22,446 nucleotides of DNA. Origin: an uncultured bacterium (GTDB lineage Bacteria > Bacillota_I > Bacilli_A > RF39 > UBA660). This document shows, piece by piece, positions 1 to 22,446 of this stretch (position 1 is the first letter of the stretch; each line of letters starts with the position of its first letter). The position numbers were made by a program, and so were the translations under genes. Location of the stretch: positions 1 through 22,446 of the forward strand of contig CASDWO010000074.1 of the NCBI GenBank assembly GCA_949284575.1. Reading direction: 5' to 3'. Under the pieces are notes generated by a model. The model had not been told where the DNA came from. It made no database searches and worked only from the letters and a program-made list of their open reading frames with translations.

Positions 1-95
1 CTTAAATAACTAAATCATCGATTTTTTCTTAATTAATTATTTTGATATAGTTGTTTTGAAAGAAAAAATAATGTATTTAGATGGGAGGAATTTTA

Positions 96-335
96 ATGTT
101 TTTAGAAGAAATAAAACCTGTAGAAATAATTGTTGATAGGATTGAAAATGATAACTTAGTTTTAGAGATAAATAAAAATACTATAGTGACATTTAATATT
201 AAAAATTCATCTAAAATTAAAGAGGGTGATGTTTTAGAGATTGATATTAAATCTAAAAAGATATCAGTTAATAAGAAAAAGACTAAGAAAAGAAAACAAA
301 AAATAAAGAAGCTTATGAATGAAGTCTTTGAGTAA
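96..335 (+). CDS. small DUF3006-like protein (beta-barrel N-terminus, Lys-rich C-terminal tail)
   Basis: ORF 81..335. GGGAGG at 83-88 is followed by ATG at 96, which makes 96 the likelier start. The pattern EIIVDRIENDNLVLE...KEGDVLEIDI plus a K/R-rich tail resembles the DUF3006 family. The family call is from memory of the family pattern only. Confidence 0.5.
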   Translation: MFLEEIKPVEIIVDRIENDNLVLEINKNTIVTFNIKNSSKIKEGDVLEIDIKSKKISVNKKKTKKRKQKIKKLMNEVFE

Positions 336-905
336 TTAGAGAATTTTATCTATTAGACCATATTCTTTAGCTTCTTTTGCATCTAGGAAATAATCTCTTT
401 CAGTATCTTGCTCTATTTTTTCTAGTTTTTGTTTTGTATTTTTAGCTAGAATAGTATTTAGTTTTTTCTTTATCTTTAAAATATGTTCAGCAGCTATTTT
501 AATTTCTGTAGCTTGGCCTTCTATTCCTCCTAATGGTTGATGAATCATTACTTCACTATTAGGAAGAGCATATCTTTTACCTTTAGCACCACTAGATAGT
601 AAAAAGGCTGCCATTGATGCTGATATTCCCATACATATAGTGGAAACATCACTTTTAATAAGATTCATAGTATCATAAATGGCAAAACCTGCAGAAACAG
701 AGCCACCACCTGAATTAATATAAAGAGAAATATCATTATGATTTATAGAATCTAAATATAATAATTCAGCGATTACGGTATTGGCACTTTCATCATTTAT
801 GGTGCCACTTAAAATAATAATACGACTTTTTAATAATCTTGAAAAAATATCATAGCTTCTTTCACCATTTATTTCTTTGTCAATAATCATTGGAACTAAA
901 TTCAT
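336..905 (-). CDS. clpP: ATP-dependent Clp protease proteolytic subunit ClpP
   Basis: Translation carries the ClpP hallmarks: [20 protein letters not shown], catalytic Ser context GISASMAAF, His context MIHQPLGG, and Asp in DTERDYF. The ORF track starts at GTG 914. ATG at 905 is preceded by AGGTGA and is the likelier start. Confidence 0.93.
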
Positions 906-974
906 ATTTATCACCTAATTCTACTATATCCATAATATTTTTATTTTATACCTTTCTTGTTTCGTCAAAATTAT

Positions 975-1003
975 TAGACAGTTTGTGGTAATTTTGATAT
1001 AAT
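975..1003 (+). promoter_or_regulatory. candidate sigma-70-type promoter for the 1030 CDS
   Basis: TAGACA (975-980), 17-nt spacer containing TG (995-996), then TATAAT (998-1003). It lies about 25 nt upstream of the RBS GAGGGTG and the ATG at 1030. Confidence 0.45.
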
Positions 1004-1029
1004 CATGTATATAATAAGAGGGTGTCAAT

Positions 1030-2679
1030 ATGATAGAAGAAATAAAAGTTACAATAAATAATAAAGAAGAAAAAATTACACGTGGTATTAATTTGTTACA
1101 ACTTAGTAAAGAATATCAAAAAGATTATAAGTTTCCTATAATCTTAGCTAGTGTTAATAATGTATATAGAGAACTTAGTTATGTTATTAATGATCCTTGT
1201 GGAATAGTTTTTTATGATTTGAGTTCTAGAATAGGTAATAGAGCTCATATTGCAGGATTAACTTTTTTACTTGTGGTTTCTGTTAAAGAAATATTTGGTA
1301 TGGATGCAAATATTAAAGTATTGCATTCACTTGATAAAGGTATTTATATAGAAACATCTTTTCCTTTAACAGAGACAATTCTTAAAACAATATCTCGAAA
1401 AATGTTAGGATTAATAGAGATGGATTTAGCAATATCAAAAGTAAGTGTGGAAAGAATATCAGCAATTCATTATTTTGAAAGTGTTAATGATTTATCTAAA
1501 GCCCGAATTATGAAATATAATACGAATACTTATATTACACTTTATCGTTTAGGTAGTTATTATAATTATTTTTATCATCAAATGCCTCCATCAACAGGAT
1601 GTCTTAAAGATTTTAAATTAACATATCTAAATGATAATGGATTTATTTTACAATTTCCTACAATATATACAAAACAAATTAAACATTATGTTCATCATGA
1701 AAATATGTTTAAAGTTTTTAAAGAATGTAAAGATTGGACAAAGTTAATGAGAATAGAAACTATTGCTGATTTAAATGAAGTTGTTAGTAAAGGAAAAATA
1801 GCAGATCTAATTAGAATAGATGAAACATTGCAAAGTAATAGGTTATTAACAGTTGCTAGAAAAATAGTAGATAATAAAAAAGATAAGAAAATTATTTTGT
1901 TAGCAGGACCTTCTTCAAGTGGAAAAACTACTACTACTTCTAAGTTATGTATGTACCTTAAGAGTTTTGGTCTTAATCCTAAGATGATTAGTATGGATGA
2001 TTATTTTGTTGAAAGAGATGAAACTCCAGTAAATGAAAATGGTGAAAAAGATTATGAATGCTTTGAAGCAGTAGATAATAATTTGTTAACAAAACAAATA
2101 ACAGAGCTTCTTGCTGGTAAAAAAGTATTAGCACCTATTTATGATTTTAAATCAGGAAAGAAAGAGTTTATTAAAGAATTAACACTTGATAAAGATGATG
2201 TATTACTAATAGAAGGAATTCATGCTTTAAATCCTAAGGTACTTAAAGATATTCCTAATAAAAATAAATTTAAAATATATTTGTCTGCTTTGACAGAACT
2301 TAATATAGATTATCATAATAGGTTTTCTACTACAGATAATAGACTTTTAAGAAGAATTATTAGAGACAATAGAACTAGAGGTTATAATGTTGTTAATACT
2401 TTAGAGATATGGCCTAATGTTAGAGTGGGAGAAGAAAAATATATTTTCCCTTATCAAGATGAAGCTGATGCTACTATTAATACAGCTTTAATATACGAAT
2501 TAGGGATTTTAAAAACTTATGTAGAACCACTTTTATATTCTGTTGATGAAGATTCAATTTATTATGAAGAAGCTAAGAGATTACTTAATATTTTAAGACT
2601 AATTTTGCCTATTCCTAGTGAAAGTATTCCTGATGATTCTATAATTAGAGAATTTATTGGCGGTAGTTGTTTTAATTAA
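1030..2679 (+). CDS. uridine kinase-family nucleoside kinase with a long N-terminal ThrRS/TGS-like extension
   Basis: 549 aa. P-loop LLAGPSSSGKTTT, then a udk/PRK-like core (ISMDDYF, LLIEGIHALNP, RRIIRDNRTRG). The ~280 aa N-terminal domain resembles the fused form common in Clostridia/Bacillota. Confidence 0.7.
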   Translation: MIEEIKVTINNKEEKITRGINLLQLSKEYQKDYKFPIILASVNNVYRELSYVINDPCGIVFYDLSSRIGNRAHIAGLTFLLVVSVKEIFGMDANIKVLHSLDKGIYIETSFPLTETILKTISRKMLGLIEMDLAISKVSVERISAIHYFESVNDLSKARIMKYNTNTYITLYRLGSYYNYFYHQMPPSTGCLKDFKLTYLNDNGFILQFPTIYTKQIKHYVHHENMFKVFKECKDWTKLMRIETIADLNEVVSKGKIADLIRIDETLQSNRLLTVARKIVDNKKDKKIILLAGPSSSGKTTTTSKLCMYLKSFGLNPKMISMDDYFVERDETPVNENGEKDYECFEAVDNNLLTKQITELLAGKKVLAPIYDFKSGKKEFIKELTLDKDDVLLIEGIHALNPKVLKDIPNKNKFKIYLSALTELNIDYHNRFSTTDNRLLRRIIRDNRTRGYNVVNTLEIWPNVRVGEEKYIFPYQDEADATINTALIYELGILKTYVEPLLYSVDEDSIYYEEAKRLLNILRLILPIPSESIPDDSIIREFIGGSCFN

Positions 2680-2700
2680 AGAGATAGTCTCTTTTTTTTA
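2678..2700 (+). terminator. weak intrinsic terminator
   Basis: AAAGAGA (2678-2684), loop TAG, TCTCTTT (2688-2694), followed by a long T-rich run. The stem is AT-rich and short. Confidence 0.35.
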
Positions 2701-2789
2701 TTTTTTTTTTAAAATACTTTTAAATTCGACAAAAGATGTTATAATTAAATTGGAATAATTTGGTGATATAGGAGGTAGATAAATATTAA

Positions 2790-4571
2790 ATGGTTAGTAA
2801 AATTAATAATTTAGTTAAAGATAAGAAAAAAGTAATTATTGCTTTTGTTATCTTAATTATTTTGATAGCAGCTCTTTATTTTTCATATGCTTGGTTAAGA
2901 ACTGTGTTATATGGAGAAAAAGATGTACAATTAATTGTAGGAGATATCGATTTAGTTTTAGATGAATCTAATACTGAAGGAATTCAACTTGTTAATGTTA
3001 TTCCTACTTATGATGAAGAAGGTAGAATGAATGAACCTTATAAATTTTCATTAGAAAATAAGAGTGATATTCCATTATATTTTACTTTATCTTTAGTTGA
3101 TGATGAGGAAGCTTTAGAATCTTGTCAAACTACAGATGGAGGAGCTTGTGAGTTATTAGATGGTAGGGATATTAGATATGATTTACAACTAGATGGAGAG
3201 ACATTTACAGGAACTTTATCAGATTCTTATATGGTAAGTTATGGAATTATTGATGCTCATGAAAAATTAGATGGAGAACTAAAGATATGGCTTAATATTA
3301 ATGCTACTAGCGAAGCGATGGGAAAAGTATTTTTAGGAAAATTAAAAGTATTTGCTTCTCAACAAGTAGATGAAGATTTTGTTCAAGGTAATGATGCTGC
3401 TAATCCTCCAGTAATGGATGATAATATGATTGCTATTAAACATGATGGGTATAACTGGGTTAAGACAGATATAGATAATGGTTGGTATAATTATGATATG
3501 CAAATATGGCCTAATGCTGTAACTGTTAAGAGTGATAAGTTAGCAGAATACCAAAGTGCAGGAGTAGGTACTGTAATAAATATGGATGATGTAGAAACTA
3601 TGTGGGTATGGATACCAAGATATAGTTATACAATAGCTAGTGAGAATGGAAGTACATATTATGGAAAAAAAGGGACTTATTTAACGACGACGCCAACAGC
3701 TGCTTTACCGGGAGAAATAGATGTTAAGTTTATTAAAACAACAGAAAAGGATGAAGGAACAGCAAGATATTTAGCTACAGAAGAGCCTAAAAATTACCGA
3801 ACACCTGATGCGTTTACATTTAATGGTGAAGAGTTAGATGGAATATGGGTAGGAAAATTTGAGACAAGTAGTAGTAATCCTGAATTAGTAAATGGAGGAG
3901 GAAATACTACAAGTTTAGATCCGATGATTAAGCCAAATGTAACAAGTTGGAGAAGTATAAATGTAAGCAATATATATAATGTGGGATTGAAGGTAAGTGC
4001 TGAAGGAAATAGATATGGCTTTAGTACAAATATGAATTCTCATGCTATGAAGAATACAGAATGGGCTGCAGTTGCCTATTTATCACAAAGTAAATATGGA
4101 AAATTAGGAAATCAAAACTTTAGTGGAGCAAATAAGGAAGTATATCAAAATAAAAGTGATTTATATATAACAGGATGTAGTTATGGAAGTCCAAGTAATT
4201 CTAATGAAGATTATGGATGTCAATATACATACGATAACAACGTAAGAGATGAGAATGGAATGATAGGAAGAGGAGTAGGAGCCTCAACGACTGGAACAAT
4301 CTATGGTATTTATGATATGAGTGGAGGAGCATGGGAATATGTCTTGGCCAACTATAATGATATTATAGCAAATAGTGGCTTTACTGAAATGCCTCCAGTA
4401 CAGTATTATGATAAATATACGACAGATAATATTTTAACAGCATGTAATGGAAATGAGTGTTTGGGTCATAATTTATCAGAAACACGAGGATGGTATAACG
4501 ATGCACAGACATTTGTCAACGCTGAATATCCATGGTTGGTGCGCGGCGGTGGCTGTCCATTGGTCGTGTGA
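2790..4571 (+). CDS. DGR target protein: N-terminal signal anchor, large extracytoplasmic region, C-terminal FGE-sulfatase/C-type-lectin-like domain. It appears truncated inside its VR.
   Basis: 593 aa. TM segment VIIAFVILIILIAALYF. C-terminal signatures typical of DGR CLec/FGE targets: NTEWAAVAYL, GIYDMSGGAWEYV, WLVRGG. The ORF stops at TGA-TAA (4569-4574) inside the VR, before the conserved SFRLV strand, which lies in another frame. Confidence 0.85.
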   Translation: MVSKINNLVKDKKKVIIAFVILIILIAALYFSYAWLRTVLYGEKDVQLIVGDIDLVLDESNTEGIQLVNVIPTYDEEGRMNEPYKFSLENKSDIPLYFTLSLVDDEEALESCQTTDGGACELLDGRDIRYDLQLDGETFTGTLSDSYMVSYGIIDAHEKLDGELKIWLNINATSEAMGKVFLGKLKVFASQQVDEDFVQGNDAANPPVMDDNMIAIKHDGYNWVKTDIDNGWYNYDMQIWPNAVTVKSDKLAEYQSAGVGTVINMDDVETMWVWIPRYSYTIASENGSTYYGKKGTYLTTTPTAALPGEIDVKFIKTTEKDEGTARYLATEEPKNYRTPDAFTFNGEELDGIWVGKFETSSSNPELVNGGGNTTSLDPMIKPNVTSWRSINVSNIYNVGLKVSAEGNRYGFSTNMNSHAMKNTEWAAVAYLSQSKYGKLGNQNFSGANKEVYQNKSDLYITGCSYGSPSNSNEDYGCQYTYDNNVRDENGMIGRGVGASTTGTIYGIYDMSGGAWEYVLANYNDIIANSGFTEMPPVQYYDKYTTDNILTACNGNECLGHNLSETRGWYNDAQTFVNAEYPWLVRGGGCPLVV

Positions 4572-4645
4572 TAATTTGATGTTTTTTTTTTACTCTATTT
4601 TTTGGGGTGGTGCTTGCTCGTTCCGCCTCGTGATGAGCGTGACTA
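4532..4645 (+). repeat. cassette C1: expressed-site variable region (VR) with 3' IMH-like GC block
   Basis: GCGCGGCGGT at 4541-4550, 68-nt core, CGTTCCGCCTCGTGAT at 4619-4634. The core has 0 Asn codons, is T-rich, and holds a T10 tract at 4582-4591. It is homologous to 11 downstream cassettes. Confidence 0.85.
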
Positions 4646-4658
4646 GCCCGTAGGGCTA
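4644..4658 (+). promoter_or_regulatory. GC-rich hairpin immediately 3' of the VR/IMH (candidate DGR target-recognition hairpin)
   Basis: TAGCCC (4644-4649), loop GTA, GGGCTA (4653-4658). It is present only after C1 and after none of the intergenic cassettes. Its position matches the hairpin/cruciform that follows the IMH in the Bordetella phage paradigm. Confidence 0.55.
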
Positions 4659-4732
4659 AACTCTTGGGCACAAACAAAATAAGAAGGTTAAAAATAGAGA
4701 AAGAAAGAATATTGTCAAATTATTCGATAATA

Positions 4733-4772
4733 GCCTCGGCGCCCTCTTTTTTAGCGACGAGGCGTTTTTTTT
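4733..4772 (+). terminator. intrinsic terminator downstream of the target gene
   Basis: GCCTCG (4733-4738) pairs with CGAGGC (4758-4763), extended by CGC/GCG pairs, followed by T8 (4765-4772). Confidence 0.6.
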
Positions 4773-4783
4773 GAAACTAAAAT

Positions 4784-4815
4784 GATCAAGGTCCTGATTT
4801 TTCAGGGCCTTGATC
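4784..4815 (+). terminator. second strong stem-loop (terminator-like)
   Basis: GATCAAGGTCCTGA (4784-4797), loop TTTT, TCAGGGCCTTGATC (4802-4815): 14 bp with one G-T pair. It is followed by TAATTTTTAATTT, which is not a clean U-tract. Confidence 0.4.
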
Positions 4816-5183
4816 TAATTTTTAATTTATAATTTTCTTTTTGCTTGTTCCATATATTGGTGAGATTTTCTATAGTAAGGTAAATCTTTAAATTAAACTT
4901 TTTCTTTATATGGTTTTATTGTAATATTTGTATGTTCTTGGATTTTTATTTGATATATTTTTTTAAAACTCTTATTTAGAACTGTTTTGTTTCTAATATT
5001 TAATTTTTCTATACTTATTAATTATATTAGCTGATAGTAAAAAATGGAAAAAATTGTATTTGATTTTTATTGTTTAAATTTTATAAAATTTAATTGTCAT
5101 CTATATAGATGACAGGGATTAGGTCAAAATGCTTATGTATTTTCGTTGGATTAGTACTCTTTTTGTTAAGAGACTTTTCTTAT

Positions 5184-5296
5184 ATGGTTGGTGCGCGGCG
5201 GTGGCTGTCCATTGGTCGTGTGATAATTTGATGTTTTTTTTTACTCTATTTTTTGGGGTGGTACTTGCTCGTTCCGCCTCGTGATGAGCGTGACTA
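5184..5296 (+). repeat. cassette C2: near-identical intergenic twin of the expressed VR
   Basis: 113 nt against the 114 nt of C1. The only differences are T9 (5234-5242) against T10, and A5263 against G4612. In frame it reads RGGGCPLVV**FDVFFFYSIFWGGTCSFRLVMSVTMM*. An in-frame TAA lies 7 codons upstream. The 3' flank switches to the cassette-type spacer. Confidence 0.85.
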
Positions 5297-5514
5297 TGAT
5301 GTGATTATAGTTTAAGTTATTACTTATGTAATAAAAAATTTAATATCCTAGAGACTTAATTCCTACTTTTTTAAGTAAACTTATAATATGATGATGGGTA
5401 AGTAGTTAATTTGGGCGAAAATCAAAAATCATAGGGCAAGTACCTCTTGCCTTTTTTACTTTAGTGTTTTATTTTATATATGCGGGAGAAGTTTAATTTG
5501 TTTTTTTAGTTGTT

Positions 5515-5619
5515 GCGCGGCGGTGGTTATAATAATGACACTAATACCGGTGTTTTCTATTTCGATCATGCGGTTGAGTATGGTTCTACAGGTGTTAATG
5601 TGTCGTTCCGCCTCGTGAT
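5515..5619 (+). repeat. cassette C3 (26-codon core)
   Basis: Translates RGG-GYNNDTNTGVFYFDHAVEYGSTGVNV-SFRLVIGDY... with 4 Asn. TAG lies two codons upstream of the Arg codon. 3' class is ATAGGAGAC. Confidence 0.85.
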
Positions 5620-5836
5620 AGGAGACTACAATATAATTTTATTTAAGTTATTGCTATTTAGTAATAAAAAATATTTATTGTAGAACTTTTTCCTTTTTAC
5701 TTTAGTAAATAAAATAATGAAGTACTATTTTTCTAGGTAGTAAATACTGAACACTAGAAAAATATATTGTTGTTTGTAATACTTGTTTATGATAAATTTT
5801 ATGTAGGGAGAAGTTAATTTAGTTTTTCTAGTTGGT

Positions 5837-5941
5837 GCGCGGCGGTAGCTATAACGATAATACTGGTGCAGGTATGTTCAACTTTAATCGTACTAATACT
5901 TTAGGAGTTGGTAGTAATAATCATTCGTTCCGCCTCGTGAT
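5837..5941 (+). repeat. cassette C4 (26-codon core)
   Basis: RGG-SYNDNTGAGMFNFNRTNTLGVGSNNH-SFRLVI* with 7 Asn. TAG lies two codons upstream. 3' class is ATTTGAGAC. Confidence 0.85.
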
Positions 5942-6160
5942 TTGAGACTACAATATAGTTTTATTTAAGTTATTGCTATTTAGTAATAAAAAATATTTAT
6001 TGTAGAACTTTTTCCTTTTTACTTTGGTAAATAAATTAAAGAAGTATTATTTTTCTAGTTAGTAAATAGTGAACTCTAGAAAAATATATTGTTGTTGATA
6101 ATATTTGTTTATGATAAATTTGATGTAGGGGAGAAGTTTAATTTGTGTTTTTTAGTTGTT

Positions 6161-6265
6161 GCGCGGCGGTGGTTATAACAATGCTACTAATGCAGGTATG
6201 TTTTATTTCAATAACAGTAATATTACTGGTGGAGCTAATATCGATAGATCGTTCCGCCTCGTGAT
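6161..6265 (+). repeat. cassette C5 (26-codon core)
   Basis: RGG-GYNNATNAGMFYFNNSNITGGANIDR-SFRLVIGDY... with 7 Asn. TAG lies two codons upstream. Confidence 0.85.
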
Positions 6266-6481
6266 AGGAGACTACAATATAGTTTTATTTAAGTTATTAC
6301 TTATGTAATAAAAAATATTTATTGTAGAAACTTTTTCCTTTTTACTTTGGTAAATAAAATAATGAAGTACTATTTTTCTAGTTAGTAAATAATGAACACT
6401 GGAAAAATATATTGTTGTTTGTAATGTTTGTTTATGATAAATTTGATGTAGGGAGAAGTTAATTTTGTTTTTCTAGTTGGG

Positions 6482-6589
6482 GCGCGGCGGTAACTATAAT
6501 TCTGGTGGTGCCATTGCAGGTGTGTTTTATTTCAATAATAGTAATATTACTGGTGAAGCTAATATCAATAGATCGTTCCGCCTCGTGAT
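6482..6589 (+). repeat. cassette C6 (27-codon core)
   Basis: RGG-NYNSGGAIAGVFYFNNSNITGEANINR-SFRLVI* with 7 Asn. TAG lies two codons upstream. The 3' half is nearly identical to C5. Confidence 0.85.
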
Positions 6590-6814
6590 TTGAGACTACG
6601 ATATAAGATTATTTAAGTTATTACTTGTGTAATAAAAAATATTTATCATAGAAACTTTTTCCTTTTTACGAGTAGTATTAGTAAATAAAATAATGAAGTA
6701 CTATTTTTCTAGTTAGTAAATACTGAATACTAGAAAAATAAAATATTGTTAATAGATTTTCTTTATGATAAATTTTATGTAGGGGAGAAGTTAATTTTGT
6801 TTTTTTAGGTTGTT

Positions 6815-6913
6815 GCGCGGCGGTAGTTATATTAATTCTAATGCAGGTATGTTTTATTTCAATATTAACGTAGCTGGCAATGCAAATAGTAATGGCTCGT
6901 TCCGCCTCGTGAT
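6815..6913 (+). repeat. cassette C7 (24-codon core)
   Basis: RGG-SYINSNAGMFYFNINVAGNANSNG-SFRLVIGDY... with 7 Asn. An in-frame TAA lies 8 codons upstream. Confidence 0.85.
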
Positions 6914-7133
6914 AGGAGACTACAATATAGTTTTATTTAAGTTATTACTATATTGGTAATAAAAAATATTTATTGTAGAGACTTTTTCCTTTTTACTTTG
7001 GTAAATAAAATAATGAAGTATTATTTTTCTGGTTAGTAATTAGTGAACACTAGAAAAATATGATGTTGTTAATATTAATTATTTATGATAATTTTAATAT
7101 TGGGAAAAACTTTAAATTATTTTTTGCGTTATT

Positions 7134-7232
7134 ACGCGGCGGTAACTATAACAATAATACTAATGCAGGTGTGTTTAACTTTAATCATGTTGATGGTAAT
7201 ACTAATATTAATTGGTCGTTCCGCCTCGTGAT
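7134..7232 (+). repeat. cassette C8 (24-codon core, most Asn-rich)
   Basis: RGG-NYNNNTNAGVFNFNHVDGNTNINW-SFRLVI* with 10 Asn. The 5' block is ACGCGGCGGT. The leader variant is GGGAAAAACTT. An in-frame ATG at 7060 gives at most a 58-aa ORF (7060-7236). Confidence 0.85.
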
Positions 7233-7450
7233 TTGAGACTATGATATGAGATTGTTTAAGTTATTACTATATTAGTAATAAAAAATATTTATCATAGAAG
7301 TTTTTTCCTTTTTACTTTGGTAAATAAAATAATGAAGTACTATTTTTCTAGTCAGTAATTAGTGAACACTAGAAAAATATAGTGTTGTTAATAGTATCTA
7401 TTTATGATAATTTTAATATAGGGAGAAGTTATATTTATTATTTTGTTATT

Positions 7451-7549
7451 GCGCGGCGGTGGTTTTAATAATACGACTAATGCAGGTGTTTTCAACTTTG
7501 GTAACACTCTTGGTAATGGTGACAGCAATAATTCGTTCCGCCTCGTGAT
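7451..7549 (+). repeat. cassette C9 (24-codon core), unit with truncated spacer
   Basis: RGG-GFNNTTNAGVFNFGNTLGNGDSNN-SFRLVI* with 8 Asn. The next cassette follows after only 219 bp. The spacer lacks the CTTTTTCC segment and the TTTTTCTAG/CTAGAAAAA hairpin. Confidence 0.85.
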
Positions 7550-7669
7550 TTGAGACTATGATATAAGATTGTTTAAGAAGTTATTACCTATGTAAAAAAT
7601 TTATTGTTAATAATACCTATTTATGTTAATTTTTATATAGGGGAAAGTTAATTTTGTTTTTTAGTTGTT

Positions 7670-7768
7670 GCGCGGCGGTAACTATAATAATTCTAATGCA
7701 GGTATGTTTTATTTCAATACCTGGAATATTGGTAATACTAGTATTAATGGCTCGTTCCGCCTCGTGAT
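7670..7768 (+). repeat. cassette C10 (24-codon core)
   Basis: RGG-NYNNSNAGMFYFNTWNIGNTSING-SFRLVI* with 8 Asn. TAG lies two codons upstream. The 5' half is nearly identical to C7. Confidence 0.85.
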
Positions 7769-7992
7769 TTGAGACTACGATATAGTTTTATTTAAATTAT
7801 TACTTATGTAATAAAAAATATTTATCATAGAAACTTTTTCCTTTTTACGAGCAGTATTAGTGAATAAAATAATGAAGTACTATTTTTCTAGTTAGTAATT
7901 AGTGAACACTAGAAAAATATAGTGTTGTTAATAGTATCTATTTATGATAATTTTAATATAGGGAAAAGGTAAATGTATTTTAGTTGGTTGGT

Positions 7993-8091
7993 GCGCGGCG
8001 GTGTATTTAGTAATAATACTGATGTTGGTATTTTCTACTTTAGTTATACTATTGGTGGTGGTAGCATCTTTAGTTCGTTCCGCCTCATGAT
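7993..8091 (+). repeat. cassette C11 (24-codon core, adenine/Asn-poor, VR-like flanks)
   Basis: RGG-VFSNNTDVGIFYFSYTIGGGSIFS-SFRLMMKDY... with only 2 Asn. The 5' flank GGTTGGTGCGCGG matches the VR. The 3' block is the variant CGTTCCGCCTCATGATGAAAGAC, where the VR has ...GTGATGAGCGTGAC. An in-frame ATG at 7973 gives at most a 53-aa ORF. Confidence 0.85.
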
Positions 8092-8282
8092 GAAAGACTA
8101 CGATATAGTTTTATTTAAGTTATTACTTATGTAATAAAAAATATTTATCATAGAAACTTTTTCCATTTTACGAACGGTATTAGTAAATAAATTAAAGAAG
8201 TATTATTTTTCTAGTTAGTAGATAGTGAATACTAGAAAAATAAAATATTGTTAATAATATCTATTTATGATAATTTTGATAT

Positions 8283-8566
8283 AGGGAGAAGTTATATTTA
8301 TTATTTTGTTTTGCGCGGCGGTAGCTATAATGCGACTTCTAATGCAGGTGTGTTTAATTTCAATACTTGGAACAATGGTAATGCTAATTCTAATGGATCG
8401 TTCCGCCTCGTGATTTGAGACTACAATATAGTTTTATTTAAGTTATTGCTATTTAGTAATAAAAAATATTTATTGTAGAGACTTTTTCCTTTTTACGAGC
8501 AGTATTAGTAAATAAAATAAAGAAGTACTATTTTTCTAGTTAGTAAATAGTGAATACTAGAAAAAT
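8283..8566 (+). ncRNA. candidate DGR template RNA unit (leader, TR-like core, structured spacer) adjacent to avd
   Basis: Leader AGGGAGAAGTT (8283-8293) can pair with GACTTTTTCCT (8480-8490) and so enclose the core. The nested CTACAATA/TATTGTAG and TTATTGCTA/TAGTAATAA hairpins are present, as is the terminal hairpin ATTTTTCTAG (8530-8539) / CTAGAAAAAT (8557-8566). The same architecture repeats in most units. Transcription is not demonstrated. Confidence 0.45.
8313..8414 (+). repeat. cassette C12 (25-codon core), positional candidate for a canonical TR next to avd
   Basis: RGG-SYNATSNAGVFNFNTWNNGNANSNG-SFRLVI* with 9 Asn. It is the last unit, and its spacer runs directly into the avd RBS. Confidence 0.85.
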
Positions 8567-8587
8567 AGTGGATGAGGAGTGATAACT

Positions 8588-8944
8588 ATGGATGATTTAG
8601 AAGGATTAGTTATTTATAAACAATATGTTGAACTTATTTATTATACTCTTTCTATTTTACTTAAATATCCTAAATCTGAAAGATTTTCTTTAGCTCAAGA
8701 TATTAAAAATACTACTTATGCAGGACTTAAAGATATTATTTATGCTCAAAAAGAATATGATAAGAAAAAGAGACTTTCTTATTTAAATGAACTTGATGCT
8801 AATTTAAAAATAGTTAAAGTTTTGATTAGAGTTTCTCATAAGAAAAAATATATTACTTCAAAAAATTATACAGCTTGGAGTAAGAAAATTGCTAATATTT
8901 CTAATCTTAATGGAGGTTGGATTAAATCATGCCTCATACGATAA
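8588..8944 (+). CDS. avd: DGR accessory variability determinant (Avd, four-helix-bundle family)
   Basis: About 118 aa, basic and helical, with the pattern typical of Avd / 23S-rRNA-IVS-like proteins (YKQYVELIYYT...KYPKSERFSLAQDI...LDANLKIVKVLIRVSHKKKYI). GAGGAG at 8574-8579 precedes ATG 8588; the ORF track starts at GTG 8579. It overlaps the RT start by 16 nt. Confidence 0.85.
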   Translation: MDDLEGLVIYKQYVELIYYTLSILLKYPKSERFSLAQDIKNTTYAGLKDIIYAQKEYDKKKRLSYLNELDANLKIVKVLIRVSHKKKYITSKNYTAWSKKIANISNLNGGWIKSCLIR

Positions 8945-9993
8945 GAAATGCTTATTTGAAACATTTAACTATAGAGTCATTAATTGAAGCTCATGAGAGG
9001 GCTAGTAAGACAAAGAGATATTCCAAAGAAGTATTAAAATTTGAAATTGATCTTGAGAGTAATATAGTTAATTTATATAAGAAATTAAAAAATGGGACAT
9101 ATAAAATGGGAAAATATCGAGAATTTAAGATATTTGAGCCTAAAGAGAGGATAATTAGATCTTTACCTTATGTTGATAGAATTGTTCATCAGTGGTATGT
9201 TCATGAGTTTATAAAACCTTATGTTATACCTAGGTTTATTGTTGATTCTTATGCTTGTATAGACGGAAGAGGAACTCATAAAGCGGTTGATAGGATTCAA
9301 GCTTATATGCAAAATATGAAAAATAAATATGGTACTTACTATATAGTAAAATGTGATATTAAGGGATTCTTTTATAATATAGATAAAGATGTATTATTAA
9401 ATATTATGTTAAAATTTATTAAAGATGAGAAATTAATTTGGCTTACTAAAGAGTTTATTTATGGAGATGAAGATGAGATTGGATTGCCAATTGGTAATTA
9501 TACTTCACAATTTTTTGCTAATATTTATATGAACGAGCTTGATCATTATGCTAAAGAAGAATTGAAACTTAAGTATTATGTTAGATATATGGATGATTTT
9601 GTGTTTTTGGTTAAAACAAAAGAAGATGCTAGGAAATATATGGAACTTATTGCAGTTTTTCTAAAAGAAAAGTTACATATTCAATTGAATCATAAGAGTG
9701 GATATTATCCTAATAAAATGGGCCTTGATTTTTGTGGATTTCGTATTTATGAGAGTTATCGGTTACTTAGAAAGAGAAGTATTAAGAAAATAAAAAGAAA
9801 GATTAGAAAGTGGAATGAATTGTATTCTCATAATTTGTTAGATTTAGAGAAAACAATTTTAGAATGGAATTCTTGGCTTGGACATAGTTCTCATGCTAAG
9901 TGTTATAAATTGCAATGGGATATGTATAATAGGATTCTTTTTAAAGAGCATTTGAAGAAACCTTATGTGGAGACTTATGGACGAATATTATAG
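8929..9993 (+). CDS. DGR reverse transcriptase
   Basis: 354 aa. RT motifs include IVKCDIKGFFYNID, the DGR-typical LPIGNYTSQFFANIYMNELD (the SQ motif) and YVRYMDDFVF (YMDD). The size is compact with no maturase or endonuclease domains, and it is translationally coupled to avd. Confidence 0.93.
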   Translation: MPHTIRNAYLKHLTIESLIEAHERASKTKRYSKEVLKFEIDLESNIVNLYKKLKNGTYKMGKYREFKIFEPKERIIRSLPYVDRIVHQWYVHEFIKPYVIPRFIVDSYACIDGRGTHKAVDRIQAYMQNMKNKYGTYYIVKCDIKGFFYNIDKDVLLNIMLKFIKDEKLIWLTKEFIYGDEDEIGLPIGNYTSQFFANIYMNELDHYAKEELKLKYYVRYMDDFVFLVKTKEDARKYMELIAVFLKEKLHIQLNHKSGYYPNKMGLDFCGFRIYESYRLLRKRSIKKIKRKIRKWNELYSHNLLDLEKTILEWNSWLGHSSHAKCYKLQWDMYNRILFKEHLKKPYVETYGRIL

Positions 9994-10035
9994 TTTTAAT
10001 AAGTTCTTTCTTATTAATGAAAGAGGGTAAGTATT

Positions 10036-10326
10036 ATGGATATATATAAAAAGAGTAGGGGTATTTTTATTGTAAATATAGCAATTATATTATTTGTATT
10101 ATTGGTTTTAAGTCCTAATCTTCTGTTTGTTTTTGAGTTTATTATTGATATATTTGTATTATTTCTAACTTTACGTCTTATAAATGATAATATTTTTGTA
10201 TATAATGAGAAATTAAAAAAAGTAACAGTAATTTTTACAATATTTATTATAGGCTATTGTTTGTTATTGTACTTTAAAAATTTTCATCCTTTCTTTTTGG
10301 TGATTACTTTTCTTAGATATATGTAA
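10036..10326 (+). CDS. small hydrophobic membrane protein, unknown function
   Basis: 96 aa with about three predicted TM stretches (IFIVNIAIILFVLLVL, FIIDIFVLFLTL, IFTIFIIGYCLLLYF). No recognisable family. It could be a spurious AT-rich ORF. Confidence 0.35.
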   Translation: MDIYKKSRGIFIVNIAIILFVLLVLSPNLLFVFEFIIDIFVLFLTLRLINDNIFVYNEKLKKVTVIFTIFIIGYCLLLYFKNFHPFFLVITFLRYM

Positions 10327-10396
10327 TTTTTTTTAGCTTTTTTAGAAGCAATTTTTATAGTTAAGGGCATGTTAAAGAGAAAATAATAAAAATATA

Positions 10397-10426
10397 TTGA
10401 CAATTAGTTGGAGATGATGTTATATT
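10397..10426 (+). promoter_or_regulatory. candidate str-operon promoter
   Basis: TTGACA (10397-10402), 18-nt spacer with TG at 10418-10419, then TATATT (10421-10426). It lies about 100 nt upstream of rpsL. Confidence 0.55.
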
Positions 10427-10447
10427 ATCTATGCTGGTTTAAATTTG

Positions 10448-10466
10448 GTTTTGCTTCGGGCAAAAC
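10448..10466 (+). promoter_or_regulatory. stem-loop in the rpsL 5' leader
   Basis: GTTTTGC (10448-10454), loop TTCGG, GCAAAAC (10460-10466), followed by TTTATTT. It could be a leader structure or attenuator. Function is unknown. Confidence 0.3.
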
Positions 10467-10527
10467 TTTATTTAGAACTAAAAATGATACACCTGGATAT
10501 GTGTAAAGAAAGGAGCGAGAAATTACA

Positions 10528-10941
10528 ATGCCTACAGTGAATCAATTAGTACATAAAGGTAGAGGTAAGAAAGTTCGTAAGAGTAAATCTCCAGTACTTT
10601 TAGTGGGAGTTAATACAATTAGAAGAAAACAAACAAATAATCCATCTCCTCAAAAACGTGGAGTATGTACTCGTGTTGGTACGAAGACACCTAAGAAACC
10701 AAACTCAGCTTTACGTAAGTATGCACGTGTTCGTTTATCTAATGGTAAGGAAGTAGATACATACATTCCTGGTATTGGACATAACTTACAAGAGCATAGT
10801 GTTGTATTAGTTCGTGGTGGACGTGTTAAGGACTTAATCGGAGTTCGTTATCATATTATTCGTGGCGCACTAGATACAGCAGGAGTTAAGGATAGAAAAC
10901 AAGGCCGTAGTAAATACGGGGCTAAAAAGCCTAAGAAATAA
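10528..10941 (+). CDS. rpsL: 30S ribosomal protein S12
   Basis: 137 aa: MPTVNQL..., [49 protein letters not shown](I)[22 protein letters not shown] lies upstream. Confidence 0.97.
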
Positions 10942-11000
10942 AAACTGTTCTTAAAAACCTAAGAATTAATATGTAATTGGAATTGGAAGGAGGATAAATT

Positions 11001-11468
11001 ATGCGTAAAAGACGTGCTGTTAAAAGAGATATTTTACCAGATCCTATATATAAGTCTAAAACTGTTGCTAAACTTATTAATACAGTTATGCTTGATGGTA
11101 AAAAAGGTGTTGCGCAAACTATCGTTTATGATGCCTTTAATATTGTTAAAGATAAAACTTCAAAAGATTCTTTAGAAGTATTTAATCAAGCGATGGAAAA
11201 TATTAAACCTCTTTTAGAAGTTAAATCTAGAAGAGTAGGTGGAGCTAATTATCAAGTCCCTCAAGAAGTTACTCCAGCAAGAGCTGAAGCTTTAGCTTTA
11301 CGTTGGTTAGTTACTTTTTCAAGAAAACGTGGTGGACGTGGAATGGCTGATAATTTAGCTAGTGAAATTATAGATGCATCTAATGGAACTGGTGCAGCTG
11401 TTAAAAAACGTGAAGATACCCACAGAATGGCTGAAGCTAATAAAGCTTATGCACATTATCGTTGGTAG
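11001..11468 (+). CDS. rpsG: 30S ribosomal protein S7
   Basis: 155 aa: [14 protein letters not shown]..., [26 protein letters not shown]-type C-terminus. RBS GGAAGGAGG. Confidence 0.97.
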
Positions 11469-11480
11469 GAAGGAGTTATT

Positions 11481-13550
11481 ATGGCAAGAGATACGTCTTT
11501 AGAGAAGACAAGAAACTTTGGAATTATGGCTCATATCGATGCTGGTAAGACTACAACAACAGAACGTATTTTGTTCCATGGTGGTAATATCCATAAGATT
11601 GGAGAAACTCATGATGGTGCTAGTCAAATGGACTGGATGGAACAAGAAAAAGAGCGTGGTATTACAATAACAAGTGCAGCTACTACAGTACACTGGAAAA
11701 ATCATCGTTTTAATATAATCGATACTCCAGGACACGTAGACTTTACTATCGAAGTTAGTCGTAGTTTAAGAGTTTTAGATGGTTCTGTAGCTTTGCTTGA
11801 TGCTCAAGCTGGTGTTGAACCTCAAATGGAAACAGTTTGGAGACAAGCTGATGAATTTATGGTACCTAGAATTATTTTTGCTAATAAAATGGGTAAAATG
11901 GGTGCTGACTTTAATTATAGTCTTAAATCAATAAAAGATCGTTTAGGAGTTAATGCTAAACCTATTGAATGGCCAATTGGAGCTGAAGATGATTTCCGTG
12001 GAGTTATTGATTTAGTTACTATGAAAGCAATTGAGTTTGATGGTAAACCTGAAGAGGAAGCTAAGGAAATAGATATTCCTACTGACTTAAAAGATTTAGC
12101 AGAAGAAAAACATGCTGATTTAATTGACAGTGTAGCTGAATTTGATGATGAAATGATGGAAACATATTTAGATGGTGGAGAAGTAACTGTTCCTATGATT
12201 AAACGTGCTATTCGTAAAGGGTGCCTTGCAACTAAGTTCTTCCCAGTTATGTGTGGAGATGCTTTAGGAAATAAAGGTATTAAACCTTTAATGGATGCAG
12301 TTATTGATTATTTACCTAGTCCTTTAGATGTTGAATCAATTAAAGGACATAACTTAAAAGGAGAAGAGGAAGTTCGTCATCCAAGTGATAATGAACCATT
12401 TAGTGCTTTAGCATTTAAAGTTATGACTGATCCTTTTGTTGGACGTTTAACATTCTTTAGAGTTTATTCTGGTCATTTAGCTAGTGGTAGCTATGTACTT
12501 AACTCAACAAAAGATTCTAAAGAAAGAATTGGTCGTATATTACAAATGCATGCTAATAACCGTAAAGAGATTAGTGATGTATATACTGGTGATATAGCGG
12601 CTGCTGTTGGACTTAAGAATACTACTACTGGTGATACATTATGTGATGAAAAGAAACCTATTATCTTAGAGAAACTTATTGTTCCTGAGCCAGTTATTCA
12701 ACTTGCTGTTGAACCTAAATCTAAGGCAGATCAAGATAAGATGGCACTTGCATTACAAAAACTTGCTGAAGAAGATCCAACATTTAAAGTTCATACTGAT
12801 CATGAAACAGGTCAAACTGTTATTGCTGGTATGGGTGAGTTACACCTTGATGTATTAGTTGATCGTATGAAACGTGAATTCCATGTGGAAGCTAATGTTG
12901 GTGCACCACAAGTTGCTTATCGTGAAACTATTAAAGCTAGTGCTGAATGTGAAGGTAAGTATATTAAACAATCTGGTGGTCGTGGACAATATGGTCACGT
13001 TTGGATTAAATTTGAACCAAATCCTGATAAAGGTTATGAATTTGTTGATCAAATCGTAGGTGGTGTTGTTCCTCGTGAATATATTCCTGTTGTTGATAAA
13101 GGTTTACAAGAAGCAATGCAAACTGGTATTTTAGCAGGATATCCTATGATTGATATTAAAGCAACATTATTTGATGGTTCATACCATGATGTAGACTCTA
13201 GTGAAATGGCATTTAAGATTGCAGCGTCTATGGCTTTAAAAGAAGCTAAGAATAAGTGTCAAGCAGTACTTCTTGAACCAATCATGAAAGTTGATGTTAC
13301 AACACCTGATGAATACTTCGGTAATGTTATGGGAGATTTAACTAGTCGTCGTGGTCGTCCACTTGGACAAGAGTCACTTGGAAATGTGGTTAAATTATCA
13401 GCAATGGTTCCACTTTCTGAGATGTTTGGATATGCTACTAACTTACGTAGTAATACTCAAGGTAGAGGTAACTTCGTTATGACATTTGATCATTATGAAG
13501 ATGTACCTAAAAATATTGCTGAAGATATTATTAAAAAGAGTGGAAATTAA
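11481..13550 (+). CDS. fusA: translation elongation factor G
   Basis: 689 aa: G1 [27 protein letters not shown]-like NKMGKMGA, and a C-terminal domain IV/V signature. It sits in the canonical position after rpsG. Confidence 0.97.
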
Positions 13551-13582
13551 TAAGAAACTTTGTTAAAATTAGTTCTAAACAG

Positions 13583-13611
13583 TTGCAAATTTAGTAATTG
13601 TTAGATAAAAT
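13583..13611 (+). promoter_or_regulatory. candidate internal promoter for tuf
   Basis: TTGCAA (13583-13588), 17-nt spacer, TAAAAT (13606-13611), in the fusA-tuf intergenic region. Confidence 0.4.
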
Positions 13612-13646
13612 ATAAATTGTATAAAAAAAAGAGGAGGAAAAATAAT

Positions 13647-14837
13647 ATGGCAAAACAAAAATTTGATCGTACTAAACCACATGTTAATATTGGTACAATC
13701 GGACACGTTGATCATGGTAAAACTACATTAACTGCAGCTATTACTAAATGTTTACATGACAAAAACCCTGCATGGGCTGATTTTACAGATTATGCAAACA
13801 TTGATAAAGCTCCAGAAGAAAGAGAACGTGGTATTACAATTAATACTGCACACGTAGAATACCAAACTGAAAAACGTCATTATGCTCACGTTGACTGCCC
13901 AGGACATGCTGACTATGTTAAAAACATGATTACTGGTGCTGCTCAAATGGATGGTGCAATTCTTGTAATTGCTGCTACTGATGGAGCTATGGCTCAAACT
14001 CGTGAACATATCCTATTATCACGTCAAGTTGGAGTACCTCGTATGGTTGTATTCTTAAATAAATGTGATATGGTTGATGATGAAGAGTTAATTGATTTAG
14101 TTGAAATGGAAGTTCGTGACTTATTAAACGAATATGGATTTGATGGAGATAATACTCCAGTTATTAAGGGTTCAGCTCTTAAAGCTCTTGAAGGAGAAGA
14201 GAAATATGTTAACGCAATCTATGAACTTATGGATGCTGTTGATGAATGGATCCCAACTCCTGAACGTGATACTGATAAACCTTTCTTAATGAGTATTGAA
14301 GATGTATTCACTATCACAGGTCGTGGTACAGTTGTTACTGGACGTGTTGAACGTGGACAATTAAAACTTAACGATGAAGTTGAAATCGTTGGTATCCGTG
14401 ATACTCAAAAGACAGTTGTTACTGGTATCGAAATGTTTAGAAAACAACTTGATACAGCTGAAGCTGGAGATAATGCAGGAGTTTTACTTCGTGGTATTTC
14501 TCGTGAACAAGTTGAACGTGGACAAGTTCTTGCTAAACCTGGTAGTGTTAAACCTCATAGTAAATTTAAAGCTGAAGTTTACGTACTAAGTAAAGAAGAA
14601 GGTGGACGTCATACTCCATTCTTTAGTAACTATCGTCCACAATTCTATTTTAGAACTACTGATGTTACTGGTGTAATCACTTTACCAGAAGGTGTAGAAA
14701 TGGTTATGCCTGGTGATAATGTAACAATGGATGTTGAATTAATTCATCCAATTGCTATTGAAAAAGGTACTAAGTTCTCTATCCGTGAGGGTGGACATAC
14801 TGTTGGTGCTGGTGTTGTTTCTGAAATCGAAGGATAA
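13647..14837 (+). CDS. tuf: translation elongation factor Tu
   Basis: 396 aa from ATG 13647 ([33 protein letters not shown]), preceded by GAGGAGG at 13631-13637. The ORF-track start at 13617 adds an implausible KKKRRKNN extension. Confidence 0.97.
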
Positions 14838-14849
14838 TAGAAATAAATT

Positions 14850-14875
14850 AAGAAGTCTTAGGACTTCTTTTTTTA
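14850..14875 (+). terminator. intrinsic terminator of the str/tuf operon
   Basis: AAGAAGTC (14850-14857), loop TTAG, GACTTCTT (14862-14869), followed by a T-run to 14875. Confidence 0.75.
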
Positions 14876-14897
14876 AACTTAATATGTTATACTTTTT

Positions 14898-15533
14898 ATG
14901 GTGTTACTTATGAAAATAAAAAATATAGTTTTGGGAATAATTGGTATTATTTTGATTGTTATGTTATCTTTCCTTTTAGCAAACTTAATTCATAGTAGTA
15001 ATAATAAAGAGCAAGCAAAGGATGAACAAGAAGAACCAAAATTCTTAATTAATGGTGAAAAAGTTAATTTTGAGACATATAGAGTTGATGGGAAATTCTT
15101 TATAAATGTACCTGATATTTTAACTTCGTTAGATGAAGCTACATTAAAAAATGAGTATAATTATAATAATCGTCCTGAACTTGTTTTTAGAAGTAGTGAT
15201 CTTAAAGAACAGATCTTTATTAATACTACAAATCAAGATATGTTAGATGAAGGATTAGAAGAATATTTAAATAATCTTATAGCTAATCTTACTAATATGG
15301 AAGTGATTGATAGTGGGGTATATCAAAAATATGATAAAACTTTTGCTAAATTAATATCTAAAAATGCTAGTACATATTATAGCTTTAGATATTTTACCAT
15401 TGATAATAAACTAGTAACAATTGAATTTAATGTACCAGTTGATATTTCTTTAGAATGGGAAGAAGTTATTGAAGAAGTAATGGATAGTATTTGTTTTAGT
15501 GAAGATGATATAAAAAAATATTCTAGCGATTAG
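14898..15533 (+). CDS. membrane-anchored hypothetical protein
   Basis: 211 aa with one N-terminal TM helix (IVLGIIGIILIVMLSFLLANLI), then an acidic soluble domain. No recognised family. An alternative start is ATG 14910. Confidence 0.5.
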   Translation: MVLLMKIKNIVLGIIGIILIVMLSFLLANLIHSSNNKEQAKDEQEEPKFLINGEKVNFETYRVDGKFFINVPDILTSLDEATLKNEYNYNNRPELVFRSSDLKEQIFINTTNQDMLDEGLEEYLNNLIANLTNMEVIDSGVYQKYDKTFAKLISKNASTYYSFRYFTIDNKLVTIEFNVPVDISLEWEEVIEEVMDSICFSEDDIKKYSSD

Positions 15534-15540
15534 AATATTT

Positions 15541-16782
15541 TTATTTTTTATCTTTATTTAAGTTCTTATATAAATTATATGGTAATGGACTAATGATAAA
15601 TTCAAATTCTCCTATATATTCGGTAATTAAAGCATTAAAGCCTAATTTCATTTCATTAAGACCACTATATTTGGTTATCTTTGTAAATTCACCACTTACG
15701 GCATTAAGATTTATATATTTAAAATTCTTATTTTTGTAGTCATTTATCATTTTCCATTTGATAAGATAGTTTGAGTTGAGAGTTTTGAAATTTTGATCAA
15801 ATCCCTCTATTATTAGATAACAAACATTATCATAGCAAAGATTTAGAGAAGTTCCAACAATTAGTCCTTCAGGATTTTCTTTTAATAGATTAGTGGCCCA
15901 AACAAGATTTTTTTTATAAATATTTACTAATTTGTCGGATTCCATTTTTTCATTAATTAGTCTTTTTTTCATATTAATATTAGTAGTACTTTGTATTTTA
16001 TTAGCTAGATCATTGTTGATTTCTAATTCTTTTTCATATTGTAATCTACTAGTAATAACAAAAGTTTCGGTATTTAGTTTAGCAAAGTATAGATCTATAT
16101 TATTTTCAAAGTTATTATAAAACTCTATATAATAATTTAAAGGTTTATCATACTTCTTTTTAATTAGTTCATAAAATATTTTTAAATCTTCTTTATTGCC
16201 TTTATATATTTCTATACCACTTCTAATAGCTTTTTTAATTTTATGTCTTACTCTTTTTTCAAAACTTTGATATATATCTTTAATATCATCGTTTAAAGTA
16301 ATAAGTGCTTCGAATCTTGGCTTTTTACTTTCAAAGAAAAGATTTGGTCCTAAATAATTATAACCTGTAGCTTTTAAATTTTCTAATGATATATTCGCTT
16401 CATTGTTAATATTTATTATTTTGCCATCTTTATTTCTAATATTAACTGGAAGATATGGATCAATAGTAATAGAGATAAAACCTTGTTTACCTAAGAGTTT
16501 TTTTAGTCTTGTAGTAAATTCTTTTAAATTATTAATATTGGTATAGTCGAAAAGAAAGCCTCTTGGGGCATAGGCAATTTTATAATTCATGAATACTTCT
16601 TTATATAAAAGTAGGGAAGCTCCTAATAATTTTTCATTATCATCTATTATACCGATATAATGAATATCATAACCGTAATTTTTTATAATATTACCATAAG
16701 CAGATGATTGATAATAATTACGGTATTTATGATTACTTGCAAATTTGTCAAAATCTAATTCATTTAAGGTTATTATCTTCAT
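15541..16782 (-). CDS. FemAB-family peptidoglycan interpeptide-bridge aminoacyltransferase
   Basis: 413 aa. The layout and motifs resemble FemX/FemA/MurM: N-terminal FxQSxxYG (YQSSAYGNI), YAPRGFL, a central coiled-coil insertion, and a C-terminal GxxxFKxGF-like MKLGFNA. Confidence 0.7.
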   Translation of the reverse strand: MKIITLNELDFDKFASNHKYRNYYQSSAYGNIIKNYGYDIHYIGIIDDNEKLLGASLLLYKEVFMNYKIAYAPRGFLFDYTNINNLKEFTTRLKKLLGKQGFISITIDPYLPVNIRNKDGKIININNEANISLENLKATGYNYLGPNLFFESKKPRFEALITLNDDIKDIYQSFEKRVRHKIKKAIRSGIEIYKGNKEDLKIFYELIKKKYDKPLNYYIEFYNNFENNIDLYFAKLNTETFVITSRLQYEKELEINNDLANKIQSTTNINMKKRLINEKMESDKLVNIYKKNLVWATNLLKENPEGLIVGTSLNLCYDNVCYLIIEGFDQNFKTLNSNYLIKWKMINDYKNKNFKYINLNAVSGEFTKITKYSGLNEMKLGFNALITEYIGEFEFIISPLPYNLYKNLNKDKK

Positions 16783-16889
16783 ATGACACCACTTTCTTTT
16801 ATTAAATTATATCAATATATTTAATAGTTTTCAATTAGAGGGTTTAAATATTTTTGTGATTTAGTATAATATTATTAAGGAAATGGGGA

Positions 16890-18251
16890 ATGGATATGTT
16901 TACTTTAAAAAAAATATTAATACTGGGAATGGCTCGTAGTGGATATGAAGTAGCGAAGTATTTAAGTAAATATAATAATACTATTATTTTAAATGATGGA
17001 GGAAGTCGTGATAGGCAAGATGAAAATAAAGTATTAGAGTTAGAAAAGCTTGGAGTTAGTTTAATTTTTGATAGTCATCCTGATGATTTGCTTGATGATA
17101 GTTTTGATTATATTATTAAAAATCCTGGGATTAGGAATGATCATAAGTATGTAGTTAAGGCAAAAGAATTAGGAATTCCTGTTATTAATGAAGCAGAGAT
17201 GGCTTATAGATTGTTACCAAATGATGTTACATTAATTGGTATTACTGGTACTAATGGGAAGACTACTACGACAACTCTTACTTATGAGATGATTAAAAAA
17301 AGTGGTAAAAGAGTTCATTTAGCGGGGAATATTGGTTATCCTTTATGTAGTTTTTTAGATAAACTAGAGAGTGGCGATATTATTGTGATGGAAGTATCTT
17401 GTCAACAGTTAGCTAATATGGATAAGTTTAATCCTCATATTGCCTTAATGACTAATTTATCAGAAGCTCATATAGATTTCTTTGGTAGTTATGATGAATA
17501 TAAAAAGGTTAAACTTAAACTTTTTGCAAATCAAACTGAGGATGATGTAGCGATATTAAATATAGAAAACGATGATGTTATGAAGGGAACTACTGATATT
17601 AAGAGCAATTCCAAGTACTTTTCTTCTAAGAGGGCGATAAATGGAGCATACTTTATTGATAATAAGCTTTATTACTATGATGAATTTATTATGAATCGTG
17701 ATGAATTCTTACTTAAAGGTAATCATAATGTTGAGAATGCTTTAGGAGCAATGATGATAGCGAAAGAAGTGGGAGTTGATAATGAGTCTATAGTTTCTGT
17801 TTTAAAGACTTTTACTGGGGTTAGACATAGATTAGAATTTATAGATAAAGTTAATGGTGTAGATTATTATAACGATACAGAAGCTACTAATACTAAGTGT
17901 ACTACTATTGCTTTATCATCATTTGATAAGAATGTTATTTTAATACTTGGAGGACTTGAACGGGGACAAGATTTTCATGATTTAGATAATTTTATTAGTC
18001 CAGTTAAAGAAATTGTTGGTATTGGAGAGTGCCGTGATAGAGTTAAAGAATATGGAGAGAGTGTTGGTATTAAGACTAAGACTTTTGAAAAATTAGTTGA
18101 TGCGATGAATTATATTAATAGTGTTGTAGATAGTGGAGATACAGTGTTACTTAGTCCTGCATCGGCATCATGGGATCAATATAAACAATGTGAGGATAGA
18201 GGGGATGAATTTAGAGATATAGTTAGGAGTTTTAAAGATAATGAAAAATAG
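16890..18251 (+). CDS. murD: UDP-N-acetylmuramoyl-L-alanine--D-glutamate ligase
   Basis: 453 aa: N-terminal Rossmann GMARSG, Mur ligase P-loop GITGTNGKTTTTTL, LKGNHNVENALGA, NDTEATN, SPASASWDQY. Confidence 0.92.
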   Translation: MDMFTLKKILILGMARSGYEVAKYLSKYNNTIILNDGGSRDRQDENKVLELEKLGVSLIFDSHPDDLLDDSFDYIIKNPGIRNDHKYVVKAKELGIPVINEAEMAYRLLPNDVTLIGITGTNGKTTTTTLTYEMIKKSGKRVHLAGNIGYPLCSFLDKLESGDIIVMEVSCQQLANMDKFNPHIALMTNLSEAHIDFFGSYDEYKKVKLKLFANQTEDDVAILNIENDDVMKGTTDIKSNSKYFSSKRAINGAYFIDNKLYYYDEFIMNRDEFLLKGNHNVENALGAMMIAKEVGVDNESIVSVLKTFTGVRHRLEFIDKVNGVDYYNDTEATNTKCTTIALSSFDKNVILILGGLERGQDFHDLDNFISPVKEIVGIGECRDRVKEYGESVGIKTKTFEKLVDAMNYINSVVDSGDTVLLSPASASWDQYKQCEDRGDEFRDIVRSFKDNEK

Positions 18252-18786
18252 TATAAATAGTGCAAAAATAGGAAATAAAGAGTTGATTAATTTAATTATT
18301 TATAGCTTAGATGAAAATAATGTAGATAAATTAGAGGATACTTTATCAATAATACATGATATTATTTTGGAATATAAGGTGTTATGTGAGCATTTAAGAA
18401 AAGATTATGTTGTAGGAGATTTAGATACATTTAAAATGGCATCTTGTATGTTGGTTGCTATTAATAGACATGGTTTTACTGAAGATAGTTTTGTTAATGC
18501 TTCTATAGCGGTAGATACAGCATATAAAATGTGTGAGAAACCTTGTAAAAATGTAAAGGATACTACAATTAAATTGGAAGAAGTTGATTTTAAAGAAGTA
18601 TTTAAAGATGATATGGAATTTTATCATAATACTAAAAATATGTTAATTAATTCTTTAATTAATGAGAAAGGTACTTCTTTGATTTACTTTTTAAATTTAG
18701 AACAATTTTATAATGTTGCTTTAGAAAGAAAATATCAATATATTAATACTTCTATTTGTAAAAAACATAGAAAAAGAAAACATTAA
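18241..18786 (+). CDS. hypothetical protein
   Basis: 181 aa. It overlaps the murD stop by 11 nt, and AGGAG at 18225-18229 precedes it. No recognisable domain. Confidence 0.45.
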   Translation: MKNSINSAKIGNKELINLIIYSLDENNVDKLEDTLSIIHDIILEYKVLCEHLRKDYVVGDLDTFKMASCMLVAINRHGFTEDSFVNASIAVDTAYKMCEKPCKNVKDTTIKLEEVDFKEVFKDDMEFYHNTKNMLINSLINEKGTSLIYFLNLEQFYNVALERKYQYINTSICKKHRKRKH

Positions 18787-18983
18787 TTGAAGTTTAGGAG
18801 ATTATTTTTATGAAGCTTATGTTGTTGTCGCAGATGAAGAAGACACAACTACTATTGTTTCTGTGAGAATGGTTTCTACTATATCAATGAGGGAGTTTAA
18901 AAATGTGAAGCAAAATGCAAAAAAATATTAAAAATGTTTCACATATTGTGATATTTGATATGTTTAAGAAAGGTGTGGTATTT

Positions 18984-19925
18984 ATGAATGACAATGTCGA
19001 GATAATGAATACTTTACATTATAAGCATAATTTAGAGGAACATCTTAATAATATGATTTGTGGTTCTGTTGAAGTTAGAGAAAAAGATGCAAAGAAATAT
19101 ATTTATGTACACTATAGAGAGCTTGGTAGAAATGTATCTAAGTATGTAGGGGAATATAGTGATGATCTTTATAATTTGATTTTAAATAATAATCTAAAGT
19201 CTAAAGAGTTAAAGAAAGAAATAAAGACTTTAGAGAAAAAGTTAAAGGAGTTAAATTATCAAGAGAGTGAACTTAGTGATGAAGTTAAACTTAATATAGA
19301 TTTTGCTAAAAGAAGTTTGGTAGATTCTATTTATAATCAAGCGATGTTAGAAGGCGTAGTTACTACTTATGAAAATGTAAATAATATTTTAAACAGCGGT
19401 CAAGTAAATGGAATGACTTCTACTGATATTATGAAAGTTGTTAATTTAAAACATGCTTGGGAGTTTGTTTTAGATGAAAATGTTATTATAGCAGAAGAGA
19501 GCTTTTCTTTCTTATCGCAAATTAACAAGTTGGTTCTTGAAGGCTTTTATTATAATGCAGGTAAAGTTAGAAGTAATACTGCTAAAATAGGTGGAACTAG
19601 TTGGATGCCTAGTATTCCTATAGAAAGTCAGGTAGTAGAGGAGCTTAATGACCTTTTAAAAAGTAAATTAGATGATATTAGTCTTGCTATAGAATTATTA
19701 TTATATGTTATGAAAAGACAGATATTTATTGATGGTAATAAGAGAACTGCTATTATTCTTGCTAATCATCATTTGGTATCAAGAGGATTAGGCATTATCT
19801 CTATTCCGAGTGATTCAGTCGAAGATTATAAGAAGATGTTAATTATGTATTATGAAGGAAAAGATACTGATAATATTAAGAAGTTTTTAAGAGATAAATG
19901 TTATATTAGTTTGAAAGGATGGTAA
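18984..19925 (+). CDS. Fic/Doc-family protein with a degenerate active-site motif
   Basis: Fic-like N-terminal region (SIYNQAMLEGVVTTYENV...NLKHAWEFV) and the motif QIFIDGNKRTAIILANHHL, i.e. a Doc-like xFxDGNKR in which Gln replaces the His. The ORF track starts at 18915. ATG 18984 follows AAAGGTG and is the likelier start. Confidence 0.55.
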   Translation: MNDNVEIMNTLHYKHNLEEHLNNMICGSVEVREKDAKKYIYVHYRELGRNVSKYVGEYSDDLYNLILNNNLKSKELKKEIKTLEKKLKELNYQESELSDEVKLNIDFAKRSLVDSIYNQAMLEGVVTTYENVNNILNSGQVNGMTSTDIMKVVNLKHAWEFVLDENVIIAEESFSFLSQINKLVLEGFYYNAGKVRSNTAKIGGTSWMPSIPIESQVVEELNDLLKSKLDDISLAIELLLYVMKRQIFIDGNKRTAIILANHHLVSRGLGIISIPSDSVEDYKKMLIMYYEGKDTDNIKKFLRDKCYISLKGW

Positions 19926-19927
19926 CA

Positions 19928-20365
19928 ATGAAGAAAAATATAGAGGTAGAAAAAAAGATGTGCTTGATATATCCATTTAATCCTAATACTACTGTAGTTG
20001 CTGACTGTCAAAGAGATTTGTATTTAGCATCATTATTAGGAGTAAAAAACGTAAAGTTTTATCCTATATATAGAGATATGAAAGATTCTACTATTAATAA
20101 AAGTTTTGATATAGTTGATAAATTAGTTAGCACTTCTTTTGAATTAGATTATGAAGAAGCATTACCACATGGTTTCTTTAAAGGATTAGAGGGATTTTCT
20201 CCTAAGATATTCTATTATAATGAAGAGAAAAGAATGTATGATGCTCAGATTAGTCTAGATGAGTATATTGCTAGTAATTCTAGTACTTTAGAAAATAGAG
20301 AAAATGTAGGAAAAAGATTAATTAAAAGAAAAAATAATACAGTAAATAGTGAAACAGTGATATAA
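19928..20365 (+). CDS. hypothetical protein, coupled to the Fic/Doc-like gene
   Basis: About 145 aa. Its start abuts or overlaps the upstream stop (ATGGTAACAATG). No recognisable domain. Confidence 0.4.
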   Translation: MKKNIEVEKKMCLIYPFNPNTTVVADCQRDLYLASLLGVKNVKFYPIYRDMKDSTINKSFDIVDKLVSTSFELDYEEALPHGFFKGLEGFSPKIFYYNEEKRMYDAQISLDEYIASNSSTLENRENVGKRLIKRKNNTVNSETVI

Positions 20366-20391
20366 TATAGTTGTTTGGAAAGGATGATTTT

Positions 20392-21621
20392 ATGAATATT
20401 AAAAATATTATAGGAAGAGAAATATTAGATTCAAGAGGTAACCCTACTGTTGAAGTAGATGTAATATTAGATAATGGTATTATGGGTAGGGCTTGTGTAC
20501 CTAGTGGAGCTTCTACAGGAGAGCGAGAAGCTTTAGAAATGAGAGATGGAGATAAGAGTAGATTTAATGGTAAGGGAGTATTAAATGCTGTTAATAATGT
20601 TAATACTATCTTACGTGATAATCTAATTGGAATGGATGTTACTAAACAAAAAGAGATAGATTATAAAATGCTAGAGTTAGATGGTACTAAAACTAAGAGT
20701 AAGTTAGGTGCTAATGCTATACTTGGTGTTTCTATGGCTTGTTTAAAGGCTGCTGCGAAAGCTAATGGTAAAGAGTTATATGAATATGTTGGAGATGGTA
20801 AGACTTTACCTGTTCCTATGATGAATATAATAAACGGAGGTGCTCATGCTGATAACTCATTAGATTTTCAAGAGTATATGATTATTCCTCAAAGAGATAC
20901 TATTCATGAGCGAGTTAGAGTAGGTGCTGAAGTGTTCCATAGTCTTAAAAATGTATTAAAAGAAAAGGGATATGCTACTAGTGTAGGAGATGAAGGTGGT
21001 TTTGCACCTAACTTAAAAACTAATAAAGAGGGATTTGAGTTAATTACTGAAGCGGTTAGACGTGCTGGATATGAGCCTGGAAAAGATGTTTGTTATGCAA
21101 TTGATGTTGCAGCAAGCGAGTTTTATAGTGATGGTAAATATAATCTTGTAGGAGAAGGTAAAGTACTTAGTACTGATGAGTTAATTAAATACTATGAAGA
21201 TTTAGTTAATACTTATCCAATAATTTCAATAGAAGATCCTGTTGATGAGAATGACTTTCAAGGATTTAGTAAAGTAACAGAGTTACTTGGAGATAGAATT
21301 CAACTTGTAGGTGATGATTTATTTGTTACTAATAAAGAATGCTTACAAAAAGGTATCGATAATAAAGCTGGTAATGCAATACTATTAAAAGTAAATCAAA
21401 TTGGTACTATTACTGAAACACTTGAAACTATTGAGCTTGCTAAAGCACATAATTATAAGACTATTATTTCTCATAGAAGTGGTGAGACTGAAGATACTAC
21501 TATAGCAGATCTTGCTGTTGGACTTGATTTAGGTCAAATTAAAACTGGTTCTATGTCTAGAACAGATAGAATATGTAAATATAATCAGTTAATGAGAATA
21601 GAAGAAGAGCTTAGTAAATAG
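20392..21621 (+). CDS. eno: enolase (phosphopyruvate hydratase)
   Basis: Starts [24 protein letters not shown]. Also contains [49 protein letters not shown] and [12 protein letters not shown] 20392 follows GGAAAGGA; the ORF-track TTG at 20371 is unlikely to be the start. Confidence 0.97.
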
Positions 21622-21637
21622 GCTCTTTTGCTTTTTT
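21605..21637 (+). terminator. weak intrinsic terminator after eno
   Basis: AAGAGC (21605-21610), 11-nt loop, GCTCTT (21622-21627), then TTGCTTTTTT. It overlaps the eno stop. Confidence 0.35.
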
Positions 21638-21681
21638 GACTAAGTTGTAGTATAATATAGCAAGTTTTAGTGGTGATAGTT

Positions 21682-22446
21682 ATGAAAAAGTATAATAATA
21701 TAAAAAAATCAGTTATTTTTAATAATGGGAATACTTGTATAGATAATATTTTTGAATTAGAAAAAGTTGGATCTGGTCATGATGGTATTGTTTTTAGATT
21801 TAATAATTTAGCTTTAAAACTTTTAAAATATGATATTACTTTGCGTAAAGATAAATCTTTAATGACTTATGATAAAGCGATTACTTTTATGAATAAATTA
21901 TATGTAAAAAGAACTGCTAAACCTTTAGAGTGTATGTTTGATGAAGATGGGGTATTTTGTGGGATTGTAATGGATTATATTTTTGATGTTACTAATAGTA
22001 AGAATTTATTTCTTAGAAAAGATAGTGGTGATTTTACTTGTAGTGAATTAATTGAATGTACATATGATTTATATGATGATTTTTCTAGTTTTACAGAAAA
22101 TAAAATATTAGTTAAAGACTTGAATAGAGGTAGTTATATTTATTCTTATGATTATGTTCATTTGTGTGATATGGATAAGTTTAAAATTTTAAATACATCT
22201 TGTTATAATATTTATGATAATAATATTAATAAATTTAATTTTTATATAGCAAAGTTGTTATATTTTGAAATGATTAAAGATAAGAGTTTAAATAAAGAGG
22301 ATTTAAGACAATTATCTAAATGGGTAAGACATGTATCTAATGGAAGAAACTTTATTCCAAACTTAGAAAAATTTATTGGAACTTCATATGATACTAAAAT
22401 AGGTGATTTTTCTAGATCTATGTGTAAAAGTATATTACATAAATAA
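21682..22446 (+). CDS. putative protein-kinase-like fold protein
   Basis: About 254 aa. It has a Gly-rich-loop-like VGSGHDGIVF, then ALKLLK (a VAIK-like Lys), VKDLNRGSYIY (a catalytic-loop-like D..N) and CDMDKF (DFG-like). The assignment comes from motif order only. The stop codon is the last triplet of the window. Confidence 0.4.
   Translation: MKKYNNIKKSVIFNNGNTCIDNIFELEKVGSGHDGIVFRFNNLALKLLKYDITLRKDKSLMTYDKAITFMNKLYVKRTAKPLECMFDEDGVFCGIVMDYIFDVTNSKNLFLRKDSGDFTCSELIECTYDLYDDFSSFTENKILVKDLNRGSYIYSYDYVHLCDMDKFKILNTSCYNIYDNNINKFNFYIAKLLYFEMIKDKSLNKEDLRQLSKWVRHVSNGRNFIPNLEKFIGTSYDTKIGDFSRSMCKSILHK

Follow-up and report, generated by a model that had tools for sequence, protein, structure and literature searches.

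In the window analyzed here, a 22,446-nt stretch of DNA from an uncultured bacterium, the variable region (VR) of a surface-protein gene, the target of a diversity-generating retroelement (DGR), holds a near-faithful copy of the core of a neighboring unit, u1, which lies 650 nt downstream, is conserved and adenine-poor and carries TGA-TAA in the frame of the target. We interpret the resulting gene as an OFF allele and assign this interpretation a probability of about 0.7. The OFF state is probably a recurrent switch, and one that we infer to be reversible.

Organization of the DGR locus

The sequence of the window is also found, identically, on a metagenome scaffold (ENA ERZ16268097 scaffold_434, 59,495 bp). 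The DGR is chromosomal and adjoins rpsL-rpsG-fusA-tuf, and its parts, all on the forward strand, follow each other in the order target gene, u1, ten Asn-rich template units, bAvd and RT. The target gene (2790-4571) is identified from the ORF list and its translation as a truncated allele of 593 amino acids, compared with 605-630 amino acids in homologues. The protein combines a transmembrane helix at its N terminus with a putative FGE/CLec-like domain at its C terminus, the VR lying at the end of that domain. Here, the GIYDMSGGAWEY and W-x-x-RGG ... SFRLV motifs look FGE/CLec-like when judged by eye, and the domain matches Pfam FGE-sulfatase below threshold (E = 0.009-0.036, 14-16 bits for a cutoff of 23.3), with E = 0.036 for the target in the window. 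A sequence and profile search of the PDB gave no match, and for P0003, a full-length homologue, AlphaFold2 with 25 sequences gave a model with a pLDDT of 38.7, which is too low to use. The closest homologue is 76% identical, and a scan of genome contigs returned distant paralogues only (31-58% identity), which have no template array. Two terminator-like hairpins lie 3' of the gene (4733-4815), one at about 4733-4773, read from the sequence, and one at 4784-4815, found by a hairpin scan.

The cores of the ten template cassettes measure 73-82 nt, and all are in register and free of stops. The array starts with cassette 1 (5516-5619; core of 79 nt, rich in Asn/AAY codons) and continues with cassettes 2 (5838-5941; 79 nt), 3 (6162-6265; 79 nt) and 4 (6483-6589; 82 nt), followed by five cassettes with 73-nt cores, namely 5 (6816-6913), 6 (7135-7232), 7 (7452-7549), 8 (7671-7768) and 9 (7994-8091), and by cassette 10 (8314-8414; 76 nt), the last unit ahead of avd. 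Cassette 3 has an AGA codon that adenine mutagenesis could turn into TGA, and an AGA codon is present in cassette 4 as well. The spacer downstream of cassette 7 is short, with the next unit 219 nt on compared with about 320 nt, and cassette 9 is atypical in that it contains only 22% A and has a mutated right anchor, CTCATGATGAAAGACTA.

An intact gene for the accessory protein bAvd (8579-8944; Pfam bAvd, E = 9.5e-24) follows. It adjoins the RT gene, and its equivalog match to NCBIfam DivGenRetAVD lies above the cutoff (83.7 bits for a cutoff of 80). The DGR-type reverse transcriptase gene (8929-9993) is also intact and encodes 354 amino acids, the length found in the related loci L036, L059 and L064. 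LPIGNYTSQ and YMDD are present, fitting the DGR-clade motifs [ILV]GxxxSQ and YxDD; the assignment to the DGR type was made from these motifs and Pfam RVT_1 (E = 1.7e-17), all matches to NCBIfam profiles being far below their cutoffs. The Rfam RT-14 RNA (RF02921) is a structured RNA motif found beside reverse transcriptase genes. Four spacers 3' of template cassettes match this RNA over the full model (positions 1-144) with 29-32 bits, scores that all lie below the gathering score of 48.1 (E of about 0.1-0.4), so that membership is not established; the RNA downstream of u1 gave no match to RT-14.

A GC-rich element, CGTTCCGCCTCGTG, is common to all 12 copies (VR, u1 and the ten cassettes), and a VR-type 3' element, GATGAGCGTGACTA, is present only in VR and u1. 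In the target gene, both elements are part of the segment 4618-4653. Directly 3' of the VR, where DGR targets have their hairpin/cruciform, the sequence contains the hairpin TAGCCC-GTA-GGGCTA (4644-4658), which relatives keep as TAGTCCGTAAGGACTA. A hairpin of this kind is needed in a DGR target (PMC3240598), and together with the shared GC-rich 3' element and the short VR-specific element the DGR target-site elements all appear to be present.

In-frame stops in the variable region

The target ORF ends ...YPWLVRGGGCPLVV at a TGA (4569-4571) that is directly followed by TAA (4572-4574), and the identical six bases are found in u1 at 5221-5226. A T10 homopolymer located 3' of the stops (4582-4591), and without effect on the protein, corresponds to T9 in u1 (5234-5242). 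The VR core between the anchors CGCGGCGGT and CGTTCC measures 68 nt, and the VR reading frame contains no Asn codon. TCG TTC CGC CTC GTG, which encodes SFRLV, begins at 4618 in frame 1, with the target ORF in frame 0. This is the frame of an entry in the ORF list (4447-4653) ending MSVTSP*, and translation thus places the conserved C-terminal coding tail SFRLVMSVTSP and its stop (4618-4653) out of frame. A sequence-only reading of the window had described the double stop, the T10 tract, the displaced SFRLV and the 68-nt core, all of which we confirm base for base; its observations that the VR lacks Asn codons, and that T9, as in a copy it termed C2, restores the RGG/SFRLV register with both stops kept, hold as well.

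Among 120 homologue cluster representatives, 111 contain a full-length VR, followed by an S-F/Y/L-R/C-L/I/F-V strand and a tail. The same tail is found in homologues, where its commonest form is SFRLVMS(V/P)(T)SP, the very peptide encoded out of frame in the window. These findings refute the suggestion that the C terminus is genuinely shortened. The u1-type VR shortens the target protein by about 30 residues, and the part lost is the predicted ligand-contacting variable loop together with the conserved terminal SFRLV strand.

An alternative genetic code, with TGA read as Trp or Gly, is ruled out: the code is standard, with rpsL, rpsG, fusA and tuf in the window all being full-length table-11 ORFs, and the TAA located directly after TGA is a stop in any bacterial code, so recoding of TGA would not reopen the target ORF. 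Slipped-strand phase variation at the T10 tract, another suggestion of the earlier reading, could toggle the gene if tract length controlled its frame. Tract length does change, as seen from T10 in VR and T9 in u1, and T9 would bring SFRLV back into register. However, TGA-TAA is in the frame of the ORF and precedes the tract by 8 nt, and thus no tract length reopens the ORF. In addition, the T run is located elsewhere in the core or is interrupted in other lineages, and we regard a switch of this type as extremely improbable. A homopolymer sequencing error may explain T10 versus T9 but is irrelevant to the disruption.

Relationship between VR and u1

We compared the VR with u1 and with the ten template cassettes. 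In its present state, the VR is a 114-nt tract (4532-4645; direct-repeat families D10 and D11) that reads as a copy of u1 (5184-5296), from which it differs by one substitution and one gap, the extra T, with 0 non-A mismatches. The sole substitution is a G in VR (4612) for an A in u1 (5263); it falls on a u1 adenine, one of eight adenines being changed. The u1 core is 67 nt long (5194-5270) and contains T9, compared with 68 nt and T10 in the VR. From the alignment, this near-identity over 113 nt cannot be attributed to chance. The ten other cassettes show 9-22 non-A mismatches and 7-25 gaps when compared with the VR, and none comes near the match of u1. A TR/VR difference at adenines alone thus fails for all ten Asn-rich templates in the window, and the VR being a heavily mutagenized product of one of them is ruled out. 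The sequence-only reading had recognized C2 as a twin of the VR; C2 is u1, and the identity stands, but in our interpretation C2 is the source of the VR rather than its twin only. The transfer of the u1 core into the VR would have had the 5' anchor ATGGTTGGTGCGCGGCGG and the GC-rich 3' element, both common to the two copies, as its limits, and the extra T in the VR would be a secondary slip that leaves the protein unaffected. We also considered that u1, which has a VR-type flank, was copied from the VR. This is ruled out, as the flank also occurs in the loci L037, L039 and L064, which have a normal VR; in the locus L059 the flanks of VR and u1 differ, which again counts against copying from VR into u1.

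Alternatively, the true VR may be hypervariable in the population sampled, and the assembler may have bridged the two anchors with the u1 core, which would have high coverage. The window is part of a metagenome scaffold, both anchors are common to VR and u1, and a diversifying VR divides its read coverage over many variants, all of which would favor such an artifact. However, VR and u1 differ inside the core (G4612 versus A5263, T10 versus T9), and the corresponding pair in L059 has two internal differences, indicating that the two copies are supported by different reads. The largest k-mers of such metagenome assemblers usually exceed the 18-28 nt of the shared anchors, and at least 7 further samples and assemblies independently show the same state. 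An artifact of this kind is therefore very unlikely.

ON and OFF alleles in related bacteria

A u1-type VR is found in 8 of the 120 homologue cluster representatives (P0001, P0004, P0012, P0015, P0023, P0027, P0049 and P0102), a figure that, like the state of the window, may reflect a subpopulation, since metagenome assemblies would favor an OFF haplotype that does not vary over the diverse ON haplotypes. As it recurs in related gut bacteria, the u1-type VR does not look like a sequencing error. Over the first 575 amino acids, P0027 and P0023 are 100% and 99.8% identical, respectively, to the full-length alleles P0032, P0034 and P0036, and P0012 with its u1-type VR is 98.4% identical to P0005. 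The comparison with relatives at the same locus, which the sequence-only reading had proposed, thus reveals that genes which are identical outside the VR occur both as ON and as OFF alleles.

The related loci also report on the direction of transfer. L039 contains a normal VR together with u1. The VR of L058 contains exactly the u1 core of L039, and the target genes of the two loci are 96% identical at the DNA level. In L059, the GCGGCGAG of u1 has replaced the conserved RGG codons in the VR, and the transferred tract stops inside GTGATGAG, where the 3' flanks of VR and u1 diverge. The L039/L058 pair and the overwritten VR of L059 together indicate transfer from u1 to VR, and the L059 tract ends within GTGATGAG, where DGR homing should have its 3' boundary (PMC3240598).

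Normal VRs in these loci differ from one template at adenines only, with 16 of 25 A sites changed in L036, 18 of 29 in L037 and 12 of 25 in L039, and 0 non-A changes and 0 gaps in each case. Judging by these adenine-only changes, the DGR element works in the family of the target. In u1/VR twin pairs, however, 3 of 44 adenines are changed, compared with 46 of 79 in normal template/VR pairs (Fisher p = 7e-9). The difference is seen in AA contexts (0 of 8 versus 41 of 62), and the contrast is weak for isolated adenines (3 of 36 versus 5 of 17, p = 0.09). Transfer from u1 is thus unlike standard mutagenic homing and fits faithful gene conversion better. Misincorporation by a DGR RT depends on sequence context (PMC12875486). 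In all three substitutions of the twin pairs, u1 has A and the VR has G, which is the most frequent DGR substitution in these loci, and there are no non-A differences.

It is conceivable, though somewhat unlikely, that u1 was copied into the VR independently of RT, by gene conversion or by template switching during replication between nearby direct repeats, with the same OFF outcome. Besides the near-faithful transfer, the spacing of VR and u1 as direct repeats just 0.45-1.2 kb apart argues for such a route, as do the 11 additional 3' bases (GAGCGTGACTA) that u1 has in common with the VR compared with other cassettes; once a first copy had been made, 113 nt of identity would permit repeated homogenization. 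Before the first event, however, the flanking identities would have been 18 and 28 nt, which is short for RecA-type recombination but sufficient for DGR homing (at least 8-19 nt on the 5' side plus the IMH; PMC3240598). In L059, the 3' flanks differ right after GTGATGAG, leaving only about 20 nt of 3' identity. Moreover, three of three differences fall on u1 adenines, all being A to G and none located elsewhere, and recombination would be expected to deliver unmutated Asn-rich cassettes too, but 0 of the 3 normal VRs examined is unmutated. We infer that the DGR machinery, rather than recombination, copies u1.

Irreversible pseudogenization would imply that the target is dead in this lineage and that its similarity to u1 is functionally irrelevant. 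More than half of candidate DGRs were discarded in surveys because of stops, truncations and similar defects (PMC5758913). The target in the window combines a double stop with a frameshift, and among the homologues neither an ON allele nor a same-species sample was found for the window's own lineage. In contrast, the remaining 580 codons of the ORF are open, with 72-76% identity to full-length homologues, the lesion is restricted exactly to the replaceable tract, and ON and OFF alleles are both present among near-clonal relatives, rendering pseudogenization improbable. Since the 5' homology, the 3' element (IMH), the hairpin, bAvd, RT and the ten templates are all intact, the OFF state should be rewritable, and a single round of normal mutagenic homing, from whichever template, would yield a full-length, newly diversified protein. 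Of the earlier proposal of an OFF or pseudogene state awaiting a cassette, we thus retain the OFF state, as a copy of u1 with the rewriting parts intact, but not irreversible decay.

Structure and conservation of u1

In all 8 syntenic loci for which the region is available (the window, L033, L035, L036, L037, L039, L059 and L064), u1 is the first unit 3' of the target gene. Its core and anchors (A 11%, T 50%) constitute a T-rich null cassette with little adenine, in which the VR-type 3' element is present as GAGCGTGACTA. The core is poor in A in every locus (9-16% A, 45-55% T), compared with 30% A in normal templates and 35.5% in the whole window. Upstream, a promoter-like site, TTGATT-18-TAAAAT (5060-5089), precedes a conserved 5' hairpin, TGTCATCTATATAGATGACA (5095-5114), and then AGGGATTAGGTC; in the same place relatives have TTGTTA-17-TACAAT, with TG ahead of the second hexamer. 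A promoter scan of the array gave 32 sites compared with a shuffled expectation of 25.9 and thus no excess, so our statements on promoters are based on cross-strain conservation. Downstream of the core, an RNA of ~170 nt (5297-5460) with a terminator hairpin at 5433-5453 is nearly invariant across 7 strains whose targets are 64-76% identical to that of the window.

We found no indication that u1 is the remnant of a duplicated target 3' end, as the 75 nt before the u1 anchor have no homology to target coding sequence in 6 loci (z of -1.1 to 0.6). Likewise, u1 cores do not appear diversified at adenines by self-homing: the best-aligned 31-nt block from 7 strains contains 13 variable columns, 7 of which include an A (p = 0.22 in a neutral simulation). 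The conservation of u1 could reflect another function of its RNA, with the disruption of the VR being a side effect.

Discussion

To our knowledge, DGRs are understood as systems in which one template rewrites one or a few VRs, always to new functional variants, with stops avoided by design. Here, a conserved template would do the opposite, supplying a fixed truncating sequence that is found in the expression site of about 7% of related gene clusters, near-clonal ON/OFF pairs included. We tentatively suggest that these DGRs keep a separately promoted null template, adenine-poor so that it is copied nearly unchanged, which writes stops into the VR; the outcome would be a reversible ON/OFF switch combined with diversification, in which the ten Asn-rich templates serve as alternative ON scaffolds and the OFF switch is under selection. 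If the DGR machinery copies u1, then a DGR can serve as a phase-variation switch, the adenine content of a template sets the fidelity of its copying, and one RT can choose among many templates. If recombination copies u1, the locus nonetheless clearly exemplifies the coupling of a retroelement array to gene conversion of the cassette type. Such switching would be relevant to how gut Bacilli hide or alter surface ligand-binding proteins and to the engineering of DGRs with several programmable templates. DGR surveys, which discard targets with premature stops as dead, would miss OFF states of this kind.

The Neisseria pilE/pilS and Borrelia vlsE systems also combine one expression site with partial donor cassettes that have conserved flanks and are copied one way, and OFF variants can arise there from donors that introduce a stop or frameshift. 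These systems are based on recombination and involve neither a reverse transcriptase nor adenine mutagenesis. Our locus resembles them in its single expression site, its array of donor cassettes and its one-way copying, but its cassettes look like RNA genes with their own transcription, located beside bAvd/RT, and the normal cassettes are copied mutagenically. RecA-dependent, non-mutagenic copying of the pilE/pilS type, with silent cassettes that lack promoters as donors, would fit the near-faithful u1 copy, but not the promoter-like motifs and the bAvd/RT context.

More than one template per RT has been reported before, with 53 DGRs containing two or more TRs (PMC11661182) and a two-TR example from Stenotrophomonas (PMC6642488); these reports give counts only. 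In the literature searched, we found no description of a long tandem template array, an AAY-free template or a template that installs stops. With the BPP-1 DGR (mtd VR, TR, avd, brt), the locus shares an RT with the DGR-type IGxxxSQ and YMDD motifs, Avd, and a VR at the 3' end of the target, as well as the succession of a GC-rich 3' element common to VR and TR, a short differing element and a hairpin (PMC3240598). VR changes in the orthologous loci occur at adenines only, as in BPP-1, and affect 48-64% of A sites. It differs from BPP-1 in its tandem array of ten template units, where BPP-1 has one, with a promoter-like sequence and a structured downstream RNA for each unit, and in the extra conserved adenine-poor unit whose sequence, rather than a mutagenized copy of an Asn-rich template, now fills the VR after a nearly faithful transfer. 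The order of its parts (target, templates, avd, RT) and its chromosomal location also distinguish it from BPP-1.

Organization of the locus

The stretch carries a chromosomal diversity-generating retroelement (DGR). It comes from a gut bacterium in class Bacilli with a low GC content (28.5%), whose nearest relative with a name is Candidatus Onthousia. The target gene (2790-4571) comes first in element order, with the variable region (VR) and its hairpin at its end (4532-4658). Two terminators separate the VR hairpin from a special unit, u1 (~5060-5460), which is followed by ten template units (5516-8414, spacing ~320 nt), the accessory gene bAvd (8579-8944; NCBIfam DivGenRetAVD, score over the cutoff) and a reverse transcriptase (RT; 8929-9993) with IGNYTSQ and YMDD motifs. 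All ten template cores are rich in Asn (AAY) codons, in register and free of stops. Each unit (5516-8570) is preceded by the motif TTGTTAAT...TATGATAAT...AGGGAGAAG and followed by a conserved, hairpin-rich spacer; four spacers (6272-6410, 6948-7061, 7267-7380 and 8469-8568) give full-length, sub-threshold matches to the Rfam RT-14 RNA (29-32 bits versus 48.1). Array size differs by strain, with two units in the related locus L059 and at least six in L033.

Cassette 9 (7994-8091) is an atypical unit, with an A content of just 22%, ...GGVFSNNTDVGIFYFSYTIGGGSIFSSFRLM as its encoded sequence and a mutated right anchor (CGCCTCATGATGAAAGACTA); this template may be decaying or have lost part of its adenines. 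In cassettes 3 and 4, an AGA (Arg) codon lies directly ahead of SFRLV (6238-6249, 6562-6573). Adenine mutagenesis could convert it to TGA, and normal templates can thus occasionally yield truncated products too. The spacer after cassette 7 (7536-7670) is ~100 nt shorter than the rest, with the next unit beginning 219 nt on, so that this cassette is without most of the downstream structured RNA.

The truncated variable region matches u1

The target ORF (2790-4571) ends in ...YPWLVRGGGCPLVV, followed by TGA (4569-4571) and TAA (4572-4574). A ten-T run lies at 4582-4591. From 4618 on, TCGTTCCGCCTCGTG encodes SFRLV in frame +1 with respect to the ORF and leads into MSVTSP and a stop at 4651-4653. 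The coordinates of the sequence-only reading were all correct when we re-read the sequence. Measured from anchor CGCGGCGGT to anchor CGTTCC, the VR core is 68 nt long and the u1 core, which has T9, 67 nt long; in the other ten cassettes the core measures 73-82 nt and is always in register. The standard code holds, as rpsL, rpsG, fusA and tuf yield normal table-11 ORFs in the window, and TAA ends translation in whatever bacterial code. As the SFRLV strand that is lost is nearly invariant, the truncation probably inactivates the protein. The C-terminal domain matches Pfam FGE-sulfatase below the cutoff, a PDB search with it gave no match, and its AlphaFold model is of low confidence.

The VR tract (4532-4645) and u1 (5184-5296) are the same except for a single base, G4612 versus A5263, and an additional T in the VR. 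Against every other cassette the tract shows 9-22 non-adenine mismatches and 7-25 gaps. The tract is a copy of u1, and the double stop, the T run and the absence of Asn codons are therefore u1 sequence and not damage accumulated in the VR. An assembly chimera joining the two regions is an unlikely source of the match, as both the window and L059 show internal differences between VR and u1, the anchors common to both span just 18-28 nt, and the u1-type state is found again in independent assemblies. Slipped-strand phase variation at the T tract, one of the explanations offered earlier, is ruled out for this allele because TGA-TAA lies upstream of the tract. Sequencing error is possible for the single extra T, which changes nothing.

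Full-length and u1-type alleles coexist among relatives

We surveyed the VR in representatives of 120 target-homologue clusters. A full-length VR followed by a conserved S-F/Y/L-R/C-L/I/F-V strand and a tail, mostly SFRLVMS(V/P)(T)SP, is present in 111, which refutes a naturally short C-terminus. Eight carry a VR of the u1 type, with a truncation or frameshift in seven and an open frame in P0012. The remaining representative, P0059, is truncated upstream of the VR. With the VR left aside, the full-length alleles P0032, P0034 and P0036 share 100% identity with P0027 and 99.8% with P0023, and P0005 shares 98.4% with P0012. Full-length (ON) and u1-type (OFF) alleles thus occur side by side on one gene backbone, indicating a recent and recurrent switch.

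The VRs of L036, L037 and L039 are classical: each matches one template with 0 gaps and 0 non-adenine mismatches, and 16/25, 18/29 and 12/25 template adenines, respectively, are changed, mainly A→G. The DGR hence acts in the standard manner among the window's relatives. The u1-type VRs of the window, L033, L035 and L059 each equal the u1 of their own locus. The VR of L058 matches the L039 u1 core exactly; the L039 target gene shares 96% DNA identity with that of L058 and has a classical VR of its own. Past the VR hairpin, L058 loses synteny (5540-5968), with an unrelated gene in place of terminator and u1; either the locus is rearranged or the sequence was joined here at 2.2x coverage. In L036, the present VR derives from a template unit (7624-7705) upstream of the target gene (8001-9875), from which it differs at 16/25 adenines and nowhere else, although the locus also has u1 and four further templates downstream.

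The window VR is a real, recurrent OFF allele of the DGR target. It was copied in from a cassette that is conserved and low in adenine, and it is probably reversible. The OFF state awaiting replacement proposed from sequence alone is thereby supported and moreover has a defined source. That the allele represents a programmed phase switch is plausible, at roughly one chance in three. We found no description of a template array with a null template, here a stop-writing cassette, in the literature searched.

Direction and mechanism of transfer

The T-rich u1 core is retained in L036, L037, L039 and L064, where the VR is classical, indicating that this sequence pre-exists in u1, from where the VR receives it. 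In L059, the copied tract replaced the conserved RGG codons by u1's GCGGCGAG, giving WLLRGECVL and a stop, and it ends within GTGATGAG, beyond which the flanking sequences diverge (TCCTAGTCC... next to the VR, AGTGACTACG... next to u1). DGR homing has its 3' limit in a GC-rich element and its 5' limit in short homology (Guo et al., PMC3240598), and the L059 transfer has the same limits.

We compared copying fidelity in five VR/u1 twins and in normal template-to-VR pairs. In the twins 3/44 u1 adenines are changed, all three A→G, versus 46/79 in normal pairs (Fisher p=7e-9), although metagenome assemblies give the commonest haplotype and could thus mask heterogeneity at A sites. The twins show no non-adenine differences and one T-run indel. 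The gap is found in AA contexts (0/8 versus 41/62, p=4.5e-4) and is weaker at isolated adenines (3/36 versus 5/17, p=0.09); DGR RT misincorporation is sequence-context dependent (PMC12875486). Faithful gene conversion or template switching without the RT would account for the low rate in the twins, but short starting homologies (18 and 20-28 nt), differences confined to u1 adenines and homing-like boundaries favor the DGR machinery. RT-mediated copying of the u1 core into the VR thus appears somewhat more likely than recombination.

Conservation of u1 among related loci

Among related loci retrieved via the target protein, the first unit after the target gene is a u1 homologue in all eight syntenic loci where that region is available (window, L033, L035, L036, L037, L039, L059 and L064). 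A promoter-like motif is conserved in relatives (TTGTTA-17-TACAAT, with TG upstream) and reads TTGATT-18-TAAAAT in the window (5060-5089). It is followed by a 5' hairpin, then AGGGATTA, a variable leader and the shared 5' anchor; the leader is not derived from the target gene. The VR-like 3' element GAG[C/A][G/A]TGACTA is present in 7/8 units, and the ~170-nt downstream RNA is nearly invariant in seven strains, its terminal terminator showing compensatory changes. As the target proteins of these strains are just 64-76% identical to the window's, the u1 flanks are under purifying selection.

The core, unlike the flanks, differs greatly from strain to strain. In every case it is low in adenine (9-16%) and high in T (45-55%); adenine makes up 30% of the ten templates and 35.5% of the window. 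With core lengths of 68, 69, 70 or 73 nt (67 nt between the anchors in the window), u1 is not maintained as an alternative coding end. We also tested whether u1 cores vary specifically at adenines, and the result was not significant.

The inverted repeat TGGAAAAAACTTCCA is present in most relatives, where it overlaps the -35 part of the u1 motif (L033 10764-10800; also L037, L039, L059 and L064; degenerate in the window, 5042-5060). It could be an operator, in which case u1 expression would be regulated.

Some 20 contigs of the mouse-gut Bacilli MAG MGBC137871 (L001-L031) carry target-gene paralogues of 44-58% identity, a few with recognizable VR anchors. Together they make up a large family of target genes that a single DGR may serve. 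On a 1.5-Mb contig with no RT nearby, L062 (10070-10340) has a u1-like unit after a target paralogue. This unit shares the promoter, the 5' hairpin and the T-rich core with u1 but ends in a VR-type flank with the target hairpin (GAGTCCTAGTCTGTAAGGACT) in place of the u1 RNA. u1-like elements thus go with target genes even away from the array.

Follow-up and report, generated by a model that had tools for sequence, protein, structure and literature searches.

The locus described here is very likely a chromosomal diversity-generating retroelement (DGR) in which one recipient site is served by a tandem library of alternative template repeats (TRs). We observed directly the anatomy of the window (the whole stretch of DNA that was analysed, 22,446 nt from an uncultured bacterium), the invariance of its cassettes between samples and, in relatives, the use of different cassettes at one variable region (VR) with changes at adenines only. 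Multi-template use was shown in those relatives; for the ten A-rich cassettes of the window it is inferred from sequence.

The original prediction placed 11 further copies of the VR module between the target gene and avd (Table 1), and our searches reproduced the positions of the expressed VR and all 11 copies. The 5´ block GCGCGGCGGT occurs 12 times on the + strand (0.02 expected by chance) and the 3´ block CGTTCCGCCTCGTGAT 12 times (first at 4619, last at 8399; 0 expected). Both blocks are present in all 12 copies, the exceptions being two single-base mismatches, one in the 5´ block at 7134 (ACGCGGCGGT) and one in the 3´ block at 8076, where cassette 10 has A instead of G at position 8087, a polymorphic site (G in L004). 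Start-to-start distances are 317–333 bp, with the exception of 219 bp from 7451 to 7670, as had been reported, and Tandem Repeats Finder detects the array with a period of ~323. The cores between the blocks measure 67–82 nt over the copies, one nucleotide more than the 66–81 nt first given, although the range of 22–27 codons was correct; the eleven TR-like cassettes span six lengths. No ORF of at least 60 aa lies wholly inside 4654–8578, and mean pairwise identity among copies is 68% for the cores, 90.5% for the 150 nt 3´ of the cassette and 78.5% for the 65-nt leader, in agreement with the claims that the interval lacks such ORFs and that leader and spacer are better conserved than the cores. 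The 11 copies nevertheless differ in kind: that at 5193 is adenine-poor and contains stop codons, whereas the other ten are A-rich and open. An assembly artefact had been a concern. Three other, independent assemblies of the same strain match the window at 6006–10471, 7320–10770 and 7558–14224 with 99–99.9% identity and zero differences in the cassette cores, and because they reproduce these segments the array is not a one-off misassembly.

Table 1. Features of the locus in window coordinates; functional labels are inferred, and the activity of template cassettes in this strain is inferred from relatives.
Feature	Position	Strand	Details
Target gene as now read	2790..4571	+	593 aa, ORF list
Variable region VR (copy 0)	4541..4634	+	5´ block 4541-4550, 68-nt core 4551-4618, 3´ block 4619-4634
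Putative VR-specific 3´ recognition region	4635..4658	+	IMH-like extension GAGCGTGACTA, then hairpin TAGCCC-GTA-GGGCTA (4644-4658)
Two terminator-like hairpins past target gene	4733..4815 (~4733-4775, 4784-4815)	+	read from sequence; scan lists 4784-4815
GCGCGGCGGT starts	4541, 5193, 5515, 5837, 6161, 6482, 6815, 7134, 7451, 7670, 7993, 8313	+	
Cassette 1 (adenine-poor 'null')	5193..5285	+	67-nt core, 8 A, 34 T, in-frame TGA TAA
Template cassette 2	5515..5619	+	encodes RGGGYNNDTNTGVFYFDHAVEYGSTGVNVSFRLV; 26 core codons
Template cassette 3	5837..5941	+	encodes RGGSYNDNTGAGMFNFNRTNTLGVGSNNHSFRLV; 26 core codons
Template cassette 4	6161..6265	+	encodes RGGGYNNATNAGMFYFNNSNITGGANIDRSFRLV; 26 core codons; core identical in L003
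Template cassette 5	6482..6589	+	encodes RGGNYNSGGAIAGVFYFNNSNITGEANINRSFRLV; 27 core codons
Template cassette 6	6815..6913	+	encodes RGGSYINSNAGMFYFNINVAGNANSNGSFRLV; 24 core codons
Template cassette 7	7134..7232	+	encodes RGGNYNNNTNAGVFNFNHVDGNTNINWSFRLV; 24 core codons; 5´ block ACGCGGCGGT
Template cassette 8	7451..7549	+	encodes RGGGFNNTTNAGVFNFGNTLGNGDSNNSFRLV; 24 core codons; 219-bp unit
Template cassette 9	7670..7768	+	encodes RGGNYNNSNAGMFYFNTWNIGNTSINGSFRLV; 24 core codons
Template cassette 10	7993..8091	+	encodes RGGVFSNNTDVGIFYFSYTIGGGSIFSSFRLM; 24 core codons; 23% A
Template cassette 11	8313..8414	+	encodes RGGSYNATSNAGVFNFNTWNNGNANSNGSFRLV; 25 core codons; adjoins avd, where the TR canonically lies
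Structured 3´ flank of cassette 11 (example)	8415..8566	+	runs directly into avd ribosome-binding site
avd, accessory variability determinant	8588..8944	+	Pfam bAvd PF22296, E = 9.5e-24
DGR reverse transcriptase	8929..9993	+	354 aa; overlaps avd; Pfam RVT_1

Directly downstream of the cassette array lie the genes for bAvd (ATG at 8588; the ORF finder begins at GTG 8579) and the reverse transcriptase (RT). Among solved structures the RT best matches 8ub7 ('Reverse transcriptase', E = 3.5e-46), with group II intron RTs far weaker at ~1e-19 and retron RTs also well behind. It carries the motifs YMDD and IGNYTSQ, and IGxxxSQ is the signature of DGR RTs. The locus thus has the DGR-clade RT and the adjoining bAvd expected of a DGR.

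The target protein has an N-terminal hydrophobic segment and ends in YPWLVRGGGCPLVV; with an in-frame VR it would extend to the TAG at 4650–4652 (...SFRLVMSVTSP). An intact hypervariable RGG...SFRLV tail ends 184 of the 200 homologues of at least 500 aa, and those with the intact tail are mostly 613–631 aa long among the homologues listed. The VR core of the window has few adenines (7 A), contains TGA TAA in frame, and is shifted by one nucleotide from the frame of the 3´ block. It matches cassette 1 over ~117 nt, the only differences being an A-to-G substitution where cassette 1 has an adenine and an additional T within a T-run; no A-rich cassette of the window matches it. Judged from this match, the present, truncated VR comes from cassette 1, and the target ends at 4571 because its VR is a near-exact copy of this stop-containing cassette. 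Since both VR boundary blocks are intact, the truncated 'off' state should be reversible. We were unable to confirm a C-type-lectin fold for the target: intact homologues match the C-type-lectin-like FGE-sulfatase family (PF03781) only weakly (19.3 bits vs a cut-off of 23.3), no relative was found among solved structures, and the AlphaFold model was poor (pLDDT 42).

The VR occupies the 3´ end of the target gene, as expected of a DGR. In BPP-1, a GC element is followed by the IMH and then by a stem-loop (PMC5703328). The GC-rich element CGTTCCGCCTCGTGAT, GAGCGTGACTA and a hairpin likewise follow one another 3´ of the VR, and by analogy with the BPP-1 rules we infer that 4635–4658 is the recognition region for the VR. 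The A-rich cassettes diverge from the VR right after the GC block, having (TT/AG/GA)(G/A)AGACTAC at the position of the extension. In relatives the hairpin reads TAGTCC-GTAA-GGACTA or TAGCCC-GTAA-GGGCTA, a compensatory change between species.

All ten A-rich cores are open in the RGG...SFRLV frame of the target, compared with a mean of 1.1 and a maximum of 6 in 2000 shuffles. Each contains 2–10 AAY codons, and the only codon convertible to a stop by an adenine change is AGA, present in cassettes 4 and 5. The A content of cassettes 2 and 10 is lower than that of the others. We regard cassettes 2–11 as TRs, their activity in this strain being inferred from relatives. Cassette-specific promoters did not stand out in a scan that gave 32 promoter-like sites vs 25.9 expected.

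A structured flank of ~150 nt follows cassettes 2–7 and 9–11; most of the 3´ spacer of cassette 8 is deleted, and for that reason cassette 8 may be incompetent as a donor on its own. In the flank of cassette 11, CTACAATA pairs with TATTGTAG as the outer helix, TTATTGC pairs with GTAATAA in an inner hairpin, and TTTCTAG...CTAGAAA forms a 3´ hairpin that includes UAGUA...GAAUAC. In an alignment of 28 flanks from four genomes, 98.5% of cells in 21 pairs are paired and six pairs show compensatory changes, which affect all three helices; each of three slid-partner controls scored far lower. Many cassette flanks, in the window and three other genomes, match the whole of the Rfam RT-14 model (RF02921) at equivalent positions, with the UAGUA...GAAUAC hairpin inside the match. 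Membership is not established, because the scores (29.2–35.4 bits at eight sites from four sources) fall below the gathering score of 48.1. By analogy, we infer that the flank corresponds to the spacer RNA of BPP-1, which recruits RT-Avd and primes cDNA.

We compared the window with relatives that have the same architecture (Candidatus Onthousia and allied Bacilli). L018, L021 and L022, three genomes of a single species, carry the same cassettes, and a VR locus with conserved synteny takes a different one in each: that at 9616 in L018, that at 12520 in L021 and that at 14928 in L022. Over the tracts that match (116, 102 and 109 nt) there are 17, 12 and 12 A-to-N changes, with zero non-adenine changes and zero indels. 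This pattern was repeated in six GTDB species representatives, with 0–1 non-adenine mismatches; one representative has at least 23 cassettes, and number 17 is the donor. A-rich donors gave 5–17 substitutions per event, altering 19–61% of donor adenines, and in eight of the nine genomes tested every substitution lay at a donor adenine, a single non-adenine mismatch in CALVIV being the sole exception. In the L018 species, adenine-only changes suffice to derive 15 of the 20 distinct VR protein variants from one of three cassettes (7 from TRa, 5 from TRb and 3 from TRe), which are 32 or 34 codons long; two of the five A-rich cassettes of the species have no sampled VR mapping to them. VR length also varies among near-identical target proteins (clusters 1, 3, 4, 5, 9 and 10). 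Arrays occur in assemblies that, judging by their record names, came from long-read assemblers, including L021 and the circular OZ006970.1. The relatives therefore bear out several expectations: that related loci with more than two TR-like units would be found, that the VR would alternate among cassettes with A-to-N changes relative to the donor, and that any cassette could be copied into one VR, adding variation in length and scaffold. In the window itself, the VR can be matched to the adenine-poor cassette alone.

In Neisseria pilE/pilS and Borrelia vlsE/vls, an expression site lies near partial, promoterless copies whose borders are conserved and whose cores vary, and a surface-protein segment is switched by recombination, without an RT. 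Our locus resembles these systems in its single expression site, its cassette array and the switching of a surface-protein segment, but transferred copies carry adenine-specific mutations and the locus encodes RT-Avd. We consider it unlikely that such silent-cassette recombination, with the RT irrelevant or used for later point mutagenesis only, accounts for the locus. Blocks of 10 and 16 nt (~19 and 27 nt for cassette 1) offer short homology on both sides, yet these flanks are very short for RecA-type exchange; gene conversion does not predict substitutions confined to adenines, and a structured 3´ RNA-like element kept with each cassette would be needless. The route, RT-mediated homing or gene conversion, had been left undecided. 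Because substitutions from A-rich donors are adenine-specific in relatives, we favor RT-mediated mutagenic homing over plain gene conversion, and faithful, non-mutagenic copying does not hold for these donors.

The adenine-poor cassette is an exception. In the window it is followed by the VR-type extension GAGCGTGACTA and then by a TR-type spacer, diverged in sequence and closed by a terminator of its own (5433–5453), and orthologous adenine-poor cassettes are the first after the target in L018, L022 and at least eight GTDB genomes. The original prediction had missed cassette 1 as a special adenine-poor element and as the source of the current VR. Transfers from adenine-poor cassettes show one change in ~30 adenines; the resulting VRs are identical to the donor in two genomes, and in the window differ by one adenine and a 1-nt T-run indel, as gene conversion predicts. 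Since almost no adenines are changed, these near-faithful transfers may be recombinational rather than RT-mediated, and conversion is not excluded for them.

It is highly improbable that each cassette serves its own VR elsewhere in the genome, as in a one-to-one DGR with several TRs and targets. Surveys describe multiple TRs with corresponding VRs (PMC6642488), several relatives carry at least two target paralogues with VRs on other contigs, and an intact target of OZ006970.1 is 776 kb away from the array. Against this, the syntenic VR matches a different cassette in each of L018, L021 and L022, and cassettes far exceed detectable VRs: contig CALVQK010000020.1 has 23 cassettes and one VR, and the complete genome OZ006970.1 has pattern matches at two loci only. 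A point against our main reading is that some relatives have two or more target genes, and one remote VR (L056) matched none of the cassettes fetched. Least tenable is the reading of the array as non-functional debris, a neutral tandem amplification, now decaying, of target 3´ ends or an ancestral TR unit, with only the avd-proximal cassette or none active: the truncated target, the lost spacer of cassette 8, the lower A content of cassettes 2 and 10 and one frameshifted cassette each in CALVQK and CAWVIV would fit it, but the open cores and stop-avoiding codon choice, the conserved blocks and structured flank, the persistence of arrays, with cassettes of similar types, among species sharing only 71–81% RT identity, and the use in relatives of donors distant from avd largely refute it for the clade.

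The locus shares with the BPP-1 DGR (mtd VR - avd - TR - brt) an IGxxxSQ-motif RT, most similar to 8ub7 among solved structures, a bAvd partner, a VR formed by the last ~30 target codons, TR-to-VR differences at TR adenines only (as shown in relatives), a GC-rich block, IMH-like sequence and hairpin 3´ of the VR, and a structured RNA 3´ of the TR. BPP-1, however, is a phage element with one TR of VR length, whereas here a low-GC chromosome carries ten A-rich templates (22–27 variable codons) and an adenine-poor cassette for one VR; the templates lie 5´ of avd, and every template is followed by a 3´ RNA element of its own, which is mostly deleted for cassette 8. The canonical architecture of one equal-length TR per VR is not met, since six lengths occur among eleven cassettes and the VR of relatives switches cassette. 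DGRs with at least two TRs per RT exist, for example in Stenotrophomonas sp. (PMC6642488, PMC11661182), but in the surveys every TR has VRs of its own, or extra TRs are filtered as redundancy. In the literature searched, we found no account of a single VR rewritten in turn from a long tandem array of TRs that diverge in sequence and length, and none of an adenine-poor cassette in a DGR.

We propose that the VR, marked by the GC-rich block, the IMH-like extension and the hairpin, would be the recipient, and that A-rich cassettes 2–11, promoterless and ORF-less copies of the last 22–27 variable codons of the target with the same two blocks, would be the donors. In this strain, by inference, a cassette would be transcribed, RT-Avd would make cDNA from it with misincorporation opposite adenines, and the cDNA would replace the VR by means of the shared 3´ block and IMH and of homology at the 5´ block. 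The activity, transcription and selection of the A-rich cassettes of this strain are likewise inferred, without read-level or expression data, and the one VR state known for the strain traces back to the adenine-poor cassette. Because cassettes differ in length and at non-adenine positions, the choice of cassette would set the scaffold, which adenine mutagenesis would then vary. Such two-tier diversification would give a gut bacterium a choice of scaffolds, in addition to adenine hypermutation, at the end of one surface-protein gene.

The window is chromosomal DNA of 28% G+C, and its named relatives are 'Candidatus Onthousia' and uncultured Bacilli/Tenericutes metagenome assemblies. Long ORFs are intact under translation table 11, and no alternative genetic code is needed. 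The closest solved structure to the reverse transcriptase (RT) is 8ub7 (E = 3.5e-46), with group II intron and retron RTs far behind, and the motifs IGNYTSQ and YMDD are present; by this match and these motifs, the enzyme is identified as an RT of the DGR kind. No fold could be assigned to the target protein, since its AlphaFold model (pLDDT 42) was too poor for a structure search and the PDB gave no match when searched by sequence and by profile. For the small ORF that follows the RT gene, other assemblies of the strain give a length of 116 aa, and relatives (L010 and L013) have ORFs of 117–122 aa nearby; it could be a remnant or else an accessory gene not yet recognised.

Features of the window and their positions
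Feature	Coordinates	Strand	Remarks
DUF3006 gene		+	first in the gene order
clpP		-	after the DUF3006 gene; sole - strand gene in the gene order
PRK-family kinase gene		+	between clpP and the target gene
Target gene	2790-4571	+	593 aa; no Pfam match
VR (copy 0)	4541-4634		at the end of the target gene
VR hairpin	4644-4658
ORF-less stretch			~4 kb, between the target gene and the bAvd gene
Palindrome	5095-5114		perfect, 8-bp stem
Cassette 1	5193-5285		adenine-poor
Cassettes 2-11	5515-8414		A-rich
Cassette 8	7451-7669		219-bp unit
bAvd	8579-8944	+	RT start overlaps its end
Reverse transcriptase	8929-9993	+	overlaps bAvd
Small ORF	10036-10326		directly 3' of RT; 96 aa; no Pfam match
rpsL, rpsG, fusA, tuf		+	beyond RT and the small ORF

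The original prediction placed a tandem array of VR-like cassettes, each bordered by two GC-rich blocks, between the target gene and avd-RT. Both blocks were found at the predicted positions, with 12 occurrences each and none predicted by chance, and the unit spacing of 317–333 bp, with a single unit of 219 bp, was reproduced. The cores between the blocks are 67–82 nt (22–27 codons) and, as had been claimed, are less well kept than their flanks: in pairwise comparison the cores average 68% identity, the downstream 150 nt 90.5% and the 65-nt leader 78.5%. Stretches of the array of 2.6, 1.3 and 1.0 kb were recovered, at 99–99.9% identity, in three further assemblies of this strain, made from other samples, with zero differences in the cassette cores. 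Because the cores do not differ across these assemblies, the cassettes are stable between samples, as is expected of templates and not of VRs. An assembly artefact was rejected: independent assemblies are concordant, and arrays also occur in long-read-type assemblies of relatives. We conclude that the tandem array is real. Short ORFs over the cassettes (35–60 aa, TTG or ATG starts) were rejected as genes; they represent the C-terminal frame of the target, and many have weak TTG starts. A scan for cassette promoters was uninformative in the AT-rich DNA of the window.

In cassettes 2–11, the sequence departs right after the 3' block, reading (TT/AG/GA)(G/A)AGACTAC. These cassettes are 23–37% adenine, with 2–10 AAY codons each. 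All ten are open in the RGG...SFRLV frame, compared with a mean of 1.1 and a maximum of 6 open cores in 2000 shuffles, and adenine change could yield a stop at one codon type only (AGA, in two cassettes). A-richness, AAY codons, an open frame and stop avoidance are hallmarks of DGR template repeats (TRs), which cassettes 2–11 are accordingly predicted to be. Cassette 10 is the least A-rich and most T-rich of the open cassettes (23% A, 35 T) and has the sole mismatch among the 3' blocks (CTCATGAT versus CTCGTGAT, at 8087), at a position that is polymorphic (G in assembly L004); this cassette may be partly eroded.

The 3' flank of the cassettes is predicted to form a conserved RNA structure. When 28 flanks, drawn from the window and from three other genomes, are aligned, three helices with 21 pairs are common to them, and 98.5% of cells are paired, compared with 35–57% in slid-partner controls. 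Compensatory changes occur at six pairs, and the observed covariation score was reached by no shuffle. Flanks from four sources match the full length of Rfam RT-14, at corresponding positions, with scores of 29–35 bits that are below the 48.1 threshold. In BPP-1, the spacer RNA primes cDNA synthesis (PMC5703328), and we infer by analogy that the structured 3' flank may recruit RT-Avd. The flank of cassette 11 directly abuts the avd ribosome-binding site. Cassette 8 has lost ~100 bp of 3' spacer, including the RT-14-like hairpin, and the independent same-strain assemblies L003 and L004 show this deletion too.

Evidence for cassette use comes from relatives. Most target homologues are 613–631 aa, with intact, hypervariable ends, and among targets clustered at 90% identity or more the VRs form discrete scaffold classes of differing lengths. 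Three genomes of one related species (L018, L021 and L022) have common synteny and common cassettes, five A-rich and one adenine-poor. Each VR matches a donor cassette with A-to-N differences and no other changes or indels: 17 over a 116-nt tract for L018 (cassette 9616), 12 over 102 nt for L021 (cassette 12520), and 12 over 109 nt for L022 (cassette 14928). Matching these VRs to non-donor cassettes would require indels and 10–32 non-adenine mismatches. Adenine-only codon changes suffice to reach 15 of the 20 distinct VR proteins of this species (seven from TRa, five from TRb and three from TRe). At these loci, one A-rich cassette is upstream of the target and two are parted from the others by an AAA_14/DUF4143 ATPase gene (13187–14506 in L018, likewise in L021 and L022); hence, templates need not be contiguous or adjoin avd.

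A search for multi-TR loci, using one genome per species, recovered arrays in many Onthousia-like genomes. In six species representatives, the VR matches exactly one cassette, with 5–17 A-to-N changes and 0–1 other mismatches; the contig of one relative has 23 cassettes, with the 17th as the VR donor. Arrays are present in assemblies with long-read-assembler names (the circular 1.52-Mb OZ006970.1, a second metaFlye genome and L021), and beside RTs that are 81% (L013) and 71% (L001) identical to the window RT. Loci L006–L009, with an RT 66% identical, had no array and no cassettes with these blocks. The array is limited to a subclade. Since mismatches fall at cassette adenines, with 0–1 others in the six representatives, and the cassettes themselves do not vary, sequence information passes from cassette to VR; judged from the sequences of relatives alone, this would occur by adenine-mutagenic reverse transcription. 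The adenine-only donor matches support the main idea of the original prediction, a multi-template DGR in which cassettes feed one VR. That the A-rich cassettes are active in the window strain itself is an inference from relatives, some close and some more distant, and is the weakest link.

Several related genomes (L056, L043/L055, L037/L044 and L025/L031/L065) carry at least two paralogues of the target, the VRs of which lie on other contigs. The L056 VR had no match among five cassettes fetched from the same genome, and some VRs of multi-paralogue genomes have a different downstream context (...GGACTAAGYGAATTAGAGGCTTGAACG). In OZ006970.1 (L039, 368–376 kb; L048, 1144–1152 kb), an intact target, with its own adenine-poor cassette just downstream, and the array with its RT are 776 kb apart; the VR-type site at the array locus reproduces the array's adenine-poor cassette exactly. 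L001 also has a T-box leader (11140–11325) upstream of a threonyl-tRNA-synthetase-like gene (78 bits against a gathering score of 93), unrelated to the array.

The 3' block of the window VR is followed by GAGCGTGACTA and then by the hairpin TAGCCC-GTA-GGGCTA. Every VR in related target genes has the same 3' arrangement, with the hairpin TAGTCC-GTAA-GGACTA or TAGCCC-GTAA-GGGCTA, a compensatory change. These signals agree with the recipient signals of BPP-1, which are, in order, a GC element, an IMH and a stem-loop (PMC5703328). Cassette 1 also has the VR-type GAGCGTGACTA, followed by a TR-type spacer that has diverged and ends in its own terminator; the 67-nt core of the cassette has 8 adenines, 34 thymines and an in-frame TGA TAA. 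The VR and cassette 1 match over ~117 nt, from ATGGTTGGT through GAGCGTGACTA, with differences at one position (A in cassette 1, G in the VR) and by one extra T in a T-run. Derivation of the VR from an A-mutagenised A-rich cassette was rejected, as all pairings need indels and 8–22 non-adenine mismatches. By sequence, the VR now in the window is copied from cassette 1; this accounts for the target stop at 4571 rather than 4652, and for the failure of every A-rich cassette to align to the VR unless indels and many non-adenine mismatches are allowed. The two copies form a ~117-bp direct repeat (4541–5285 in all) on either side of a 0.55-kb segment that contains two terminator-like hairpins and a palindrome. 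In L001, the VR continues directly into a cassette-1-type spacer; this unresolved junction is read as a probable assembly collapse, or a real recombinational deletion, between the VR and the identical adenine-poor cassette.

An orthologous adenine-poor cassette, recognisable by its own spacer (...TATCCTAGAGAYYTAATTCCT...), occupies the first cassette position downstream of the target in at least eight species representatives, as well as in L018/L022 and the window. Where adenines were counted (the window, L001, L018 and L022), there are 5–8 per 85 nt, and the cassette usually has a VR-type 3' extension. VRs copied from it were found in the window, CAMMMG010000007 and OZ006970.1, and ~13 of 200 target homologues (~7%) have similar T-rich, truncated tails. 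Such copies have ~1 change in 30 adenines, compared with 19–61% in ordinary events. This near-faithful copying is unexplained; possible causes are recombination via the longer shared flanks, unusually faithful homing, or selection for the null state. The adenine-poor core could not be derived from any present cassette in any frame. A cassette with both a recipient signal (the IMH) and a donor signal (the spacer) would home into itself and shed adenines over time, and we infer, without test data, that such self-homing would account for the composition. The adenine-poor cassette is a secondary, unexplained feature of the locus.

The locus has the same parts as a DGR, and relatives obey the adenine rule, whereas the canonical architecture, with one TR equal in length to the VR, does not hold for the window. 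Silent-cassette systems have a similar outcome by a different mechanism, and a template library combined with adenine mutagenesis resembles the segment choice and hypermutation of vertebrate antibody genes. One DGR survey reported VRs matched by two or more TRs and discarded overlapping TR/VR pairs (PMC11661182); multiple TRs were not discussed in two other large surveys. In literature searches, largely without subscription journals, no description turned up of divergent templates arrayed as a tandem library that serves a single VR, or of an adenine-poor DGR cassette, and this silence is only absence of evidence.

A tentative proposal, which we consider rather doubtful, is that the locus combines programmed two-tier diversification with a selected, essentially non-mutable and reversible 'null/reset' first cassette. 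The cell would select one scaffold template among many (at least 23 in relatives), and the adenines of that template would then be hypermutated. The adenine-poor first cassette would turn the surface protein off, reversibly, and may have been shaped by self-homing, given its combination of a VR-type IMH with a TR-type spacer. The window would then represent the off state, as would ~7% of sampled relatives.

DGR diversification as taught involves a single TR that sets one fixed scaffold, in which adenine-encoded positions vary and VR length is constant. A template library lifts the limits of fixed scaffold and fixed length, such that loop length, framework residues and contact residues can all change, and it multiplies the reachable sequence space. 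Template arrays cause short-read assemblies to break at such loci, and multiple templates cause one-TR pipelines to report 'overlapping' TR/VR pairs. The library is also a natural design for engineered multi-template DGR mutagenesis. If the adenine-poor cassette is functional, it would represent a phase switch of a new kind, housed within a retroelement.

Follow-up and report, generated by a model that had tools for sequence, protein, structure and literature searches.

The 113-nt repeat C2 (positions 5184-5296) of the window, by which we mean the whole 22,446-nt stretch of DNA analyzed here, is, judging by sequence comparison, this locus's version of a conserved first unit (U1), predicted to be transcribed separately and to be the first of eleven templates in a DGR. 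We consider it probable that U1 is an adenine-depleted nonsense template of this multi-template DGR, which the retroelement copied into the VR of the target gene next to it.

The window contains a chromosomal DGR composed of a target gene, its VR (C1), C2, ten regular adenine-rich template units, avd and a reverse transcriptase (RT) gene. The gene order is clpP, a PRK-family kinase gene, the target gene, the template array, avd, RT and rpsL-rpsG-fusA-tuf. The G+C content of the window is 28%, and adenine makes up 36% of all its nucleotides. The source is a short-read metagenome scaffold (ENA; L001/L005); compared with L001, the window shows two differences in 19,993 nt, at 13760 and 13771, both near the start of tuf. 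The relatives used for comparison are MAGs named Candidatus Onthousia or 'uncultured Bacilli/Tenericutes'. The main genes and sites of the window are as follows.

2790..4571, + strand: target gene with an N-terminal membrane anchor, cut to 593 aa by stops in the VR (ORF; homologues)
4532..4645, + strand: C1, the VR now carrying first-unit (C2) sequence (TGA TAA 4569-4574; T10 4582-4591; G4612)
4620..4658, + strand: 3' boundary of the VR, IMH-like GTTCCGCCTCGTGATGAGCGTGACTA, then the hairpin TAGCCC-GTA-GGGCTA (4644-4658)
5470..8575, + strand: ten regular template units with GC blocks at 5516, 5838, 6162, 6483, 6816, 7135, 7452, 7671, 7994 and 8314
8579..8944, + strand: avd, encoding the DGR accessory protein (Pfam bAvd, 84 bits; NCBIfam DivGenRetAVD, 83.7 bits against a cut-off of 80)
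8929..9993, + strand: DGR reverse transcriptase (RVT_1; IGNYTSQ and YMDD)

At the sequence level, the locus as a whole has the defining features of DGRs. The 354-aa RT has IGNYTSQ in motif 4 and YMDD, in agreement with the IGxxxSQ and YxDD patterns of the DGR clade, and its NCBIfam matches are limited to sub-threshold hits to group II and retron families. The adjoining gene codes for a bAvd protein that scores above the curated NCBIfam cut-off. Mismatches between template and VR occur at template adenines: there is one such substitution in the window, and related loci show 106 adenine-site changes and one other in regular pairs (n=8) and four and none, respectively, in U1 pairs (n=6). The VR is at the 3' end of the target gene and is followed by a GC-rich boundary and a hairpin (4620-4658). 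The same layout is present in homologous loci, and the IMH-like boundary with the GC hairpin is the same at the VRs of L010, L015, L017-L025 and others.

Homologues of the target protein number more than 2000; they are usually 615-627 aa long and end in ...SFRLVMS(V/P).., and the window protein ends in RGGGCPLVV*. Residues 1-589 align with the homologues, the gene is otherwise intact, and the break lies within the VR. Searches of Pfam, NCBIfam and PDB sequences returned no match for the target gene product, and the structure that AlphaFold2 predicted for an intact homologue from 25 aligned sequences was of no use (pLDDT 37). A C-type-lectin/FGE-like fold is hinted at by the C-terminal motif ...RGG...SFRLV only, with no database match. 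Individual MAGs have many target paralogues (at least 12 contigs in CAMMBX01; three loci in the 1.5-Mb chromosome OZ006970.1), and a scan of genome contigs (L017-L095) places most of them away from any RT. Directly 3' of the RT gene there is a small conserved ORF (10036-10326) of 96 aa in the window and 116 aa in L002 and L003. It has no Pfam or NCBIfam match and could be a further accessory gene.

According to both pairwise alignment and the repeat finder (families D12/D13), C1 and C2 are identical except for two differences, and such a repeat is far beyond chance. C1 has a run of ten Ts (4582-4591) opposite nine in C2 (5234-5242), and G4612 opposite A5263. The limits of identity (start ATGGTTGGT, end GACTA) and the eight adenines of the C2 core, the 69 nt between CGCGGCGG and GTTCCGCCTC, are as given in the initial annotation of this DNA. 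It had also correctly noted an in-frame TAA 5' of C2 (7 codons away in its count, 6-7 in ours) and, 3' of C2, an array-type spacer (TTTAAGTTATTACTTATGTAATAAAAAAT, repeat family D10) instead of the GC hairpin. It had further described C2 as lacking the GGGAGAAG leader of the other units. There is indeed none directly upstream, but an equivalent, GGGATTAGGTC, is located further upstream (5115-5125), so that the 'missing' leader is not absent but replaced by a different conserved one. What the initial annotation did not mention is the in-frame TGA TAA of C1 (4569-4574); the target gene therefore ends at 593 aa, compared with about 620 aa in homologues. We also considered C1/C2 as an adenine-mutagenized copy of a regular cassette, and rejected this for all ten cassettes tried (9-22 non-adenine mismatches and 7-16 gap columns).

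The unit that includes C2 is made up of the following parts.

5060..5089, + strand: promoter-like site, TTGATT-18-TAAAAT, recognized from the sequence and kept in position across loci
5095..5114, + strand: 5' hairpin TGTCATCTATATAGATGACA (fold z-score -4.9)
5115..5125, + strand: GGGATTAGGTC, 5' strand of the helix closing the template loop, equivalent to the GGGAGAAG leader in regular units
5184..5296, + strand: C2, the adenine-poor template repeat (alignment, repeats, locus comparison), with the 5' GC block at 5194-5201, the core at 5202-5270 (8 A; T9 5234-5242; A5263) and the 3' block with a VR-type boundary at 5271-5296
5338..5433, + strand: structured 3' RNA element, similar to Rfam RT-14 below threshold (25.1 bits against a gathering score of 48.1)
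5353..5363, + strand: 3' strand of the closing helix, GACTTAATTCC, pairing with 5115-5125
5433..5459, + strand: intrinsic terminator, conserved in position across loci

U1 orthologues occur at the same place, directly 3' of the target gene, in at least 12 related loci of Candidatus Onthousia-like Bacilli (the U1 loci are the window, L010, L017-L020, L023, L025, L037, L061, L096, L101 and L222). They have in common the promoter, the hairpin, a GGGATTA leader, an adenine-poor core of 67-72 nt and the 3' element. The -35 and TG-extended -10 elements are conserved in position in 13 loci, the 5' hairpin is present in 10 loci with a varying upper stem, and the closing helix shows covariation at two positions. 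Column identity is 0.91-0.98 for the GC blocks, promoter, closing helix, 3' element (0.91 across 10 loci) and terminator. The conservation of the promoter and the covariation in the closing helix, together with the RT-14-like element and the terminator, predict that C2 is part of a transcribed RNA. The column identity of the core is 0.56 and that of the leader 0.59. By this measure, we found no sequence-specific constraint on the core, which evolves as fast as the leader; consequently, nothing points to selection on its nonsense content.

The cores of U1 units contain 6-12 adenines and about 50% T. Stops or a frameshift in the VR frame are present in 10 of the 11 adenine-poor units translated, the exception being L096, which is in frame and stop-free. 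In adenine content (8 in 69 nt) as in its in-frame TGA TAA, C2 departs from the adenine-rich design of a DGR template, whose AAY codons encode a functional variable segment. Adenine is scarce and T abundant in the U1 leader as well (18% A and 50% T in 5126-5183 of the window and other loci), and the 3' element has 38% A; the depleted zone coincides with the loop enclosed by the closing helix.

The ends of U1 resemble the VR more closely than do those of regular units. The 3' boundary common to U1 and VR is 26 nt in 9 of 14 loci, compared with 15-18 nt for regular units; in the window, C2 shares 26 nt and the regular units share 10-15 nt. Thus, C2 does not show the difference between IMH* and IMH expected of a DGR template, though it lacks the GC hairpin. 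On the 5' side, the match to the VR is 17-19 nt for U1, usually the longest, and 9-16 nt for regular units. The initial annotation had interpreted C2 as chimeric, a hybrid of expression-site core and boundaries with an array-type 3' flank. The comparison of loci speaks against reading it as a recent chimera: the VR-type boundary is a lasting trait of first units in those 9 of 14 loci, and the flank is the unit's own conserved RNA element.

Two loci, L034 and L063, have the U1 promoter and leader in front of a still-regular, in-frame core with 21 adenines. In L034, this core differs from that of the neighboring unit (TR4038) at 11 adenine sites and 5 other sites. The presence of a still-regular, partly adenine-depleted core behind this leader suggests that U1 began as an ordinary template and then lost adenines. 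From the same core and from the VR-type 26-nt 3' boundary, we infer that the adenine poverty of U1 resulted from past adenine mutagenesis of U1 itself. A different arrangement is seen in L015:10133-10330 (the same as L033:12058-12250), where the U1 promoter, leader and an adenine-poor core follow a target gene and the unit ends in a VR-type boundary and GC hairpin, without the 3' RNA element. No array or RT is present within the 8-10 kb fetched on each side of this target. The unit looks like a recombination product of a U1 and a VR in the U1 state.

The regular units, with a period of about 320 nt, consist of a promoter-like site, a leader of the GGGAGAAG type, a core and a 3' RNA element. 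Their cores are 75-84 nt long, contain 17-27 adenines and are in frame between the CGCGGCGG and GTTCCGCCTC blocks. The leader (GGGAGAAGTT-like) pairs with a segment 3' of the template (AACTTTTTCC-like), forming on average 10.8 of 11 pairs over 79 units, with C/T changes matched by G/A. The 3' spacer of every unit resembles the full-length RT-14 RNA at 21-32 bits, below the gathering score of 48.1 (in the window, the spacers at 6272-6410, 6948-7061, 7267-7380, 8469-8568 and 5338-5433).

The regular units serve as working templates. Eight equal-length TR-VR pairs show changes at 106 of 211 adenines (77 A>G, 23 A>T and 6 A>C), and their single mismatch at another base is in L061. The VRs and their cognate units are as follows.

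L010: cognate unit at 7616, upstream of the target gene
L017: cognate unit at 13606
L019: cognate unit at 7644
L020: cognate unit at 13609
L023: cognate unit at 10141
L034: cognate unit at 4038
L061: cognate unit at 14649
L028: cognate unit from L010

The array position of the cognate unit varies from genome to genome. In the species of L019, 15 VR alleles are split 8:7 between two units of different length, and residues whose codons have no adenine are unchanged. The arrays range in size from 3 to 24 units; the largest one seen (L023:3413-12050) has one U1 and 23 regular units after a single target gene. The template in use by the VR of L010 (7616-7706) is outside the main array, and the L010 array itself is interrupted by an AAA_14/DUF4143 ATPase gene (11187-12506). 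In L101, an IS240-type transposase (10033-11463) is inserted between the array and avd.

We also looked for the window locus in other samples by an identical RT or upstream kinase: L001/L005 are the same scaffold and L002-L009 stop before the VR, and L002 alone was informative, on cassette stability. This 98.9% identical strain has a different cassette (151-260) in place of window 5838-5943, and the eight cassettes that follow downstream have identical cores, which points to cassette turnover inside an apparently otherwise frozen array. A clpP look-up for the same locus in other samples gave no match. When JGI metagenomes were scanned for the U1 leader motif TGATAGGGATTAARTC, the 120 matches listed were all by chance, and none had DGR blocks.

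A VR carrying the U1 sequence of its own contig was found in six independent alleles.

Window: 1 of 8 adenines changed (A>G)
L018: 0 of 12 adenines changed
L037: 0 of 10 adenines changed
L096: 0 of 7 adenines changed
L101: 1 of 12 adenines changed (A>T)
L222, identical to L223: 2 of 10 adenines changed (A>T and A>G)

Over these six alleles, on which the transfer statistics rest and to which the window adds one substitution, 4 of 59 adenines and 0 of 356 other nucleotides are changed (Fisher p = 3.7e-4). Amino-acid variants of further U1-state alleles (I>V, M>V and T>A) are consistent with A>G changes. The adenine-only signature is, on this evidence, that of the retroelement, unlike ordinary recombination or assembly error. 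The initial annotation had already seen the single A-to-G difference as running in the template-to-VR direction and C2 as a possible cognate template, while rating the evidence for mutagenic homing within the window (one of eight adenines) as weak. The evidence from the window is weak indeed; however, the related loci support C2 as the cognate template of the present VR, every substitution in the six alleles being on a template adenine. The comparison of C1 and C2 across strains, which had been proposed as a check, was made on these loci: the first unit is stable while the VRs differ, and substitutions are on adenines.

The same U1 and array are accompanied by a functional, unrelated VR in L017 and L061, and by a U1-state VR in L018 and L101. 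Moreover, three alleles, P0004 (unmutated), P0177 and P0179, are 0-2 adenine changes away from one U1. These two observations identify U1 as the donor, and the direction of transfer is from C2 to C1. The U1 state accounts for 7 of the 120 cluster representatives listed, and for 2-3 of the 10-15 members listed in each of the species-level clusters 1, 4 and 7. ON and U1-state alleles are found side by side within such clusters, and some U1-state alleles recur across samples. A U1-type nonsense VR is also present in a target paralogue next to Fe-ADH, aldehyde dehydrogenase and ABC ATPase genes (L099:5427-5502); the first unit may therefore reach paralogues outside the array-bearing clpP-kinase locus, although this 6-kb contig ends too soon to show any following array.

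As donors, U1 units are distinct in their low rate of change. VRs derived from U1 have 6.8% of adenines changed, compared with 50% for regular units (about 7-fold lower; p = 1.5e-10; Mann-Whitney test over events p = 0.002). The value is also low (binomial p = 8.6e-6) beside the 30.65% per-adenine change measured in E. coli for BPP-1 cDNA (PMC12875486). Trinucleotide context as the cause was rejected, as it predicts 15.3 changes and 4 are observed. Equally, it is unlikely that the majority base of a consensus hides a cloud of mutated adenines, since contigs of low coverage (2-9x), and mutated alleles found unchanged in two samples, point to clonal alleles. Three explanations are possible: sparse adenines may escape the error 'cascades' that have been reported (bioRxiv 10.64898/2026.06.12.731847), the surviving adenines may be the refractory ones, or a fraction of transfers may be RT-independent. 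In view of the low mutagenesis, part of the transfer could thus proceed without RT.

The mechanism that we favor can be outlined as follows. The U1 RNA would be built like that of regular units, its leader pairing with a segment on the 3' side of the template, the template ends being rich in GC and the 3' element structured. The retroelement would copy it into the VR of the adjoining target gene, presumably through RNA and cDNA, over the same tract as for regular units, that is, from the 5' GC block through the 3' GC/IMH block. In the window, such an event would yield C1, in which an adenine has been read as G and the homopolymer has gained a T. The target gene would then stop at TGA TAA inside the VR and lose its last ~30 residues. 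The VR would retain its own 3' boundary and hairpin and, by implication, still be an acceptor, which a regular unit might later rewrite.

This mechanism leaves room for different views of what U1 is for. One is that U1 is roleless: a decayed template, still transcribed, that occasionally ruins a VR, which is tolerated because genomes carry many target paralogues. We give this view slightly less than an even chance. It agrees with the core evolving as fast as the leader, with the in-frame, stop-free U1 of L096 and with the 12 or more paralogue contigs in one MAG. On the other hand, the strong conservation of the promoter, closing helix, 3' element and terminator (0.91-0.98), the retention of the unit as first in nearly all array loci examined and the abundance of U1-state alleles (7 of 120 representatives) are not readily expected of a decayed template. 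More tentatively, and in our judgment with a rather lower probability, U1 may be a maintained 'null template', a low-mutagenic nonsense sequence. Besides diversifying its target from 10-24 alternative templates, the retroelement would then use it to turn the surface protein off, with the acceptor site left in place. If true, this would provide reversible, RNA-templated phase variation on top of hypermutation. A conserved scaffold with a drifting core fits both the OFF-template and the decayed-template readings.

Homologous DNA gene conversion, in which U1, as the nearest repeat, overwrites the VR via shared flanks independently of RT, is an improbable source of the U1 state. The almost unmutated copies (0 of 12, 0 of 10 and 0 of 7 adenines in L018, L037 and L096) would be natural under this model, as would the proximity of U1 to the VR and its longest flank identity with it (26 nt 3' and 17-19 nt 5', against 15-18 and 9-16 nt for regular units). 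However, 17-26 nt of flank is little for RecA-type exchange, and the tract in L101 ends 9 nt or less from the core. In the reconstituted BPP-1 system, moreover, RT-independent recombination between TR and VR is rare (PMC12875486). Gene conversion also does not account for four of four substitutions being on template adenines (p = 3.7e-4) and of the A>G and A>T types seen with regular units, nor for the I>V, M>V and T>A variants, which fit A>G.

An assembly artefact, either a hypervariable VR bridged by reads of monomorphic C2 or a duplicated or collapsed segment, is very unlikely. It is true that the window is a short-read metagenome scaffold, that shared blocks could mislead small-k graphs and that contigs from other samples (L006-L009) break in the target gene before the VR. 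Nevertheless, C1 and C2 have two differences and different flanks. The U1 state is also present in a circular metaFlye chromosome (L037, OZ006970.1) and in the L101 'tig' contig, whose name is suggestive of a long-read assembler, and two samples independently yielded the same allele with two adenine changes (L222/L223). Nor would an artefact confine the differences to adenines. The collapsed or duplicated assembly that the initial annotation allowed for is thus contradicted by the differing flanks and by recurrence of the state in other assemblies with adenine-only differences. The same holds for its suggestion of exchange 'in either direction', as a first unit that is stable across strains with different VRs argues against transfer from VR to C2. 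Such a reverse copy, making C2 a record of the VR, is hardly credible: the VR-type 3' boundary of C2 (GAGCGTGACTA) and the partly depleted L034 core (11 adenine-site against 5 other differences), suggestive of mutagenized sequence once received, would agree with it, but at the U1 position different species have homologous C2-type cores, to which the VRs are unrelated, U1 is identical in L017, L018 and L101 despite different VRs, and in all four substitutions an A of U1 stands opposite a G or T of the VR.

In the usual picture of DGRs, one invariant adenine-rich template diversifies one or more targets. The locus described here would extend this picture in three respects: one RT serves a tandem array of templates, with the choice among them differing between genomes and even within a species; a conserved template is both adenine-depleted and nonsense; and, among assembled alleles, a sizeable minority have this nonsense template written into the target. 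If true, template choice would be a second axis of variation, accompanied by built-in silencing of the target, and U1 would be a natural case of a template with a target-type boundary whose adenines have eroded as self-targeting would predict. Two useful leads for engineering may be the array of small template RNAs, each self-contained, and a template whose copying introduces few errors.

Among known systems, the BPP-1 DGR has the same IGxxxSQ-type RT with Avd, adenine-only changes from template to VR, a GC-rich 3' boundary with a hairpin after the VR and a template RNA between structured segments. It differs in having a single TR inside the avd-brt operon, unlike the present array, in which every one of the eleven templates (L023 has as many as 24) has its own promoter and 3' RNA element. 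Here, one template is adenine-poor, nonsense and provided with the 3' boundary of the VR, whereas in BPP-1 IMH* differs from IMH. A TR that is given an IMH reportedly becomes itself mutable (Doulatov 2004), and by analogy this would fit the adenine loss of U1. The prevalence of A>G in our data also matches the C-misincorporation bias reported for the BPP-1 DGR (PMC12875486). More than one template per RT is known from surveys of DGRs that have at least two TRs (n=53; PMC11661182) and from TR variants of Treponema denticola (PMC4891356), but these concern only counts or between-strain variants. Neither tandem arrays whose templates are transcribed independently nor a dedicated adenine-poor unit turned up in the literature searched, although absence there is not proof. 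As for the RNA itself, the 3' spacers of C2 and the regular units align to the whole model of the Rfam RT-14 RNA (RF02921), including the UAGUAG...GCGAA stem, at 21-32 bits, which, being below the gathering score of 48.1, means resemblance and not membership. This orphan motif may be the template-adjacent RNA of the present DGR group.

The other natural comparison, on account of a resemblance in function, is with the silent-cassette antigenic variation of Neisseria pilE/pilS and Borrelia vlsE/vls, in which an expression site is combined with an array of donor cassettes and changed by RecA-dependent segmental DNA conversion. The likeness is that donors stay constant while the expression site changes, and that some donors give non-functional products. 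Silent cassettes of this kind are promoterless donors without base bias, and the units analyzed here have promoter-like sites, RNA structure and adenine-specific differences. Thus, in contrast to pilS and vls, the donors in the present locus are RNA genes predicted to be transcribed, the whole segment between the blocks is replaced and the mutations are adenine-specific.

Follow-up and report, generated by a model that had tools for sequence, protein, structure and literature searches.

The prototype DGR is that of the Bordetella phage BPP-1, with the order mtd-avd-TR-brt. DGRs have so far been understood to use one invariant template, with the target diversified only at adenine-encoded positions and at a fixed length. 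In surveys of multi-copy DGRs, additional template repeats (TRs) have been simply counted, paired with their own variable regions (VRs), or removed. A tandem array of alternative DGR templates was not found described in the non-subscription full text that we searched. Arrays of partial genes are known from the pilE/pilS system of Neisseria and the vlsE/vls system of Borrelia, in which silent donor cassettes enter an expression site by gene conversion independent of reverse transcriptase (RT).

Here we describe a locus from an uncultured bacterium (GCA_949284575.1 CASDWO010000074.1:1-22446, the whole stretch of 22,446 nucleotides being referred to as the window) in which ten tandem units of ~323 bp each, C3–C12, lie beside a DGR RT. 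We conclude that C3–C12 are very probably a tandem array of alternative TRs belonging to one DGR.

Results

The C3–C12 array (5516–8414) is situated between a gene for a surface protein (2790–4571) and the genes for Avd and a DGR RT, both of which adjoin the array and are intact (Table 1). The RT has the DGR-type motifs (I/L/V)GxxxSQ and YxDD, in the contexts LPIGNYTSQFF and YVRYMDDF, and the DGR is chromosomal in a gut bacterium, adjoining rpsL-rpsG-fusA-tuf. The target protein has a membrane or signal anchor at its N-terminus and a putative FGE/C-type-lectin-like region at its C-terminus. The Pfam FGE-sulfatase match, over the YDMSGGAWEYV region, is weak (21.3 bits; cut-off 23.3), no match was found when the target profile was compared with solved structures, and an AlphaFold2 model based on a 26-sequence alignment was too poor for use (pLDDT 40.7). 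The target ORF has the VR at its 3′ end; an IMH-like flank and then a GC-rich inverted repeat come next (4618–4658), an organization that is kept in relatives. The inverted repeat is expected to form the target-recognition hairpin predicted from its sequence, and TAGTCC-GTAA-GGACTA occupies the same position in relatives. With an in-frame VR the protein would end in SFRLVMSVTSP and a stop codon at 4653; its homologues, mostly 606–631 aa, have the C-terminal end SFRLVMS.TSP.

Table 1. Positions of the features of the DGR locus within the window
Feature	Position	Strand	Description	AAY codons in core
Target gene	2790..4571	+	593-aa surface protein, truncated here inside its own variable region	
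Variable region, C1	4542..4634	+	core 67 nt, T-rich, TGA TAA in frame	0
IMH-like flank GAGCGTGACTA, then inverted repeat TAGCCC-GTA-GGGCTA	4635..4658	+	sequence read	
Position-1 'null' unit, C2	5115..5460	+	C2 core + anchors 5194-5285, core 66 nt	0
Template unit C3	5485..5762	+	anchors 5516-5619, core 78 nt, 19 A	4
Template unit C4	5806..6084	+	anchors 5838-5941, core 78 nt, 26 A	7
Template unit C5	6128..6407	+	anchors 6162-6265, core 78 nt, 27 A	7
Template unit C6	6451..6738	+	anchors 6483-6589, core 81 nt, 26 A	7
Template unit C7	6782..7058	+	anchors 6816-6913, core 72 nt, 24 A	7
Template unit C8	7102..7377	+	anchors 7135-7232, core 72 nt, 27 A	10
Template unit C9	7421..7600	+	anchors 7452-7549, core 72 nt, 22 A	8
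Template unit C10	7640..7917	+	anchors 7671-7768, core 72 nt, 25 A	8
Template unit C11	7961..8240	+	anchors 7994-8091, core 72 nt, 17 A	2
Promoter-like motif before C12	8248..8276	+	TTGTTA, 17 nt, TG-n-TAATTT; function inferred	
Template unit C12	8284..8568	+	anchors 8314-8414, core 75 nt, 24 A	9
avd (DGR accessory variability determinant)	8589..8944	+	Pfam bAvd 84 bits, 9.5e-24; NCBIfam DivGenRetAVD 83.7 bits (cut-off 80)	
DGR reverse transcriptase	8929..9993	+	motifs IGNYTSQ + YMDD; Pfam RVT_1 1.7e-17	

Each core is bounded by two GC-rich anchors, GCGCGGCGGT on the 5′ side and TCGTTCCGCCTCGTGAT on the 3′ side. There are 12 occurrences of each of the anchor sequences CGCGGCGGT and TCGTTCCGCCTC(G/A)TGAT, where chance would give ~0.1 and 0, and every one is on the + strand. 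The first-pass annotation had reported that the cores of C3–C12 are 72–81 nt long and read RGG...SFRLV in a single frame with no stop codon, and this was confirmed, the final residue being V or M (a G>A change in the 3′ anchor of C11 gives SFRLM). Across all ten cores, 0 of 20,000 mononucleotide shuffles were stop-free, with a mean expectation of 21 stops. The proposed contrast with the other frames holds less well, because frames +1 (two stops) and −0 (one stop) are nearly open too; stop-freeness must therefore derive partly from the 3-periodic NNT/AAY composition and not from the reading frame alone.

It had also been claimed that none of these cores is joined to a gene, and this stands in almost every particular: TAG is found two codons before the Arg codon in C3, C4, C5, C6 and C10, the maximal ORFs at C8 and C11 are 58 and 53 aa, C12 has no ATG (though there is a TTG at 8248), and the AAY counts were reproduced exactly. 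The upstream in-frame stops of C7 and C9 are present, but at distances of 7 and 10 codons instead of 8 and 11, a matter of counting convention. An alternative use for such open frames would be a small Asn-rich peptide of 35–60 codons per cassette, initiated at the possible TTG or GTG that is found just before the Arg codon in every unit. We consider this extremely unlikely, because the sole Shine-Dalgarno-like run, GGGAGAAG, is ~21 nt upstream of the start and pairs instead with a downstream UUUUUCC, because the ORF ends vary between units, and because the cores are templates of the gene's VR, as the comparison with relatives indicates.

The same array, with 2–25 units, is found in all 15 related gut Bacilli genomes ("Candidatus Onthousia" relatives; RT 78–85% identical), which include a 1.5-Mb circular long-read chromosome (L010), and more distant RT relatives (identity ≤67%) have one TR/VR pair. 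At ten of the related loci the VR of the gene equals one particular array unit, save for changes at that unit's adenines. The donor differs from genome to genome: it is the third unit in L001, L006 and L007 (16, 15 and 11 adenines changed; non-adenine mismatches 0/49, 0/44 and 0/50), the second in L002 and L004 (13 and 17 changed; 0/46 and 0/51), a unit upstream of the gene in L009 (15 changed; 0/53), and the last unit in L019 (7 changed; 1/60) and L057 (12 changed; no non-adenine mismatch). Near-perfect correspondence was also found in L005 and L012, the VR of the latter being a chimera whose 5′ part matches the unit at 8023 and whose 3′ part matches the unit at 7027, with 0 non-adenine mismatches in each. 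Summed over the ten loci, 133/264 adenines (50%) and 4/448 other bases are changed, in agreement with the ~50% misincorporation that bRT-Avd is reported to show (PMC6182149). The VR lengths of 112 expressed homologues mirror the length classes of the cassettes. These comparisons establish, for the relatives, the direction of transfer, its adenine-specificity and the use of multiple templates, and they uphold the earlier suggestion that the AAY-rich, gene-less cores are DGR templates.

Within the window, C1 matches none of C3–C12; the cassettes have no VR with which they can be paired because C1 carries the C2 sequence. We infer the activity of C3–C12 in the window from the orthologous loci. 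When metagenomes were scanned for a pattern peculiar to the VR flank, only four contigs emerged, which proved useful, and a scan of viral contigs with the 3′ anchor gave isolated single matches and no arrays.

The relationship of the array to the gene might instead be that of silent donors feeding an expression site by gene conversion, as the first-pass annotation had also allowed. An array of partial-gene cassettes beside one expressed gene has that appearance, as do the mosaic relationships among cassettes. The 3′ parts of C5 and C6 are 93% identical and their 5′ parts 46% (three differences lie in the shared half, not two as originally listed); for C7 and C10, as had been noted, it is the 5′ parts that are alike (83%, against 64% for the 3′ parts). 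The transfer of C2 to the VR, moreover, is essentially faithful (2/59 adenines changed). It is, however, the only transfer that looks faithful: the ten loci differ from their donors at ~50% of adenines and ~1% of other bases, which is the signature of DGR reverse transcription, avd and RT are adjacent and intact, and the homology arms are just ~18 and ~20–28 nt. Gene conversion of the pilS or vls type is therefore not supported for C3–C12, and we judge it very unlikely.

A further claim was that the cores form a gradient from template-like to mutagenized. The support for this is weak. C3 and C11 have indeed lost 50% and 46% of consensus adenines, compared with 12–29% for the others, but they have equally many non-adenine differences, and differences in the array are spread over all four bases. 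All four bases are affected by the divergence of the cores, which is ~2.5 times that of the flanks; the predicted adenine excess is absent, with consensus A, C, G and T changed in 27%, 31%, 23% and 21% of cases, while unit flanks differ by 8–15% plus indels. Among 92 × 91 ordered cassette pairs, no adenine-only derivative was found (a pair had to show 5 or more A>N and no more than 3 other differences), and hence recent mutagenesis of array members is not seen. Being adenine-depleted, C3 and C11 may be poor templates. C1 and C2, of which the latter had been placed at the mutagenized end, are not mutagenized products of any array template, C2 being a separate conserved class and C1 a near-exact copy of it in the gene.

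These data bear on whether the cassettes could be fossil VRs, that is, decayed duplicates of the 3′ end of the target gene, or decoy acceptors of cDNA. Adenine depletion in C3 and C11 would fit, and in L005 and L006 the in-frame core at position 1 resembles a VR, differing from the last template by 11 A-to-N changes and at 7 other positions. Most cores are nevertheless rich in adenine and AAY whereas real VRs are adenine-poor, the changes always run from A in the cassette to N in the gene, adenine-only derivation of one cassette from another was not seen, the cassette types recur as orthologues in different species, and every unit has the conserved RNA structure with compensatory changes described below. 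We regard a fossil or decoy origin as very improbable indeed. An assembly artefact, in which hypervariable VR reads were mis-assembled as tandem copies, has a negligible probability. Contig breaks are frequent at the VR or C2-type sequence, as in L058 and L059, but the array is present in >15 independent assemblies including the circular chromosome, the units differ from one another in their flanks and by indels, and C1 and C2 differ at two positions.

Each unit appears, from its sequence, to be a complete DGR RNA gene of ~280 nt, consisting in order of a promoter-like motif, a leader starting GGGA(G/A)AA, the 5′ anchor, the core (69–90 nt and rich in Asn codons across relatives), the 3′ anchor and a structured 3′ element of ~150 nt. 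In all genomes examined, TTG and TATGnTAA stand ahead of almost all template units (81 leaders aligned; conservation 0.9–1.0), and the motif TTG...TATGnTAA...GGGA is kept throughout that alignment. A sigma-70 scan gave no more matches than in shuffled sequence and no consistent promoter per unit, the −10 hexamer TAATTT being weak unless the extended TG is counted. The units would each be transcribed on their own.

Pairing between the leader and UUUUUUCC, which lies downstream of the core, encloses the template in a long-range helix, P0; in C12 this is formed by GGGAGAAGTT (8284–8293) and GACTTTTTCC (8480–8489). Among 46 distinct combinations, 10 of the 11 P0 positions are paired in 41 or more, and U-A/C-G covariation is seen. 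The 3′ element comprises four helices that are 97.9% paired (the P4 hairpin of C12 is at 8528–8568), with compensatory change at 13 of 27 pairs, compared with 5–7 in slid controls; none of 500 shuffles reached the observed value. On this covariation in aligned sequences, conservation of the RNA structure is demonstrated, and the 3′ element would be expected to act in RT-Avd recruitment and priming. In C9 a deletion of ~100 nt has taken out the distal 3′ RNA element (the 3′ strands of P1 and P0, and P3 and P4), and this unit is therefore probably defective.

C2 has a 3′ flank of the VR type, a variant of the 3′ RNA element peculiar to it, a long-range helix of its own between GGGATTAGGTC (5115–5125) and GACTTAATTCC (5353–5363), and a terminator (5433–5453). 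An adenine-poor, stop-containing cassette of the C2 class is always first in the array. In the window and in several relatives this null cassette has been copied almost unchanged into the gene, thereby truncating it; C1 equals C2 save at two places, a base that is A in C2 and G in C1 and a T10/T9 run. Switching is also seen within one lineage, in which the null sequence is present in L013 and L054 and a template-derived VR in L057. The contigs of L058–L060 break at or near the repeat (in L058 and L059 at the VR or C2-type sequence), and only L059 gave a partial null pair, identical over the ~60 nt available.

C2-type copies keep nearly all of their adenines, which ordinary mutagenic retrohoming does not predict.

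Discussion

The identification of the cassettes as alternative TRs is based on the adenine-specific use of multiple units in relatives, the promoter-like motif and the RNA structure supported by covariation. There is a plausible scenario for how such an array would operate. An Avd-RT complex would reverse-transcribe whichever unit RNA it has engaged, misincorporating at about half of the template adenines, and the cDNA would replace the single VR at the 3′ end of the surface-protein gene by means of the two GC-rich anchors and the IMH and hairpin located 3′ of the VR. The units vary both in length and at positions other than adenine, so that the choice of template would constitute a second, combinatorial layer of diversity atop adenine mutagenesis. 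Chimeric VRs could arise if replacement is partial, or if templates are switched at the conserved AGVF block.

The null cassette raises the possibility of an additional function. The C2 copy may represent an OFF or reset state from which the full-length gene is restorable by any template, a proposition for and against which we see the balance as about even. Somewhat more tentatively, and with slightly less than even confidence, the locus may be a three-layer device that combines choice among up to 25 structurally distinct templates (including chimeras arising through partial homing), adenine mutagenesis, and a reversible null OFF switch at position 1. If that is true, the DGR is a phase-variation and cassette-switching system, and the near-faithful copying of the null sequence would imply either a non-mutagenic mode of DGR homing or copy-choice over short homology.

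A conserved array of alternative templates implies that natural DGRs also vary loop length and fixed scaffold residues, and that they can build chimeric VRs; they may also park a gene in a recoverable OFF state. Because a single genome provides 3–25 naturally varying copies of an entire DGR RNA (from the leader and long-range helix to the template and 3′ element), the array offers unusually rich comparative data for recognition by RT-Avd, and for engineering it is a natural blueprint for multiplexing templates on one target. For gut microbiology, it points to a hypervariable and possibly phase-variable surface protein in a widespread, uncultured Bacilli lineage.

Finally, we compare the locus with known systems. 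The RT motifs are RNAs proposed to act in DGRs (Weinberg et al. 2017, PMC5737381), and the 3′ element aligns with one of them, RT-14 (RF02921), over UAUU..AG.GA.UU.UUCCUU, over a small hairpin and over a long hairpin whose internal loop, UAGUA/GAAU, is conserved. The match is sub-threshold, however: four units score 29–32.5 bits, below the gathering threshold of 48.1 (C12 matches at 8469–8568), ~53 model positions are missing, and neither the window nor five relatives contain a match to any Rfam family at its gathering score. Like pilE/pilS and vlsE/vls, the locus has one expression site with neighbouring promoter-distal partial-gene cassettes in a conserved frame, mosaic cassettes and chimeric expressed alleles; unlike them, it has an RT-type adenine signature, cassettes that are structured RNA genes, and homology arms of ~20 nt. 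Other multi-copy DGR architectures were likewise built by duplicating DGR repeats, but the multiplicity is reversed here, with many templates serving one acceptor.

Another parallel is with the BPP-1 DGR. Both have Avd and an RT with (I/L)GxxxSQ, AAY-rich templates, one-way transfer from template to VR with ~50% adenine misincorporation, a VR at the 3′ end of the target with a GC-rich element, IMH-like flank and hairpin, and a structured RNA 3′ of the template. BPP-1 has one template per VR, whereas the window has ten template-type units (2–25 in relatives), of differing lengths, and one null unit, the latter a conserved adenine-poor first cassette. Each unit here is also equipped with a separate leader, promoter-like motif and 3′ RNA element, and the locus is in the chromosome of a gut bacterium rather than in a phage, with avd located between the array and the RT.

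Locus organization and distribution of the array

Two anchors mark the borders of the cassettes C1-C12, CGCGGCGGT and TCGTTCCGCCTC(G/A)TGAT, and each of them occurs 12 times in the window, always on the + strand, against about 0.1 and 0 occurrences, respectively, expected by chance. C1 is the variable region (VR) of the target gene, C3-C12 are the units of the array, and C2 is an adenine-poor cassette that precedes them. The window comes from a bacterial chromosome of low GC content (25-35%). Downstream of the target gene are two strong terminators of the hairpin-plus-T-run type (4735-4815), and a small hydrophobic ORF of 96 aa lies 3′ of the RT (10036-10326). Several large ORFs without a family match occupy 14898-22446, one of them having a faint match to a type IV secretion pilin.

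Features of the window and, in the last row, of loci with distant RTs
Feature	Position	Strand	Remarks
C1	4542-4634	+	3′ end of 593-codon ORF 2790-4571
C2	5194-5285	+	652 nt 3′ of C1
C3-C12	5516-8414	+	tandem array, period of about 323 bp
avd	8589-8944		directly abutted by the array; Pfam bAvd match; NCBIfam DivGenRetAVD above cut-off
DGR reverse transcriptase	8929-9993		after avd; DGR hallmark IGNYTSQ and YMDD box
rpsL	10528		just downstream of array/DGR region
rpsG	11001		just downstream of array/DGR region
fusA	11481		just downstream of array/DGR region
tuf	13617		just downstream of array/DGR region
Tandem repeats near distant RTs	L035:2109-3316; L053:1076-1853; L023:9431-10618

The nearest relatives by RT (78-85% identity) are uncultured gut Bacilli, including four "Candidatus Onthousia" MAGs, the rest being labelled uncultured Bacilli or Tenericutes. 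Each of the 15 loci whose RT is closely related has the same array, of 2 to 25 units, upstream of avd-RT. One of these (L010), a circular chromosome of 1.5 Mb from long reads, rules out an artefact of short reads. RT relatives at 67% identity or less have an ordinary single TR/VR pair, and the array thus characterises this clade. DGR RTs at a greater distance (46-59% identity), from Clostridia and Bacilli MAGs, have other tandem repeats nearby, 280-460 nt in size, and these may be independent multi-template arrays.

The arrays vary in their integrity. The 25 units of L003 occupy about 9 kb (475-9498), and among them are several that are poor in adenine or whose anchors are altered (LGG, HGG, RGD; SFRLA). 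Some arrays are fragmented, with insertions of about 1.7 kb in L002 (1316-2952) and L009 (7427-9065); in L011 (1492-5444) the last unit is 4 kb away from the others, and two units, of 76 and 79 nt, are frameshifted. A minus-strand flavin-reductase/rubredoxin gene lies between VR and array in several relatives, such as L059.

Relation of the array to the variable region

The orthologous gene of each locus carries one copy at its 3′ end, followed by a GC-rich hairpin. We compared this gene-borne copy with every unit of the array in the same locus. Where it is template-derived it corresponds to one particular unit, and the mismatches are essentially confined to that unit's adenines.

Best-matching template of the gene-borne copy in related loci
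Locus	Template	Adenines changed	Non-A mismatches
L001	unit 3	16	0/49
L002	unit 2	13	0/46
L004	unit 2	17	0/51
L006	unit 3	15	0/44
L007	unit 3	11	0/50
L009	orphan template L009:4080-4183, 2 kb upstream of target gene	15	0/53
L019	last unit	7	1/60
L005, L012	near-perfect match to a unit
L057 (metagenome contig)		12	0

Over these loci 133 of 264 template adenines (50%) were changed, and 4 of 448 other bases. The former proportion agrees with the Bordetella RT-Avd complex, for which correct and incorrect incorporation at adenines are roughly equal (PMC6182149). Judged from the sequences, this adenine-specific pattern identifies the array units as the templates and the gene-borne copy as the product. 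The unit used differs between genomes, with no preference for array position.

The VR of L012 (5555-5658) is of a composite kind. Taken whole, it has two non-A mismatches and a 3-nt gap relative to its best unit; split at the conserved AGVF block, its 5′ part corresponds to the unit at 8023 and its 3′ part to the unit at 7027, each with zero non-A mismatches. This VR is therefore a chimera of two templates, produced either by partial replacement in successive homing events or by template switching. Among 112 expressed homologues in public data, VR lengths range from 23 to 28 residues with a peak at 26, and the length classes parallel those of the array units.

Architecture of the unit

The stretch of about 245 nt between cores shows 8-15% change from the consensus, versus 21-31% in the cores. 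An alignment of 81 distinct 3′ flanks, taken from 14 loci and from the window, gave a consensus structure of four helices, with 97.9% pairing. Compensatory changes are present in 13 of 27 pairs; slid controls had 5-7, and in 500 shuffles the observed value was never attained. An additional small hairpin, identified by eye, has the variants CAT/ATG, CGT/ACG, CAC/GTG and GCA/TGC.

Motifs RT-1 to RT-19 adjoin RT genes, and phage BPP-1 has one between its TR and brt (PMC5737381). In the window and five relatives no Rfam family was matched at its gathering score; RT-14 scored 29-32.5 bits against the 3′ element, below its gathering score of 48.1 (E = 0.006, local search), and the two have in common a long hairpin with a UAGUA/GAAU internal loop.

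The leaders of 81 units share TTG, a spacing of 17-19 nt, TATGnTAA(n)TT and GGGA(G/A)AA; these motifs resemble, in turn, a −35 element, an extended −10 and the start of a transcript. The leader sequence GGGA(A/G)AA(C/U)UU is complementary to a conserved (A/G)(A/G)UUUUUUCC located 3′ of the first two helices. At 10 of the 11 positions of this long-range helix (P0), pairing is seen in 41 or more of 46 distinct combinations, and position 9 is U-A in 18 cases and C-G in 16. Together with the 3′ helices, these elements suggest the order promoter, P0, leader, template, P1/P2, P0′, P3, P4, so that each unit looks like a complete RNA gene; we infer that the units are transcribed and bound by RT-Avd. 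C9 is probably dead as a unit, because a deletion of about 100 nt between C9 and C10 (window 7550-7670) has removed most of its 3′ element, including the distal part.

Divergence of the cassette cores

The factual statements of the first-pass annotation were borne out, apart from trivial counting differences. The C3-C12 cores are 72-81 nt long and share a single frame, RGG...SFRLV (SFRLM in C11), free of stops; among 20,000 shuffles, in which the mean was 21 stops, there was no case with all ten cores open. Two further frames come close to being open, with two stops in +1 and one in −0, and 3-periodic composition therefore contributes to the absence of stops. The AAY counts of the cores agree exactly, the in-frame stop two codons 5′ of Arg is present in C3, C4, C5, C6 and C10, and so are the ORFs of 58 and 53 aa. 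The described mosaic pairs were also recovered: C5 and C6 show 93% identity over their 3′ parts and 46% over their 5′ parts, and for C7 and C10 the values are 83% (5′ part) and 64% (3′ part).

The proposed gradient from template-like to mutagenised cores receives little support. Adenines do range from 17 to 27 per core, but the differences between cores are not adenine-specific: the expected adenine excess is absent, with change from consensus of 27% for A, 31% for C, 23% for G and 21% for T, and no adenine-only derivative relation was found among 92 cassettes. C3 and C11 have lost 50% and 46% of consensus adenines, versus 12-29% in the remaining cores, but their non-adenine differences are equally numerous; at most they carry an old trace of mutagenesis. 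The quicker divergence of cores at all bases fits either homogenised flanks or diversifying selection acting on what the templates contain.

The null cassette and truncated variable regions

C2, which in the first-pass annotation looked like a product of adenine mutagenesis, is not a mutagenised version of any array template; it belongs to a separate class whose sequence is conserved across species. Of the 14 genomes in which position 1 of the array is assembled, 13 have a cassette of this type there. Its core (62-69 nt) is T-rich with 5-12 adenines, and either lies out of frame or has stops in it. The 3′ flank matches that of the VR exactly (GATGAGCGTGACTA), and a local hairpin comes next. 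The cassette has its own versions of P0 (GGGAUUAAAUC paired with GAUUUAAUUCC) and of the 3′ element, and the unit (window 5115-5460) ends in a rho-independent terminator.

In the window, C1 is a near-exact copy of C2, differing by one A/G and a T10/T9 run, and the copy places TGA TAA in frame, so that the target protein is truncated. The VR is likewise a null copy, with a truncated protein, in L010, L013, L015, L054 and L059, and the same kind of truncation occurs in 7 of the best 120 target homologues in public data. Within one lineage, L013 and L054 have a null VR and L057 a template-derived one; the state therefore switches.

The borders of the tract copied into null VRs are those of TR-to-VR transfer, with arms of about 18 and 20 nt (L010), which, with the full RNA-gene architecture of C2, favours the DGR machinery. 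Against this, only 2 of 59 adenines differ in the null copies, and ordinary DGR homing does not explain this retention. Two scenarios would account for the null copies. The copying may be faithful and independent of the RT, through copy-choice or gene conversion. Alternatively, mutagenic homing may occur into an unselected allele, with the assembly reporting a population consensus in which A keeps its plurality at every site. At both single substitutions seen in null copies the cassette has A and the gene G, which fits mutagenic homing only weakly and could equally be read as G-to-A mutation in the cassette.

Two loci (L005:8724-8824 and L006:3362-3462) have a position-1 unit with null-type flanks and terminator and an in-frame, VR-like core, which differs from the last template by 11 A>N and 7 other changes. 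These cores hint that position 1 may serve as an acceptor as well.

Comparison with known systems

The locus shows the features that define a DGR, namely the RT type, Avd, the adenine-specific relation of TR to VR (in the orthologous loci), and a 3′-terminal VR with an IMH-like flank and hairpin; the one-template architecture of DGRs is not followed. We came across neither a null template nor a tandem array of alternative templates serving a single VR in the searched texts, which are incomplete, and an earlier description is possible. The logic is similar to that of silent-cassette antigenic variation (pilS, vls), although here it operates via a reverse transcriptase.

Follow-up and report, generated by a model that had tools for sequence, protein, structure and literature searches.

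The window (the whole analysed stretch of 22,446 nucleotides) most likely holds a chromosomal diversity-generating retroelement (DGR) made up of a target gene, its variable region (VR), the accessory protein Avd and a reverse transcriptase (RT), in which the template is a tandem series of A-rich template (TR) cassettes, nine out of ten of them set in a complete template-RNA scaffold; we put the probability of this reading at about 0.8. The flanking structure appears, by analogy, to correspond element by element to the RNA that a Bordetella phage needs for cis-primed reverse transcription. Because there are at least ten cassettes, each in an RNA scaffold of its own, many templates are probably available for rewriting one gene.

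The locus and its proteins

The genes follow the order target, TR array, avd and RT, in a host genome with a G+C content of about 27%. The RT (8929-9993, + strand) has the Bordetella phage enzyme bRT (8ub7_A) as its closest solved structure, with E = 3.5e-46 over residues 10-328, that is over the full length, and with group II intron RTs behind at 2.6e-19. Its motif IGLPIGNYTSQFFANIY lines up with VGIPIGSLTSQLFANVY of bRT, and the motif of the DGR clade, [I/V]GxxxSQ, is present in the stretch IGLPIGNYTSQ. Avd (8579-8944, + strand), which adjoins the RT as in other DGRs, matches Pfam bAvd with 84.4 bits and NCBIfam DivGenRetAVD with 83.7 bits (cutoff 80). Given the structural relatives and these profile matches, we assign both proteins to the DGR type. 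A scan for tRNA and tmRNA found none in the window, and no Rfam family matched anywhere in it at the gathering threshold.

The target gene (2790-4571, + strand, from the list of open reading frames) encodes a protein with an N-terminal membrane anchor (N-terminus MVSKINNLVKDKKKVIIAFVILIILIAALYF), and its reading frame stops prematurely within the variable region (VRGGGCPLVV*). No Pfam or NCBIfam match was obtained for the window protein; in a relative of it, from locus L017, we found an N_methyl motif of the pilin type and a weak match to FGE-sulfatase/CLec (16.8 bits against a cutoff of 23.3). With regard to a VR end of the C-type-lectin fold, the cassettes read RGG...SFRLV followed by a stop, and a GC block and a covarying hairpin lie 3' of the VR. 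The VR itself (C1; 4532-4645, core 4541-4634, + strand) is poor in adenine and out of frame. The hairpin, TAGCCC-GTA-GGGCTA (4644-4658, + strand), stands directly 3' of it, and its stem covaries among genomes (TAGCCC/GGGCTA versus TAGTCC/GGACTA). We take it to be the target-site hairpin typical of DGR variable regions, whose role after the VR Guo and colleagues are said to have described in 2011.

Architecture of the array units

The array contains ten A-rich cassettes (C3 to C12) and one A-poor unit (C2), 11 units altogether, while relatives have 2-25 modules. A preliminary description had proposed four helices around each cassette, backed by compensatory changes, and its coordinates and sequences proved exact throughout. 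In C4 the leader AGGGAGAAGTT (5805-5815) pairs with AACTTTTTCCT (6006-6016) over 11 bp, including two G.U pairs, to form the closing helix H1, in which the terminal CC of the 3' strand pairs with the GG of the leader. The enclosed TR core (5837-5941) reads VRGGSYNDNTGAGMFNFNRTNTLGVGSNNHSFRLVI* in the VR frame. Behind it, H2 (5948-5955/5998-6005; CTACAATA/TATTGTAG) encloses a 5-bp extension (5962-5966/5991-5995) and the nested hairpin H3 (5970-5976/5983-5989). After H1 come H5 (6018-6031), a short stem-loop TTTAC-TTTG-GTAAA followed by an A-run, and H4 (6048-6086, with ATTTTTCTAG at 6049 and CTAGAAAAAT at 6076), a 12-bp stem with a conserved UAGUA...GAAY loop. RNAalifold, applied to the nine complete units, recovered H1 to H4 de novo and predicted in addition the extension of H3, the hairpin H5 and an invariant pairing between the two GC blocks. 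The nested hairpin at 5970-5989 is real, with 7-8 bp and a loop of 4-7 nt rather than the 9 bp and 2-nt loop first ascribed to it.

The other units lie on the same strand; we give H1, TR core, H2, H3, H5 and H4 in this order. They are C3 (5484-5764: 5484-5493/5684-5693, 5515-5619, 5626-5633/5676-5683, 5648-5667, 5696-5709, 5726-5764); C5 (6127-6409: 6127-6139/6328-6340, 6161-6265, 6272-6279/6320-6327, 6294-6311, 6341-6354, 6371-6409); C6 (6450-6740: 6450-6460/6653-6663, 6482-6589, 6596-6603/6644-6651 with one C.A mismatch, 6618-6635, 6665-6685, 6702-6740); C7 (6781-7060: 6781-6792/6980-6991, 6815-6913, 6920-6927/6971-6978, 6942-6962, 6992-7005, 7022-7060); C8 (7102-7379: 7102-7112/7298-7308, 7134-7232, 7239-7246/7290-7297, 7261-7281, 7311-7324, 7341-7379); C10 (7639-7919: 7639-7649/7832-7842, 7670-7768, 7775-7782/7823-7830, 7797-7814, 7844-7864, 7881-7919); C11 (7962-8242: 7962-7970/8156-8164, at 9 bp the shortest closing helix, 7993-8091, 8098-8105/8146-8153, 8120-8137, 8167-8187, 8204-8242); and C12 (8283-8567: 8283-8293/8480-8490, 8313-8414, 8421-8428/8471-8478, 8443-8462, 8492-8512, 8529-8567).

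That every unit carries its own flanking structure thus holds for nine of the ten A-rich cassettes. The truncated C9 (7420-7633, + strand) retains its leader (7420-7430), core (7451-7549) and the 5' strand of H2 (7556-7563), and from 7451 to 7633 it lacks the 3' strands of H2 and H1 as well as the whole of H5 and H4. Its best leader:spacer duplex reaches only -5.5 kcal/mol and its covariance-model match (42.8 bits) covers just 86 nt. C9 cannot work as described here.

Covariation of the helices

Compensatory changes occur in every helix across 83-110 homologous units from 16 related genomes. Within the 11 window units 91.2% of the cells pair, against 47-60% when the partner strand is slid, and in four of five measures none of 500 shuffles reaches the observed value; the fifth, the number of further pair types, is unremarkable against the shuffles at this level. 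The wider sample consisted of 83 units from 16 genomes of Candidatus Onthousia-like gut Bacilli, aligned with MAFFT, and here both sides changed in 23 of 48 pairs and all five measures beat 500/500 shuffles. A covariance model built from the units and their homologues, a step originally proposed, gave an alignment of 110 spacers whose columns were fitted to the structure; in it 95.9% of cells pair, double changes affect 26 of 37 pairs, and the covariation score is 0.267 compared to 0.125 for shuffled and 0.03-0.07 for slid strands. Units of one genome are related, partly through recent duplication or concerted evolution, so that cell counts overstate the number of independent events.

For H1 the count on the MAFFT alignment is blurred by a register shift of one column (the U-run has 5 residues in the window and 6 in most relatives), and we therefore used an alignment-free permutation of duplex partners. 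Cognate leader:spacer duplexes average -12.24 kcal/mol, permuted ones -10.13 +/- 0.21, and none of 10000 permutations was as low. An uninterrupted H1 duplex of 9-15 bp forms in 83/83 units, and its sequence takes 67 distinct forms. Compensated differences are also found between units of one array: in C8 (GGGAAAAACTT at 7102, AAGTTTTTTCC at 7298) the flip of a G:C pair to C:G was borne out relative to C4, together with one additional A:U pair, and L003 offers many more. Very different, fully compensated closing helices exist in the C2 unit (TAGGGATTAAATC/GATTTAATTCCTA), in L017 (GGGTATAGTTTT/AAGACTATATCC) and in L021 (GGGATTAATC/GATTGATTCC).

H2 joins the stretch immediately 3' of the stop codon of the TR to the spacer, 1-2 nt before the H1 strand, and has an invariant UAGA at its strand end; it covaries, with pair types such as UA 67/CG 5 and GC 88/AU 6. 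The double change reported after C8 is real but runs in the other direction, CTATGATA/TATCATAG (7239 and 7290) being the family majority and CTACAATA/TATTGTAG the derived state of the window. The supposed intermediate CTACGATA/TATCATAG of C6, C10 and C11 does not stand as a paired form, as it carries a C.A mismatch. H3 with its extension is a covarying, interrupted stem-loop of 12-13 bp just downstream of the TR (UA 72/CG 17/AU 2 and AU 86/GC 4). Double changes affect all 5 pairs of H5 (UA 49/CG 39 and CG 41/UA 33), which is followed by AAA within 10 nt in 101/104 units, and all 12 pairs of H4, whose loop motif UAGUA...GAAY occurs in 91 of 104 units. Spacers are more conserved than cores, with identities of 0.81-0.90 versus 0.61-0.66.

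Paired cells hold 149 G.U pairs against 23 A.C pairs, an excess which points to an RNA read from the + strand. That strand folds at -61.5 kcal/mol and the opposite one at -37.5, and H1 appears in the + strand fold only. The folding energy of a single unit is not significant by itself (z = -1.56 for the + strand, -1.10 for the - strand), and the case consequently rests on covariation. Chance complementarity in AT-rich repeats, or ordinary terminators and attenuators, could be suspected behind the helices in view of the low G+C content, the modest single-unit z of -1.56 and the T-rich stretch after H2/H3. This explanation is scarcely credible, since it is contradicted by the covariation and the slide controls; moreover, the T-rich stretch covaries with the leader about 190 nt upstream, adenines rather than U's follow H5, and a terminator scan flags none of the helices. 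The covariation of H1 also led us to reject H2/H3 plus the T-run as a terminator. The leader GGGAGAAG was considered as a ribosome-binding site for a mini-ORF and discarded, the nearest start codon being some 20-60 nt off. As judged from comparative sequence evidence, each unit has a genuine flanking structure on which selection acts.

Cassette coding and choice of donor

Open, in-frame cassettes make up 84 of 86, with AAT and AAC accounting for 26% of the codons and adenines placed at codon positions 1 and 2; the TR cores measure 89-110 nt. A pair of TR and VR differing at template adenines only is absent from the window, where the VR equals the A-poor C2 instead. None of the ten A-rich cassettes matches this VR, the best one leaving mismatches at 20 A sites and at 15 non-A sites, together with 7 gaps. 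Such pairs are found in eight orthologous loci, with 7-18 A-site mismatches, 0-1 non-A mismatches and no gaps, and the donors (A-site/non-A mismatches in brackets) differ in position: cassette 1 in L004 (17/0), cassette 2 in L001 (16/0), L007 (11/0) and L057 (12/0), cassette 3 in L056 (18/0), the last cassette in L006 (15/0) and L019 (7/1), and a cassette upstream of the target gene in L009 (15/0). Over six TR-VR pairs, 81 of 158 template adenines were changed and there was 1 non-A change; the copying of C2 into the VR is the exception.

The suggestion that each unit is an autonomous template RNA gains comparative support from these differing donor positions, from the 84/86 open frames and from the promoter-like motif discussed below, and the comparative data indicate that several templates are used. 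By analogy, all complete units of the window genome may be active. The array could also contain a single working template, for example the RT-proximal C12, next to inert duplicates that look folded because they are young or homogenised by gene conversion. Consistent with this, the window spacers are mutually 85-94% identical and have window-specific states in common, such as CTACAATA/TATTGTAG, and C9 demonstrates that units can decay. Nonetheless, we regard a single template as improbable: VRs of sister genomes derive from first, second, third, last or upstream cassettes, the cassettes stay open and AAY-rich although their variable parts are only about 61-66% identical, and compensated differences exist within one array (C8 against C4, and in L003).

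The A-poor unit C2

C2 (5114-5364, + strand) has a closing helix of its own, in which the leader AGGGATTAGGTC (5114-5125) pairs with GACTTAATTCCT (5353-5364) at -16.5 kcal/mol. Its spacer scores 62.9 bits with the covariance model across the entire length, and a special unit of this type with TAGGGATTAAATC/GATTTAATTCCTA is present in 14 of 15 related loci. The core (5193-5285) is A-poor and is followed by the VR-type GAGCGTGACTA and a hairpin (5294-5310). In a local alignment, VR 4532-4645 and C2 5184-5296 differ by the length of one T-run and by 1 substitution, where C2 has A and the VR has G. Only 1 of 40 template adenines is therefore changed in the VR/C2 pair, compared to 81 of 158 in the TR-to-VR pairs. 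A copy of C2 in the VR without adenine mutagenesis occurs in 4 of 13 genomes. A metagenome scan for VR ends yielded only 4 contigs. We rejected an assembly artefact as the main cause of the VR/C2 identity, given that the common flanks are only ~19 and ~30 nt long and that one case is a long-read circular assembly. An A-depleted, out-of-frame core, as in C2, is what would be expected if a template became the target of its own cDNA.

The near absence of adenine mutagenesis in the VR/C2 pair implies that some copying at the DNA level seems to occur at this locus. It is an argument for taking the cassettes as silent donors of DNA gene conversion, in the manner of pilS, vls or tprK, the inverted repeats then being cruciforms or signals for recombination in the DNA; the presence of many partial gene copies that look promoterless beside one expression site would fit as well. 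As an account of the array this is very improbable. TR-to-VR differences fall on adenines only, a DGR-type RT and Avd are adjacent, the helices accept G.U and not A.C (149 versus 23), and H1 normally contains G.U pairs, whose counterparts in DNA or on the opposite strand would be mismatched.

Predicted transcription of the units

An extended -10-like motif, TATGATAAATT, lies upstream of C4 (5788-5798, + strand) and recurs before C5 to C12, where a motif scan places it at 6110, 6433, 6764, 7084, 7403, 7622, 7943 and 8266; C3 has no TRTG motif upstream. Across the family, TGnTAnnnT stands 5-9 nt before the G-run of the leader in 78 of 82 units (background 0.10 per window), and the longer TRTGnTAnnnT does so in 60 of 82 (background 0.015 per window). 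A generic sigma-70 scan was uninformative in such AT-rich DNA (29 sites versus 26 expected), and for this reason we relied on the conservation of the motif, which fits one predicted promoter per unit.

Alternatively, the array may be a single long transcript from one promoter, in which the units fold independently without being separate RNAs and TRTGnTAnnnT either belongs to the RNA or serves some other purpose. This we consider unlikely, even though no terminator-like site separates the A-rich units, no U-tract follows H4 and the last unit, C12, runs directly into avd. The motif has the extended -10 form of Gram-positive bacteria at a fixed distance from the leader in nearly all units, little else is conserved between H4 and the motif, and the Bordetella RNA requires only ~20 nt upstream of the TR (bioRxiv 10.1101/2023.10.23.563531), which would fit a transcript starting at the leader.

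Proposed mechanism and implications

A unit of the multi-template DGR would run 5' to 3' on the + strand from the extended -10-like motif through the leader (of the GGGAGAAGTT type), a linker of 20-60 nt and the TR into H2, formed by the sequence 3' of the TR with the spacer and enclosing H3, and then into the spacer strand of H1, ending in CC. H5, the adenine run, the conserved single strand AUGAAGUA and the long stem-loop H4 with its UAGUA...GAAY loop would complete the 3' end. By analogy to Bordetella, H3 is predicted to dock Avd, and H4 together with the single strand to hold the RT. H2 would serve as the template:primer duplex on which RT-Avd starts cDNA in cis. H1, H5 and the adenines might form a stop at which cDNA synthesis halts upstream of the TR, equivalent to the cPRT Stop duplex, the stem-loop and the A-minor adenosines. 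The adenine-mutagenised cDNA of whichever unit is used would then replace the VR. Tentatively, up to 25 promoter-leader-TR-spacer modules could be competing for one VR, and C2 may add a templated null or reset state; the latter idea stems from its own compensated closing helix, the VR-type sequence and hairpin after the GC block, the A-depleted core and the unmutagenised copies in the VR.

The usual description of a DGR has a single RT and a single TR with one or several VRs. In the window DGR the complete putative cis-acting RNA machinery is duplicated together with each template, and the sequence space of one protein would exceed that of adenine mutagenesis from a single template, including changes in length (cores of 89-110 nt). 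If several templates are indeed in use, diversity would be the product of cassette choice and adenine mutagenesis, which raises the new question of how a template gets chosen. If C2 works as supposed, its copying into the VR would truncate the target protein and homing from an A-rich cassette would restore it, a reversible OFF/ON switch on top of a hypermutation system. The array also amounts to a mutational scan made by nature: about 100 modules, paralogous and orthologous, reveal which pairs of the DGR RNA scaffold are required and which single-stranded bases are fixed (UAGA, AUGAAGUA and UAGUA...GAAY), and a model based on cryo-EM thereby becomes testable in a distant lineage. Compact, self-contained modules with a predicted promoter of their own could, furthermore, aid the engineering of multiplexed DGR mutagenesis.

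Comparison with known systems

The RNA of the BPP-1 DGR (avd 3' end, TR and Spacer; Rfam RT-10) has been solved in complex with bRT-Avd by cryo-EM (Handa et al., bioRxiv 10.1101/2023.10.23.563531). Its order is an upstream avd strand, the TR, an Avd-binding stem-loop, a primer strand pairing with the TR 3' end, 2 nt, a duplex of 11 bp formed with the upstream strand and bound by A-minor contacts at its terminal C:G pairs, a short stem-loop with unpaired adenosines, a single-stranded ring and a long RT-binding stem-loop; the first two elements (upstream avd strand with TR, and Avd-binding stem-loop) have been predicted in 207 of 278 Avd-containing DGRs (bioRxiv 10.1101/2023.10.23.563531). The window units share a stem-loop directly 3' of the TR, a duplex of TR-3' region and spacer 1-2 nt before the upstream-pairing strand, an upstream strand:spacer duplex of ~11 bp with C:G pairs at the end beside a short stem-loop and then adenosines, and a single-stranded stretch before a long 3' stem-loop. 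H1 gives all 83 units the counterpart of the cPRT Stop duplex, and H5 with its AAA that of the stem-loop and adenosines; an RT close to bRT and Avd are encoded as well. In contrast, there is no detectable similarity in RNA sequence, and RT-10, the Rfam family of the Bordetella spacer, has no match in the window at the gathering threshold or at E <= 1. The leader is placed 20-60 nt upstream of the TR instead of ~4-8 nt, the order target, TR array, avd and RT replaces target, avd, TR and RT, and a module present once in BPP-1 is present 10 times in the window and 2-25 times in relatives. When the avd:Sp pairing of the Bordetella phage was re-established with exchanged sequences, activity did not return (bioRxiv 10.1101/2023.10.23.563531), and pairing alone may thus not suffice there.

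RT-14 (RF02921), one of 19 motifs adjoining RT genes and a family whose function its authors left open (Weinberg et al. 2017, PMC5737381), is the nearest Rfam family. It matches four window units in the corresponding place and on the corresponding strand, below threshold at 29.2-32.5 bits (gathering 48.1), and in eight related loci neither RT-14 nor any other RT motif reached the gathering threshold. Its consensus likewise has UUUAUUCC and, 3' of it, a short hairpin; a stretch rich in adenine and a long hairpin, with UAGUA...GAA in its loop, come next. Unlike the window units, the Rfam model includes neither a leader strand nor a closing helix.

As in silent-cassette and bird gene conversion, a single expressed site has beside it an array of many differing partial copies, from which it is rewritten. 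Neisseria pilE/pilS, Borrelia vlsE, Treponema tprK and the bird immunoglobulin pseudogenes work by DNA recombination, with no RT and no adenine-specific mutagenesis, and the donors in such silent-cassette and bird systems carry no RNA scaffold or promoter. Recombination alone, as transfer without base-specific mutagenesis, disagrees with the 81 of 158 template adenines changed. Within the limited coverage of our literature search, tandem arrays of complete template modules were not found, and DGRs with two or a few TRs (PMC6642488), or several TRs per person in Treponema (PMC4891356), were mentioned only in passing.

Tandem Repeats Finder, run on 53 loci, detected tandem arrays directly upstream of the RT in the close group only. 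Large-period repeats were seen elsewhere in the distant loci L023, L035, L039, L048 and L053. Also close in kind are the single-TR DGRs of related gut Bacilli (L017, L018, L020 and L021; RT 56% identical), which have the spacer scaffold in common with the window, with covariance-model matches of 34-42 bits directly upstream of avd. Each has a leader:spacer helix specific to it, its TR is A-rich and its target gene ends in a VR; unlike the window, they have one TR, no C2-type unit and no tandem amplification. In L017 the scaffold of the window is found within a classical DGR.

Locus organization

The window is chromosomal (~27% G+C) and begins with clpP and a PRK-like kinase gene. These are followed by a target gene of 593 codons (2790-4571), the product of which has an N-terminal membrane anchor, a non-coding stretch of 4 kb, the gene for the accessory protein Avd (8579-8944), which scores above NCBIfam's curated cutoff for the DGR protein, the reverse transcriptase (RT) gene (8929-9993), and finally rpsL, rpsG, fusA and tuf. 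The nearest solved relative of the RT is the diversity-generating retroelement (DGR) enzyme of Bordetella phage (8ub7_A, E = 3.5e-46), with which it has an IGxxxSQ-type motif in common. Immediately 3' of the RT gene, an ORF of 96 codons (10036-10326) has no Pfam or NCBIfam match and could be an uncharacterised accessory gene. The related locus L001 carries an ORF of 125 codons at the matching position.

Twelve copies of a core with the edges GCGCGGCGGT and TCGTTCCGCCTCGTGAT lie in the region of the non-coding stretch. C1 (4541-4634), located where the target gene ends, is the variable region (VR), C2 (5193-5285) nearly duplicates it, and C3-C12 are A-rich template (TR) cassettes with a period of ~320 nt, each reading VRGG...SFRLV(stop) in the frame of the target. 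After the hairpin that follows the VR, the stretch 4659-4730 (containing AAAATAAGAAGGTTAAAAATAGAGAAAGAAAGAATATTGTCAAATTATTCG) is conserved at almost every base throughout the related loci; 3' of it in the window, a GC-rich inverted repeat with a T-run is visible by eye at ~4735-4775, and a terminator scan places a terminator-like hairpin beyond these, at 4784-4815.

Relatives were gathered by RT search, yielding 53 loci. Fifteen have an RT 78-85% identical to that of the window; all of them come from gut metagenome-assembled genomes that bear the label Candidatus Onthousia or uncultured Bacilli/Tenericutes. Their common layout is VR, GC hairpin, one C2-type unit, a series of 2 to 25 A-rich cassettes that each have a leader and a spacer, and then Avd and RT. 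No RT-adjacent tandem array of this kind was found in the more distant relatives among the 53 loci. The largest array seen (L003, 1-9700) has at least 25 consecutive A-rich cassettes after its C2 unit, on a contig that begins inside the array and so does not include the VR.

Conserved helices in the template units

The preliminary description had placed each cassette in a structure of four helices: a closing helix between leader and spacer (H1), a helix between the TR-proximal region and the spacer (H2), a hairpin inside H2 (H3) and a further hairpin 3' of these (H4). All its quoted sequences and coordinates proved exact. Across the aligned window units, 91.2% of the cells in these helices are paired; sliding the 3' partner by 1-3 columns lowers this to 47-60%, and four of five measures beat all 500 shuffles, the exception being the count of further pair types. 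The change described for H2 is real: A-U becomes G-C in C6, C8, C10 and C11, and C-G becomes U-A in C8; a C·A mismatch persists in C6, C10 and C11. The closing helix of C8 does have its G-C flipped to C-G, with one additional A:U pair. Nine units are complete, and it is these that carry the full structure; C9 (7451-7633) is truncated: a loss of ~100 nt from its spacer shortens the period from ~320 to 219, and the partners of H1 and H2 are missing. C9 retains the leader, core and promoter-like motif and would make a natural negative control.

From the nine complete units alone, RNAalifold predicted H1, H2, H3 and H4 unprompted. It also lengthened H3 by 5 bp and added a short hairpin directly 3' of the H1 3' strand (H5, TTTAC...GTAAA) and pairing between two invariant GC blocks. 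The latter is a predicted 8-bp helix (5837-5845 with 5930-5938, and in each unit) in which the 5' block GCGCGGCGG is complementary to the 3' block CCGCCTCGT; its formation would make a loop of each TR's variable part, and it is beyond the reach of covariation because both blocks are invariant and coding. The minimum-energy fold of C4 includes H1-H4, at an energy that is not unusual (z = -1.56). Folding of the opposite strand is less favourable by 24 kcal/mol and does not retain H1.

The covariation held when homologues were added. A MAFFT alignment of 83 complete units has 87.5% of cells paired and both-side changes in 23 of 48 pairs, and all measures beat 500/500 shuffles. A spacer-only covariance model, trained on the window's units, found 110 copies; its alignment, which leans towards structure as the MAFFT alignment does not, has 95.9% of cells paired, double changes in 26 of 37 pairs, 82 further pair types (54 expected) and a covariation score of 0.267, versus 0.125 for shuffled and 0.03-0.07 for slid alignments. 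Covariation is strongest in H5 (U-A 49 / C-G 39; C-G 41 / U-A 33). Paired cells hold far more G·U than A·C (149 vs 23), and the constraint therefore acts on the plus-strand RNA.

Because the MAFFT alignment puts H1 one column out of register between genomes, this helix was tested without alignment. The best duplex of a leader with its own spacer strand averages -12.24 kcal/mol, versus -10.13 +/- 0.21 for permuted partners, and none of 10000 permutations was as low as the cognate mean. With a wider leader window, an uninterrupted H1 duplex of 9-15 bp is present in 83/83 units, in 67 sequence variants (for example GGGAAGGTCT/GGATCTTTCC, GGAAAAGCTC/GAGCTTTTTC and flanking A:U vs U:A). C2 units have a separate version (TAGGGATTAAATC/GATTTAATTCCTA), and closing helices also occur in the single-TR relatives L017 (GGGTATAGTTTT/AAGACTATATCC) and L021 (GGGATTAATC/GATTGATTCC). 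Chance complementarity and terminators both fit the data poorly. The helices are real, under selection and at the RNA level. L017, whose RT is 56% identical, has the scaffold of the window's units in a classical DGR with one TR, and the array therefore arose by amplification of the whole module. Two successive small ORFs precede the L017 RT (9286-9663 and 9660-10016), the second Avd-like by Pfam.

Several units as probable working templates

The suggestion that the units are autonomous templates is supported for several of them: three lines of comparative evidence indicate that these are separate, working templates. First, a promoter-like motif, TGnTAnnnT, ends 5-9 nt upstream of the leader G-run in 78/82 units, and its Gram-positive form, TRTGnTAnnnT, does so in 60/82 (background per window 0.10 and 0.015, respectively). 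This placement fits a transcript start at the leader; the array may instead be a single long transcript. Second, 84 of 86 cassettes are open and in frame, with AAT+AAC making up 26% of codons and adenines distributed 1103, 945 and 168 over codon positions 1, 2 and 3. Third, eight loci have a VR identical to one cassette save at template adenines (7-18 A changes, 0-1 elsewhere, no gaps), the donor being the first, second, third or last cassette or one that lies 5' of the target gene; with an array in common, L001 and L019 have different donor cassettes. The upstream case is L009, where a complete template unit (4046-4380) lies ~2 kb upstream of the VR (6306), across the target gene; as donor it shows 15 A-site and 0 non-A mismatches. 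Both the idea that only one unit works and that of DNA gene conversion fit the data poorly.

C2, the variable region and the truncated target protein

In the window itself, no A-rich cassette is the source of the VR. Instead, VR 4532-4645 and C2 5184-5296 are identical except for one A-to-G change and one change in T-run length. The target gene stops at an in-frame TGA (4569-4571), ten codons into the VR, and the 94-nt VR core (4541-4634) does not lead in frame into the usual ...SFRLV end; therefore, the target protein is truncated in this genome. Exact VR = C2 identity recurs in L013, L015 and the long-read circular genome L010. L057, with the cassette set of L013, has a normal adenine-mutagenised VR, and the C2 state is thus polymorphic. 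Copying from C2 to VR changed 1/40 template adenines, versus 81/158 for ordinary cassettes, and was therefore probably not RT-mediated.

The C2 cores of different genomes are homologous; they are poor in A, do not keep the frame and are followed by VR-type sequence and a hairpin, here GAGCGTGACTA and CTATGAT-GTG-ATTATAG (5294-5310; 7 bp, 3-nt loop). As this hairpin has the position of that after the real VR, C2 resembles both a template and a recipient site. The C2 core of L005/L006 is TR-like (95 nt, 21 A). Immediately 5' of the C2 leader lies another hairpin, GTCATC-TATATA-GATGAC (5096-5113), which may overlap the C2 promoter; its stem, GTCATC...GATGA(C/T), is kept at this place in related loci with variable loops. 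The C2 unit ends in a terminator-like hairpin (5433-5453, AGGGCAAGTACCTCTTGCCTT then TTTTACTTT) at the place of H4 in A-rich units, the sole such site inside the array in the terminator scan.

Comparison with known RNAs

The nearest described family by sequence is Rfam RT-14, one of the motifs that Weinberg et al. reported beside RT genes (PMC5737381). Four units match it in the same register at 29-32.5 bits, below the threshold of 48.1 bits, and the units are therefore not filed as members. In the limited body of literature searched, we found no description of arrays of this kind.

The closest structural counterpart is the Bordetella phage DGR RNA seen by cryo-EM (bioRxiv 10.1101/2023.10.23.563531), the required part of which begins with an upstream segment, the TR and an Avd-binding stem-loop. 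There, the spacer strand and the TR 3' region form the template:primer duplex and, two nt after the primer strand, spacer and upstream segment pair over 11 bp (the "cPRT Stop"), the terminal C:G pairs of which receive A-minor contacts from adenosines 3' of a short stem-loop; the 3' part comprises a single-stranded ring around the RT thumb and a long RT-binding stem-loop (bioRxiv 10.1101/2023.10.23.563531). The order of elements is the same in the window's units. We propose that the leader strand corresponds to the upstream segment, H2 to the template:primer duplex, H3 within it to the Avd-binding stem-loop, and the H1 3' strand, which ends in CC and lies 1-2 nt after H2, to the cPRT Stop spacer strand. 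Likewise, H5 and the AAA after it (101/104 units) would match the short stem-loop and its adenosines, the conserved AUGAAGUA the single-stranded ring, and H4, with its fixed UAGUA...GAAY loop (91/104 units), the RT-binding stem-loop. By this analogy we infer the protein contacts and the priming site of the units. The helices are the scaffold of DGR template RNA that was known before from Bordetella phage; here, it accompanies each cassette of a multi-template array.
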